Notes under the pieces: generated by a model
What the model was told of the DNA's origin: nothing
Databases searched by the model: none
Seen by the model: only the letters and a program-made list of their open reading frames with translations
Made by a program: the position numbers and the translations under genes
Shown: piece after piece, positions 1 to 50,364 of the stretch
Layout of the letters: each line of letters begins with the position of its first letter
How positions within the stretch are numbered: position 1 is the first letter of the stretch
Assembly (NCBI GenBank): GCA_014240055.1
Contig: JAAZXP010000004.1
Location: forward strand, 1 to 50,364
DNA from: Methanobacteriota archaeon
GTDB lineage: Archaea; Thermoplasmatota; Poseidoniia; MGIII; CG-Epi1
Direction: 5' to 3'
Length of the DNA: 50,364 nucleotides

Positions 1-700
1 TATTTACACCAGGTGAAGGAAGCGACCTAGAGTTATTACAAACCACTTTTGAGGGGCGATCAGGACCTCCTTGAGATCGAGGGAGAGCCCCATCTCCATC
101 AGCATCATTTGTAGTAGGTACTCCTGCCGCAGCTTTTACTATTTCCAATCCTTCTCTTACTACTCCAAATACGGCATAACCGGGGTCATCTTCTAAAGTT
201 CTATTTCCATTATCTAATCCGTGCTGAGGAGTATCGCAGATATAAAATTGGCTTGATGCTGAATCAGGGTCGGTACCTCTAGCCATTCCAATAGCTCCAT
301 TAATATGTGTCAAATTTTCATGTATTTCTAATGGAATGGTATTATCTGAGCCTCCATCTCCACATGTTGGATTAGTTCCAGGATAAGCTATGACTTCAGT
401 GCATGAAGGATCGCCACTTTGTATTACAAAGTCGTTAATAATTCTGTGAAAGAAAATGCCATCATAGAAACCTTGTTCAGTAAGGCCCACAAAATTTTCT
501 ACAGTAACTGGAGCCCAATTCAAAAAGAGTTCTAGTACAATTTCACCTTCAAAGCTATTTCCTCCTCCCGTTCCTGGCACGTATGTTAAATTAATAACAA
601 CAATTGGATTTCCCACAAACGATTCTTCCATTGGGCTTGCATCTGCCTTAGCTGTGGGCGTGAAAAGCATCATTGTTAGTAGTAGAATTAATATTCTCAC
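1..700 (-). CDS. Secreted cyclophilin-type peptidyl-prolyl cis-trans isomerase (C-terminus runs off the window edge)
   Basis: Absent from the ORF track because it stays open to position 1. Hand translation of the minus strand from GTG at 700-698 gives VRILILLLTMMLFTPTAKA (signal peptide). It continues FEGEIVLELFLNWAPVTVENFVGLTEQGFYDGIFFHRIINDFVIQSGDP ... GAIGMARGTDPDSASSQFYICD, the cyclophilin core. I checked that no stop occurs down to position 2. Alternative ATG starts lie at 673 and 670. Confidence 0.8.
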   Translation of the reverse strand, partial: MRILILLLTMMLFTPTAKADASPMEESFVGNPIVVINLTYVPGTGGGNSFEGEIVLELFLNWAPVTVENFVGLTEQGFYDGIFFHRIINDFVIQSGDPSCTEVIAYPGTNPTCGDGGSDNTIPLEIHENLTHINGAIGMARGTDPDSASSQFYICDTPQHGLDNGNRTLEDDPGYAVFGVVREGLEIVKAAAGVPTTNDADGDGALPRSQGGPDRPSKVVCNNSRSLPSPGVN

Positions 701-776
701 ATAATGCCTATTTTTGGCTTCTTTATACGATTATAGTATAGAGGAAGTCTTAAATCCACATCAAATTAAGAATAGT

Positions 777-1133
777 ATGGATATTAAGGTAACTGAGATG
801 GCAAAATCGAGATTACACGAAATGGGAGTCTCGGAGGATGTTTTTTTACGAATAGGAGTCAAATCTGGAGGGTGCTCAGGTAATACATATGATGCAGTTC
901 TAGATGATAGCATGCAGGAATTTGATGATGTTTATTACACAGATGATAAACTTCGTATTGTTTCAGATAAAATAAGTTCAGTACACTTGGACGGCCTTAC
1001 AATTGATTTTTCTAATGACTTAATAGAACCAGGATTTAGACTAACAAACGGTAATGCACAAGGATCTTGTGGTTGTGGTTCGAGTTTTAGCACTGAACCT
1101 AAAGTAAACACAGAAACTAGTTTCTCGGTATAA
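777..1133 (+). CDS. iscA: HesB/IscA-family iron-sulfur cluster insertion protein
   Basis: Carries CSGNTY and the C-terminal GSCGCGSSF three-Cys signature of A-type carriers. The canonical N-terminus MDIKVTEMAKSRLHEMG starts at ATG 777. I prefer it to the track's TTG at 714. Confidence 0.8.
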   Translation: MDIKVTEMAKSRLHEMGVSEDVFLRIGVKSGGCSGNTYDAVLDDSMQEFDDVYYTDDKLRIVSDKISSVHLDGLTIDFSNDLIEPGFRLTNGNAQGSCGCGSSFSTEPKVNTETSFSV

Positions 1134-1135
1134 AT

Positions 1136-1354
1136 ATGGTAATAAGTCCAATTTCAATATTAGGTGGAGAATCAGTCTATTGCATTAATGAAGCTCAGAT
1201 GCGTGATGCTCAAAGGTTAGCGAATGAAGATGCAGAATCTTCCAAGAAGATACAATTTCAACTTAAAGAAATAGAAACAAATTTCTCCCGTAATGAAAGA
1301 GCAGCTTTAGCCTTTACAATAATTGAAAATCTTCGTGAAAATCGCGAAAAATAA
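1136..1354 (+). CDS. Hypothetical 72-aa protein, packed between iscA and the DUF2237 gene (2-nt gaps either side)
   Basis: Called on ORF and operon packing only. No recognisable motif. Confidence 0.4.
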   Translation: MVISPISILGGESVYCINEAQMRDAQRLANEDAESSKKIQFQLKEIETNFSRNERAALAFTIIENLRENREK

Positions 1355-1356
1355 TT

Positions 1357-1722
1357 ATGGAAGAATCTATTAATGTATTGGGAGGTCCTTTAGAAACATG
1401 TTCAGTAGATCCAATAACTGGTTGGTTTAGGGATGGTTGTTGTAATACAGATAATAGCGATTTTGGAAGGCATATTGTTTGCGTAGTAATGACTGATGTA
1501 TTCCTTGCATTTTCTAAAGGTGCGGGAAATGATTTGAGTACTCCCAATTCAGGTTTTCCGGGTTTGAAAGAGGGTGATCGATGGTGCCTTTGCCTATCTC
1601 GCTGGGTAGAAGCTTATGATGCCGGAATGGCTCCTGAGGTAGTTTTAGAAGCTACACATGAGTCTGCTTTAGATATGGTTGATTTAGAAAAATTAAAAGA
1701 GTATGCTTACAAAGAAGATTAA
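1357..1722 (+). CDS. DUF2237-family Cys-rich protein
   Basis: GGPLETCSVDPITGWFRDGCCNT ... HIVCVVMTDVFLAF ... GDRWCLCLSRWVEA matches the DUF2237 pattern as I remember it. Confidence 0.6.
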   Translation: MEESINVLGGPLETCSVDPITGWFRDGCCNTDNSDFGRHIVCVVMTDVFLAFSKGAGNDLSTPNSGFPGLKEGDRWCLCLSRWVEAYDAGMAPEVVLEATHESALDMVDLEKLKEYAYKED

Positions 1723-1723
1723 T

Positions 1724-2659
1724 TTATTTGTGTAAATCTTTTCTTGTGTCGTTGTCAGTTCCCCAATTATTTACAAATTCTTTAGTTTTTTCATACATTT
1801 CTTCAAAAGAATCCCAAATGTATAAGATTGGTTGATATTTTGTAACATCGTATGGTTGTATTTCCATCTCTTCAAAATTAGGTTTTCTATATTCGACTTC
1901 ACCAGATGCACATGCATGTTCCATTTCTCCGAAGGAAGACAGTAAACCAGGTCCAACTGCTTTGACTTGTCCCTGTTCTCGACATGCTCCAAATTCAAGT
2001 ACAAACCAATAGATAGTTCCTAGGCGCTTTATTGCTTCTTCACTATTTGTTCGCATGTCAGCCTCACCGAATAGAATATTCAATTCAGCCCATTCAGGAA
2101 CTCCTAGCATTGCAGTATGCCCTACTAATTCATGTACAACATCTGGTTCAGGTGTATAAAATGGTCTTGATGAATGTCTAATATATTGCGTCGATAAAAA
2201 TACTTTATTTGCCAGAGCAGTATGGAATGTTTTAGGGTGAACTAGGCCACCGACTGGTTCCTGTCTAAAACCCGTCATATTTTGTAATGTTTCACTTACT
2301 TCTTGTAATTGTGGTATTCTATCATTTGGTAAACCTAGTTTTTTGGCATTGTCTAGATATTGTTTACAGGCATATTTTTCATGAACTGGAGCTATTCTTT
2401 CCATTATTGCAGCCCAAACAGCATCTTCATCTTCAGAATAAGGTGCATGTGGAATTTTAGTATTTCTTCGTTCTTCCATGGTCATATCGTTCCATTCCAT
2501 TGCAATTTTTGCAATTTCATTTCTTCTTGAACGATATCCTTCATCTTTGAATCCCGGGTGGTCGGGATCTAGTTCTACGAAAACATTTCCTCCAACTATC
2601 TTTACGGCTGAATTTGCTTCATCCGTTTCTTCACTTACTCCTTCAGTTGGTCCATGCAT
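1724..2659 (-). CDS. phhA: Pterin-dependent aromatic amino acid hydroxylase (phenylalanine 4-monooxygenase-like)
   Basis: Has the iron 2-His-1-carboxylate motif PDVVHELVGHTAML plus YWFVLEFG. Also DPDHPGFKDEGYRSRR and the LSSFGE region typical of the family. Confidence 0.85.
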   Translation of the reverse strand: MHGPTEGVSEETDEANSAVKIVGGNVFVELDPDHPGFKDEGYRSRRNEIAKIAMEWNDMTMEERRNTKIPHAPYSEDEDAVWAAIMERIAPVHEKYACKQYLDNAKKLGLPNDRIPQLQEVSETLQNMTGFRQEPVGGLVHPKTFHTALANKVFLSTQYIRHSSRPFYTPEPDVVHELVGHTAMLGVPEWAELNILFGEADMRTNSEEAIKRLGTIYWFVLEFGACREQGQVKAVGPGLLSSFGEMEHACASGEVEYRKPNFEEMEIQPYDVTKYQPILYIWDSFEEMYEKTKEFVNNWGTDNDTRKDLHK

Positions 2660-2765
2660 CTAGTATCACTAAGATGTCAATAGCAGGACATAATAAATGC
2701 ATTGTTATGATAAATATCAGCTTTAATACCTATACTTATTTATGCCTTCTAGATAACTTAAGAAT

Positions 2766-3242
2766 ATGGATATAGAGCAGGAAGACCGAACATTGAAAAT
2801 AATTATGTTTTTGTCTGTAATCGGTTTGATTGATTCTATTTATCTATCTTATTTACATCATCTTGTCGCAGGAGGTGGCGGATGTCCAACTCAAAATCTT
2901 CCAGGCTTGGATTGTGGAATTGTTTTAGCAAGTGAGCAGGCTAAATTCTTTGGAATACCTGTAGCATGGTTAGGAGTTCTTGGTTTTATTGGATTATTTG
3001 GTTTATCTTTAGATCGTTATCTCAATATGGATCAGAATCGAACTCATTACAACATTTTATTATTGCCTATAATTGGATTGATAGGTACCGGATTTGGTAT
3101 ATATTTAACATATGCTGAGGCCTTTATCATTCATGAATGGTGTCCTTTCTGCTTGGTAGCTTTTGGATTGACTTTGGCAGCAACCTTTTTTTCCCTTAGG
3201 GAATACGGTGTTGACTTGAAAGAATTATTTGGAGATAAATAA
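2766..3242 (+). CDS. Vitamin K epoxide reductase (VKOR)-family membrane thiol oxidoreductase
   Basis: Four or five hydrophobic helices. Loop Cys pair (GGGCPTQNLPGLDCG) and the active-site CxxC at a helix start (HEWCPFCLV). Confidence 0.75.
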   Translation: MDIEQEDRTLKIIMFLSVIGLIDSIYLSYLHHLVAGGGGCPTQNLPGLDCGIVLASEQAKFFGIPVAWLGVLGFIGLFGLSLDRYLNMDQNRTHYNILLLPIIGLIGTGFGIYLTYAEAFIIHEWCPFCLVAFGLTLAATFFSLREYGVDLKELFGDK

Positions 3243-3848
3243 ATGGCATCGAAACGAAGGCGTAAGCTAGAAAAAAAGCAATCTGAGGCTGGTAATGACC
3301 AAATTGCAGCTAGACGTGAGGCATTTAATGACAATTTGTGGAAAATAGGTTTACCTATCGGAGTAGCAATTGTATTAGTCACTGCAGTTTATTTTGGATT
3401 TTTTTATGAATTAGGAACTCCAAGTGCAGACTCCTGGGAGTTCGAAGAGGCTGAGACTGGAGTGGTCTATTCATCTGAAGATTACTATGATAATGGAAAG
3501 TTAACCTTTGTTGAATTTTTCCATAGCGATTGTGGTCACTGCCAAGAACAAACGGGTCCACTGAAAGAAATTTATGAAGAATATGGGAAAAATAATACAA
3601 TTGATATGTTTTCGATTGGTGGTTATAAATTAAGTCAACAAGATACTAAAAATGATATTAAGGATTTTAAGTTTAAATACACTTTACTTTGGCCTCACTT
3701 ACATGACACTAATGGTGAATTAATGAGAGATTATGGCTTCACATCATACCCTTCGATGGTACTCATTAAAGACGGCGAGATTGTCTATACACATAGTGGT
3801 CAGTTATCATATGATGAGCTTTCTAAGGAAATTGAAAAATATAAATAG
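3243..3848 (+). CDS. Membrane-anchored thioredoxin-fold (TlpA/DsbA-like) protein with a CGHC active site
   Basis: Basic N-tail plus one TM (IGLPIGVAIVLVTAVYFGFF). Then FVEFFHSDCGHCQEQ and SYPSMVLIKDGEIV (cis-Pro region). The start abuts the VKOR stop (TAAATG). Confidence 0.75.
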   Translation: MASKRRRKLEKKQSEAGNDQIAARREAFNDNLWKIGLPIGVAIVLVTAVYFGFFYELGTPSADSWEFEEAETGVVYSSEDYYDNGKLTFVEFFHSDCGHCQEQTGPLKEIYEEYGKNNTIDMFSIGGYKLSQQDTKNDIKDFKFKYTLLWPHLHDTNGELMRDYGFTSYPSMVLIKDGEIVYTHSGQLSYDELSKEIEKYK

Positions 3849-3855
3849 ATAAAAT

Positions 3856-5316
3856 ATGATAAATAAAGCAGCTTTAACATTTGTAATAACAATTTTATTT
3901 GCTTTTACAGGTTGTATTGATAATTTGAAAGGTTCAGATCCTAATGCTTTTTGGGGTGATGATTGCTCAGATGAATCTTCAGACTGTCCCGAAGGTCCAG
4001 CACCAGCTTTTGTTTTAGTGGATCAAAATAATACAGCTGTCAATCTATCTCAATTCGAGGGTAAAATAGTAGTTATGACGTTTGTTTTTACTAATTGTCC
4101 GGACATTTGCCCAGCTGTCACTTATCAAATGAAAAAATTATCAGAGGAGCTTGGTGACGCTTATGAAGAATCCGTAGTTTTCCTTTCCGTAACTGTAGAT
4201 CCTAAAAGAGATACTCCTGAAGAATTAGCAGCTTTTGCATCTAGCTATAATGCTAATTGGCAGTTTTTAACAGTAAATTCTACATTTCCTGATAATCATA
4301 TGGATGCAATGTGGAGCGATTACAATGTTCAGGTTCTAGTAGAACCAGATGCTTGTTCTGGCTACGGCCACTATATGGAAGGATATGATGGATGTCATTG
4401 TAATCCGGGATACATGCAAGATTCGAATGATACTACCTTTGGAATGGATGTTTGTATTTCAGATCCAAATTATGAGTTTACAGATTTAGTTTTTGACGAA
4501 GGGAGTATTGAATTTCAAATAATGTCTGCATTAGATCTTAGAGCGGCATCTAATGGAATTATTACTGATGAAAATGCAATGCTTGGAATAGAAACCTTAA
4601 TTTCACAAACTTTTGGTTCTCAGTGGAATCTTAATGATGTTGAGGGGAATGAACACAAATCCAAAGATTATTACAAACAGAATTTGACATTAATTGAATT
4701 TTTCCATACAGACTGCGTACATTGTCAAAATCAAATTCCAGCATTGAAAGAATTCTATTCTAATTATTCATCTGAAGTAAATCTATTGTCTATAGGTGGC
4801 TATAGTATGGGTAGTAATGGAGATAATTTAACAAAGTTACAAGACTTTGTTTCAGAGCATAACACAACATGGCCCTATCTTTATGACGACGAATATTCTT
4901 TAATTCAAGCTTTTGGGCATAATTCTTATCCAAGTTGGACTCTACTTGCAGGAGACATGGAAGAAGGTAAGGCACAAGTTGTAGCTAAAGCCTCTGGAAG
5001 TCAAACATATGACCAATTAGTGGAACTTGTTACTAATTTTACAGAGCCTATGAATGTTAGTATTCCAATGACTCAAATACTTGATAATCTTACACATTGG
5101 GAGAAAGGACATATCTCCAATGAAACTATGATAGAATATATTTCAACTTTCTTAAATTATGGTTCTTTAGAAACTGTAGATGATTCTGAGGTATATGGAG
5201 TTAGTCACTCTGCTAGATTGTACATTATAGATCAAGAAGGTAATTTTAGAGTACTTTGGAGAGGCTATGAGTGGACTTATGCTTCTTTGTATCACGATGT
5301 TGTACTTCTTCTTTAG
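3856..5316 (+). CDS. SCO1/SenC copper chaperone lipoprotein interrupted by a roughly 280-aa insert containing a CVHC thioredoxin-fold domain
   Basis: Lipobox-like FAFTGC. SCO1 motif VVMTFVFTNCPDICP plus VTVDPKRDTPEEL. The conserved C-terminal YGVSHSARLYIIDQEGN (Cu-ligand His) appears only after the insert. The insert carries LIEFFHTDCVHCQNQ ... SYPSWTLL. Confidence 0.8.
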   Translation: MINKAALTFVITILFAFTGCIDNLKGSDPNAFWGDDCSDESSDCPEGPAPAFVLVDQNNTAVNLSQFEGKIVVMTFVFTNCPDICPAVTYQMKKLSEELGDAYEESVVFLSVTVDPKRDTPEELAAFASSYNANWQFLTVNSTFPDNHMDAMWSDYNVQVLVEPDACSGYGHYMEGYDGCHCNPGYMQDSNDTTFGMDVCISDPNYEFTDLVFDEGSIEFQIMSALDLRAASNGIITDENAMLGIETLISQTFGSQWNLNDVEGNEHKSKDYYKQNLTLIEFFHTDCVHCQNQIPALKEFYSNYSSEVNLLSIGGYSMGSNGDNLTKLQDFVSEHNTTWPYLYDDEYSLIQAFGHNSYPSWTLLAGDMEEGKAQVVAKASGSQTYDQLVELVTNFTEPMNVSIPMTQILDNLTHWEKGHISNETMIEYISTFLNYGSLETVDDSEVYGVSHSARLYIIDQEGNFRVLWRGYEWTYASLYHDVVLLL

Positions 5317-5351
5317 GAAAACCCTAATACCCACTTATTCAATAAGGTAGT

Positions 5352-5798
5352 ATGTCACTCCTATCTTTTACAGAGGAAAGTTTGGTTTTTTTTGATAACG
5401 AATTTAGTTATATTAGCATAATTGGTGCGAGTATTTCGGTTTTTCTTGGCATTGTGATGACACAATCCGGTTTTGACAAAATATTTAATTGGGAAGGTGA
5501 GTTAGATTTCATTACTGGGAAGTTTGCTAAGACACCTTTAGCTAATTTTTCGGCATTTGGTTTAATACAAGTAACAATATTTGAAATATTATCAGGTGTA
5601 TTGTCCATATTTGGCTCAATTATGGCCTTATTTTACAATGATTATTCTTATGGAATAATGGGTTTAATTTTAGCTGCTTCATCTTTAGCCATTCTAATGT
5701 TAGGTCAAAGGATATCAAAAGACTATGAAGGAGCTGCAGTCTTAGTTCCTTACTATATCTTAACTATGTTTGGATTATTTGTTTACACTCAGCTTTAG
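5352..5798 (+). CDS. DoxX-like four-helix membrane protein
   Basis: Hydrophobicity pattern and weak DoxX-like features only. Its 3' end overlaps the convergent coxD stop by 4 nt. Confidence 0.4.
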   Translation: MSLLSFTEESLVFFDNEFSYISIIGASISVFLGIVMTQSGFDKIFNWEGELDFITGKFAKTPLANFSAFGLIQVTIFEILSGVLSIFGSIMALFYNDYSYGIMGLILAASSLAILMLGQRISKDYEGAAVLVPYYILTMFGLFVYTQL

Positions 5799-6175
5799 AA
5801 ACCACAAATTGTAGCTAAATCATCTACAGCACCAGGAGTTGTTAATCCAATTGCTAAAAATAATACGGCCATAAAAAATGCAGGAACTGCAGCAGTATGT
5901 GTGACAAGTGGAGGATCCCAAGTCATATGCATAAAGAAAGAACAGATAAACCAACATTTAATGACTGCAATACCAAATAAGATAACCATAGTTACTCCGA
6001 AAGAGAATTCTTTCAGTATTGCACCAACTTCAAGAAGTGTCCATAAAACAAGCCATAAGAAAACTTTTAGGAATCCCTCGATGGGGCTTTCACTATGACC
6101 AAATGTAACCCATGATGGGAACGAGTGGTCGTGATGTTCGTCTTGCTCATGTCCAGAATTGATTTCTTCACTCAT
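5795..6175 (-). CDS. Haem-copper oxidase subunit IV (prokaryotic COX4 family)
   Basis: VILFGIAVIKCWFICSFFMHM resembles the a.vKa.lv..yFMHL signature. Lies last in the cox operon. I moved the start to ATG 6175 (MSEEINSG), which has GAGG 7 nt upstream and avoids overlap with coxC. Confidence 0.6.
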   Translation of the reverse strand: MSEEINSGHEQDEHHDHSFPSWVTFGHSESPIEGFLKVFLWLVLWTLLEVGAILKEFSFGVTMVILFGIAVIKCWFICSFFMHMTWDPPLVTHTAAVPAFFMAVLFLAIGLTTPGAVDDLATICGF

Positions 6176-6182
6176 TTTTTCC

Positions 6183-7103
6183 TCAATATAAATAAAAGAA
6201 TGGGAATACAAAAACCCATACTAAGTCGACGTAGTGCCAATATAAACCGAATAATTCGATTGTATCATGGTATTCTTCATTGTAGCCATCCTTATTGGAT
6301 TTAGCGATTAAATAAACCAAGGCGATTAATCCTACAAAAACATGAGCTCCATGAGTCCCCGTTGTTATGTAGAAAGTACTTCCTTCCAAACTAGTATCTA
6401 ACCAGAATCCATTTTCGTATTTTGGAGCAATACAATGATGCGCTATATCTTGAGCTGCAATACTGCATTTTTCTCCCCAGAAGTGCCCATCTTTCATTTC
6501 ACCCCATTCCCAAAGTTTTAGGACTAAGAAAATAGTACCTAGGATTAAAGTTGCAGTTAGGTATCTTGTTGTGGCTTTTGGATTATTATTCTTGGCAGCA
6601 TATAGAGCTAAAACCACCGTTAAACTACTTAGTAGAAGGGCAAAAGTATTTATGACTCCAAACACTAAATGACTTCGAATCACATCTGCTGCAGGGACCC
6701 AGCATAGTTCAAAATCCACTCCACAATCAATTCCAGGATCATAATCCGGAACAGCTGCACGATATCTTAGATAAGCACTCAAAAGAGTACTGAAAACCAT
6801 AACTTCAGTTAGTAAGAAAATCCACATTCCAAATTTACGAGTAGTAATAGTGCCCCAGTATTCATGATAAACTTCAATTTCTTCACCTTCTTCAGTAGTT
6901 TGATTCCAATAATCTTGTACCCATATCATAAAACCAGTAAGCATACCAGCAAGACCAAAAAAGAAAATGAACCAATATCCAGTATCTCCGTTTTTATCTT
7001 CACCACCTGCTGTAGCCATTACTAATCCAATAAACATTACAGCTGAAGCTACACAAAATAAAAATGGAGCGATAGTACCATGGTGTCCATGCTCATCACT
7101 CAT
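6183..7103 (-). CDS. coxC: Cytochrome c oxidase subunit III
   Basis: TGTHGAHVFVGL and LYWHYVDLVWVFVFPFFYLY. The start overlaps the coxA stop by 1 nt (TAATG). Confidence 0.9.
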   Translation of the reverse strand: MSDEHGHHGTIAPFLFCVASAVMFIGLVMATAGGEDKNGDTGYWFIFFFGLAGMLTGFMIWVQDYWNQTTEEGEEIEVYHEYWGTITTRKFGMWIFLLTEVMVFSTLLSAYLRYRAAVPDYDPGIDCGVDFELCWVPAADVIRSHLVFGVINTFALLLSSLTVVLALYAAKNNNPKATTRYLTATLILGTIFLVLKLWEWGEMKDGHFWGEKCSIAAQDIAHHCIAPKYENGFWLDTSLEGSTFYITTGTHGAHVFVGLIALVYLIAKSNKDGYNEEYHDTIELFGLYWHYVDLVWVFVFPFFYLY

Positions 7104-9367
7104 TATTCTTCCTCCTCAGCAACTTTTAGAGTTGGTATTTCTGTAAAACTATTGTGTGGTGGTGGTGATGAGGTAGCCCATTCCAAAGACCATCCATCCC
7201 AAGGATCGTCACCAGCTTCTTCACCATTTTTATAAGAATAAAATACATTATAAACAAAAATTAGTTGTGCTAGTCCAAATATCATTGCAGCTATAGATAT
7301 GAATTCATTCATATCAGTTAAAGCAGCATCATATGTTGCATATCGTCTTGGCATTCCAGATAATCCAACATTGTGCATGGGATAGAATGCAGCATTAAAG
7401 AAAATAAAAGACATTGCAAAATGGAAAAGTCCCAATTTTTCATTCATCATCTTTCCGGTCATCTTAGGGAACCAGTAATAGACTCCTCCAATGAATGAGA
7501 ATATTGTTCCTCCTACCAATACATAGTGAAAGTGAGCAACTACAAAATATCCGTCATGTAGTGCAATATCTATAGGTATTGAAGCTAAAACAATACCAGT
7601 AATACCTCCAATAGTAAACGTAATAACAGTTCCTAAAGCAAATACCATTGGTGTTTTCAATACAATGGACCCCCCCGTCATTGTGGCTAACCAATTGAAA
7701 ATCTTTATGCCCGTCGGCACCGCTACAAGCATTGTAGTCAGCATAACTATGAATCTGAAGAGCGGATCAGCTCCAGTTGTAAACATGTGGTGGCCATATA
7801 CAATAAAGGAAATAATTCCAATTGTTGCCATAGCATAAACCATTGAAGTATATCCAAAAATTGGTCTCCGGGAGAATGTAGTAATAATCTCAGAAAGAAC
7901 TCCAAATGCAGGTAAAATAACGATATAAACTTCAGGATGTCCAAAGTACCAAAATAAATGTTGCCATAATATTGGATCTGCACCAGCCTCTACATTGAAA
8001 TATAAAGTTCCAAATGTTCGGTCTGCCATCAATAAAATAAGTGCGACAGTAAAAACAGGAATAGAGAGCAATAGTAAGAATACTGTAATCAAAATTGACC
8101 ATGCGAAAAGCGGTAGCCTCATCATTGTGACACCAGGTGCTCTCATGCGAAGCATAGTTACCAAGAAATTAATTGCAGTTAATGTTGAGGAAGCACCCAA
8201 CATAATTTGTCCAACGACCCAGAAATCAGTACCTGGTGTAGTTGCAGTATCACCAGAAGAGTAAGGTGTATATCCAGTCCATCCAACATCTCCAGCTCCA
8301 CCTGTAAAGTATCCCATGTATATGACTATACCACCAGTTGGGAGTAACCAATAACTTAGTGCATTTAGTCTTGGAAATGCTAAGTCACGGGCGCCAATTT
8401 GAAGCGGAATCAAGTAATTTGCAAATCCAAAAATAATAGGCATGGCAGCCATGAAAATCATGGTTGTTCCATGCATAGTAAATGTCGAATTATATTCTTC
8501 ATAAGTTAGGAAATCACCATCTACTCTAGGTTCCATTAGTTGCCATCGAATTAAAAGCCCTAAAATACCACCAATAAAGAACCAAGCAAAACCAGTACAA
8601 ATATACATAATTCCGACATATTTGTGGTCTGTAGTTGTTAGCCAAGGATAGATTGATTTCCAGTATCCTTTCAAGACATCTTCAAATCCTTGATCTTTGG
8701 TAACCATTTGGTTTCCGATTACGACTACGCTTAGAGTAACTGCAATTATTGCAAATGCATAAATTAATTTTTGAGGGCCAGATAAATCTTCATTTGCTTC
8801 AATTTCAATTACTGCGTTTACTCCATACAGAGTTATAGCTTGTTTATTCCAATAATCATTTTGAGCTCCATCACCAGCGCCACTAACTGAATTACCATAT
8901 GCTACAAACTGTACTGATACATCGTCTTCACTTGGTGCAGTCCATTCAAAGGTCCATCCTCTGTAGTCATTACCTTCCGTAGTATGTGTTAAGTGTGTAA
9001 ATCCAAATGGTTTTTGAACAAAAGTGTCATTTGCGATAGGTGCCAGTTCACCATCACTAGCAGTTACAAAGAATCCACCTTGATTTTCACCTTCGGAGAG
9101 ATCATTAGGACCTCCAGAGATATTCAAGGTAATTGTGTAAGTTTCTCCACTTGTAAAGTTTTCAGGAAGAGTTAGGTTAACTATTACACTAGATGTCATA
9201 TCATTATTGGTATTGTGACAAGTACATCCATTAGCAATTACAGTTTCTGTAGTATTTTGATCAGTAATACCTGTAGGCAACCCATTTCCTGTAGGGAATG
9301 CAGTAATGGCAATTAGAATAGCAATTAAGAATCCAATACTTAATTTTCTTAGATTTTTATTAATCAT
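7103..9367 (-). CDS. coxA: Cytochrome c oxidase subunit I with a roughly 230-aa N-terminal extracytoplasmic extension
   Basis: Core runs from TTTDHKYVGIMYI through WFFGHPEVYI, HHMF and VAHFHYVL (haem/CuB ligand motifs). Residues 1-230 are not part of canonical subunit I. Confidence 0.95.
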   Translation of the reverse strand: MINKNLRKLSIGFLIAILIAITAFPTGNGLPTGITDQNTTETVIANGCTCHNTNNDMTSSVIVNLTLPENFTSGETYTITLNISGGPNDLSEGENQGGFFVTASDGELAPIANDTFVQKPFGFTHLTHTTEGNDYRGWTFEWTAPSEDDVSVQFVAYGNSVSGAGDGAQNDYWNKQAITLYGVNAVIEIEANEDLSGPQKLIYAFAIIAVTLSVVVIGNQMVTKDQGFEDVLKGYWKSIYPWLTTTDHKYVGIMYICTGFAWFFIGGILGLLIRWQLMEPRVDGDFLTYEEYNSTFTMHGTTMIFMAAMPIIFGFANYLIPLQIGARDLAFPRLNALSYWLLPTGGIVIYMGYFTGGAGDVGWTGYTPYSSGDTATTPGTDFWVVGQIMLGASSTLTAINFLVTMLRMRAPGVTMMRLPLFAWSILITVFLLLLSIPVFTVALILLMADRTFGTLYFNVEAGADPILWQHLFWYFGHPEVYIVILPAFGVLSEIITTFSRRPIFGYTSMVYAMATIGIISFIVYGHHMFTTGADPLFRFIVMLTTMLVAVPTGIKIFNWLATMTGGSIVLKTPMVFALGTVITFTIGGITGIVLASIPIDIALHDGYFVVAHFHYVLVGGTIFSFIGGVYYWFPKMTGKMMNEKLGLFHFAMSFIFFNAAFYPMHNVGLSGMPRRYATYDAALTDMNEFISIAAMIFGLAQLIFVYNVFYSYKNGEEAGDDPWDGWSLEWATSSPPPHNSFTEIPTLKVAEEEE

Positions 9368-10098
9368 GCAGTCTCCGTAATGTATAGTTTAGCTAACATT
9401 TGTGAGTGGCTTTTTCCACACATTTCAGCACAATATATGTTGTATTCACCAGGACTGACAGTTCCAGTATCTAACCATGCTAAAGTTTGTAAATTAGGAA
9501 CAACGTCTTGCTTAATTCCAATTTCTACAATATAAAACGCATGTAGTACGTCTTCAGAATTTATATTAAATCTAACAATACTATTATGAGGTATTTCTAA
9601 ACAATTATAGGTAATTTGCATATTTTGCATTGGATTTCCGTCTTGGTCAACTCCACCACATTTAGTAAATTCAGAAGGCATAGTATAATTTGAAGGCATT
9701 TCAAAAATCCACTGCCATTGTACTGCAAGAACTTCGACAGTCACATCAGTATCTTCTTCATCAGGTACATCCCACAAATAATTTAGAGGCGCTAAAGAGA
9801 TGATAGTAAGCCAAGTAACTAAAAGTAAAGGTGCAATAGTCCATGCTAATTCTATTACTGTATTTCCTCGTTCATGAGGGAAAACACCAGCTTCGAGAGC
9901 ATCTTTTGGATCAGGGTCACCGTCATTACGTCTAAAATAAACTAAATTATAGAAAAGCCAAGTAATTACGAGCAATCCTACAATTACCGACCAAATAAAC
10001 ATCTGCCATACAACTCCTCCAAAACCGCTACTAGTTCCTCCAAAGCTATTCCACATCGAGGGATTATCGAAAAAAATCAGGTCTTCGAGTAGTGACAT
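9364..10098 (-). CDS. coxB: Cytochrome c oxidase subunit II (CuA centre, no fused cytochrome c)
   Basis: DVLHAF ... CAEMCGKSHSQM gives the H, C-x-E-x-C-x3-H-x2-M CuA ligand set. Two N-terminal TM helices. ATGA overlap with coxA. Confidence 0.9.
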   Translation of the reverse strand: MSLLEDLIFFDNPSMWNSFGGTSSGFGGVVWQMFIWSVIVGLLVITWLFYNLVYFRRNDGDPDPKDALEAGVFPHERGNTVIELAWTIAPLLLVTWLTIISLAPLNYLWDVPDEEDTDVTVEVLAVQWQWIFEMPSNYTMPSEFTKCGGVDQDGNPMQNMQITYNCLEIPHNSIVRFNINSEDVLHAFYIVEIGIKQDVVPNLQTLAWLDTGTVSPGEYNIYCAEMCGKSHSQMLAKLYITETA

Positions 10099-10162
10099 TT
10101 TATTTCCTCAAGAAAGTAAAGTATTTTCCATATTTAGGATGGGTTAATTAAAGCTGATTACT

Positions 10163-11077
10163 TTACAACTCAATCAAATAGGCCGAATCAATAACTAGAC
10201 AGATAAACAAAGAATATAGATAGATATTTGAAAACTTAAATAGATCCCAAGCATCATTTTCAGACTTAGTTTTACGTAATGAAAATGCACAATAGGTAAA
10301 ATAACCGGAAAGAAGCATTCCTGTAATTAAGAAAAACACACCTGTATTTCCATAAAATGAAATAATTAAAGTAGTTGCAATCAGTGATGTAGTATATGCA
10401 GCAATATGATTCCTAGTAACATCTTCGCCTTTTACTACTGGAAGCATTGGAACACCAGCTTCTCCATAATCCTTTCTTTTAGAAAGTGTAAGAGACCAAA
10501 AATGTGGTGGGGTCCACATGAATATAATTAAAACCATTAACCAAGGCAATATTGCTTCTGTTTGTCCCGATGCAGCAACCCAACCAATTGCTGGAGGTGT
10601 TGAACCGGCAAGACCTCCAATCACAATATTGTGAGGAGTTCTTCTTTTGAGAAGCATAGTATAGATAAATACATAGAAAAAGGCACTAAATGCAGTAATC
10701 ATTCCCGCTTCTTTATGGCTTAGAAATGTAACTAAACCAATTCCGCTTGCACAAATTAAAAGTCCAAAAGTGAGGGCGTGATTTGGAGAAATGTATCCTG
10801 AGGGAATTGGTCTTTTTTCTGTTCTTTCCATTAAAGGATCAATATCTCTTTCATACCACATATTGATAGCCATAGAACCGCCACTAGCAAGAGAGCCTCC
10901 TAAAAGTACAATAAGAGAAGTCCAAATACTATCTAGAATAGTTCTTCCATTATCATATCCCTCTCTTAAATCATAAACTAAAACACCACAGATAGCTGTA
11001 GCTTGTAGAAGAACTACTACTCGGGGTTTCATTAGAATCCAGTAGATTTTTAGCAAAGAAGGTCTAGTTTGTGACAT
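10163..11077 (-). CDS. ctaB: Protohaem IX farnesyltransferase (haem O synthase)
   Basis: UbiA-family motifs NMWYERDIDPLMERTEKRPIPSG and a polytopic membrane profile. Sits between ctaA and coxB. Confidence 0.9.
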   Translation of the reverse strand: MSQTRPSLLKIYWILMKPRVVVLLQATAICGVLVYDLREGYDNGRTILDSIWTSLIVLLGGSLASGGSMAINMWYERDIDPLMERTEKRPIPSGYISPNHALTFGLLICASGIGLVTFLSHKEAGMITAFSAFFYVFIYTMLLKRRTPHNIVIGGLAGSTPPAIGWVAASGQTEAILPWLMVLIIFMWTPPHFWSLTLSKRKDYGEAGVPMLPVVKGEDVTRNHIAAYTTSLIATTLIISFYGNTGVFFLITGMLLSGYFTYCAFSLRKTKSENDAWDLFKFSNIYLYSLFICLVIDSAYLIEL

Positions 11078-12098
11078 TTTTCTCCTTTATTGAGATATTG
11101 ATTAGCAAATGAGTAGTTGCTAGAGTAAGAAAGACACATACGCCAACAAGTAGATGCATAAGTGAAAGCCACCCAAGGAAGCTTCCATCAACAGCTGTAA
11201 CAACATATAACCCTCCTAAAATAATATTCACAAAGTAAATTATTCCTGCAGTTTTAAGCATAGTTCTGACTATTGATTTTGAATTATTAAACTCTTTGTT
11301 TGCTTTTCTCTCTAAGTACAATAGCAATCCGCCCACGATCACGGCTGAGACTCTATGTCCATAATTCAGCATAATTCCGAATTGTTCTAATGTAGGCAGA
11401 ATTGAGCTTTGACACAACGGCCATCCTTTGTAAAATCCAATATCACAGGCAGCTCTATGGTAGCTTGTTGACAAGTACGCACCTATCATTAGCTGCACGA
11501 GAACTATGATACACATATACCAAATATATTTTGCTAATCTTTCGCTGATTTTATCAACACGTAATTTGTCAGGCAACCCCTCCTGTTTTTCCCACCATGC
11601 AAAGCCAACAGTAAGCAACGACACAGTAAATATTAGGGCCATGAATAAATGGAGTGATACAGTCCAGGGTGCGTTATCTAGATCAACAGTTACGTAACCT
11701 AGTACGGCTTGCATTATCAGGAACACACTAGATACAAAATGTATTCTGTAAACTTTATTTCCTATTTTATCTCTAAGTGACCAAGCAGTGTAATGGCTGT
11801 ACGCAACTAAAATCCCTATTATTCCAACTAGGCCTCTATGTGCCCATTCAGTAAAAATTTGGTAGGTTGTGTATCTGTGAGTTCCTCCTCGAGAATCTAC
11901 TTCGTCTGGGTTTTCTTCCCACCATTCACCTTGTTCTTCAGGTGTTATATCGAAGCCCCAGGTACCAAAGCATGTTGGCCAATCAGGACAACTTTCTCCA
12001 GCTCCACTAATTCGAATCCATCCTCCTGTAGTTATAATCAAAAAGGCAATCAGAGCCAATCCGAATGGAATCAAATGTGAGCGATACCACGGAGTCAT
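11064..12098 (-). CDS. ctaA: Haem A synthase (CtaA/COX15)
   Basis: Eight-helix profile, extracytoplasmic Cys pairs (CPDWPTC; CDIGFYKGWPLC) and conserved His in helices. 14-nt overlap with ctaB. Confidence 0.8.
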   Translation of the reverse strand: MTPWYRSHLIPFGLALIAFLIITTGGWIRISGAGESCPDWPTCFGTWGFDITPEEQGEWWEENPDEVDSRGGTHRYTTYQIFTEWAHRGLVGIIGILVAYSHYTAWSLRDKIGNKVYRIHFVSSVFLIMQAVLGYVTVDLDNAPWTVSLHLFMALIFTVSLLTVGFAWWEKQEGLPDKLRVDKISERLAKYIWYMCIIVLVQLMIGAYLSTSYHRAACDIGFYKGWPLCQSSILPTLEQFGIMLNYGHRVSAVIVGGLLLYLERKANKEFNNSKSIVRTMLKTAGIIYFVNIILGGLYVVTAVDGSFLGWLSLMHLLVGVCVFLTLATTHLLINISIKEKNVTN

Positions 12099-12215
12099 GT
12101 CGTTGAGGAAATCACAGGGTCTTTATAGTTGCGTTCGAAATCACTCGTTATGGTAAATAAAAGAGATAATTAGTGATTTAGATAAACATAAATACTGCCT
12201 CACTAACACAAGATT

Positions 12216-14027
12216 ATGTTCAGAAAGGCATTAGCACTGAGCTTGTTCGTCTCTCTTGTTTTGAGTGGCATATTCTTTTCACCAGCTTATAAAGCAGAAG
12301 AAGAAGAATTTTATGAAGATCAACCATATCTGCATTATGAATTGCGTATTCATGAGTTAGATACTAAGTCTATAAATGAGGAAGATAGCAATGATTTTAG
12401 TGGTTCAGTTTACATGCGTAGAGAATACTCTTCTGAAGAATCTAAAAATTTTAGAGAGTTATTGATAAAAAGTTATAAAATTTCTATTTTAGATGAAGAA
12501 TATATACAGAATATTAATTCAATTCTAACTTCTGTTGAAGAAGGAACAATGGATGCAGAGAAGGGCATAGATGACATTTCTAATCTAACTACAACATATG
12601 ATGGTAAAGCAAAGACTTTCTTGGATTATGAGATTACAACTAGTGAAATGGTTACACTAGATATGATAACGTGGGTCAGAGAAAATTTTGTTATGGAATC
12701 TACAGTTGATGAGATTCCCCGTGGTGTAATTTCTATGCGCATTGAAAACATAAATGAGACGCTAGATAGTGAAGGTGATATTGCTGAAAAAATTAATGAC
12801 ATTGAATATGAGATAACCAAAGAACATTATCATAGAGAAACAACAATCAATGGAGGTCCATTGTTAGAGATAAACGGTGTTCAAGCAGTGTGGTCTAATT
12901 GGGAACTTGAAAGTGTAGGTCCAACATCTCATTTGCTTGGCGGAGTTTCTTCTCAAAATGACAACCGTCTTTGGATTGGACAATGGATGCACATTGAATT
13001 TCCTAATGCAACACATACTTCTGGTAATCACACATTAAAATTTGAGTGGGCAGACGAAGACTTTAAAGGAAAAGAAACTAGTTTCCATGTAGGTTTAGGA
13101 TATGGTGAAGTTTTCACCAATATAACTACGAATGGGAATGATATTTACAGAGATGATTTTGAATCAGATTGGTTTAGTTTTTATTCGGACAACAATACAG
13201 TGGGCTCTTTCAGTGCAAATTTTGGACCCGGATATCCTGACTTTGAGACTTATAGTTGGCAAGAAGCTGTAGACTACGCTTCAACGCTCACTTATAATGG
13301 CGTCAATGGACATCTTGCAACAATAACTACTCAGGAAGAAGCTGATTTGATATATTCATTATTAGATGGAAGCTCATATTGGCTTGGTGGTTTTCATAAT
13401 ATGTCAAATCCAGATTATTTAGAACCATCCAATGGCTGGGAGTGGATAACTGGCGAACCTTTCAGTCAGGAATTCTGGGGCGATGGTGAACCTAATGAAG
13501 CTGGACCTGAAGATTGTCTTGAGGTCTGGGGCTTTGATAAATTTTTGAATGATAATCGCTGCCATATTGGATGGATGGGATTAGTCGTTGAATATGAAAT
13601 GACTAATGGTTCTAATCATTATGAAGCATATGTTCCAATGTGGAATTGGGATATGGAGAATGAAACGGATGTATTCTCAATGGTTATGGCAATGCCTCTC
13701 AGTGACGAGGAAAGAAATGAAATTTTGAAAGAGCAAGGTGATCCAGATGCGGATGATGATGGAATCGTGGATATTTTTGATGAAGACGATGATAATGATG
13801 GAATTGCTGATGATAATGATATGGATGATGATAATGACGGAATTGATGATGAGAATGACCGTTGTTCAGGAACTAAGAGTGGAGAGGCTGTTGATGAAGA
13901 TGGTTGCTCAGCATCTCAAATAATTGGAGAACTAAGCGATGAGGAAGGTGGCCTTCCTGGTTTTAGTTTTATTGTATCAATCATTGCAGTTTTAGGCTTA
14001 GCTATATTACGTAAGCCAAGACTGTAA
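12216..14027 (+). CDS. Secreted surface protein: C-type lectin-like domain + Asp-rich thrombospondin-type-3-like Ca repeats + PGF-CTERM anchor
   Basis: Signal peptide. CTLD spans 13254-13598 (WQEAVDYA..GHLATITTQEEADLIY..YWLGGF..WEWITGEPF..GEPNEAGPEDCLEVW..LNDNRCH..LVVEYE). DxDxDG repeats at 13740-13907. C-terminal GGLPGFSFIVSIIAVLGLAILRKPRL. Confidence 0.75.
   Translation: MFRKALALSLFVSLVLSGIFFSPAYKAEEEEFYEDQPYLHYELRIHELDTKSINEEDSNDFSGSVYMRREYSSEESKNFRELLIKSYKISILDEEYIQNINSILTSVEEGTMDAEKGIDDISNLTTTYDGKAKTFLDYEITTSEMVTLDMITWVRENFVMESTVDEIPRGVISMRIENINETLDSEGDIAEKINDIEYEITKEHYHRETTINGGPLLEINGVQAVWSNWELESVGPTSHLLGGVSSQNDNRLWIGQWMHIEFPNATHTSGNHTLKFEWADEDFKGKETSFHVGLGYGEVFTNITTNGNDIYRDDFESDWFSFYSDNNTVGSFSANFGPGYPDFETYSWQEAVDYASTLTYNGVNGHLATITTQEEADLIYSLLDGSSYWLGGFHNMSNPDYLEPSNGWEWITGEPFSQEFWGDGEPNEAGPEDCLEVWGFDKFLNDNRCHIGWMGLVVEYEMTNGSNHYEAYVPMWNWDMENETDVFSMVMAMPLSDEERNEILKEQGDPDADDDGIVDIFDEDDDNDGIADDNDMDDDNDGIDDENDRCSGTKSGEAVDEDGCSASQIIGELSDEEGGLPGFSFIVSIIAVLGLAILRKPRL
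13740..13907 (+). repeat. Asp-rich GAT/GAC low-complexity coding tract (DDDGIVD, DDDNDGIAD, DDDNDGIDD)
   Basis: Direct reading of the sequence. It generates the spurious out-of-frame ORF 13738..13923. Confidence 0.8.
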
Positions 14028-14032
14028 GCATC

Positions 14033-15445
14033 ATGCCTAATTCAGTAGATTTAGACAAAATATCAGAATTTGTAGACGAATGGTGGGACAAATCAGTCAT
14101 GCCAAGTCTTTGTGAGTTTGTTGAAATACCTGCCTTATCTCCCTCTTTTGATTCGGATTGGGAAGCTAATGGTTACTTAGATGCAGCAATTAACACATTT
14201 ATTGCTTGGACTCGTAGTTTGCCATTAAAGGGGCTTAGTCTTTCAGTTCATAAATTGAAAAACCGTTCACCTATCTTACTTGTCAAAATTGATGGAGATG
14301 CAGATGGAGAAGTTTTATTTTATTCACACTTAGATAAACAACCTGAAGCAAGTGGATGGTCTGAAGGAAAAGGACCTTGGAAACCAGTTATAGAAGATGG
14401 GTGGTTATTTGGTAGAGGGAGTGTTGATGATGGATATGGTGGTTATGCAGGGGTTTTGTCTATTTTGGCATTACAAGATCAAGGTATTTCTCATCCCACT
14501 TGTCGTTTTTTAATTGAAACGGGTGAGGAAAGCGGCTCTCCAGATTTATCATTTTATTTAGATGAATTAGAATCGGTTTTAGGAGTTCCAGATTTAGTAG
14601 TTGTATTAGATACAGGAGGAATTGATTATGATCGATTATGGGTTACTGAAAGTTTGCGTGGTATTGTCGCAGGCACTTTATCTGTAAAAGTATCTTCAGT
14701 AGGTGTTCATTCAGGGCATGGTAGTGGAGTTATGCCTTCTTCATTTCGCTTAGCCAGGCAATTGTTGTCAAGAATTGAAGATGAAAATACAGGTGAAATA
14801 AAACCAGAGTGGTTACACATAGACATTACTGACAAAATGAGAGAACAAGCAACCAAAATTATTGATATGGATTCAAATGCAGTAGATGATTTCCCATTAT
14901 TAGAAGGTGTTGAAAAACAGGTTAATGATCCACTTGATATTTTCTTAACTATGAATCTGTCACCAAGTTTGTCTATTATTGGAGCTGATGGGATTCCTTC
15001 TATACAAGATGCAGGAAATGTTTTGAGAACTAATACAGATCTTAAAATTTCAATACGGACACCTCCAGGAATAAGTGCAGAAGATGTTGCAGTCAAAGTT
15101 CAAAAATTACTTGAAGAAAATCCACCAAACGGAGCTCATGTTTCAGCAGAAATGACTGAAGTGGCAGATGGCTTTCTATCACCAGAATTGCCAGAAAAAT
15201 TATCTGAGATGCTAGAGGTCGCAGGGGAAAAATTTTACGGGAATAAGCCGATGTCTTTGTTTATTGGAGGGACAATACCAGTTATGGCTATGCTTCAATC
15301 TAGATATCCTGATTCTAAATTTATCATTACTGGGGCTGGAGGGCCGGGCGGTAATGCACATGGACCGGATGAAAAATTACATATTGGTACTGCAAAGAAA
15401 GTAACGATGTGTATGGCTGCAGCAGTTTCTAAAGCAATACGTTAA
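14033..15445 (+). CDS. M20-family metallopeptidase (dipeptidase-like)
   Basis: YSHLDKQPE, GRGSVDDGYGG and ETGEESGS metal-ligand blocks typical of M20. No signal peptide. Starts 5 nt after the lectin gene. Confidence 0.8.
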   Translation: MPNSVDLDKISEFVDEWWDKSVMPSLCEFVEIPALSPSFDSDWEANGYLDAAINTFIAWTRSLPLKGLSLSVHKLKNRSPILLVKIDGDADGEVLFYSHLDKQPEASGWSEGKGPWKPVIEDGWLFGRGSVDDGYGGYAGVLSILALQDQGISHPTCRFLIETGEESGSPDLSFYLDELESVLGVPDLVVVLDTGGIDYDRLWVTESLRGIVAGTLSVKVSSVGVHSGHGSGVMPSSFRLARQLLSRIEDENTGEIKPEWLHIDITDKMREQATKIIDMDSNAVDDFPLLEGVEKQVNDPLDIFLTMNLSPSLSIIGADGIPSIQDAGNVLRTNTDLKISIRTPPGISAEDVAVKVQKLLEENPPNGAHVSAEMTEVADGFLSPELPEKLSEMLEVAGEKFYGNKPMSLFIGGTIPVMAMLQSRYPDSKFIITGAGGPGGNAHGPDEKLHIGTAKKVTMCMAAAVSKAIR

Positions 15446-15541
15446 TAAGCGAACTGAATCGCCTATTAAAATATAGTAATAAGTACTATTTTGTTCTCTT
15501 AAATACTTTTATTGCCGTATTTATGATGGTCTGATAATAAC

Positions 15542-15549
15542 TATATATA
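15542..15549 (+). promoter_or_regulatory. Candidate archaeal TATA box (TATATATA) centred about 27 nt upstream of ATG 15572
   Basis: The position implies a leaderless or near-leaderless mRNA. The same geometry occurs at several first genes in this window. Confidence 0.4.
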
Positions 15550-15571
15550 GCAATTTCGACAAACCTGAAAT

Positions 15572-18500
15572 ATGAACTTAAGCAGATTTTCTGTGATAGC
15601 TGTGTTTTTCATGATGATCATGAGTGCTTTCGTCACAGTTCCAACATTCAATGTAGGAGCTGATGAGGAAGCTGGAGAGGATGATGATGAAGGACCTTAT
15701 CTGAATACTTGGCCATCTACTGGTGAGGATTATGAGATGAGTACCGATGATGTATCCATATTTATTATGGCTGCCAATCTCACTAACGGCACTTCCTACA
15801 CTATCTCGTGGCTGATTAGTAAAGATTCCAATGATGAACTATACCTCGCGGCTGAAGGTTACTGGGACTTTTCCGTCGACTCTTCAAGCAAACAATATTT
15901 CCTTGATCCAAACTATTACTTAGATGATGACCTCGGTCCAGGTTGTTACATGTTTGAAGGTTGGCTTTTTGATAACGATGCCGATGAACATATTGAGTAT
16001 GAGATTTGGCCATTTACCCTAGATATGCCTTTTAGTGATTGTTGGGGTAGTGGTGAAGGTGGTTGTATGAATTATGATGATACTAATGGCAATGGACTTT
16101 ATGATGAGGGTGAACCTTGTTATGATGATGAGAATGGAGGGGAATGTCCTTTTGATGAGGATAACCCAGACAGCCCTTGTAATGCACAAGAGTGTATAGA
16201 TCATGAATCACAAGAATGTGCAAACTTTATAGAAAATTATTGTGCGAACAATGAAGATTCATATTGTGGTGCAGCCGGTATGGATATGGTTTGTTATGAT
16301 GTGGCTACTCATGAAATAAATTTTGATATTAGAACTGCAGTAGACTGTGAAGCTGCAGGATTGATGTGGGTTTCACCAATCAGCGGACCTGATGATGGTC
16401 GCGATGATCGCCCAGTAGCTTTCCATGCTACTATGACTATGAAATCATTAGAAGAGTGGACAGTTGATTATAATGGAGAAATGCCAGTCGATTGGTCTAA
16501 TGACATGCGTAACGAAATGTCAAACATGTGTGAAATGATGATGGGAACAGACTTTGGGGAAATTAGTCAAGAATGTTTCGATTACTGGGTTGATATGAGT
16601 TCAAATGGAGGTCATGATGATCATGGCGAACATGATGATGAATTCACATGCCCATCAGATATGGATGATGCAACTTGTGCAACGTTTATGGAATGTTCAG
16701 AAAATGATAGTATGAGCATGGATTGTTTTAGAGCGATGTACAACTACTGTTATGATAACACAGATTCAGAAATGTGTGAAGAGATGATGAGCAGTGATGA
16801 AGACGATGGTGGTCAGTTTATCTGGGGAATTGTTGCTTACGAAGCTGGGCACATTGATGCTGCAACTTTAATGGACGAATACATAATTCCAGAGTTTGGA
16901 GATTTTATGGATGATGGAACAAGTGATTCAACTGACTCTGGCAACGCAGTATTGTATGACGTTCAGACATTCAATATGGATTCAGATGGCGAACTAATCA
17001 TTCATCCACAATTTATGGAAGAGATAATAACCACACCAGATTTTGTTTGTGGAAATGAGCAAACAATAGATTTCCGTAATGTGAATGATGGTGAAGAAGA
17101 CTGTGATGATGGTTCAGATGAACAACAATATGATGATAATGCTGATGAAATTAATTGGTTTGATTGTCATGATGGAACTGAAATTTCGATGACTTTAGTT
17201 AATGATTATGAATGGAATTGTGGAGATGGAGAAGATGAATATCACGAACACTACCATTCCTGGTGGGGTGAGGTTTATCTCTTTGAAGGCGATTATTCAG
17301 CAGGGTTAACTGATTTTAATAATCTTGAAAATATTGCATTTAAAACATCACATCAAGAATGGAAAGATGAAAACAAAACCGACATTAACTATGAAAGTTT
17401 CACGAAAGCAGACATATCTGCAGGAACTTGGTCATTAGTAACAATCGGTAGCTGTCATACAGAATGGGGTGAAGATGATGAAGGAAATTGGGTATTGGTT
17501 GGATATGATTGTCATGGTGAAAATGGTAATCATACAAACAGTGGCTCTTATTCACATAAGTTAGAGTTTGGAAGCGAATCTTGGCTTGTAAATGGCAGCA
17601 TAGATCATGAAAGTATGGAAATGGCAAATTTCCCTTATATGGATAATTACGATGATGACCAGACAGAATTTTTGATGTATCACACACAATCTTTCAGTAT
17701 AGATCAAGATTCTTCAGTAAGTATTTTTTCTGCAGGTTGGAATTGCTATGATTACGACGAAGACGGTGTAGATGATGATTGCTGGGGTAATTCTCCAGGA
17801 TTATATATTTACCATGATGAAGATTTGATTGCTTCTAATAAACATTATCACAGTGAGAATCTATTTTGTCCTATAGATTCAGAAGACCAGGATTACTCAA
17901 ATTGTAGTTATGCAATGTTAGAAGTAGATTTAGTTGCAGGTGACTATACAATTTATACGACATTTGATTCTGAAGCTAGTTATTACAACAATATAGATGG
18001 AGCTTATGTTGTATTTGAGGGTGAAGAATCTGATGATTGGGGCGGCCACATGGAAGACAATCATTGGGAATGGCATGAAACTGATGGTGATGAAGTTATG
18101 CAAACTGTTGCTTATGATGGGTCTGTTTATGATTTAGACTATGAAGCTTTCTGGAGCGAGGCATACGATTTTGAATGGAATGATGCCGAAGAAAATCCTA
18201 AAGCTGTTGAAGAAGAATTTGGTTCTGTTTATGAACTTTATGAAAATTATGAGAATGTGTTAGAAACTGAAGGTGAAGGTTGTGACGGTTGTACGGGTAA
18301 TTTGGAAGAGATGGATGCAGATACCTCTTTTGATATAACCAATCAAAATGATTTTGAAAATTGGACATATAATTATGATTTCGAACAATATTATTTCCAG
18401 TTCATGGATGACAATGAAAACGGCGTTTACGATTCTGGTGAAATATATGCAGTGTCCAGCGAAGGTCCAGGTGACTCAGAAGATCAATACGTACTAGTAG

Positions 18501-19723
18501 AAGGTACAGCCGATCGAAAACATATGCCTAGAGCTGATCAAGCTGAATATGAACCATATTGTACAGATGAGGATGGTAATGTGATAGAATGTGACGATGT
18601 CTTTGAAATGTTTGCTTACATGTTTATGATTGCAGAGAATGCAACACACTATGAAGAAGGCGACCTAACTGCAGTAGAAGCAGCAGATAATTCAGTTGAG
18701 TTATTCTATATGCTTGTAGATGCAGGAATGTTTGAACGAGGAGAAGATGACCACGATCACCATGGAGACGACCCTAACGGCGATGAGCCAGGTCTTCACC
18801 ACCACGGGGATGAAGATTATCATCATCAGCATGGTGATAGCGATACTTCTTCACATGCCGATTATGACAGACACCATGACCACGATGACAATCATGGAGA
18901 TCATGATGATCATGGAGATCACAATGGCCATGACGATGATGAACGCGATGAAGATGATAATCCTCCACTCTTAGATGGAATTGTTGGTGTAGGTGGTGAA
19001 GATGTTGAGCCACTACCATTAGCATTGAATGTGGTAGGTTCATTAGTTGATAATGAAGATACACCAATTATGATGGGTGCTTCTTTTAATCTAATTTTTG
19101 AAGGTGCTGACGAATCATTAGATGTTCATTCAGTTTACATTCCTATCGAAGATGATGTTCCGTGGCATATTGAGATGATTCTATTGGAAGGTTATGAAGT
19201 CAAATCCTGTGAGAAATGTGAAGATTTAGAAATAGATGGGAACCGTGCTAAATTCCATTCAAATGAACCTGTAATGGTTATGTTCGGTAAAGCTGCAACA
19301 ACTGAAGAATGTGATCAAACAGTAACAATAGGTGAAGGCGGTTATACATTTGAACCTGCTGAAATTACAATATCAGTAGGCGATACAGTATGCTGGATCT
19401 GGGAAAATACAGCAGATGTTCACAATGTTATTGCAGTTACAGATTTAGATTCATTAGTAAATCTAGAATCTGGATTTAATAGTGGTGAACCGTCCCAAAC
19501 TGTGGACTTCAGATACACTTTCACAGAAGACAGTATGACTTACTATTACGTATGTGAGCCACATGCAACCATGGGTATGGTAGGTACAGTAACCGTTGGC
19601 ACAGGATCAGAAGATGATAGAATACCTGAGATTATTGATGATTCAGGACTGCCAAATGTTAGCTTCATTGTTGGTGCATTAGTATTAGTCGGCGCAGCAG
19701 GTCTACGTCGCAGAATACACTAA
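15572..19723 (+). CDS. Giant (1383 aa) hyper-acidic Cys-rich surface protein with a C-terminal type-1 copper (plastocyanin/halocyanin-like) domain and a PGF-CTERM-like anchor
   Basis: Signal peptide MNLSRFSVIAVFFMMIMSAFVTVPTFNVGA. Cupredoxin domain at about 19330-19600: GDTVCWIWENTADVHNVIAV ... YYYVCEPHATMGMVGTVTV (H, C-x2-H-x4-M). Anchor GLPNVSFIVGALVLVGAAGLRRRIH. Confidence 0.8.
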   Translation: MNLSRFSVIAVFFMMIMSAFVTVPTFNVGADEEAGEDDDEGPYLNTWPSTGEDYEMSTDDVSIFIMAANLTNGTSYTISWLISKDSNDELYLAAEGYWDFSVDSSSKQYFLDPNYYLDDDLGPGCYMFEGWLFDNDADEHIEYEIWPFTLDMPFSDCWGSGEGGCMNYDDTNGNGLYDEGEPCYDDENGGECPFDEDNPDSPCNAQECIDHESQECANFIENYCANNEDSYCGAAGMDMVCYDVATHEINFDIRTAVDCEAAGLMWVSPISGPDDGRDDRPVAFHATMTMKSLEEWTVDYNGEMPVDWSNDMRNEMSNMCEMMMGTDFGEISQECFDYWVDMSSNGGHDDHGEHDDEFTCPSDMDDATCATFMECSENDSMSMDCFRAMYNYCYDNTDSEMCEEMMSSDEDDGGQFIWGIVAYEAGHIDAATLMDEYIIPEFGDFMDDGTSDSTDSGNAVLYDVQTFNMDSDGELIIHPQFMEEIITTPDFVCGNEQTIDFRNVNDGEEDCDDGSDEQQYDDNADEINWFDCHDGTEISMTLVNDYEWNCGDGEDEYHEHYHSWWGEVYLFEGDYSAGLTDFNNLENIAFKTSHQEWKDENKTDINYESFTKADISAGTWSLVTIGSCHTEWGEDDEGNWVLVGYDCHGENGNHTNSGSYSHKLEFGSESWLVNGSIDHESMEMANFPYMDNYDDDQTEFLMYHTQSFSIDQDSSVSIFSAGWNCYDYDEDGVDDDCWGNSPGLYIYHDEDLIASNKHYHSENLFCPIDSEDQDYSNCSYAMLEVDLVAGDYTIYTTFDSEASYYNNIDGAYVVFEGEESDDWGGHMEDNHWEWHETDGDEVMQTVAYDGSVYDLDYEAFWSEAYDFEWNDAEENPKAVEEEFGSVYELYENYENVLETEGEGCDGCTGNLEEMDADTSFDITNQNDFENWTYNYDFEQYYFQFMDDNENGVYDSGEIYAVSSEGPGDSEDQYVLVEGTADRKHMPRADQAEYEPYCTDEDGNVIECDDVFEMFAYMFMIAENATHYEEGDLTAVEAADNSVELFYMLVDAGMFERGEDDHDHHGDDPNGDEPGLHHHGDEDYHHQHGDSDTSSHADYDRHHDHDDNHGDHDDHGDHNGHDDDERDEDDNPPLLDGIVGVGGEDVEPLPLALNVVGSLVDNEDTPIMMGASFNLIFEGADESLDVHSVYIPIEDDVPWHIEMILLEGYEVKSCEKCEDLEIDGNRAKFHSNEPVMVMFGKAATTEECDQTVTIGEGGYTFEPAEITISVGDTVCWIWENTADVHNVIAVTDLDSLVNLESGFNSGEPSQTVDFRYTFTEDSMTYYYVCEPHATMGMVGTVTVGTGSEDDRIPEIIDDSGLPNVSFIVGALVLVGAAGLRRRIH
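18746..18960 (+). repeat. His/Asp-rich low-complexity coding tract inside the giant protein
   Basis: DDHDHHGDDPNGDEPGLHHHGDEDYHHQHGDSDTSSHADYDRHHDHDDNHGDHDDHGDHNGHDDDERDEDD. The CAT/CAC/GAT periodicity opens shadow ORFs on both strands. Confidence 0.85.
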
Positions 19724-19753
19724 GCATAAATACGCAGTAATGTCCCTCTGTTT

Positions 19754-20242
19754 ATGACAGAGGGCATACCAGTAGTCAGAATGTATACTGACGGTAGTGG
19801 TCACACTAGATTTACAAAAATGAATATTCCAGTAGAGAAGAAAACAGGTCTTGGATCTGTAGGGATGTTTTCATCCTTATTTCTTAATAAGAATATTCAA
19901 GACAATACGGGTGATCTTAAAACACAATTTGCACTTACGCCAGTACCTGATAATCTAAAAGGAGAAGGGCCAAAATTGGCACATACGGCACCTAGGAGGC
20001 AGTTAGTATTGACCTTGAGTGGGTGTCTTGAATTCAAAAGTTGCGGTGTTGAAAAAGAGGATGCAGAGCATAAAGTCATAATTCGCCGAGGTGATATTTT
20101 ACTTGCCGAGGATTTGGAGGGTGAAGGACATGTATGGCAATTTATTGAAGCTCAAGATGGCCGTCTCTATCCGTGGGTTAGATGTTACATTCATTTAGGT
20201 GAAGAGTATGAACATTTTGTATCACAATTAGAACCAATTTAG
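19754..20242 (+). CDS. Hypothetical 162-aa protein (possibly cupin-like beta-barrel)
   Basis: ORF only. No motif I can name with confidence. Confidence 0.4.
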   Translation: MTEGIPVVRMYTDGSGHTRFTKMNIPVEKKTGLGSVGMFSSLFLNKNIQDNTGDLKTQFALTPVPDNLKGEGPKLAHTAPRRQLVLTLSGCLEFKSCGVEKEDAEHKVIIRRGDILLAEDLEGEGHVWQFIEAQDGRLYPWVRCYIHLGEEYEHFVSQLEPI

Positions 20243-20293
20243 TTATGCATTATAACTAAAGTTTAATAAAAGATAGTTTAAGGTTTAGTTTCA

Positions 20294-22996
20294 ATGGATG
20301 AAATAATACCATTGAGAAAACGTTGGCGCATGTCGATGGTAGCGTTCTTCTTTTTTTTTCTAATAATTCTGTCAGGTTTTACTCCAGGATTAGGAAGAGA
20401 AATGAATCAAAGAGAAGATTTCTCTTATCCTGATGATCCTGTTTGGCAAGCTTCCGATAGAGCAGATGAAAAGATGCCCGAAGAATATTGGTTAGTATTC
20501 CAAATTGTTATGGGTGATACTGTTGATAGTGAAGATCATAATGCCTTAGATTTAGAAGTATTTCGTGAGACAACTAAGCGTAATGATAATTTACTTGCAG
20601 ATGAATCTGTAAGCCAATATTTTGATATTAAATTTAATTGGCAAGTACAACAAAATGAAAATTCAAGTATTTGGGGTATTCCAGATACAATACGTTCAAT
20701 AATGAATCTAGAAACTCCAGTTTCATTTCTAATAAATTATACTGGTTCAGGGTATGATAATGCATCCGAAGATGAATTAACATCTGTTTTCAATTCATTA
20801 TTCAATTTTAAAGCAGAAGACGGTTCATTTATCTATAGAAATATTGTTTCTCCAGATTTGTGTATAGTAAAGGATGGTGAGTGTAAAATACCTCGTGATA
20901 AAGACAATTATCCTATTGAACTTTATGCCACAGAAGGAGAGTATTGGAAAGCTAAAGGTTTTACTCTTACTGGCGAGGCGAATTCTGAAAGATTATTTGC
21001 AGATTATCCTAGGCAGAAAGGAGATTATGAACACTTTGAGTATTGGGAGCAAAAAGTAGATTCTTTCTATACCGATCCTCTTGAATCGGACGAAAAAGTA
21101 AGTTTTTATTCATACTTAGCTTTTGGTCTTGAACTAGAAAGTCAAATAAATTCGACTTTACCTTTAGTTGGACTTTCGTTTATTTTAATGGTTCTCTTAT
21201 TATCTTTTTATTTTAGAAATATAGGAGATGTCCTTGTTTGTGCGCTTGGTTTAGGATTACTTATGGTTTGCATGAATGCAAATTCATTCTGGTTAGGATT
21301 TCCACAAAGTCAACTCGCATCTATGTTACCAATATTGATGCTGGCTTTAGGTGTAGATTTTGCAATTCATAGTCTAACACGATGGCGTAAATTAGCTTTA
21401 GAGCATGATAGCTATTCGTTTTCTCCTAAAGAAGCTAGTTTCAGTGCTGCATGGGGTTCGATACGAACATTATTTCCCGCTCTAGGTGTAGCTACACTTA
21501 CTACAGCTGTAGCTTTTGGAACTGCTACTCTGAGTGCAATTCCGGATTTATTTGAATGGGGTATTCTAGGTCCTTTGGGTATAATTCAAGCTTATTTGAT
21601 AATGGGGGTATTTTGTCCATTACTGAGGAGCATATCGCCTCCAAAACCAGCTGAAGAAAGCGACGGTGTTCTAAGCAAAATAGGGGAAGTTTTCAATGTC
21701 AAATCGATGGCTTTGCTAATGCAAGAAAAATCAATGCCAATGCTTGTTATTTTTCTTCTTATAACTATAGTTCTCTCTCCAATTGTTTTGGGAAATCCAG
21801 AGTCTACTTTTGATGTTAAGGATTATGCAGATAATGATTCTAGGTTTATTCAAACAGTCATAATTGGGCAAGAAACATTCACTGAGCAAGGTGAACCAGG
21901 ATATTATTTGATTGAAGGTGATAATCTTGCTACTTATGATAATCTAGTCGCTATTGACGATCTTGAAAACAAGATAGTCGATTACAATTTTAGTGCACGA
22001 TTTTTAGGTAGTCTACCATATCTTGTTAGAACGCAGACTGCATTAGCACTTAACGTAGAAAATACAGGTTATATTCCTACAACAGTTAATTTTTCTACAG
22101 GATTCCCTACTTCAGATGAAGAAATTTATAATGTTTTAGAAGATATTTATGCAAACGGAACTAGGAACCTAGACGGGACTTTCTATGTATCATCATCTGA
22201 TGCTAGAGCAACTTATCATCTTGAAGACCGAAAATTGACTATGGTACGTTCTTGGTTTCAAGTTATGCGACCAGACGATATGTATGGTCAAATGAAGGAA
22301 CAAAAGATTCAGTTAGATTCAGCTTCAGTTGAAATTAATGAAATGTCAGGTATTAACGCCCAAGTAGCTGGTTTGAGTTACGAAAGATATGTTTACGTCT
22401 TAGAAATTACGGACAGTTTCCAAGAAAGTTTGGTTGTAGCTATAATTTTGGCTTTCTTAATTGTTTTAATAGTGCTAAGAGATCTTCGTCTGAGCTTAAT
22501 TACAATATTTCCTGTGATTGCTATAACTATATGGCTTAGAGGAGGTATGGTTCTTACAGGTACATCAATAAATTTGGTTACGGTTCAAATTTCTAGTTTA
22601 GCTATTGGTTTAGGTGTAGATTATGCAATTCACATGGTTCAAAGAGTGCGCGAAGCTAGACATGATAATCCTCATTCAACCCAAGAGGAGTGGATGTCTG
22701 AAAGTTTAGATGAGACTGGAAATAATATTGCAATGTCTGCCTTTACAGATTTTATTGGATTTATGGTTCTTACATTATCTATTATGCCGTTGTTTATTAC
22801 TTTTGGAATGATAATGGCAATTATGATCCTTCTTTCTTTTGTAGCTGCGGTTTTTATGCTACCTGCATTACTATTCCAATTCGGTAATTTAGAAGCTAAT
22901 CGACCACCTAAGATTAATTCGACCTATCAAGAACCAAAATCCTCACCTCCAAAGAAAGTTAGATTGGTCAAGAAAATTTTGAAGCGTAGATCTTAA
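20294..22996 (+). CDS. RND-superfamily (MMPL/HpnN-like) exporter
   Basis: Two 1+5 TM bundles separated by large extracytoplasmic loops. Duplicated LALGVDFAIHSLTRW and LAIGLGVDYAIHMVQR motifs typical of MMPL/SSD-type RND proteins. Confidence 0.75.
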   Translation: MDEIIPLRKRWRMSMVAFFFFFLIILSGFTPGLGREMNQREDFSYPDDPVWQASDRADEKMPEEYWLVFQIVMGDTVDSEDHNALDLEVFRETTKRNDNLLADESVSQYFDIKFNWQVQQNENSSIWGIPDTIRSIMNLETPVSFLINYTGSGYDNASEDELTSVFNSLFNFKAEDGSFIYRNIVSPDLCIVKDGECKIPRDKDNYPIELYATEGEYWKAKGFTLTGEANSERLFADYPRQKGDYEHFEYWEQKVDSFYTDPLESDEKVSFYSYLAFGLELESQINSTLPLVGLSFILMVLLLSFYFRNIGDVLVCALGLGLLMVCMNANSFWLGFPQSQLASMLPILMLALGVDFAIHSLTRWRKLALEHDSYSFSPKEASFSAAWGSIRTLFPALGVATLTTAVAFGTATLSAIPDLFEWGILGPLGIIQAYLIMGVFCPLLRSISPPKPAEESDGVLSKIGEVFNVKSMALLMQEKSMPMLVIFLLITIVLSPIVLGNPESTFDVKDYADNDSRFIQTVIIGQETFTEQGEPGYYLIEGDNLATYDNLVAIDDLENKIVDYNFSARFLGSLPYLVRTQTALALNVENTGYIPTTVNFSTGFPTSDEEIYNVLEDIYANGTRNLDGTFYVSSSDARATYHLEDRKLTMVRSWFQVMRPDDMYGQMKEQKIQLDSASVEINEMSGINAQVAGLSYERYVYVLEITDSFQESLVVAIILAFLIVLIVLRDLRLSLITIFPVIAITIWLRGGMVLTGTSINLVTVQISSLAIGLGVDYAIHMVQRVREARHDNPHSTQEEWMSESLDETGNNIAMSAFTDFIGFMVLTLSIMPLFITFGMIMAIMILLSFVAAVFMLPALLFQFGNLEANRPPKINSTYQEPKSSPPKKVRLVKKILKRRS

Positions 22997-23004
22997 CTTA
23001 TCAT

Positions 23005-24735
23005 TTAAAATCCACTTCTTTTGAATTTTTTATCGAGTTCAGTAGGTGTTATTGTCATTACAGTTGGTCTTCCATGTACACAAGCATATGGATTTGGTAT
23101 TGATTCCATTTCTCTTATCACAAATTCCATTTGTGCCATTGTTAATTTGTCTCCGGCTCTCAATGCTGAATGACATGCAACCGTATACATCATCAGAGTA
23201 TGTTTTTCCTCAGCAGTTTTCATTGAACCACTTTCTACAATGTCATCAATAGCCTCTCTTATTCGTTCAGGTTCAGAACCAGCCAAGAGTGCAGGTACAC
23301 TTCTTATCATGAATGACGAAGGTCCTATTTTTTCAGCATCAAATCCCATTTCAGTAATATCCTCTAGCATAACCTCAAAGGTCGTAGATTCACTTTTTGA
23401 TAAATCTAGAGAGATGGGTTTGAGTAAATCCTGTTTTCCAACCCTCTTAAAGCGTGTTTGATCCTTCAAGCGTTCATACATCACCCTTTCATGTGCAGCA
23501 TGGAAATCGATGATGTAAAGGCCATCTAAGCCCATTGCCACAATATATTTATTTTCAATTAAAGAGAGCGGCCTCATAGAAGGCATATTAGTCTCAATAT
23601 CTTCTTCTTGAAGTGCAACATTGAATTCTTGTTGTAAACTGTCAATTGAGTTTAATTGTTTGGCTTTATTTCTCGTTTTTGAATTTGGTATCGGAGTTCC
23701 AAATATTGAATTTGTATTTGTAGTTTCCAAATCAACGTGTGAAATCAAAGCCTGTTTAGCTAAAACATCTCGGATTATTTGTCTTAACATTTTATTAATT
23801 TTTTCTTCGTTAGCAATTCTCACTATTGTTTTGGCAGGATGAACATTCACATCTACATCTTTTGCTGGTATCTCTATGAATAGTGCTCCGATTGGAAAAT
23901 GGCCGTCATGGAGCAAACTTCCGTATGCACCTTTAATTGAATAACCAATATTTCTAGCTTGGATTGGTCTTCCATTCACATGTAAATACAATCCAGTCAT
24001 AGATTTCCGAGAAACTGATGGTCTTGTCAAAAACCCTTCAATACGCAGTTCATTAATTTCTCCGCTCATTTCAATTAGCTCTTTGGAAGCTTCTCTTCCT
24101 AAAAGAATCCCAATTCTGGTTTTAAGATTTGAAGCAGGGGCTTCAATCAATTTTCTCTCACCATGGACTAAATTAAATGCCACATCTGGCCTTCGTATAG
24201 CTTCAATTGTAATTGTTTTTACAATATGTTGAAGTTCTGTTGAAACTCGTTTAAGATATTTGGATCTTGCAGGCGTATTGAAGAATAGATCTGAAACTTC
24301 AATAGTTGTACCCTGGGGTGCTGCATAGTCCTCAATATTGAGTTCATTATTTCCTTCTATAGTTATTCTTGTACCAATTAGACTATCTTTTTCAGATGTA
24401 GTTATTCTAAGTCTTGATACGGATGCAATAGATGGTAAAGCTTCACCTCTAAAGCCAGAAGTTACAACATCCTGTAAATCATCAAATTCTCTTATTTTTG
24501 AAGTTGAATGTTTTCTAAATGCCAATGTAGCATCATCCCGATCCATCCCAAGGCCATCATCTCTAATGACAATCAATTCAGTTCCACCTTCCTCTACTCT
24601 AATCCAAATATTCTTAGCCTTTGCATCTAATGAGTTCTCTACAAGTTCTTTAACTACAGAAGCTGGTCTTTCGATTACTTCTCCAGCTGCAATTTGATTT
24701 ATGGTGTGGTCATCTAAAACTTGAATGTTGCCCAT
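23005..24735 (-). CDS. mutL: DNA mismatch repair protein MutL (endonuclease-proficient type)
   Basis: GHKL ATPase N-terminus NQIAAGEVIERPASVVKELVENSLDA. C-terminal DFHAAHERVMYE (DQHA-x2-E-x4-E type), ACHSALRAGD and CVHGRPT motifs. Confidence 0.9.
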   Translation of the reverse strand: MGNIQVLDDHTINQIAAGEVIERPASVVKELVENSLDAKAKNIWIRVEEGGTELIVIRDDGLGMDRDDATLAFRKHSTSKIREFDDLQDVVTSGFRGEALPSIASVSRLRITTSEKDSLIGTRITIEGNNELNIEDYAAPQGTTIEVSDLFFNTPARSKYLKRVSTELQHIVKTITIEAIRRPDVAFNLVHGERKLIEAPASNLKTRIGILLGREASKELIEMSGEINELRIEGFLTRPSVSRKSMTGLYLHVNGRPIQARNIGYSIKGAYGSLLHDGHFPIGALFIEIPAKDVDVNVHPAKTIVRIANEEKINKMLRQIIRDVLAKQALISHVDLETTNTNSIFGTPIPNSKTRNKAKQLNSIDSLQQEFNVALQEEDIETNMPSMRPLSLIENKYIVAMGLDGLYIIDFHAAHERVMYERLKDQTRFKRVGKQDLLKPISLDLSKSESTTFEVMLEDITEMGFDAEKIGPSSFMIRSVPALLAGSEPERIREAIDDIVESGSMKTAEEKHTLMMYTVACHSALRAGDKLTMAQMEFVIREMESIPNPYACVHGRPTVMTITPTELDKKFKRSGF

Positions 24736-24815
24736 TGAATAATTTCCATACTACGGCCATTTATTATATTTTTAGTAAGGGGAAGCCTTAAGAATAACTA
24801 AGACATAAGTTTTGT

Positions 24816-25016
24816 ATGGATATAGAACAATTAAAGCAATATTCGCAGTATTTTGGTTTTGGATGTTTAGGACTTTACGTAGGTCTTCTTATTTGGGATG
24901 GCTTTCTCGATGGAGATGACAGTTTTAACGTTCCAGGATTTAAAGAAATCATTGCTTTTATTGGTGCTTTCTTTTTGGGAATGTTTGTTTCAGATATAAA
25001 GCATAAAGGCGAATAA
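24816..25016 (+). CDS. Small two-helix membrane protein (hypothetical)
   Basis: ORF and hydrophobicity only. Confidence 0.3.
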   Translation: MDIEQLKQYSQYFGFGCLGLYVGLLIWDGFLDGDDSFNVPGFKEIIAFIGAFFLGMFVSDIKHKGE

Positions 25017-25021
25017 AGAAT

Positions 25022-25948
25022 TTATTCTAGTTGTATTTTAGAAGTGCCTTTGACTTCTACATCTTCATAAGTAATTGTAATTGTGATAAAACAATAGGAA
25101 TCGCAGATATCGAAATCATTTTCAAATATCGCAATATTTTCATTTATTTCCCATAAATCAGTTTTATCTCCTGATTCAATTATAGTACACTTTGCAGGAG
25201 AAACTAAGTTTGGATTTGAGAGTGCAGAAAATTCAGTATCTGTTAATGCGCCTATCATAAAAGACACATATCTAGGCTCATCATCATCGTTATAGTAACT
25301 AATAAATTTAACTTTGTAATATTTTCCATTCGCATTTATTACATATATTTTGTCTTCTATTTCAATACTGTGTGTAGTTATTTTGTAATCATACCAGTCT
25401 AGTCGTTCATCACTAGTTTCGGTAAAATCTTGATTTGGATAATTGGTTAATTCTTCAAATTCCATATCTTCTACAATAGTTCCTGTAATATTTTCAGACA
25501 GATAGATATCAGTTTTAGAGAATCGAATATCAAAATTCGTTTCATCGGTTTCAATAAGATTGTCTAAATTCACATGGGTGAATTCATCTTCAGAAGTGGC
25601 ATCTACAATTACAGTAAAGGTCATTCCATCAGAACTTAATTTAGGTGAAACTTTAGCCTTACCAATTTCTTTTGATGTAAAATTGCCCTTAGAACAATCC
25701 ATTTTCTCAGTTGCATTTTCAATACTAATTCTCAATTTTGACCATTCTAAACTCTCATCTGCTTTTGAAAAGGATAATCCAAAAAGAGAATTATTTCTTT
25801 CATTAGTAAGATTACTACTCGAGTCATTCGCAGTGAATACATTGGTAGTTCCTAAGTCCTCTTCGTATGCATTTATCATAAATGCCCAGATTCCGCCGAT
25901 TACCAATAATAAACTGACTATTCCAATTCCGATTTGTTTTAAATTCAT
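25022..25948 (-). CDS. N-terminally anchored extracytoplasmic protein, last gene of the ABC importer operon
   Basis: Single TM (IGIGIVSLLLVIGGIWAFMI) followed by an acidic, beta-rich region. Its ATG overlaps the permease stop (ATGA). Confidence 0.5.
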   Translation of the reverse strand: MNLKQIGIGIVSLLLVIGGIWAFMINAYEEDLGTTNVFTANDSSSNLTNERNNSLFGLSFSKADESLEWSKLRISIENATEKMDCSKGNFTSKEIGKAKVSPKLSSDGMTFTVIVDATSEDEFTHVNLDNLIETDETNFDIRFSKTDIYLSENITGTIVEDMEFEELTNYPNQDFTETSDERLDWYDYKITTHSIEIEDKIYVINANGKYYKVKFISYYNDDDEPRYVSFMIGALTDTEFSALSNPNLVSPAKCTIIESGDKTDLWEINENIAIFENDFDICDSYCFITITITYEDVEVKGTSKIQLE

Positions 25949-26820
25949 TTATTTTTCTTTCCTCTGAAAAAGTTTCCGAACAAATTTGGAGATTTAAAAG
26001 TTGCATCTTCTACGAAATAAGATCTAGCCTTAATTGAGGCTAAATCAATAATAATGACAACTCCAAACAAAATAATCAATAAGGCTATTACTTTATCGTA
26101 TTGTAAAAATTTAAGATATGTTGAAATATAGTATCCAATTCCTCCCGCCCCTACAATTCCTATAACTGAACCATGTCTTACATTATATTCAAACATAAAA
26201 AATAGTTGTGAGATGAGATTATTTGCAGTTTCAGGTATTACTACTCTTTGAATAATTTCACTATTCTTGAGCCCCATCGCTTTTGCAGCGTCAAGAGGAT
26301 CATTGGATAATCCTTCTATTGCTTCATACTGTAGTTTTCCTAAGTATCCAACAGTATAGAATGTCATTGCTAAAACCCCTGAAACTGGCCCTAGCCCTAC
26401 TAATATAACAAAGAAAATTGCCCAAATAATACTTGGTAATGTCCTCATTGCTGCTAACAATACTCTAAATGGAATTGCTATTGAATCTCTATAAAGATTT
26501 CTAGAAGCTAGAGTAGCAAGAGGTAAGCTTAGAATAAATCCAAACCCAGTTGCAACAAATGCAATCTTGAGAGTTTCCATTATTCCAATGTATGCTGGCG
26601 AGCATAGAAAATCCCAGTTTCTATCACAAACAGGATATGCTTGAGCTTCTATTACTTTCCAGTTAGGTGGCCATAATGATTCATAGAAAAATGTTGAAAG
26701 ATTATCTAGACTATTTTCAAGACTAGCCCAGTCTCCATCTACAAGATTAACAAAAACTAGCCATGTAGTAAAAAGTATAAAAGTTATGAATATTGGGTAT
26801 TTTTTCCTTGCAATATTCAT
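25945..26820 (-). CDS. phnE: ABC transporter permease, PhnE type
   Basis: EAIEGLSNDPLDAAKAMGL ... FEYNVRHGSVIGIVGAGGIGYYI is the PhnE signature region. Confidence 0.85.
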   Translation of the reverse strand: MNIARKKYPIFITFILFTTWLVFVNLVDGDWASLENSLDNLSTFFYESLWPPNWKVIEAQAYPVCDRNWDFLCSPAYIGIMETLKIAFVATGFGFILSLPLATLASRNLYRDSIAIPFRVLLAAMRTLPSIIWAIFFVILVGLGPVSGVLAMTFYTVGYLGKLQYEAIEGLSNDPLDAAKAMGLKNSEIIQRVVIPETANNLISQLFFMFEYNVRHGSVIGIVGAGGIGYYISTYLKFLQYDKVIALLIILFGVVIIIDLASIKARSYFVEDATFKSPNLFGNFFRGKKNK

Positions 26821-27500
26821 ATTTGCACCTCATTTAAAACAGAATATCCTTTTTCTTTATTCTGTTCTAATTTCAAGCAACGTTTTGCAAGCTTTGCTCT
26901 TTCAATATTATGTTCTACTATTATTAAAGTAGTATTTTCTCTTTCAACATAATCGAGCATAGTTTTCCAAACACTATCTACAGTTTTGTTATCTAGTTCA
27001 CTAAGGAATTCATCAGCTAAAATTAGTTTAGGTTCTTGAGCCATTGTTCTTGCTATGGCTACCCTTCTTTGCTGTCCTCCTGATAATCGTTTTATTGGTT
27101 CATCAATTTTATCAGATAGATTCATTAGGTCTATTGATTTTTCTACTTTAGTGAGAACACTATCGTCGTGAAAACCAGATATAGATCTTAGAATAGATTC
27201 ATTACATATGGCACCTTCTAGGACATTAAAGAAAACAGTTTCATGTTTTACTAAACCTAACTTTTGAGGAATATATCCAATTCTTCCTCTGTTTTGTTCA
27301 TTATCAAAAACTTTCAAACTTCCGCTTATTGGCTTTACTAAATTAGCAATATTTTTTAGAAGAGTAGTCTTACCTATTCCCGATTCTCCTATAATAGATA
27401 TGATTTCACCTTGTTTAACTTGAAGATTTTTTATTTTAGCTAAAATATTATCTGGTGAATACCCTATCTTCAAATTCGCCATTTCAATTACAGTATTCAT
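26817..27500 (-). CDS. phnC: ABC transporter ATP-binding protein, PhnC type
   Basis: Walker A GESGIGKTT, signature LSGGQQRRVAIAR, Walker B LILADE, H-loop VEHN. 4-nt overlap with phnE. Confidence 0.85.
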   Translation of the reverse strand: MNTVIEMANLKIGYSPDNILAKIKNLQVKQGEIISIIGESGIGKTTLLKNIANLVKPISGSLKVFDNEQNRGRIGYIPQKLGLVKHETVFFNVLEGAICNESILRSISGFHDDSVLTKVEKSIDLMNLSDKIDEPIKRLSGGQQRRVAIARTMAQEPKLILADEFLSELDNKTVDSVWKTMLDYVERENTTLIIVEHNIERAKLAKRCLKLEQNKEKGYSVLNEVQI

Positions 27501-27541
27501 ATAATTTTCACTTCGATATTTTATACTAGAAGTTCCTACCT

Positions 27542-28591
27542 TTAAGATTCAGGTTCAATAATTTCAAATTTAGTATTGAAATAGTTTGTAATTCCTGGAA
27601 TATCTTTAATTAAATCTCCATAAGAACCAAGATGGGTTGTAGAATCGGTTGCCGTTATACCTGTTGTTCCAAGTATGTTTTCTAATATTACGCTACCTTC
27701 TGTGGAATCATTCATACTAAGGAGTGCATCCTGAACTTTCTTTTGAATTTCAGTGTCGATATAGTTTGGATTATACATTACTGGATGGGAAGGTGCAGAT
27801 CCGTAGGAAGGTAATAAAATGTAATTCTCTTCTGCAAGGCACCACTCCTCATTATCTGCTGAGTTTTCATTTCCACAATAGCCAGCAACAGTCGAATCTT
27901 TAGCAAACGCTACATCGCCTATACCCTCTGATAGACACTTTACTGCACCTGAATAGCCGTAGTAAGGAGTTCCTGATTCAGGAATACTTGAATTATCGTT
28001 GAAAAAATTATAAACTGTGCTTCTCAAAGATTCTATATCAGTTTCATCGCCAACAATATCTGCATAGCCCTTTCCTATCAAAAACCCCATAGGCAATAAC
28101 ATTCCTGCCGACTTTAACCACCCTGTATGACAAGATGTTTTACCTTCTAACAGTGCAAATGGATCGGTAGAATCATCATCATCCAAATACGCTTCTGCCA
28201 TTTCAGAATCTTTCAATACGACTGCATGTGCATTATAGAAAGTACGGCCATCGCTTTTCTGATCGGCTGCAATTGCTTCAAGTCCATATTGTTTCCAACC
28301 AACCCATGCAGCAGCCCCGTCCATGAATGCAATATGTGCATTTCCAAACCTTAGTGCTTCAATTATTGCGCCTTCTGAGGTTATTGGATAAAGTTCCACA
28401 TCCATATCAAGTTCTTTAGCTAGATAATCGGCCATTACTTGCGGATTATCATCAGGATTATCATAATCTTCTTTTACTTCATATGCGATTATGAATTTTT
28501 CTTTTTGAGTCGTTTCATCTTCACTCAAACAACCTGTAAAGGTCGTCATTACGAACAACATAGCAAGACCCAATGACACACTTTTTTTCAT
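27542..28591 (-). CDS. Lipoprotein substrate-binding protein with transferrin-family signature (predicted Fe3+/anion binding), in the PhnD position
   Basis: Lipobox-like TTFTGC. Motifs FMDGAAAW, TFYNAHAVVLKDS, GKTSCHTGWLKSAGMLLPMGFL, YYGYSGAVKCLSEGIGDVAFAKDSTV and APSHPVM line up with the transferrin N-lobe blocks that carry the Asp/Tyr/Tyr/His iron ligands and the carbonate-binding Thr. Confidence 0.8.
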   Translation of the reverse strand: MKKSVSLGLAMLFVMTTFTGCLSEDETTQKEKFIIAYEVKEDYDNPDDNPQVMADYLAKELDMDVELYPITSEGAIIEALRFGNAHIAFMDGAAAWVGWKQYGLEAIAADQKSDGRTFYNAHAVVLKDSEMAEAYLDDDDSTDPFALLEGKTSCHTGWLKSAGMLLPMGFLIGKGYADIVGDETDIESLRSTVYNFFNDNSSIPESGTPYYGYSGAVKCLSEGIGDVAFAKDSTVAGYCGNENSADNEEWCLAEENYILLPSYGSAPSHPVMYNPNYIDTEIQKKVQDALLSMNDSTEGSVILENILGTTGITATDSTTHLGSYGDLIKDIPGITNYFNTKFEIIEPES

Positions 28592-28610
28592 TATTTTTCA
28601 CCGTTTGTAG

Positions 28611-28641
28611 TTTAGGCTGCCCTAAATTAGGTGAGCCTAAA
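28611..28641. promoter_or_regulatory. Two abutting DtxR/IdeR-box-like palindromes (TTTAGGCTGCCCTAAA and TTAGGTGAGCCTAA)
   Basis: Perfect 6-bp and 5-bp inverted arms around 4-bp spacers. They resemble the TTAGGTTAGCCTAA core of the DtxR consensus and lie between the SBP operon and the divergent dtxR-family gene. Confidence 0.6.
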
Positions 28642-28650
28642 AAATGCCAC

Positions 28651-28658
28651 TATATATA
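28651..28658 (-). promoter_or_regulatory. Candidate TATA box (TATATATA) for the minus-strand importer operon
   Basis: About 60 nt upstream of ATG 28591. A start about 27 nt downstream would fall on the box A/B palindromes. Confidence 0.35.
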
Positions 28659-28659
28659 G

Positions 28660-28675
28660 TTTAGGTTTCCCTAAA
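28660..28675. promoter_or_regulatory. Third DtxR-box-like palindrome (TTTAGGTTTCCCTAAA)
   Basis: Perfect 6-bp arms. Lies immediately upstream of the dtxR TATA element, which suggests autoregulation. Confidence 0.55.
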
Positions 28676-28676
28676 T

Positions 28677-28686
28677 TTTTTATAAT
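28677..28686 (+). promoter_or_regulatory. Candidate TATA box (TTTTTATAAT) about 25 nt upstream of ATG 28707
   Basis: The geometry implies a leaderless dtxR transcript. Confidence 0.4.
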
Positions 28687-28706
28687 GGCTCAGTTATTAT
28701 GATGTC

Positions 28707-29366
28707 ATGTCTAGTATGGATGCCTTATCTGAAAGTGCAGAAATGATGATAAAAAATATAAATGAATTAGCTTCTAATGGTAAAAGAGTTAGAACTTCGG
28801 ATTTATCATCAAAAACTGAGTTGAAACCAGCTAGTGTTACTGAAATGATTCAACGGCTTGGGGAAATTGGATTAGTGGATTACGAGCCATACCATGGTGT
28901 ATATCTTACAAAGCAAGGTCAACACGTAGCTGATGTAATAGATCATAGATTTAGTATTTTACAACGATTTTTGACTGAAATATTAGGGGTTGAAAAAGAA
29001 GAAGCAGCAGATGTTGCTTGTAGAATGGAACATATTTTGACAAGAGATGTGGAAAATCGTTTAAGTGATTTCTTAGGAGTAGAAAAGGGGAGTGAATCAG
29101 ACCTTTTCTGTCATAAGGTTAATGTAGACTCAGAAAGAAATCCAGAATTTATTCCCTTATCTAATTTTGATGAAGGCAAAACTGGTAAAGTTCGTATTGT
29201 ACTTGAAAAGAGTGAGTTAACTGATACTTTAGAAAAAGCAGGATTATCTCCGGGCCGTACAATCATGGTAAAGAAATCAAATAAAAATTCGTACGATATT
29301 GAGACAGAGAATGGTACATTGTCATTAGATAGTGATTTAGCATCGAAAATTATAGTTCAAAATTAG
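28707..29366 (+). CDS. DtxR/MntR/IdeR-family metal-dependent repressor with C-terminal FeoA (SH3-like) domain
   Basis: Winged-helix region LKPASVTEMIQRLGEIGLVDYEPYHGVYLTKQGQHVA, metal/dimerisation helix DHRFSILQRFLTEILGV ... CRMEHIL, and FeoA-like LSNFDEGKTGKVRIV. Confidence 0.85.
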   Translation: MSSMDALSESAEMMIKNINELASNGKRVRTSDLSSKTELKPASVTEMIQRLGEIGLVDYEPYHGVYLTKQGQHVADVIDHRFSILQRFLTEILGVEKEEAADVACRMEHILTRDVENRLSDFLGVEKGSESDLFCHKVNVDSERNPEFIPLSNFDEGKTGKVRIVLEKSELTDTLEKAGLSPGRTIMVKKSNKNSYDIETENGTLSLDSDLASKIIVQN

Positions 29367-29367
29367 T

Positions 29368-29724
29368 ATGTCATCGAAAGGAATTCTTTACGTCATATTA
29401 AGTGGCCCTGATCAAGTTAAAAGGGCCTTAGAAGGCCTTAGAATGGCTGAATATCAAGCAGGGGATGGAAACCATGGACTTGCTATAATGCTTCAAGGTG
29501 AAGGTGTAAAATGGTTACAGGAGGGTAACGAGGATTATCGAAAAGAAATTCAAGCCTCCATAGGTGTAATTCATGAATTAGGGGCTGCAGTTTTTGTTTG
29601 TGGAGCTTCGCTAAATGAATATGGTTTAACGGCGACTATGGGTGATTATAAATTTTTGAATTCTTCTGCTCCAAAGAGAATAAGCCAGATAATTGCCAAA
29701 GGATGGCAGTTGGCCATATTTTAG
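29368..29724 (+). CDS. DsrE/DsrF-like family protein
   Basis: Size and ILYVILSGP ... VFVCGASLNEYGL resemble the DsrE fold. Starts 2 nt after the dtxR stop. Confidence 0.45.
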   Translation: MSSKGILYVILSGPDQVKRALEGLRMAEYQAGDGNHGLAIMLQGEGVKWLQEGNEDYRKEIQASIGVIHELGAAVFVCGASLNEYGLTATMGDYKFLNSSAPKRISQIIAKGWQLAIF

Positions 29725-29808
29725 TAATAAAATATATATTGAGCCTTCTTCTTCAGTAAAATATAACAGTCAGAAACACATTTCAGTCTGTTTGGCAGGA
29801 AATAAAAA

Positions 29809-30123
29809 ATGAGTACAATAAAGGTAACAGATGCAGATTTTCAAGATACAATTGATAGTAATGATCTTGTGTTAATTGATTTTTGGGCGCCATGGTGTGG
29901 ACCATGCAAAGCTATAGCTCCAGTATTAGAGGAAATATCTGATGAAAATTCGAATATTGTAATAGCAAAAATGAATACTGATGAAAATCCTACAATTTCT
30001 TCTCAACACGGTATAATGTCTATTCCAACAATGATGATATTCAAAAACGGGCAATTAGTTGATAGATTAGTTGGTGCTTTACCTAAGCCAGCGATTTTAG
30101 AAAAAATAGAAGCTCATCTTTAA
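29809..30123 (+). CDS. trxA: Thioredoxin
   Basis: LIDFWAPWCGPCK active site, 104 aa, MSIPTMMIFKNGQ. Confidence 0.95.
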   Translation: MSTIKVTDADFQDTIDSNDLVLIDFWAPWCGPCKAIAPVLEEISDENSNIVIAKMNTDENPTISSQHGIMSIPTMMIFKNGQLVDRLVGALPKPAILEKIEAHL

Positions 30124-30133
30124 AATTAAAAAC

Positions 30134-30712
30134 TTAGTTATTGATAATTCTAACTTCGGCATCTTTCAATTCTTTTAGTATCTCTACACTATCAGTTTTT
30201 GAGACTTGGCATTTTAATGAATATACTTCATACATTTTGTGAAAACTACTTGCTATAATTGTCATGCCTTTATTTGTTTCTCTAAAGGTTACATTAAGTA
30301 ATTTTTTCATTGGTATTCCTCCAGTTCTAGGCTCACCTTCCATCATTAATCCCAGATCACCAGCTTCAAAACCTCCACCATCGATAACCAGATGGTCACC
30401 ATAAATCATAATCCAACGTCCATTTCGTTCAATATCTTTCCAAGCTGAAGATGCAGGCAGTGGAGGACCATTTTCGGAGATTCCTTCACTTGCTTCATTA
30501 GTCCAATTATCATCATTCCAAAGATTTACTTCATCCTTTCTTTTATTCTCATCTAAAAGCAATGTTACTGGAACCCAATCTTCTCCATCCCAAAATTTTG
30601 CTTCGTTAGTTAGTTCTCCACTTTTAACATCCGAAATGAGTTTTTCAATTGGAATTGGTCCATAGATTTCCTCGTTTACTTTTACAGGAAATTCTTCGCT
30701 TTCTTTATTCAT
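30134..30712 (-). CDS. GYF_2-domain (DUF4339-like) protein
   Basis: N-terminal EIYGPIPIEKLISDVKSGELTNEAKFWDGEDWVPV. The C-terminal half is unassigned. Confidence 0.45.
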   Translation of the reverse strand: MNKESEEFPVKVNEEIYGPIPIEKLISDVKSGELTNEAKFWDGEDWVPVTLLLDENKRKDEVNLWNDDNWTNEASEGISENGPPLPASSAWKDIERNGRWIMIYGDHLVIDGGGFEAGDLGLMMEGEPRTGGIPMKKLLNVTFRETNKGMTIIASSFHKMYEVYSLKCQVSKTDSVEILKELKDAEVRIINN

Positions 30713-32083
30713 TTATACCTCATATACATAGGCCTCATTTGAATCCAAATCGGGAATTTCTCCAAGTTTCCATCCAGGTGCAGTTGTTTCAGCATAATAA
30801 TAACTAACTTCATTATTTTGTTTTTCATTTAAGATGTAATTTACACCACTTGCACCTTCAATACTAACACCTACTGCAGCATGGCCATAACCGTCCCACG
30901 CTTCCGGAATTAAAATCATTGCAGTTTCATATCCTAATGATTCTAGCAATGAAATTAGAAGTGCTGAGGTATCCTCACAATCACCTGTTTGATCAATTAA
31001 TGTTTCTATAGGATATCTAGGATATTCACCAACTCCAGAAGTTACATTATCTTCAGAATATTTTAATGACTGAGTGAAACTCATAACAAAATTGACTTCG
31101 GTTAAATTATCAAATCCTTTTTCCTTGGACATTTCCCTTAATTCTATTCCTATTTCAATAATAGCTAATTCGTCTATTGTTACAAAAGAGAGATAGTCTT
31201 CATATTCGCTAATTAGGTGTGGTTGAGATTTATAAAATGAATATGTAGTTGGATCAAAATTATAACGGATTTGGTAATCAATATTGTTAAATTTCCAATC
31301 ATATGTTTTTAGATATCCAAAATTATATGTTTCAATTCCAATAAAAATACGGGCATCATTATTTTCATTCAAATTGTCAAGTGTTCCGTCTAGAGTCCCA
31401 TTATTGCCATTTTCCCATGAGTTAGTGCTTAGATTATAATTAATTATTTTTCGGTAACTATCATTTGAATCACTGATGTCAAATTCTTCTGCGCTTCGGA
31501 ATTTATAATTAACTGCAATAAGAGAAAAGGTGTGTAATTCTATATTATCAGGAATATTCATTTCAAATTTGCTGTTTAGATAAAACTTTTCTTGCCATGG
31601 AACTTTCCATGGTTTATTATCATTATCAAAGCGATGTATACTTTCATTATTCTGATATAGATAAAAAATAACTGGTGTGTCGGCTCTATTATTTTGTTTG
31701 TCTATTAATTCAATCCATTCTAAATTAAAATTTAAGGCCAAATCATTGAGTGGATTAATATCTTCTGTATCATTGTATCCATCATTATCGTCATCTGGGT
31801 CTGCATTATTTCCAATTCCATCTAAATCATTGTCTTCTTGTTCAGCGGCATTATTTGGAAAAAAATCCACAGTATCATTGTAACCGTCATTATCATCATC
31901 TGGGTCTGCATTATCTCCAATTCCATCCTTATCATAATCATCCCATTCAGTACCGTCATTGGGGAATGCATCGTTTTTGTTAGAGACGCCGTCTAAATCC
32001 TTATCATTTATATATTGATTAATTCCAGATCCAATAAGAATTCCGACAATAATTAAAGTAAATATTTTAGCTTTAGATTCCAT
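30713..32083 (-). CDS. Secreted protein with thrombospondin-type-3-like Ca repeats and a C-terminal transglutaminase-like cysteine-protease fold
   Basis: N-terminal TM or signal. DKDGIGDNADPDDDNDGYND occurs twice. C-terminal QTGDCEDTSALLISLLESLGY ... GHAAVGV (Cys/His core). Confidence 0.65.
   Translation of the reverse strand: MESKAKIFTLIIVGILIGSGINQYINDKDLDGVSNKNDAFPNDGTEWDDYDKDGIGDNADPDDDNDGYNDTVDFFPNNAAEQEDNDLDGIGNNADPDDDNDGYNDTEDINPLNDLALNFNLEWIELIDKQNNRADTPVIFYLYQNNESIHRFDNDNKPWKVPWQEKFYLNSKFEMNIPDNIELHTFSLIAVNYKFRSAEEFDISDSNDSYRKIINYNLSTNSWENGNNGTLDGTLDNLNENNDARIFIGIETYNFGYLKTYDWKFNNIDYQIRYNFDPTTYSFYKSQPHLISEYEDYLSFVTIDELAIIEIGIELREMSKEKGFDNLTEVNFVMSFTQSLKYSEDNVTSGVGEYPRYPIETLIDQTGDCEDTSALLISLLESLGYETAMILIPEAWDGYGHAAVGVSIEGASGVNYILNEKQNNEVSYYYAETTAPGWKLGEIPDLDSNEAYVYEV
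31767..31927 (-). repeat. Two 56-nt imperfect direct repeats (31767-31822 and 31872-31927; 4 mismatches) encoding the duplicated Ca-binding repeat
   Basis: Direct comparison of the two nucleotide segments. Confidence 0.8.
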
Positions 32084-32722
32084 TCAAATTCCCAATAATT
32101 CGGATAATTCATGCATGGTCTTAAAAGGTATTGCACCAGCCTTTTCTAATTGTTCGGCAGAGCATAATTTAACCAGACCATACACTTTGATATTGGCATT
32201 AGTTGCAGCCGTTACTCCCGGTATACTATCTTCAATCACTACACAATCTTTAGGCTTGAATCCCATTTTCTTTGCAGCATACAAAAATAAATCTGGTGCC
32301 GGTTTTGGTTTTTTTACTTCTGATGCAGTAAAAACATTTTCATTGAAGTAGCCATTTAATCCCGTTAACGTCAATGAACCTTTAACATGTCTTGGTTCTC
32401 CATTAGAAGCTACACAGATAGGAATACTGATACTATCCAGTAATTCTTTTATTCCTTCCATAGGCTGTAAATCAGTTTCATAGGCTCTACTCACTTTCTT
32501 TACTAATCTAGGTAACCAGTCAGTCGGAATATCTTTTCCTGACATTTCTTTCATCCCATAAATTACAGCATCAAGAGTTTTCCCACCAAATTTCTGTTGA
32601 GCTTCACTAAGAGTCATGGTTATTCCTAATTCTCCAGCCATCTTGGCAACGACACGATTTGTAATATTCTCACTATCAACTAAAGTTCCATCACAATCAA
32701 AGAGTATGCATTTTGTATTCAT
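32084..32722 (-). CDS. HAD-superfamily hydrolase (beta-phosphoglucomutase-like subfamily IA)
   Basis: ILFDCDGTLVDSE motif I, VASNG motif II, IEDSIPGV motif III/IV. Confidence 0.8.
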   Translation of the reverse strand: MNTKCILFDCDGTLVDSENITNRVVAKMAGELGITMTLSEAQQKFGGKTLDAVIYGMKEMSGKDIPTDWLPRLVKKVSRAYETDLQPMEGIKELLDSISIPICVASNGEPRHVKGSLTLTGLNGYFNENVFTASEVKKPKPAPDLFLYAAKKMGFKPKDCVVIEDSIPGVTAATNANIKVYGLVKLCSAEQLEKAGAIPFKTMHELSELLGI

Positions 32723-34018
32723 TCAATATGCCCTCATGTCTTCAGATTTCATTATTTCTCTAAGAAAAGAAGTCGCATATGTACCCTTGTGTAGCCAAAA
32801 CTCCAATGTAGGGTTTCCATTTTCTTCTATTATCCATTCCAAATCATTAATTTTTTGATTTAAAGGCCTATACATTCCAAATGACGATAGTTCAGGTATT
32901 TTTTCTATTGCAAAATCCTTGAAATCTATGTTTTCATCGTCCATAATTTGTTTTTCGAATTCACCTTGGATTCCTTTTGTATGTTCACTTTTAATTCCAG
33001 GTAGTAGTCCCACTATCCAGGCTTTTCCTTCATTACACCTTTTTTCTAATTTTTTCTGATTTCTTTCAGTAACTTCAATTATTCGTCTTTGGTCAGGGCC
33101 CCCATAGATATCAATAGGAATTATATTGTCGCCAACCAAAGGTTTGTGAATACTGTACCCATTTTCTATTCTCAGGTTAAGGACATGATTAAAGATTAAA
33201 CTTTGATAGGCATGTACGAGCATTTTAGATAAATTTTCAGGCAATTGTCTAATTGCTCCAGTATAATCTTCTTTATTTCTCGTTAAATGTCCAATCATTT
33301 GTCTTTCGAATAGAAGTTTATGCGGGTACTGTAGCAAAGCAGCATCTAAATCTTTAGTTTCTTTTAAATCGCTTCTTGCTTCAGATCCAAAGCTTTCGTA
33401 TTCTCCTCCACATAAATAATCCCAAACAGCTTGTTCATATTTTTTTTGGACTATTTTCTTTCCCACAAGATGCGTAATTGGTCTCACCGCTCCAAATCGC
33501 TGAATTCCAAAATAATTTGGGAATCCTCTTTTTAATTCATCTAAAATATTCCGTATATTTTCGGTACTTTTAGATTGAGAAATTTTAATCTTAAATTCAT
33601 TCCCAACTAAATTTCCTAGTCTTACAGGTTTTACTGATTTATGGAGAAATTCAATAGATACATTTTCGAGATCAAGTTCGGCAATTTTCTTTGGAGAAGA
33701 CAATATAGAGAAATATTGAGTTGTTAATGCACGTTTATCTTTTGTTCCTGCAAAACTAATGGCTTTTTGACCAATGCCTAATCTTTTAGATATTTCTTTG
33801 ACCAAAACATGAGTATCCCAATTATTGGCAGTTATCTTAACAATACTATGTCTACCATTATCAGAAGGCTGAGCCCAGGCCCAATGTGCACGATGTTTGT
33901 TTTCAACAATTTCATTTACTGTAAAATCTTCTGGACTTTCACGTAATTTTCCAAATATACCTTTAGTTTTTGAAAGATATGATTCCTTACCTATTTCCGG
34001 TCTAGCCGGCGATATCAT
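32723..34018 (-). CDS. truD: tRNA pseudouridine synthase TruD/Pus7 family
   Basis: ESPEDFTVNEI N-terminus, FAGTKDKRALTTQ catalytic-Asp block, NYFGIQRFG. Confidence 0.85.
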   Translation of the reverse strand: MISPARPEIGKESYLSKTKGIFGKLRESPEDFTVNEIVENKHRAHWAWAQPSDNGRHSIVKITANNWDTHVLVKEISKRLGIGQKAISFAGTKDKRALTTQYFSILSSPKKIAELDLENVSIEFLHKSVKPVRLGNLVGNEFKIKISQSKSTENIRNILDELKRGFPNYFGIQRFGAVRPITHLVGKKIVQKKYEQAVWDYLCGGEYESFGSEARSDLKETKDLDAALLQYPHKLLFERQMIGHLTRNKEDYTGAIRQLPENLSKMLVHAYQSLIFNHVLNLRIENGYSIHKPLVGDNIIPIDIYGGPDQRRIIEVTERNQKKLEKRCNEGKAWIVGLLPGIKSEHTKGIQGEFEKQIMDDENIDFKDFAIEKIPELSSFGMYRPLNQKINDLEWIIEENGNPTLEFWLHKGTYATSFLREIMKSEDMRAY

Positions 34019-34022
34019 GAAC

Positions 34023-34286
34023 TTATGCTATTCCGTCACTAATAGTTTTGATATCTGCAATGATGGTTTCAACTGCTTTTTTAATCGCATTTTTTGGAGT
34101 TCCTTTCTTGGTTCTAACGTAAAACTTAGGGTAATCCAAAACAATATGTCCCATATAATAGGAAGCATAATCTACATCAGAATTAGCTAAGGTGTGGTTC
34201 ATTAAAGGCCCTAAGAGAGTCTCGTTGGCACCACGTATCTCAATTTCCAATTCATTTTTTGTCTTGTTAACTACGGATACTTCCAT
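34023..34286 (-). CDS. rpoL: DNA-directed RNA polymerase subunit L (Rpo11)
   Basis: 87 aa. NELEIEIRGANETLLGPLMNHTL ... YYMGHIVLDYPKFYVRTK fits the RBP11-like pattern. Confidence 0.7.
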   Translation of the reverse strand: MEVSVVNKTKNELEIEIRGANETLLGPLMNHTLANSDVDYASYYMGHIVLDYPKFYVRTKKGTPKNAIKKAVETIIADIKTISDGIA

Positions 34287-34311
34287 GGGGTTTTGCGGAC
34301 TTTAAGGGGTA

Positions 34312-35343
34312 TTATAAAGATTGGGCGAGTTGTAAAGCTTCATTTCTTATCTTTTTAGGAGCATTTGTTTTCACTCCAAGTGGAGAGAATACGCTTGAAC
34401 TAGCAAAATATCCTAAATTTTGTATTGATTTCACAATTTTTACTCTTCTCGGAGTCTGCCCAGTACCTGATTCTCTAGCCATGTCATTGATATCATGTAA
34501 TCCCGGAGGTCCATCTGCTTCCTCTCTCAGAGTGTCGAAAAATCTACCCAGCAAGTCATCAGAGCTTTCTGGAATAATCTTTTTCTGAATTATTTTCCCA
34601 GTCCATAGGGGTCCGGCGGCGCCTTTCTCTTCCTGATCAATGATTTCCATTTGTGGAGTAATCCACTTTAGTATAGTATCATTTTTTTTTATAACTCTAA
34701 CAAAAACACGTAAGTGATGTCCTTCCGAATAACATAGTAATGGTTCAATTCCTTTTTCCATTAATGATGCCAAATGACTAATTCGAGCTAAAAGAATTCT
34801 AATTCCTATTTCTTTTGCAGCTACTCTTTTCATGGACATTGCGCCATACCTCTTGAGGCAAATAGAGGGTTTAGCCCCACAAAGAACTGCAGTATCGGTT
34901 GCAGAAATCCCTAATATTCCATTGTCATTTAATCCCTTAAGTGCAGACTCAATGTATGGGGCTGGTGTTCCAAAGGGATCTATGTCAATACCGTCATATT
35001 TTTTTTTAAGAAGTAATTCTTCAACTGGTAAATTATAAACTTCACTTTCAATTTTATTTAATTCTAAATTGGTGGCAATTGTTTCCGTTGCTAAAGAAGA
35101 AGTGTCACAAAATTCAACCTTATAATTCGCTTCAAGATTTAGTCTTATTCCTCTTATTCCAGATGCAGCTAATCCATCCAATAAAGTACCATTAAAATTT
35201 ATTTTTTGAGCGAATGCAACATGTAAGTCCCTGCTTAATTTCATGGCAGGATTATAGAAAACACCTTTGGCTTTTCCAGGTCCTTTATCTTTACCTGAAA
35301 GGTTAGCCCTGAATACGGCTTTGCCTTCTTGAAATTCTTTCAC
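34312..35343 (-). CDS. trm1: tRNA (guanine26-N2)-dimethyltransferase Trm1
   Basis: FYNPAMKLSRDL, LDGLAASGIRGIR and IDIDPFGTPAPY motifs. Confidence 0.85.
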   Translation of the reverse strand: MKEFQEGKAVFRANLSGKDKGPGKAKGVFYNPAMKLSRDLHVAFAQKINFNGTLLDGLAASGIRGIRLNLEANYKVEFCDTSSLATETIATNLELNKIESEVYNLPVEELLLKKKYDGIDIDPFGTPAPYIESALKGLNDNGILGISATDTAVLCGAKPSICLKRYGAMSMKRVAAKEIGIRILLARISHLASLMEKGIEPLLCYSEGHHLRVFVRVIKKNDTILKWITPQMEIIDQEEKGAAGPLWTGKIIQKKIIPESSDDLLGRFFDTLREEADGPPGLHDINDMARESGTGQTPRRVKIVKSIQNLGYFASSSVFSPLGVKTNAPKKIRNEALQLAQSL

Positions 35344-35900
35344 ACCATTCCAGTTTTTAGAATAGTGACTGCTTTAGATGGAAGTATTGCTGAATTTATT
35401 GGAGTAACTTCTAAAGTTCTTAAGTCATCTCTCTTTCGAATAGATTGTAATAGTGGATTTCGAGATCTCTTGTGCATTGTAATCAACATAGGCTTTCCAC
35501 ATTTTAGAGCGTCTTTTAGGACTGCACTAAATTCTTTTGATTCAGATACCAATTTGCCTACTTCATCTACTAAAATTAAGTCACATTCTTCGACTGCTTT
35601 GGCAACCGATTCAGTGGCAATTCGATTGACAGCATCTAGTCTTATTCCCAAAGGAGTAGATTCAGGGGTTTTTCCAGGAAGTCTTGGTTTAACATCCCAT
35701 CTAACAGATGCAGACAGTTCTTCCTCACCGGTTATGAAGTTTTTTAGATTGTAACCTACAGTTTCCCCTTCTTCAACTATAGGGTGTGTAGTAAATCCGC
35801 CGATAGTGAATTTATCTTCAAGCATTTTGGCTATTCTTAAGACGGTGGTTGTTTTGCCAGTACCTGGTTGGCCAGATATAGCTACTTTTACTGGAATCAT
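35340..35900 (-). CDS. THEP1-type nucleoside triphosphatase
   Basis: Walker A ISGQPGTGKTT, GGFTTHPIVEEGETVGY, Walker B ILVDEVG. About 185 aa. 4-nt overlap with trm1. Confidence 0.75.
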   Translation of the reverse strand: MIPVKVAISGQPGTGKTTTVLRIAKMLEDKFTIGGFTTHPIVEEGETVGYNLKNFITGEEELSASVRWDVKPRLPGKTPESTPLGIRLDAVNRIATESVAKAVEECDLILVDEVGKLVSESKEFSAVLKDALKCGKPMLITMHKRSRNPLLQSIRKRDDLRTLEVTPINSAILPSKAVTILKTGMV

Positions 35901-35953
35901 TGCTTGGCCGCCATTAATGGTCTGTATGTATAAGCATATGTCTCGTTTTTCAA

Positions 35954-36832
35954 TTAGTTCCTTAATCTTTCGGGACAGCCTTTCCTTCTAGAACAGCTGT
36001 TACATTTCCCGGCTCTTTTATGATTTCTGTGAGCTTCCATGTCTCCATTAAGAATGTCATTCATTTCGTCTAATTTACTAGTTACTAAATTTTTCAATTT
36101 TGAGTCCCAAATAACTTCATGAGGTTCATTATTAAATCCATATCTTATTTGGCCATGGCTAGGTTTTTTTTGGAATGTTTCTTCAGACAATAAACAATAA
36201 GCTCCAATTTGTAAGACATGACTGAAGAACGGGGCTTTGGGCTTCCTGCCTGTTTTGACTTCTACAGGAATTCTCATGTCTTCATTTTTAATTAAGTAAT
36301 CGGGCCTTCCTGCTAAATTATAATTATTTGATTTTAAAACAGGAGTTTCTTTTGTTAAAGCATCTGGAGTTTCAATGTCACTTTCTCCTAATTTATAATC
36401 ATCTCGTAATTTGTCTATTTTTTCAGTCGATAATAATAATCTGTAAAGGAAAAGAGATGCAACAAGCATCCATCCAATCCCTAAAATTAATAAAATAACA
36501 CCCAAATTTCTCTTTAATAAATCATTATCATTTGAAATCCATAGTATTGCAATTGCAAGTGTTACAAGAGTCATAATTAAACCCACAACTGTCATTAATG
36601 TTGTGGAAGTTTCTCTTGACTTTTCTTCTTCAACTAGTAAATTCTTTAATGAATCTCCCATCTCTTTATGTTTTTCAACGCCAGTATTGACTTCCTCACC
36701 TTCAGCATCTATTCCTTTGAGATCTAAGTGCCACGATAGTGGGCAATAGCCATAGCGCTCCATTTCAGAGGCTGATATTATCTGCTTGCGCATTGTGTTG
36801 AGTCCGAGGGTTAAGTCCAGTAAGCTATGCAT
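35954..36832 (-). CDS. Cas4/RecB-like PD-(D/E)XK nuclease with 4-Cys cluster and an inserted two-helix membrane hairpin
   Basis: N-terminal RYGYCPLSWHL. Core GRPDYLI ... IPVEVKTGR and VLQIGAYCLL (QxxxY). C-terminal CNSCSRRKGC. Two strongly hydrophobic segments at aa 76-99 and 109-133. Confidence 0.7.
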   Translation of the reverse strand: MHSLLDLTLGLNTMRKQIISASEMERYGYCPLSWHLDLKGIDAEGEEVNTGVEKHKEMGDSLKNLLVEEEKSRETSTTLMTVVGLIMTLVTLAIAILWISNDNDLLKRNLGVILLILGIGWMLVASLFLYRLLLSTEKIDKLRDDYKLGESDIETPDALTKETPVLKSNNYNLAGRPDYLIKNEDMRIPVEVKTGRKPKAPFFSHVLQIGAYCLLSEETFQKKPSHGQIRYGFNNEPHEVIWDSKLKNLVTSKLDEMNDILNGDMEAHRNHKRAGKCNSCSRRKGCPERLRN

Positions 36833-36865
36833 TGCATTAAGGCCCTAATAAAGTATTACATCATT

Positions 36866-37315
36866 CTAGAAGCTAAAATATTGATCATGCCAAGCTAAAT
36901 TTCCATAATCTGCAATTTTATAATTGTAAATTATATTTTGTTTACCATCATCTTGATTAAAATCTAATACAATAATAAGATCATATTCATCAGCATGAGG
37001 CCCATCAAACATTAGGGCTTCAAGTTTAACAGACTGTTTTGCATTTAAAATTCCAGGATAATGAGTGTCAGTTTCTAGCATTTCGGTTCCATTCCAAACA
37101 CTTATTTTCACTTTCAAATCGGTAATTTCTTCAGTACCCATATTGCTTATTCTTGATTGCACAAACAAGCCAGAATAGGAACTGTGAAATACAGTATCAA
37201 TTTCAATCTCAGTTCTTGGAAGAATATATGAGTATGATACGAATATGATAAAGAATGCGAGAATGATAGTACCAAATTTAGTAATTATTTTCTTTTGTTG
37301 TTTATTAAAGCTCAT
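36866..37315 (-). CDS. N-terminally anchored 149-aa protein, translationally coupled to the 1809-aa gene
   Basis: TM segment FGTIILAFFIIFVSYSYIL followed by a beta-rich domain. ATGA overlap with the upstream giant gene. Confidence 0.5.
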   Translation of the reverse strand: MSFNKQQKKIITKFGTIILAFFIIFVSYSYILPRTEIEIDTVFHSSYSGLFVQSRISNMGTEEITDLKVKISVWNGTEMLETDTHYPGILNAKQSVKLEALMFDGPHADEYDLIIVLDFNQDDGKQNIIYNYKIADYGNLAWHDQYFSF

Positions 37316-40300
37316 ATGCTTGCCTCCAGAGAAGCAATTAAACTCATACCTGGTTCGGGCAGAATGTAATGTTTTTCATTATTGCCTAATTCAGTATCCA
37401 TTCCATTTTTTTGAATTCCCAACCAAGTAGGCAATACATTGTATCCGCCGACTTCTTTTATTCGTAGATCAATTAATACTGCTGATGTTTTGAGTTTAAT
37501 TGGCCCCATATTTAATTCACCACCGATAGCGAAAGATAATTCTCCACCTTCTGCATTAGCTAATTCAAACACAGGATAAAGTCCGAAAATTTGGTTTGGT
37601 ATAATTTCAACATGTTTTACATCTTTAGCATGTATAATCATGTAATCAAGATAAAATTGAGGTGTAGCGGGTGAATTAGTAGCTTTTAGATATGCACTAT
37701 CTATTCCGTTTGGTGAGTCAATTATGTAATTTACGCCATCTAAAACCATACTTGTATTGTCACCTACATTTTTTACATCCATGAAGGTACCTGAATGCCC
37801 TCCAGTATATCCTTCATCTACCATTAAAACAATATCAATTTCTGAAGAACTGGTTGAAACAAAGAGATTAGGGAATCCTTGAAATGCAAACGCGGAATCC
37901 ATATCAAATTCATAATTTGGATCAATTCCCATATGGAATGATTCGGGAACATCATGCACTATCGCTTGAGCCGATTTCCACTGACCATAATCTTTATTGG
38001 CCGTTTTTACCCAAATATAATCCAAAGTCCCTTCAGCTTCATAGATTATATCTATTTCTTTTCCTACAATTAAATCAGCTCGGAGGTCTTTAGGTATATT
38101 TGAAAAATAAATTTCATTAAACGAAGGCCTTGTTTGATTATGAGTTTTGAGATAAGAACTACCTATTCCTCCAGTATTGTGAATGTCAAATATTGCATCT
38201 AAATCTCTCCCTTCACTTGTTGCAGTTTGGAAGTAAGCATTTATGTTATTGTTATCTCCCACGTCATCTAGGAAAAGCTCGATAGCAGTTTCGTTGACTC
38301 CTCTATCTAAATCAAGATAAATCCACTTTGTAATTGGTGACCAATCGCCTAAATCTAAGTTAATTATATCAGGTTCACCAAAAACCGTAGAAAGTTTTGC
38401 AGAGGTTACAGTACCTTCCAAGTATAGTAATAGTGCATCTCCAAAATCATTCTGCCTTAAAACGATTCCATGAGTCCATTCCAAGTCCATTCCAGTTAGA
38501 TTTCCAGATTCTAAACTCAAAATAACTCTTGAAGGTGCAGTTGAAGAGCTATAATCGACACTGATCTGATCACCAATTATAACATCTAGATTTATTTTCT
38601 CAGGAACATCAGGTACGGCAACCTCCAGTTTACTTTGAGATTTACTGTCACTGACCATGGCATAAATTGAGCCTAATTGTTTACTGGATTCAAGACTAAT
38701 ATTCCCTACAAGTGCCGTTCCTTCCATTCCATTATCGTCTAAGTAAACAGATCCGTTAAGATCAAAATTATTTGGTAAGTCATCAATTCTCAGTAAAACA
38801 CTCTTATTTTCAAAGTTATTGATATCTACCAATATCCGGTCCATGGCAGGTACGTCGTTATTAAATTCTTCAAGAAAGATATCTAATTGCGTCCCTTCAT
38901 CTTCAGGATCTGAAAGTTTGAGGCCAATATTTGGTGAAATTCCACGAAGATAGGCCTTCATGTTCATTGCCCCATCATCGGACATATCAAGACTAATTCC
39001 TTCAGTCCAATATGTTTCCAGTTCGGTAGTATCTCCTAAATCAATTTCAAGTGCTACAGTATCAATCCCCTGATCTGAACTAATATTAAATTCTAACAAT
39101 TCATCATGTATTTCCATATCTATAGTCATACTTCCTGGAAGACTTGATACAAATGCTTCTACACGATATGGGTTATCTTCTTCAAATTGTTCTAGTACTA
39201 AATAAATTGGACCAACAGGTTGACTGGTATTCATGGTGATACTACCGCTCAAAGTTAAATTATCGACAGTGGCATTAAGTATCAAATCAGCATTTAAATT
39301 TAGATCTAGACCAACCGGTATATCTTCTATAAATGCAGTTACCTTAGGTCCAATTATTCCTTCTTCTTGGAATATAATATAATCAGCCGTGTCTCTATAG
39401 TTAAAATCATCTAAGCTAAGTTCTAAGTCTATGTGATCTCCCTTTGAAGTATAGTTTGCATCAACAGATTGCGGGAGTCCTTTGAGAAGCAGTCTTGCAC
39501 CTAGAATGGTTCCTCCTTCAACATCTTTTTGACTTGACCACAAGCCCTCTACCCACCTAGGGCTTTCATCTAGTAATTCTATTTTTCCTTTATTGACCCA
39601 AGCTGTTACAGATACTTCTTCATTGATATTATATAAAAATCGAGCTACAGTTTCAAACGATTCTACGTTTGTGACTAAATTTATTGACAAATCAGCTACA
39701 GTATCTACTAATGCCTTACCTATTTCAGATAAAGCTTCAATAAATCGAGCTACATCTCTTAAATCATTAATTTCTCCAATATCACCACCAATAAGGCTTC
39801 CAGTGTCAAGTATAGGTACGGTTACAACAATTTCAGCAGGAAGACTATCAATGAAAACATATGCATCTAATCCCTTGTAATCTTCATCATATTCAGTATC
39901 ATCAATTGCTCCAACCTTAAATTGAACTGGTTGCCTATGATTAATTTTAAAATCGGCCAACTCCCCACTTCCATCATCGTCCAATTGCAAAGATTGAATC
40001 CAGCTTAAATTTCCAGATAAACTAGCAGTTTCATTATCTAGTCCCATATTATTTTGGTATAACATGACCGAACTTCCATTGTAGACAGAATGATTCCAAA
40101 TCCATGCCGTAGCTTTTTCATTTTCAGTAACATTAGTTATTGTGAATGTGAAGTTAAACCAACTATCTGTAATTAATCGTAAATCTCCATTAGAGCTGAC
40201 GATTTCAGCAGAACCAGGTAAGTGTTCTAGTTTTATTCTAGAATAAATCCCACTTGCGAAACTTGTAAAAATTATATTGTCTATTATTTCATTAGAATTG

Positions 40301-42741
40301 TCCCCACCAGCATAAACTAGATTTCCATTATCAATATTCAGAGTTATATTTGTAGGAACGTTACTTAGTGTGATATTTGCCCAATGTGATGTTTCTCCGA
40401 TTTCGTCTATGCCTTCAAAATATACTCTGAATGGTTTATCTCTTGCAGGATTCATAGACAGTGAAATATTCGTTACTCCATCTCTAGAGTAAAAATCAAT
40501 ATCTCCAATATCAGTTATCCTAGCACTAAATCCGTAATCCTCATTATTCGCAGATATTGTAGATCTAGAATTAGGTGCATTATTGTCTAAATACGCAGAT
40601 TCATTGTATATTGCAAAATAGTCATCTCCGCTTCCATCATTAAGATCTAAATATTTGTCGCTTGTGAGATAAACAAAGATTTCACTTATGTATGCAGGTT
40701 CATTTAGCCTATTTCTTAATCTGATTGCAACTTCTCCATCACCTTCACCAATTGTAGATTGCAATACTGCTTTAGGAATAGATCTCAATAAATCTCCAAC
40801 GTAAACTATTCTTCCAGCCAGACCAATTAACAAATCACTAATCAATCCCCCTACCAATGAACTATCAATACCCGTTACATCGTCATTTACTGGAATTGTA
40901 CTTCCTCCGCTTTCATCCAATTGTAGATTACCTTCCAGAACTAAACTTTCAGGTAAACCAGATATTTCTAGTCCTGTGAAAAGTTGATAATCATGATCTA
41001 ACCAGGTTGCACCTCTTCCATCTTCAGTATAATATTCATAGTCCCCATATACTATGGATTCAATTGGTTCAGTTGAATGGAATTCTATGACTGTCCAATT
41101 CCGATCTTCAGTAGATTCATTTCTAACTTCTAACCATAATGAAGCCTTAGGCATGTTCAATTCATTTAAGCATATTTCTTCACCTGATATGGGGTCTGAG
41201 GCACAAACCGGGACTCCGGTAATATCTGCTTCGATATGTGATAAGAAAGGATCAAGACCTTCGCCGGGGTTTAGATTGTATTCATAGTATTGAAATTCTA
41301 AGTTAAATTTTTTGTTAGCTTCATTTGGATTCGTAGTTTCAGTAGCAGGTGCATAAACTTCAATGGAATCTCTTTCTACATCATCAACAGTTTGTGATAC
41401 AAGCCTAACGCCTAGTTCACGAGGCACTTTCCCTCTAGGATTGTCTAAATCAATTTTTATGAATGTTACTTCTTCTAAAGCATCTCCTGGATTAATTGTA
41501 GTTCCACTACTCCAATTATATTTTAGATATCCTATTGCTATTTCTAGATTGTCAACTCCATTATTGAATGGATTACCAGTTTCATTATTCATTAAAACAT
41601 TAATTTGATATGGTGCATTCACGTAATCAACATCACCTGGATTTAATCCAATGCCTCCACTGCCGTCCGTTCCTATTGTAAATACAAATTCTTCGATTAC
41701 AACAGATAAACTATATTCATCTGGAATTTCATTAGGTGGAAATTGAGTGTTTACTCCCCAAACATAAGTCTGATCAGCATTACCTTCATCATTATACGTT
41801 ATTCCTCTAACAATTGCAATGTCTAAGGTTTGATTTAATTCTTCAAGTTCCTCAAACTCAAAATTCAATCCAAGATTTGCTTCTAGTCCAACATCACCAT
41901 CTATAGGATTAAGATCCGTATCCTCATTTACGAGATCATTAACTACTGGTACTAATCTAGCGCGTATTTCGTTATTTCCATCTCCATCTATGTCGATTGG
42001 TATCCATGAAGTATCACTTTCATCTAATATATTAATAAAAGATAAAATAAAATCGGCTGCAAAGTTATCTAAACCTAGCGACTCGACCCAAGCAGCAATT
42101 AAAGCTGTTGAAGCTCCCCAAAGAGTTGATACTAGGTTTGCTTCTTCAACTCCTTCTTCACAAGGTTCACCAGGAATAGGTTCAGGTTCACAACCACCTA
42201 TATCAATAATTCCATTTCCATTTGCATCATATGCCCAATAAATTAAATATGTTTCAGTGAATATAGATAGAGCTGTGCCCAAGAAAGAATCTTGATACAA
42301 GTCAGCATCATTTTCCATAGTATTAATGATATCTGCTTTGAATGGTTCGATATCATTTACATCATTAGGCTTCAGTCCTCTCTCAGAATAATCATAGGTA
42401 ACTGTTTCATAATCTGAAAGATCTGCAACGACATTCTCACTTTCATCTTTGCTATTCATGGCATCTTCACGAGTATCTAATAGAGACACTGCGAGTTCAC
42501 TTCCTTCATGCAATGATCTTAAAAAATTCAATTCTTCAATTACAGTTTCGTTTACTTCATCATTTCTTTGGTTAACACTTTGAAAGAAAGTATCCAATTC
42601 TTCAGCCGTGTCATAATTAGCTTCTATAGTGGCAGGTCCTACCACAGTAGGTATCATTATGACTTGAAGCATCATCAACAAAACTACTGAAATTACAAGT
42701 ACTCTTTTTCGGTTCAATAATCTGAAAGAAGACATCTTCAT
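37312..42741 (-). CDS. Giant (1809 aa) N-terminally anchored acidic surface protein with degenerate tandem modules
   Basis: Uninterrupted 5.4-kb ORF. N-terminal basic stretch plus hydrophobic segment (RKRVLVISVVLLMMLQVIMIPTVVG). DxDGDG-type Ca motifs (IDIDGDGNNEI; YDANGNGIID). No recognisable enzymatic motif. Confidence 0.75.
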   Translation of the reverse strand: MKMSSFRLLNRKRVLVISVVLLMMLQVIMIPTVVGPATIEANYDTAEELDTFFQSVNQRNDEVNETVIEELNFLRSLHEGSELAVSLLDTREDAMNSKDESENVVADLSDYETVTYDYSERGLKPNDVNDIEPFKADIINTMENDADLYQDSFLGTALSIFTETYLIYWAYDANGNGIIDIGGCEPEPIPGEPCEEGVEEANLVSTLWGASTALIAAWVESLGLDNFAADFILSFINILDESDTSWIPIDIDGDGNNEIRARLVPVVNDLVNEDTDLNPIDGDVGLEANLGLNFEFEELEELNQTLDIAIVRGITYNDEGNADQTYVWGVNTQFPPNEIPDEYSLSVVIEEFVFTIGTDGSGGIGLNPGDVDYVNAPYQINVLMNNETGNPFNNGVDNLEIAIGYLKYNWSSGTTINPGDALEEVTFIKIDLDNPRGKVPRELGVRLVSQTVDDVERDSIEVYAPATETTNPNEANKKFNLEFQYYEYNLNPGEGLDPFLSHIEADITGVPVCASDPISGEEICLNELNMPKASLWLEVRNESTEDRNWTVIEFHSTEPIESIVYGDYEYYTEDGRGATWLDHDYQLFTGLEISGLPESLVLEGNLQLDESGGSTIPVNDDVTGIDSSLVGGLISDLLIGLAGRIVYVGDLLRSIPKAVLQSTIGEGDGEVAIRLRNRLNEPAYISEIFVYLTSDKYLDLNDGSGDDYFAIYNESAYLDNNAPNSRSTISANNEDYGFSARITDIGDIDFYSRDGVTNISLSMNPARDKPFRVYFEGIDEIGETSHWANITLSNVPTNITLNIDNGNLVYAGGDNSNEIIDNIIFTSFASGIYSRIKLEHLPGSAEIVSSNGDLRLITDSWFNFTFTITNVTENEKATAWIWNHSVYNGSSVMLYQNNMGLDNETASLSGNLSWIQSLQLDDDGSGELADFKINHRQPVQFKVGAIDDTEYDEDYKGLDAYVFIDSLPAEIVVTVPILDTGSLIGGDIGEINDLRDVARFIEALSEIGKALVDTVADLSINLVTNVESFETVARFLYNINEEVSVTAWVNKGKIELLDESPRWVEGLWSSQKDVEGGTILGARLLLKGLPQSVDANYTSKGDHIDLELSLDDFNYRDTADYIIFQEEGIIGPKVTAFIEDIPVGLDLNLNADLILNATVDNLTLSGSITMNTSQPVGPIYLVLEQFEEDNPYRVEAFVSSLPGSMTIDMEIHDELLEFNISSDQGIDTVALEIDLGDTTELETYWTEGISLDMSDDGAMNMKAYLRGISPNIGLKLSDPEDEGTQLDIFLEEFNNDVPAMDRILVDINNFENKSVLLRIDDLPNNFDLNGSVYLDDNGMEGTALVGNISLESSKQLGSIYAMVSDSKSQSKLEVAVPDVPEKINLDVIIGDQISVDYSSSTAPSRVILSLESGNLTGMDLEWTHGIVLRQNDFGDALLLYLEGTVTSAKLSTVFGEPDIINLDLGDWSPITKWIYLDLDRGVNETAIELFLDDVGDNNNINAYFQTATSEGRDLDAIFDIHNTGGIGSSYLKTHNQTRPSFNEIYFSNIPKDLRADLIVGKEIDIIYEAEGTLDYIWVKTANKDYGQWKSAQAIVHDVPESFHMGIDPNYEFDMDSAFAFQGFPNLFVSTSSSEIDIVLMVDEGYTGGHSGTFMDVKNVGDNTSMVLDGVNYIIDSPNGIDSAYLKATNSPATPQFYLDYMIIHAKDVKHVEIIPNQIFGLYPVFELANAEGGELSFAIGGELNMGPIKLKTSAVLIDLRIKEVGGYNVLPTWLGIQKNGMDTELGNNEKHYILPEPGMSLIASLEASI

Positions 42742-42797
42742 TGTTATTATTGAGAAACCATCTCTATAAATAAGGTATTAGCTAAAAATATAGATTG

Positions 42798-42807
42798 ATT
42801 TTATATA
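42798..42807 (+). promoter_or_regulatory. Candidate TATA box (ATTTTATATA) about 27 nt upstream of the ftsZ ATG
   Basis: Position and composition. Implies a leaderless ftsZ-secE-spt5-rpl11 transcript. Confidence 0.4.
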
Positions 42808-42829
42808 GTGAATCAAAATCGATAGAAAG

Positions 42830-43921
42830 ATGGATGAAGAGTCTTTACAGGAAATGCTTGCCGATGAAGGCACTTTCAAAGGAGAGACAGATGAGAGTGA
42901 ATTAGAGGCTCTAGTATCTAAATTAAAGACGAATATTTTGATAATAGGTAGTGGAGGTGCGGGCAATAATACACTGACTAGACTATACAAAGAAGGTATG
43001 AACTCCATAGAGCTTTTAGCTTTGAATACAGATGCACAACACCTACTCAACACTCCAATTCCTCATAGAATGTTAATTGGTAAGCAATTGACAAAAGGTT
43101 TAGGTGCAGGTTCAGAACCAGGAACTGGAGAAGGAGCGGCAGAAGAAGCCAGAGTTGAATTATTAGAAGCTTGTCAAGATGCAGACATTATTTTTCTTAC
43201 AGGGGGACTGGGCGGTGGAACTGGCACAGGTTCCTTACCAGTCATTGCCCGTTTAGCTAAGGAAAAGGGAGCACTTACTATAGCTATAGTTACTCTTCCT
43301 TTCAGTAATGAGGGCGCTCGTCGAACAAGAAATGCGCGTTTGGGGCTTGAGAAATTACGCAAATCAGCAGATACTGTGATTGTCATACCAAATGATAAAT
43401 TGTTACAAGATGATATAATGAATTTACCACTTAATTTAGCATTTAGACATGCAGATGAAATATTAGGTAATGCAATAAAGTGCATGACTGAAATTACTTC
43501 TCATGGTGGATTAGTTAACATAGATTTTGCAGATATGCGTTCTATAATGGATGGTGGTGGTGTTGCCATGATCGGAATGGGGGAAGGGCAAGGAGCCAAT
43601 AGAGCATCAGATGCAGTTATTGCAGCCTTAACTTCACCATTATTAGAGTTAGATATTGCCGAATCAAAAGGCGCATTAGTGAATGTCACAGGTGGAGATG
43701 ATATGACCCTGCAAGAAGCTCATGAGGTTGTTAAGGAAGTTCATAGTAAGATTAATAAAGATGCTCGAATCATTTGGGGAGCTTCAGTAGATTCTACCCT
43801 CGAACATCAGATACGAGTTATGCTCGTAGTCACTGGTGTAAAATCTTCTCAAATATTGGGACCATCGTCGGGAGTAGATGACGAAATGCAAAACAGATAC
43901 GGTATAGAATTCGTACACTAA
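42830..43921 (+). CDS. ftsZ: Cell division GTPase FtsZ
   Basis: GSGGAGNN, tubulin signature GGLGGGTGTGSLPVIA, NIDFADMRS. Confidence 0.95.
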   Translation: MDEESLQEMLADEGTFKGETDESELEALVSKLKTNILIIGSGGAGNNTLTRLYKEGMNSIELLALNTDAQHLLNTPIPHRMLIGKQLTKGLGAGSEPGTGEGAAEEARVELLEACQDADIIFLTGGLGGGTGTGSLPVIARLAKEKGALTIAIVTLPFSNEGARRTRNARLGLEKLRKSADTVIVIPNDKLLQDDIMNLPLNLAFRHADEILGNAIKCMTEITSHGGLVNIDFADMRSIMDGGGVAMIGMGEGQGANRASDAVIAALTSPLLELDIAESKGALVNVTGGDDMTLQEAHEVVKEVHSKINKDARIIWGASVDSTLEHQIRVMLVVTGVKSSQILGPSSGVDDEMQNRYGIEFVH

Positions 43922-43925
43922 TACA

Positions 43926-44165
43926 ATGAGTTTCATCGACAACGTATGGCAAATGCAACACAAGCTTGAAGAACGCTTCAAGAGAATAGGTAGAGGTCAA
44001 TATGGCCGTGTTTTACGTCTTGCACGTAAACCAACTTCAGATGAATTTGTAAAAAGTTCTTGGGTTGTTGGTATTGGGATAGGTATTGTCGGTGCAATTG
44101 GATTTATTGTATACTATATTTGGCTAAAAGCCCCACCTATTATAGCAGATTTATTTGGAATTTAG
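43926..44165 (+). CDS. secE: Preprotein translocase subunit SecE (Sec61-gamma)
   Basis: YGRVLRLARKPTSDEFVKSS followed by a single C-terminal TM. Occupies the conserved position before spt5. Confidence 0.8.
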   Translation: MSFIDNVWQMQHKLEERFKRIGRGQYGRVLRLARKPTSDEFVKSSWVVGIGIGIVGAIGFIVYYIWLKAPPIIADLFGI

Positions 44166-44171
44166 ATATTT

Positions 44172-44729
44172 ATGGCAAAATTCATTGAAGAAGAAGAAGA
44201 AGCCCCAGCCGAATCCGTTGAAGGCCCATCATCAGATACTCAGATTTATACGATGAAGTCTCAAATTGGACATGAACGAACAGCAAGTGAAAGACTTGCA
44301 GATAGAGCAAGAAGGAGTTCAGCTCCAATATATGCAATTCTTGCACCTTCTAAATTAAGAGGATACATATTTGTCGAAACAGATAGTCCTGAGGCACTTA
44401 GAGATAATTTGAAAGGTTTGACTCATGCTAGAGGTATGGTAATGAACAAAGGTAAGGGCTATGGCAGATCCAAAGAACCCGATACTTTTGGAACTACTAC
44501 TCTTGAAGAATTAACACCTCATTTGACGCCACCTCCTGCCGTTTCAGGAATAGAAGAGGGCAATATTGTTGAAGTAATTGCAGGTCCATTTAAGGGTGAA
44601 AAAGCAAGAGTCCAACGTATTGATCAGTCTAAAGAAGAAGTTACAGTTGAATTATTCGAAGCCATGGTCCCAATTCCAATAACGGTTAGAGGAGATCATG
44701 TTCGAGTTTTAGAAAAGGAAGTTAATTAA
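44172..44729 (+). CDS. spt5: Transcription elongation factor Spt5 (NusG)
   Basis: NGN domain IYTMKSQIGHERTASERL ... GYIFVE. KOW motif GNIVEVIAGPFKGEKARV. Confidence 0.85.
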   Translation: MAKFIEEEEEAPAESVEGPSSDTQIYTMKSQIGHERTASERLADRARRSSAPIYAILAPSKLRGYIFVETDSPEALRDNLKGLTHARGMVMNKGKGYGRSKEPDTFGTTTLEELTPHLTPPPAVSGIEEGNIVEVIAGPFKGEKARVQRIDQSKEEVTVELFEAMVPIPITVRGDHVRVLEKEVN

Positions 44730-45199
44730 TGGGAGAAACAGTAGAAGCATTAGTTGACGCAGGTAAAGCCTCTGCAGGACCTCCACTGGGTCCCGCACTA
44801 GGGCCATCTGGCGTTAATGTTAAGCAAGTAATCGAAGAAATCAATTCTTTGACAAAAGAGATGGAAGGTATGCAAGTACCTGTAAAAGTTAAAGTTGGAG
44901 ATGATAAAAGCTTTTCAATTACAGTAGGAACGCCTCCCGCTTCGTCTTTAATAAAACAAGTATTAGGTATCAAAAAAGGTTCAGGAGAAGCCGGTACTGT
45001 AGTTGCAGCAGAATTGCCATTAGAAAAAGCAATTAAAGTTGCTAAGCAGAAGGGCCCTGGATTAACAGGTGGAGATATCAAGGCCATGACTTCAGAAATA
45101 TTAGGTGTTGCAAAGTCTATGGGGTTAAGCTGTGAAAATAAAGACCCTAAAGAGATTCAAGCATCAATTAAGTCTGGCGACTTAGATGATAGATTTTAA
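44729..45199 (+). CDS. rpl11: 50S ribosomal protein L11 (uL11)
   Basis: GKASAGPPLGPALGPSGVNV ... ITVGTPPAS. 1-nt overlap with the spt5 stop. Confidence 0.95.
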   Translation: MGETVEALVDAGKASAGPPLGPALGPSGVNVKQVIEEINSLTKEMEGMQVPVKVKVGDDKSFSITVGTPPASSLIKQVLGIKKGSGEAGTVVAAELPLEKAIKVAKQKGPGLTGGDIKAMTSEILGVAKSMGLSCENKDPKEIQASIKSGDLDDRF

Positions 45200-45658
45200 T
45201 TAAATAAAATTTATACTATCTTCTTCCATTTTGCGCCCACAATAAGTACATTTAATTTGAAGATTTTCTTTACTTAAGAGTTTGAAATTAGTAGAGACTC
45301 CTCTTTCGTTATTACATATACAGTTTTCATTTGGACATTGTACTATTTCAGAAATAAATGGAGGTATTTCGATTGTTTTTTTCCCAGCTACTGCATAATT
45401 TCTAATAATATTAACAATTGCATTAGGAGATAATAACGCTAGTTTTTCAATTTCGATTTCATTCAATTCCCTGTCTTCTACCTTTATTATATCTTTACGT
45501 TTTTGATGTTTACTTTGAACGTTAATCAATAAACTAATAGTAGTATCACTTCCACTCAGATTGAGGATATCTAGGACTTTTCTTCCACAGCCTGGTTTAA
45601 TATGATCAATTACAGTCCCATTTCTTATAGGCTGTACACGTAGTAAATTATCACTCAT
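45200..45658 (-). CDS. pyrI: Aspartate carbamoyltransferase regulatory subunit
   Basis: VQPIRNGTVIDHI plus a C-terminal four-Cys zinc domain (CPNENCIC ... CTYCGR). Confidence 0.9.
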   Translation of the reverse strand: MSDNLLRVQPIRNGTVIDHIKPGCGRKVLDILNLSGSDTTISLLINVQSKHQKRKDIIKVEDRELNEIEIEKLALLSPNAIVNIIRNYAVAGKKTIEIPPFISEIVQCPNENCICNNERGVSTNFKLLSKENLQIKCTYCGRKMEEDSINFI

Positions 45659-46563
45659 TTTTTACCTCTAATTAATTGTTCTAGCAATGCCATTCTTACA
45701 GGTACTCCGTTGAAAGCCTGTCTAAAATAAGCTGCATGTTTTGTGTTGTCAATATCGGTTGATATTTCATCAACTCTAGGAAGAGGGTGTAAAATTCTCA
45801 TTTTGGGTTTTGCATTATTCAATAATTCGGAGTTAATTCTGTAAGCTCCTGCAACTCGCTTATAATCTTCAACATCAGGAAATCTTTCTTTTTGTATCCT
45901 AGTGACATAAAGGACATCCAATTCGCTCAAGATATTTTCTAAGTTTTGGTGAGTAGACCATTCGCCAGTTAACTCATCCGTCACATATTCCGGCATTGCT
46001 AAACTTTCTGGAGAGATAAAGTACAATTTTGTATTAAAACGATCAAGTGCTTGTGATAAAGAATGAACAGTCCGCCCATATCTTAAGTCTCCTAACATTC
46101 CAACTTTTAAATTTTCCAGTTTACCAATTTCCTCTTTGATTGTAAATAAGTCCAGAAGTGTTTGTGTGGGGTGTTGCCCTGCACCATCACCTCCATTAAT
46201 GATAGGTACTTCCGAAACTTCTGATGCTAATTTTGCTGCACCTTCTCTTGGATGTCTAAGAACAACTGCATCAGAGTATCCAGCAACCATTCGTATTGCA
46301 TCTGATAATGTTTCACCCTTTAGGTGAGATGTAGCTGAAGGGTCGGCAAATCCAATACAACTTCCACCAAGACGTTGCATTGCACTTTCAAAAGATAATC
46401 GTGTTCTAGTAGATGCTTCGAAAAAGCACGTTGAAAGAATTTTTCCCTTTAATATATCTGACTTTTTTTCCCCTTTTGCGATAGGTAGTAATTCACTTGC
46501 ACGTTTCAGGAGGCCCATGATGCGTTTGTTATCTAAATCTTCAATTGACACTACGTGCTTCAT
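45655..46563 (-). CDS. pyrB: Aspartate carbamoyltransferase catalytic subunit
   Basis: FFEASTRTRLSFE, HPTQTLLD, HPLPRV. Confidence 0.95.
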   Translation of the reverse strand: MKHVVSIEDLDNKRIMGLLKRASELLPIAKGEKKSDILKGKILSTCFFEASTRTRLSFESAMQRLGGSCIGFADPSATSHLKGETLSDAIRMVAGYSDAVVLRHPREGAAKLASEVSEVPIINGGDGAGQHPTQTLLDLFTIKEEIGKLENLKVGMLGDLRYGRTVHSLSQALDRFNTKLYFISPESLAMPEYVTDELTGEWSTHQNLENILSELDVLYVTRIQKERFPDVEDYKRVAGAYRINSELLNNAKPKMRILHPLPRVDEISTDIDNTKHAAYFRQAFNGVPVRMALLEQLIRGKK

Positions 46564-46667
46564 GAGATGTCAACGAAGGGGGTTTTTTAAATGGTTTAAT
46601 GAGTTAGTCACTTGAGCGTTATTAGTTTAAACTAAGTCTTTCTAATAATAATTGTGAGGAGATATTT

Positions 46668-47150
46668 TTGAAAAATCTAAAAAGTGTTGATGAAATAGTG
46701 GATTTTTATTTTTCTCATGCTAGTCCTTTACGCAGTAAAATTTATCTAATATTAGGTTATCTTTTTGTTTTTTTTGCAATCATAGGTGTTTGGGTTCCTG
46801 GGTGGCCTACAGTTTCTTGGGCAGTTCCAGCAGCTTTCTTATTTTCTCTTTCAAATGAAAAATTATTTCGGTGGAGTCTTACAAATGACTATTTTGGCTC
46901 TGCATTATTTAGATATTATTCAACAGGTAAAACACTTCCATATCATGTAAAGGTGCTCATAGCGTTTTTTATTTTTGGAATGTCTAGTCTGTCATCTTAT
47001 TTTGTGTGGTTTGTCTCAACTAAAGGGGATGGTGATATGTTAGTAGTTTCTTCATGGAATGGGGCTGATCCTGGTTTTGGATTTATTACAATACTACTAG
47101 TTGGTTTAATCGGTGTTTGGTATATTTTATTCCAAGTAAAGTCGAGATAA
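46668..47150 (+). CDS. DUF454/YbaN-family inner membrane protein
   Basis: IGVWVPGWPTVSWAVPAAFLFSLSNEKLFRW resembles the YbaN N-terminal motif. TTG start as in the track. Confidence 0.55.
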   Translation: MKNLKSVDEIVDFYFSHASPLRSKIYLILGYLFVFFAIIGVWVPGWPTVSWAVPAAFLFSLSNEKLFRWSLTNDYFGSALFRYYSTGKTLPYHVKVLIAFFIFGMSSLSSYFVWFVSTKGDGDMLVVSSWNGADPGFGFITILLVGLIGVWYILFQVKSR

Positions 47151-47192
47151 TGTTTCTGTTAATTGTATAAACTATCACTTATTTAGATAATT

Positions 47193-47813
47193 GTGACTAA
47201 AACTAACCGTACTCATAGGCATGGAATTTATAAATTATATGCGCCAATATATGATAGATTTATGGCGCCTTCTTTTGCAGATGGCCATTCAAAAATGTAT
47301 AAACCCCTTAATCTTAAGTCGGGAGATCATATACTCGAAGTTGGGGTTGGAACTGGTATTTCTCTAAGAAATATTCCAGATTTTGTTAAGGTAGATGCTA
47401 TAGATTACAGTGAACCGATGCTGGTGAAGGCACGTAAAAGACAAGAAAAAGGAGATTTTGCTGCTAAAATAAATTTTCAGCAAATGGATGCGCATGTTTT
47501 AGAATTTAAAGATGATAATTTTGATCATTCTGTTGTTGCACACACGTTAGCAGTTGTAGCCGATCCTGAAGTAGTTCTAAGAGAGATTATACGAGTTACA
47601 AAGTCTTCAGGCTTGATAGTTATAGTTAATCATTATAAAGATAAGAAGGGGATTATAGGTACAATATGGAATCCTTTTAGAAAACGATTAGGGCTTGGAA
47701 AACATGTGGACTTCAAGCAGATAATTGATAACTGTGGGCTAGAATTATTGAGCGAAGAACGGGTAAATAAATTCACTACTCATTCTAGAATGTTAGTTTG
47801 TAAAGTGCCTTGA
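47193..47813 (+). CDS. Class I SAM-dependent methyltransferase
   Basis: Motif I ILEVGVGTGISL. Acidic loop DAIDYSEPM. Post-I and motif II spacing typical of Methyltransf_11. GTG start. Confidence 0.75.
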   Translation: MTKTNRTHRHGIYKLYAPIYDRFMAPSFADGHSKMYKPLNLKSGDHILEVGVGTGISLRNIPDFVKVDAIDYSEPMLVKARKRQEKGDFAAKINFQQMDAHVLEFKDDNFDHSVVAHTLAVVADPEVVLREIIRVTKSSGLIVIVNHYKDKKGIIGTIWNPFRKRLGLGKHVDFKQIIDNCGLELLSEERVNKFTTHSRMLVCKVP

Positions 47814-47814
47814 A

Positions 47815-48819
47815 TCAGTGTAGTTTTTGTTTAATCCAGCTTAAAGTGTCTCTTAAAGAATCTTTAAATTCCATTGGATTCCAACCTAATACACCTTTAG
47901 CTTTACTAGAATCATAATTGGTTATTTTCCCCATATATTCTTTCACAGTTTCTGGAGAAATGAGCGGTGTATATCCAAAGAGAGCTTTTGTTGCTTGCCA
48001 CCTTGCGAAAATTTTCATTTGCCACATCGGAGCAATTTTCTTAGGTAGTTTTAGTTCAGGTTCGAGTTCTTGGATTATATCCATTAATTCAAATCCATCT
48101 AAACATTTTGTACAAAGAATATGTCTTCCCTCTGCATTATTATTTTCATAAGCTTTCAGATGTCCAAGAGCAACATCTCTTACATCAACATATCCAAAAG
48201 TCTGAGGTGGCAATACACTAAGTTCTTCTTTCAAGAGTTTATCAAAAAGTATAGTACTGGGAGTATGTCTATGGAAATAAGGGCCTATTACTGCCGTTGG
48301 ATTCATTACTACTAAAATCATGTCATTTTCTTTTGCATATTCCCAAGCCCTTCTCTCTGCTTCAGTTTTTGCATATGAATAAGGATGTTTTGATTCGGAA
48401 TTCCAATCACTTTCATTCAAAGCTTTTCCATTTGGTCCGCTTCTACCGATGGCTGCAGTACTTGACGTGAAAATAACTTTCTTGATTCCTGCCTTATTGG
48501 CTGCTTTAAGAGCATTAATTCCTCCTATGATTGAAGGATTTATAATTTCTTTTTCAGGATTCTTAGCCCAACTTTGGTATACTGCAGCAACTTGGAAAAG
48601 ACCATCCATATTTTGCATGGCTGATTCAATAGTTTCAGGTTTCATTAGATCCATTTCAACTAATTCTATGTTTAGTGAACCAAGATGGGAAACAAGTTTC
48701 GGATTGTTTTTATCTCTTACAGATGCTCTAACGTTATATCCTTTTTCAACTAACATTTTAGTTAGAGTATATCCTACATGCCCGTTAGCACCAGTAACTA
48801 GTACATTATTCCCACTCAT
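47815..48819 (-). CDS. NAD(P)-dependent epimerase/dehydratase-family SDR (dihydroflavonol/cinnamoyl-CoA reductase-like)
   Basis: VLVTGANGHVGYTL Rossmann motif. YSYAKTEAE (YxxxK) catalytic motif. Confidence 0.8.
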   Translation of the reverse strand: MSGNNVLVTGANGHVGYTLTKMLVEKGYNVRASVRDKNNPKLVSHLGSLNIELVEMDLMKPETIESAMQNMDGLFQVAAVYQSWAKNPEKEIINPSIIGGINALKAANKAGIKKVIFTSSTAAIGRSGPNGKALNESDWNSESKHPYSYAKTEAERRAWEYAKENDMILVVMNPTAVIGPYFHRHTPSTILFDKLLKEELSVLPPQTFGYVDVRDVALGHLKAYENNNAEGRHILCTKCLDGFELMDIIQELEPELKLPKKIAPMWQMKIFARWQATKALFGYTPLISPETVKEYMGKITNYDSSKAKGVLGWNPMEFKDSLRDTLSWIKQKLH

Positions 48820-49359
48820 TTATTTGAATAAGTACTTTCGATAAAATTTCAGTTCTTCAATAGACTCAATTATATCGCCAAGTGCTCGATGGTTTTCTTT
48901 TTTTGGAGGCACAATTGCATTGATTTCGGGATTCCATCTTTTTACGAGTTCTTTAATTGATGAAACATCGACGACACGATAGTGCAATCTTTGTTCAAGA
49001 ATATTCATTTGAGCATCTAAAAATCGTCTATCAGTCCCTATAGAATTTCCACAGAGAGGCGGTTTGTATTTTGTACCTAAATGTTTTTCTATAAATTCTA
49101 AAGTTTGTTTTTCAGCTTCTTCTATACTAATTTTACTATTTCTTACTTCTTCAATTAGTCCTGAACTACGGTGCATTTCATGGACAAAATCATTCATTCT
49201 TTCCAGAATTTTGTCTTGGGCATGTATTACTAAATCAGGTCCTTCTGCAATTATATTCAGTTCTGAGTCTGTAATAATAGAGGCAATTTCAATGATGCGG
49301 TGTCTTTTTGGATCTAATCCAGTCATTTCTAAATCCAACCACACTAATTCTTGTGCCAT
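48820..49359 (-). CDS. orn: Oligoribonuclease (DEDDh 3'-5' exonuclease)
   Basis: LVWLDLEMTGLDPKRHRIIEIASIITD, CGNSIGTDRRFL, HYRVVDVSSIKEL, HRALGDIIESIEELKFYR. Confidence 0.9.
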   Translation of the reverse strand: MAQELVWLDLEMTGLDPKRHRIIEIASIITDSELNIIAEGPDLVIHAQDKILERMNDFVHEMHRSSGLIEEVRNSKISIEEAEKQTLEFIEKHLGTKYKPPLCGNSIGTDRRFLDAQMNILEQRLHYRVVDVSSIKELVKRWNPEINAIVPPKKENHRALGDIIESIEELKFYRKYLFK

Positions 49360-49432
49360 AATATCAGATTAAGAGCCTTCTAAATAGAATTTATAGCGAT
49401 AAATACCTATAGACCTTTCTAAATGGTAAAAC

Positions 49433-50364
49433 GTGGCATTTTTTAACCCTGCAAAGTTTACCGAAGAGGCACTTACTAGTCTTAAGTCTCAGTTAAATTC
49501 TAAGGCGATAATTGCAGCGTCTGGCGGAGTCGATTCCTCCGTTGCTGCAGCTCTTGCAGCTAGAGCAGTGGGTGATAATTTATTAGCAATTTACGTAGAT
49601 ACTGGATACATGCGCCTTGGTGAATCTGAATTTGTTTCATCAATGTTAAAAGATTTAGGTGTTAAGCACAAGATAATAGATGCATCTAAACGTTTCTATG
49701 AAGGTTTGAAGGGTATTACAGATCCTGAGCAAAAACGGAAAATAATTGGTGAACTCTTTATCCGAGTTTTCGAAGAAGAAGCAAAAGAGTATGGAGGTAA
49801 ATTTCTAGTTCAAGGAACTATTGCTCCAGACTGGATTGAATCTGGTGGTGGATTACGCGATACAATCAAATCTCACCATAATGTGGGCGGTTTACCAGAT
49901 GATATGGAAATGGAACTTTGTGAGCCTATCAGAGAGCTCTACAAAGATGAAGTTAGAAGTTTAGCAGAATATTTAGAAATTTCAGTATCTCAGAGACAGC
50001 CTTTCCCTGGGCCAGGTTTGGCAGTTAGAGTAATGGGTGAAGCGACTCCAGAACGTACTGAAGTGGTCCGTCAAGCATGTCATATCGCTGAAGAAGAAAT
50101 GGAGTCGGCATCAGAGCGAAATGAAATGGAATTGCCTTGGCAATATTTTGCAGTCCTCATTCCAGTAAAAACAGTTGGAGTTCAAGGAGATGTTCGAGCC
50201 TATGGTAACACAATTGCCGTTCGTGCCGTGCACAGTTATGATGCAATGACTGCTCAATCAGTAGATATTCCTTATTCAGTGCTGAAGAAAATATCGGAGA
50301 GAATTACTAGGGAATTAAAGTCGGATGTAAATCGTGTTGTCTATGATATAACTGACAAACCCCC
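49433..50364 (+). CDS. guaA: GMP synthase subunit B (ATP pyrophosphatase domain), last few codons cut by the window end
   Basis: Absent from the ORF track because it runs off the edge. Hand translation from GTG 49433 (in-frame TAA at 49427-49429 upstream): VAFFNPAKFTEEAL...AIIAASGGVDSSVAAALAARAVG (PP-loop SGGVDS) ... SHHNVGGLPDD ... NRVVYDITDKPP at the edge. Confidence 0.9.
   Translation, partial: MAFFNPAKFTEEALTSLKSQLNSKAIIAASGGVDSSVAAALAARAVGDNLLAIYVDTGYMRLGESEFVSSMLKDLGVKHKIIDASKRFYEGLKGITDPEQKRKIIGELFIRVFEEEAKEYGGKFLVQGTIAPDWIESGGGLRDTIKSHHNVGGLPDDMEMELCEPIRELYKDEVRSLAEYLEISVSQRQPFPGPGLAVRVMGEATPERTEVVRQACHIAEEEMESASERNEMELPWQYFAVLIPVKTVGVQGDVRAYGNTIAVRAVHSYDAMTAQSVDIPYSVLKKISERITRELKSDVNRVVYDITDKP

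Follow-up and report, generated by a model that had tools for sequence, protein, structure and literature searches.

The 1383-aa protein encoded on the forward strand at 15572..19723 of the analyzed window, 50,364 nucleotides from a Marine Group III (MGIII) euryarchaeote, ends in a complete type-1 copper cupredoxin that is predicted to be held beside the membrane, and carries in front of it an ectodomain that is hypervariable and restricted to one MGIII family. On balance, we consider it probable that this giant protein serves the oxidase encoded nearby as a tethered donor of electrons, working beneath a disulfide-stapled, calcium-binding surface stalk. The open reading frame, its composition, a signal peptide and a C-terminal helix confirm the original prediction of a hyper-acidic, Cys-rich, membrane-anchored protein. 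Asp and Glu (D+E) account for 24.4% of its residues and Lys and Arg for 2.4%, and there are 39 Cys and 52 His; no other large protein of the window is as acidic or as rich in Cys. Acidity is general among the exported proteins of the window, all of which have 17–21% D+E. Glycosylation sequons are not enriched (11 observed vs 9.8 ± 2.7 expected).

Table 1. Positions in the window of the giant gene's features and of neighboring genes (aa, residues of the giant protein).
Feature	Position	Strand	Basis
VKOR, redoxin, SCO1-AhpC fusion	2766..5316	+	Pfam
aa3-type haem-copper oxidase operon (CoxIV, CoxIII, CoxI, CoxII, CtaB, CtaA)	5795..12098	-	Pfam, NCBIfam
TATA box TATATATA, ~26 nt 5' of ATG	15542..15549	+	Read from sequence
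Sec-type signal peptide, aa 1–30, MNLSRFSVIAVFFMMIMSAFVTVPTFNVGA/DEE	15572..15661	+	Sequence
Variable insert, aa 41–165	15692..16066	+	Alignment occupancy 0.09–0.26; AF2 confidence low
Cys-rich acidic region, mostly helical, aa 180–484	16109..17023	+	Near-invariant Cys; AF2 helices
Two single-disulfide LDL-receptor-A-like modules, aa 485–560	17024..17251	+	Pfam PF00057
Beta-sandwich-rich ectodomain core with conserved Cys pairs, aa 561–840	17252..18091	+	AF2, Foldseek, profile search
Second variable segment, aa 841–965	18092..18466	+	Occupancy 0.3–0.5
Conserved helical hairpin, aa 980–1055	18509..18736	+	Alignment conservation; AF2
His/Asp-rich low-complexity tract, aa 1056–1125	18737..18946	+	Composition
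Conserved beta-sandwich pre-domain, aa 1126–1245	18947..19306	+	Alignments; AF2
Plastocyanin-type type-1 copper cupredoxin, aa 1246–1345	19307..19606	+	Pfam, PDB matches, AF2, Foldseek
Acidic linker (~17 residues), C-terminal anchor and stop	19607..19723	+	Sequence
Orphan cytoplasmic protein, 162 aa, 30 nt 3' of giant gene	19754..20242	+	

The copper site had been predicted to be complete, and it is. Pfam Copper-bind (PF00127) matches aa 1250–1342 with E = 1.5e-13 (51 bits vs a cut-off of 21), and the domain contains both the ADVHNV and the YVCEPHATMGM motifs. The ligands H1284, C1328, H1331 and M1336, with C-x2-H-x4-M spacing, are invariant in all 32 of 32 family members. M1336 is the axial ligand; M1334 was considered for this position and rejected, as it varies within the family. 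C1247 and C1274 likely form a disulfide. The closest PDB relatives are cyanobacterial plastocyanins, with the CEPHxxxGM loop aligned, and the AF2 model of the domain (pLDDT ~90) matches plastocyanin and pseudoazurin with a Foldseek probability of 1.00, so that the segment-wise HMM searches and structure predictions proposed at the outset confirm the copper domain by Pfam, AF2 and Foldseek alike. The top NCBIfam match, the halocyanin domain TIGR03102, scores 50.7 bits, well below its cut-off of 93.8, and the plastocyanin equivalog scores 43.6 bits against 87.85. Pfam and motif scans found no second copper site, haem motif or other cofactor signature in the giant protein.

The signal-peptide region is 52–93% identical across the MGIII family, and no twin arginine is found in aa 1–30. 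At the other end of the protein, GLPNVSF is followed by a hydrophobic helix and RRRIH in a sorting-signal-like arrangement; linker and anchor together are the best-conserved part of the family alignment, with P1361, F1365 and the RRR cluster invariant. The anchor had been called PGF-CTERM-like, a description that applies only loosely to this motif, and the NCBIfam PGF_CTERM model gave no match to the giant protein at E <= 1. The protein, ~150 kDa, would thus be Sec-exported and tethered by its C-terminus in the cytoplasmic membrane. Upstream of the gene, a T[TA]ATATATA box lies at equal distance in 15 of 15 MGIII loci, even where other upstream sequence differs. To judge by its sequence, the box marks a promoter of the giant gene itself, whose transcript has a short leader or none.

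The N-terminal 1,200 residues would form an accessory, lineage-specific ectodomain of helical Cys-rich segments, two LDL-receptor-A (LDLa)-like modules and several beta-sandwich domains, although fold assignments are weak here, the AF2 ectodomain model being poor (mean pLDDT 53). The variable insert at aa 41–165 is carried by only ~10–25% of family members, and about half of them are without the second variable segment. The Cys-rich region has no match in Pfam; C320, C335, C360, C369, C393 and C402 are conserved in the family alignment, and the AF2 helices reach a pLDDT of 89 in parts. The modules that had been described as Ca-binding correspond to two LDLa-like stretches, but the class A match is borderline (24.5 bits vs a cut-off of 24.1) and each module has 2 Cys instead of 6 (C493/C511 and C532/C550). 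Each contains an acidic cluster, D-x-DG-S-DE, with motif residues conserved to 90% or more; VLDL-receptor chains are weak PDB matches, and the modules may bind calcium.

AF2 places strands at aa 660–830 (pLDDT 65–83). A Foldseek search of the PDB with the ectodomain core gave nothing significant (best E = 2.6e-3, to adhesin Ig-like tandems), and the weak structural resemblances of the ectodomain are to such tandems and to an S-layer protein. Profile searching with aa 561–1055 against 1.84 billion representatives yielded 61 matches, each a family member, a fragment or a short acidic repeat, and, apart from these repeats, no relatives outside the MGIII family. For the hairpin, AF2 gives helices at model residues 977–1023 (pLDDT up to 89). 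The pre-domain, which matches no Pfam family, has seven AF2 strands (pLDDT 65–80) and invariant D1180, H1186, Y1208 and hairpin pair C1213/C1216; because the spacing of this pair varies (CxxC, CxxxC, Cx9C), a structural disulfide is suggested. Cys totals range from 31 to 57 and are odd in 30 of the 32 family members, as would be expected if a single Cys binds copper and the others come and go in pairs; ~19 disulfides probably staple the ectodomain, and the VKOR gene of the window agrees with this.

The family is confined to MGIII, where it comprises ~35 sequence clusters. A search of related genomes, also proposed originally, found the architecture throughout this family and bare anchored cupredoxins in MGII. 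Across the family the locus order is M20 peptidase, giant gene, orphan 162-aa gene, MMPL. Wherever the contig of an MGIII locus continues past the giant gene, the orphan gene follows (82–94% identical); its product has no match in Pfam, NCBIfam or the PDB. On every MGIII contig that extends far enough (the window, L001, L004, L013–L015, L043 and L056), the cox operon is found a short way upstream, but shared gene order is weak evidence among such closely related genomes, in which it may simply be inherited. Genome pairs whose neighboring genes are 89–94% identical retain 63% identity in the cupredoxin and 25–36% in the ectodomain, and pairwise comparisons reveal a mosaic pattern of identity along the protein. 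Tandem paralogues occur at the locus in L005, L006, L084, L043 and L056; the three related lineages L043, L056 and L084 have an extra fasciclin-cupredoxin paralogue there.

In the sister group MGII (Poseidoniales), the same cupredoxin and anchor occur either bare (177–196 aa) or after 1–4 fasciclin repeats (313–800 aa), both forms at one post-enolase locus. Because the cupredoxin and anchor can be either bare or fasciclin-borne, we regard the anchored cupredoxin as the core and the N-terminal part as a variable surface add-on. The C-terminal cupredoxins of the MGII fasciclin-cupredoxin PGF-CTERM proteins, annotated as 'plastocyanin' or 'halocyanin', are homologous to that of the giant protein (39–54% identity) and share GDTVCWQW, YxCEPH and a preceding C-D motif with it; acidic linker, C-terminal helix, basic tail, Sec signal and odd Cys counts are also common to both. 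The N-terminal parts differ, with 0–4 FAS1 domains, a total of 177–800 aa, an ordinary D+E content of 12–17% and 3–8 Cys in MGII, and 1,000–1,250 residues of orphan, Cys-rich, hyper-acidic domains in MGIII. Moreover, the MGII proteins have a true PGF motif, whereas the MGIII protein has GLPxVxF. In these groups the original assumption of single-domain carriers fails, since the closest cupredoxins in MGII and MGIII are routinely the last domain of 300–1380-aa anchored proteins. The giant stalk protein is a variant of a tethered carrier design common to the whole archaeal class. In MGII, fasciclin-cupredoxin genes mostly lie away from cox, but in one subgroup (L045 and L064) the gene, coding for a single FAS1 domain and the cupredoxin, is found ~1 kb from the cox operon, a linkage independent of that in MGIII. 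The genes for halocyanin and plastocyanin belong to the most strongly transcribed ones in MGII (PMC9723583).

In the window, the cox operon lies 3.5 kb upstream of the giant gene, with two genes between, which upholds the predicted proximity. CoxII has the CuA motif CAEMCGKSHSQM, read from its translation, and no cytochrome c domain; motif and Pfam agree with what had been said of it (as CoxB). The c-type cytochromes that had been reported missing from the 50 kb are indeed absent to the extent that no plausible ORF contains CxxCH, the sole occurrence being in a 70-aa antisense ORF. Nor is there a second cupredoxin in the 50 kb, where a loose Cu-motif scan otherwise finds only the expected CoxII CuA site. 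VKOR, redoxin and SCO1-AhpC provide extracytoplasmic disulfide formation and copper delivery. At 5–9 kb downstream of the giant gene, beyond MutL on the other strand, lie iron-uptake genes: in the window those for a transferrin-like binding protein and a DtxR-type repressor, and in L001 FTR1.

With a CuA-type oxidase and a window in which cytochrome c is not seen, it is sensible to read a cupredoxin as the donor, as originally proposed. The working part would be the last folded domain, the cupredoxin, which at ~17 residues from the membrane helix would sit level with the CuA domain of CoxII and would most likely shuttle single electrons from a quinol-oxidising complex, encoded outside the window, to the aa3 oxidase. 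In other archaea without cytochrome c, this is the role of tethered blue-copper proteins. The extremely anionic ectodomain, which diverges, recombines and duplicates rapidly, would project outward from the cupredoxin as part of the exposed cell surface. Against a donor role, the giant gene stands outside the cox operon, on the opposite strand and with its own TATA promoter, and a load of 1,200 residues is awkward on a carrier that docks with two partners. The main donor could also be another small cupredoxin or a fasciclin-type paralogue of the kind present in L043, L056 and L084.

A different, rather unlikely role is that of an envelope, adhesion or virus-exposed coat protein, with a non-respiratory cupredoxin acting, for instance, on extracellular metals or substrates, and another cupredoxin elsewhere in the genome serving the oxidase. 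A hypervariable, mosaic and duplicated ectodomain is what would be expected of an exposed surface protein, and the resemblance to adhesin tandems and an S-layer protein, the fasciclin adhesion domains at the same position in MGII relatives, and the second fasciclin-cupredoxin paralogue of some MGIII genomes all point in this direction. The copper domain itself argues otherwise: it is a lone type-1 site with no catalytic partner in the protein, it lies at the membrane end rather than the exposed end, and it occurs bare and anchored at the orthologous MGII locus, so that it is the constant element. Sequons, moreover, are not enriched, and the iron-uptake genes, which would also suit a coat protein acting on metals, lie beyond MutL.

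Of the two original suggestions, one, a scaffold resembling a periplasm, is compatible with the data and may hold. The other combined electron transfer with metal scavenging and storage; the ectodomain would then gather and store metals, copper among them, on behalf of cupredoxin and oxidase. This combination we consider very doubtful, despite the acidity of the protein (24% acidic residues), the LDLa-like acidic clusters, the copper-handling SCO1 nearby and short local matches to the ZnuA family (PF01297; 3% of the query) in a full-length search. The His tract is real, with 18 His in aa 1051–1120, the densest 70 residues of the protein, but it occurs at the equivalent position only in P0002, the closest relative; most of the 32 family members have none, and a few have one elsewhere. 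Strong acidity is common among the exported proteins of the genome, the calcium bound by clusters of the LDLa type is structural, and the MGII orthologues work with fasciclin repeats or with no ectodomain. Finally, an assembly chimera or decaying gene with a nonfunctional copper domain is effectively refuted: the 220-aa 'stand-alone' fragments in some database entries are caused by 100-N scaffold gaps or contig ends, most full-length members of the 90% cluster are likewise 1383 aa, on more than 10 independent contigs, and intact frame, four ligands, signal peptide, anchor and promoter are kept in every family member.

Known blue-copper carriers resemble the giant protein, read as a tethered donor, in different respects. 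Copper proteins replace soluble cytochrome c in haloarchaea, and the halocyanin of Natronomonas pharaonis, a small blue-copper protein with a lipid anchor that probably donates electrons to the terminal oxidase, is likewise archaeal, membrane-tethered and of type 1. Its anchor is N-terminal, via a Tat signal and lipobox, and it lacks a giant ectodomain, whereas the giant protein has a Sec-like signal and a C-terminal anchor. Sulfocyanin (SoxE, Sulfolobus) and auracyanin (Chloroflexus) are membrane-anchored cupredoxins of respiration or photosynthesis and likely work in the same way, at the membrane surface between a quinol-oxidising complex and a terminal acceptor. Both are small and N-terminally anchored, and sulfocyanin is encoded within an oxidase supercomplex operon, unlike the giant gene, which is a separate transcription unit. 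In plant phytocyanins (stellacyanin, uclacyanin), a cupredoxin is joined to a domain resembling cell-wall glycoproteins and to a GPI lipid anchor. As in the giant protein, a type-1 copper domain is combined with a long module of the surface or cell wall, and the membrane anchor is C-terminal; phytocyanins differ in domain order, in being eukaryotic and in an axial Gln or Met, and homology is limited to the cupredoxin fold. Cyanobacterial plastocyanins (1bxu, 1j5c), the best matches to the copper domain in both sequence and structure, share its ligand set and C-x2-H-x4-M loop (CEPHxxxGMVG), but are soluble, single-domain proteins of ~100 aa in the thylakoid lumen, whereas here the domain is membrane-tethered and part of a giant archaeal protein.

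The reading frame at the centre of the original prediction is a real ORF, and its 1383-aa product is extreme in composition: Asp and Glu account for 24.4% of the residues and Lys and Arg for 2.4%, and there are 39 Cys as well as 52 His, 18 of the latter within aa 1051–1120. The complete type-1 copper site that had been read at its C-terminal end is borne out by both profile and structural comparison. The Pfam family PF00127 (Copper-bind) matches aa 1250–1342 (51.4 bits, cut-off 21.2; E = 1.5e-13), and H1284, C1328, H1331, and M1336 align with the copper ligands of plastocyanin, an upstream His followed by Cys, His, and Met in a C-terminal loop. These four residues are invariant in 32/32 family members and M1334 is variable; the axial ligand is M1336, correcting M1334. 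The ligand spacing, C-x2-H-x4-M, is of the plastocyanin type, and the nearest solved relatives are cyanobacterial plastocyanins, with which the loop CEPHxxxGMVG aligns residue for residue. An AF2 model of aa 1126–1352 predicts a Greek-key beta-sandwich for the cupredoxin (pLDDT about 90) and, N-terminal to it, a pre-domain folded as a beta-sandwich of seven strands, and Foldseek assigns probability 1.00 to plastocyanins, pseudoazurins, and other cupredoxins, with target-normalised TM-scores of 0.7–0.8.

The giant protein falls below the thresholds of both TIGR03102 (halocyanin; 50.7 bits against 93.8) and TIGR02656 (plastocyanin equivalog; 43.6 bits against 87.85); the copper domain is a plastocyanin-type cupredoxin that lies outside both named NCBIfam subfamilies. 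Halocyanins are small proteins with an N-terminal Tat signal and a lipobox anchor, whereas the giant protein is 1383 aa long, begins with a Sec-type signal (MNLSRFSV...) that has neither a twin arginine nor a lipobox Cys, and is anchored at its C-terminus. Invariant residues in the pre-domain (C1213-x-x-C1216 and H1186) were considered as a Sco-like copper-chaperone site, a reading set aside because the Cys spacing varies within the family (CxxC, CxxxC, Cx9C); the position of C1213 and C1216 across a predicted beta-hairpin turn suggests a structural disulfide.

The extreme C-terminus has the three-part layout of a sorting signal, in which the motif GLPNVSF is followed by the hydrophobic helix IVGALVLVGAAGL and the basic cluster RRRIH. 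The description of this end as a PGF-CTERM-like anchor holds for the layout but not for the motif: the TIGR04126 (PGF-CTERM) model finds nothing in the giant protein at E ≤ 1, and the family motif is GLP[NS][VI][SG]F, whose invariant P and F stand four residues apart, rather than Pro-Gly-Phe. No archaeosortase gene was seen within the 50-kb window. Some family fragments bear the JGI label ‘MYXO-CTERM domain-containing’.

Segments of the ectodomain were delimited by family conservation together with an AF2 model of aa 31–1130, which is poor (mean pLDDT only 53), and are listed with the genes of the window in the table.

Segments of the giant protein (aa) and features of the window (nt)
Feature	Position	Strand	Remarks
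Insert	aa 41–165		Variable
Cys-rich, mostly helical region	aa 180–484		Partly conserved
Two LDLa-like modules	aa 485–560		Conserved; acidic calcium cage and one disulfide each (predicted)
Beta-sandwich core	aa 561–840		Layout conserved
Second insert	aa 841–965		Variable
Helical hairpin	aa 980–1055		Conserved
His/Asp tract	aa 1056–1125		Not conserved
Beta-sandwich pre-domain	aa 1126–1245		Conserved
VKOR, redoxin, 486-aa SCO1 fused to AhpC/TSA-like domain	2766..5316	+	Beside cox operon
aa3 oxidase operon (CoxIV, CoxIII, CoxI, CoxII, CtaB, CtaA)	5795..12098	-	
CoxI, 753 aa	7103..9367	-	N-terminal signal or transmembrane segment and extracytoplasmic domain of ~160 aa
Exported acidic 603-aa protein	12216..14027	+	C-type lectin domain (PF00059), DDDND-type acidic repeat, LPGF-type C-terminal anchor
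Giant gene	15572..19723	+	
Orphan 162-aa protein	19754..20242	+	No signal peptide; 30 nt downstream of giant gene
Iron-uptake cluster	25022..29366		5–9 kb downstream of giant gene
Giant orphan, 1809 aa	37312..42741	-	17% D+E, pI 4.1

Searched against Pfam one segment at a time (E ≤ 10), the Cys-rich region, the beta core, the helical hairpin, and the pre-domain returned no credible family, and Foldseek of the ectodomain model against the PDB returned nothing with E ≤ 0.001. Given this result and the poor model, a fold assignment was given up beyond a generic resemblance to Ig-like tandems. Around aa 490–556, PF00057 (LDL-receptor class A) scores a borderline 24.5 bits (cut-off 24.1) from two stretches taken together, which contain two Cys each (C493/C511 and C532/C550) instead of six Cys in three disulfides. 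The calcium-cage pattern D-x-x-x-D-C-x-DG-S-DE is matched there by DGEEDCDDGSDE and NCGDGEDE, residues D513, D516, E517, and G553–E556 are at least 90% conserved in the family, and the modules probably bind calcium.

A profile of aa 561–1055 gave 61 hits among 1.84 billion representative proteins, comprising family members or their fragments and, in proteins of the cadherin and dockerin types, short D-x-D-x-DG repeats of acidic character. Since the cupredoxin is also present in every full-length strong hit that was scanned, the ectodomain appears to be an orphan, seen among these hits only in fusion with the copper domain. The count of N-glycosylation sequons (11, versus 9.8 ± 2.7 in shuffled sequences) does not show the enrichment that is a trait of archaeal S-layer glycoproteins. 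Cys counts range from 31 to 57 per member and are odd in 30 of the 32 family members, as would be expected from one free copper-ligand Cys plus disulfide pairs; the VKOR gene in the window would supply the oxidising machinery that such disulfides need.

The giant protein's 90% cluster is made up of sequences from Marine Group III (MGIII) euryarchaeote MAGs such as CG-Epi2. Most of its full-length members, on more than 10 independent contigs, are 1383 aa long, and the members' annotation is limited to hypothetical or ‘Blue (type 1) copper domain-containing protein’. The protein was already in public databases, uncharacterised. A search of 5.8 billion proteins recovered about 35 clusters of 1000–1380 aa with the same layout, all having 22–27% acidic and 2–4% basic residues, the same signal peptide, and the same anchor. 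Two ‘stand-alone’ versions of 220–230 aa (homologues P0122 and P0134) were rejected as independent small genes, being products of 100-N scaffold gaps. In a single, pattern-based scan of species-representative genomes, the complete C-terminal region was confined to MGIII. The MGIII gene is also carried by a contig (locus L019, PCCQ01000068.1) and a cluster member (MAR75980.1) labelled Candidatus Neomarinimicrobiota or Marinimicrobia bacterium; these bacterial labels look like binning errors, because L019 has the MGIII gene order.

In dozens of genomes of the sister group, Marine Group II (MGII; Poseidoniales), the cupredoxin and anchor recur at 39–54% identity in proteins of a different layout, 177–800 aa long, in which a signal peptide is followed by zero to four fasciclin (FAS1) domains, then the cupredoxin and a linker, and finally a true PGF-CTERM. 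At one MGII locus, where the gene order is redoxin, aquaporin, an unknown gene, enolase, and the cupredoxin gene, the post-enolase product is 196 aa and devoid of FAS1 in one case (L061) and 656 aa with three FAS1 domains in another (L074), which argues that the anchored cupredoxin is a constant core and the N-terminal part interchangeable. A Cys motif seemingly common to the window (CYDVATHE...C...MW) and MGII fasciclin proteins (CYNxxTH...C..YMW) was dropped because BLASTP gave no significant alignment beyond the cupredoxin and anchor.

The ectodomain is only 25–36% identical to that of the window in genomes whose neighbouring genes are 89–94% identical, and identity along the giant protein is mosaic. 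The homologue P0022 (locus L004) has 54% identity in the pre-domain, 63% in the cupredoxin, and 89% in the anchor, and P0006 has 90% in the pre-domain and 69% in the cupredoxin. This pattern fits diversifying selection, with recombination, acting on a part that would be exposed at the surface. At two loci (L005, L006) the giant gene is present as a tandem pair of paralogues. A T[TA]ATATATA box stands 23–30 nt upstream of the giant-gene ATG at 15/15 MGIII loci and is kept even where the remaining upstream sequence differs, indicating that the giant gene is its own transcription unit.

Upstream of the giant gene, MGIII loci carry an M20 peptidase and, on contigs that extend far enough, the cox operon. 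The oxidase is CuA-type, with the CuA motif CAEMCGKSHSQM in CoxII and no cytochrome c domain on that subunit, and scans of the window ORFs by motif and profile found no CxxCH protein, all as predicted. They also found no second cupredoxin in these ORFs, and in a loose copper-motif scan of the window the sole other copper site was the CuA of CoxII. At two MGII loci of the one-FAS1 form (L045, L064), about 1 kb separates the gene from the MGII cox operon, an independent case of cox linkage. As a compact module, the VKOR, redoxin, and SCO1-fusion genes would together serve the delivery of copper and the formation of extracytoplasmic disulfides. Within aa 1–200 of CoxI, the extracytoplasmic domain matches the ‘choice-of-anchor V’ model NF041895 (86 bits against a cut-off of 42) and has weak Reeler-domain similarity (E = 0.005) but no solved relative by sequence; this extension recurs in the MGIII locus L004 (CoxI of 755 aa), and has a counterpart in length in the CoxI ORF of the MGII locus L045 (776 aa). 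The outward-facing domain could be a docking site for the electron donor.

On balance, we lean towards the giant protein being a tethered electron carrier to the CuA of the aa3 oxidase. The copper domain, about 17 residues above the membrane anchor, would carry electrons to CuA from a quinol-oxidising complex not seen in the window, in a mode resembling that of sulfocyanin, halocyanin, and auracyanin, beneath an ectodomain that would stand at the cell surface as a polyanionic stalk, stapled by disulfides and stabilised by calcium. The main rival, which we consider unlikely, holds that the giant protein serves at the surface or in adhesion and that its copper domain does not feed the oxidase; the best structural resemblance of the ectodomain, non-significant in Foldseek, is to tandem Ig-like domains of surface adhesins. 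The metal scavenging and storage originally proposed is very improbable, because the His tract, the main evidence for it, occurs at this position in the closest relative only, a few members having one elsewhere and most having none.

An extension of the tethered-carrier reading, itself quite unlikely, is that in MGIII a single polypeptide serves both as respiratory carrier, built into its foot, and as the main exposed protein of the envelope, as it would with fasciclin repeats in MGII. If so, the fastest-evolving coat, exposed to viruses and grazers, would be joined to an essential respiratory domain, and above the oxidase the stalk would mark out a pseudo-periplasmic space. With an indispensable carrier fused to it, the coat gene would be kept from loss even as recombination and tandem duplication diversified its outer part.

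Abundant and uncultured, the archaea of Marine Groups II and III have respiratory chains that, to our knowledge, are known from annotation only. Cupredoxin carriers tethered to the membrane are familiar from both archaea and bacteria; what is new is that this archaeal class as a whole sets the carrier at the foot of a long surface protein and that, in MGIII, it is always fused to a disulfide-rich orphan ectodomain, about 1,200 residues long, which is hypervariable and evolves very fast. The original prediction took known small halocyanins to be single-domain proteins, whereas in both groups the blue-copper carrier, instead of being a small free protein, forms the domain nearest the membrane in anchored surface proteins of several domains. 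‘Plastocyanin’ and ‘halocyanin’ annotations in MGII and MGIII genomes and metatranscriptomes should be read differently in this light; in published metatranscriptomes, halocyanin and plastocyanin genes are among the most transcribed MGII genes (PMC9723583). We found no published description of the fusion architectures in literature on MGIII respiration, Poseidoniales halocyanin, or the combination of fasciclin and cupredoxin. The giant protein is a concrete candidate for the oxidase donor, and its gene marks a rapidly diversifying surface locus that may encode a virus receptor or an envelope component.

Downstream of the giant gene, every MGIII locus extending there has the 162-aa orphan gene, then an MMPL transporter, then MutL. 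The orphan protein is 82–94% identical across MGIII loci and has no Pfam, NCBIfam, or PDB match; its gene and MMPL, always adjacent in MGIII, are absent beside MGII cupredoxin genes, and given that absence a functional tie to the giant gene cannot be claimed. The lectin-domain gene lies between cox and M20 in some MGIII genomes and is missing there in others (e.g., L004), and the PGF_CTERM model scores below threshold on its product. The 1809-aa ORF matches neither Pfam nor NCBIfam and lacks a C-terminal anchor. The iron-uptake cluster, to which no link from the copper protein was found, encodes an HmuY-like protein, an ABC transporter with a transferrin-like binding protein, and a DtxR/FeoA repressor; in another genome (L001, 14036..15579) an FTR1 permease lies beside the DtxR/FeoA repressor. 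At three loci (L084, L043, L056) a fasciclin-cupredoxin gene encoding 629–648 aa is followed by a giant gene. The MGIII fasciclin-cupredoxin paralogues at L043 (~4400..6420) and L056 (4465..6411), of 646–648 aa, have a second candidate type-1 copper loop, FYCTVHSSM, near the N-terminus in addition to the C-terminal cupredoxin.
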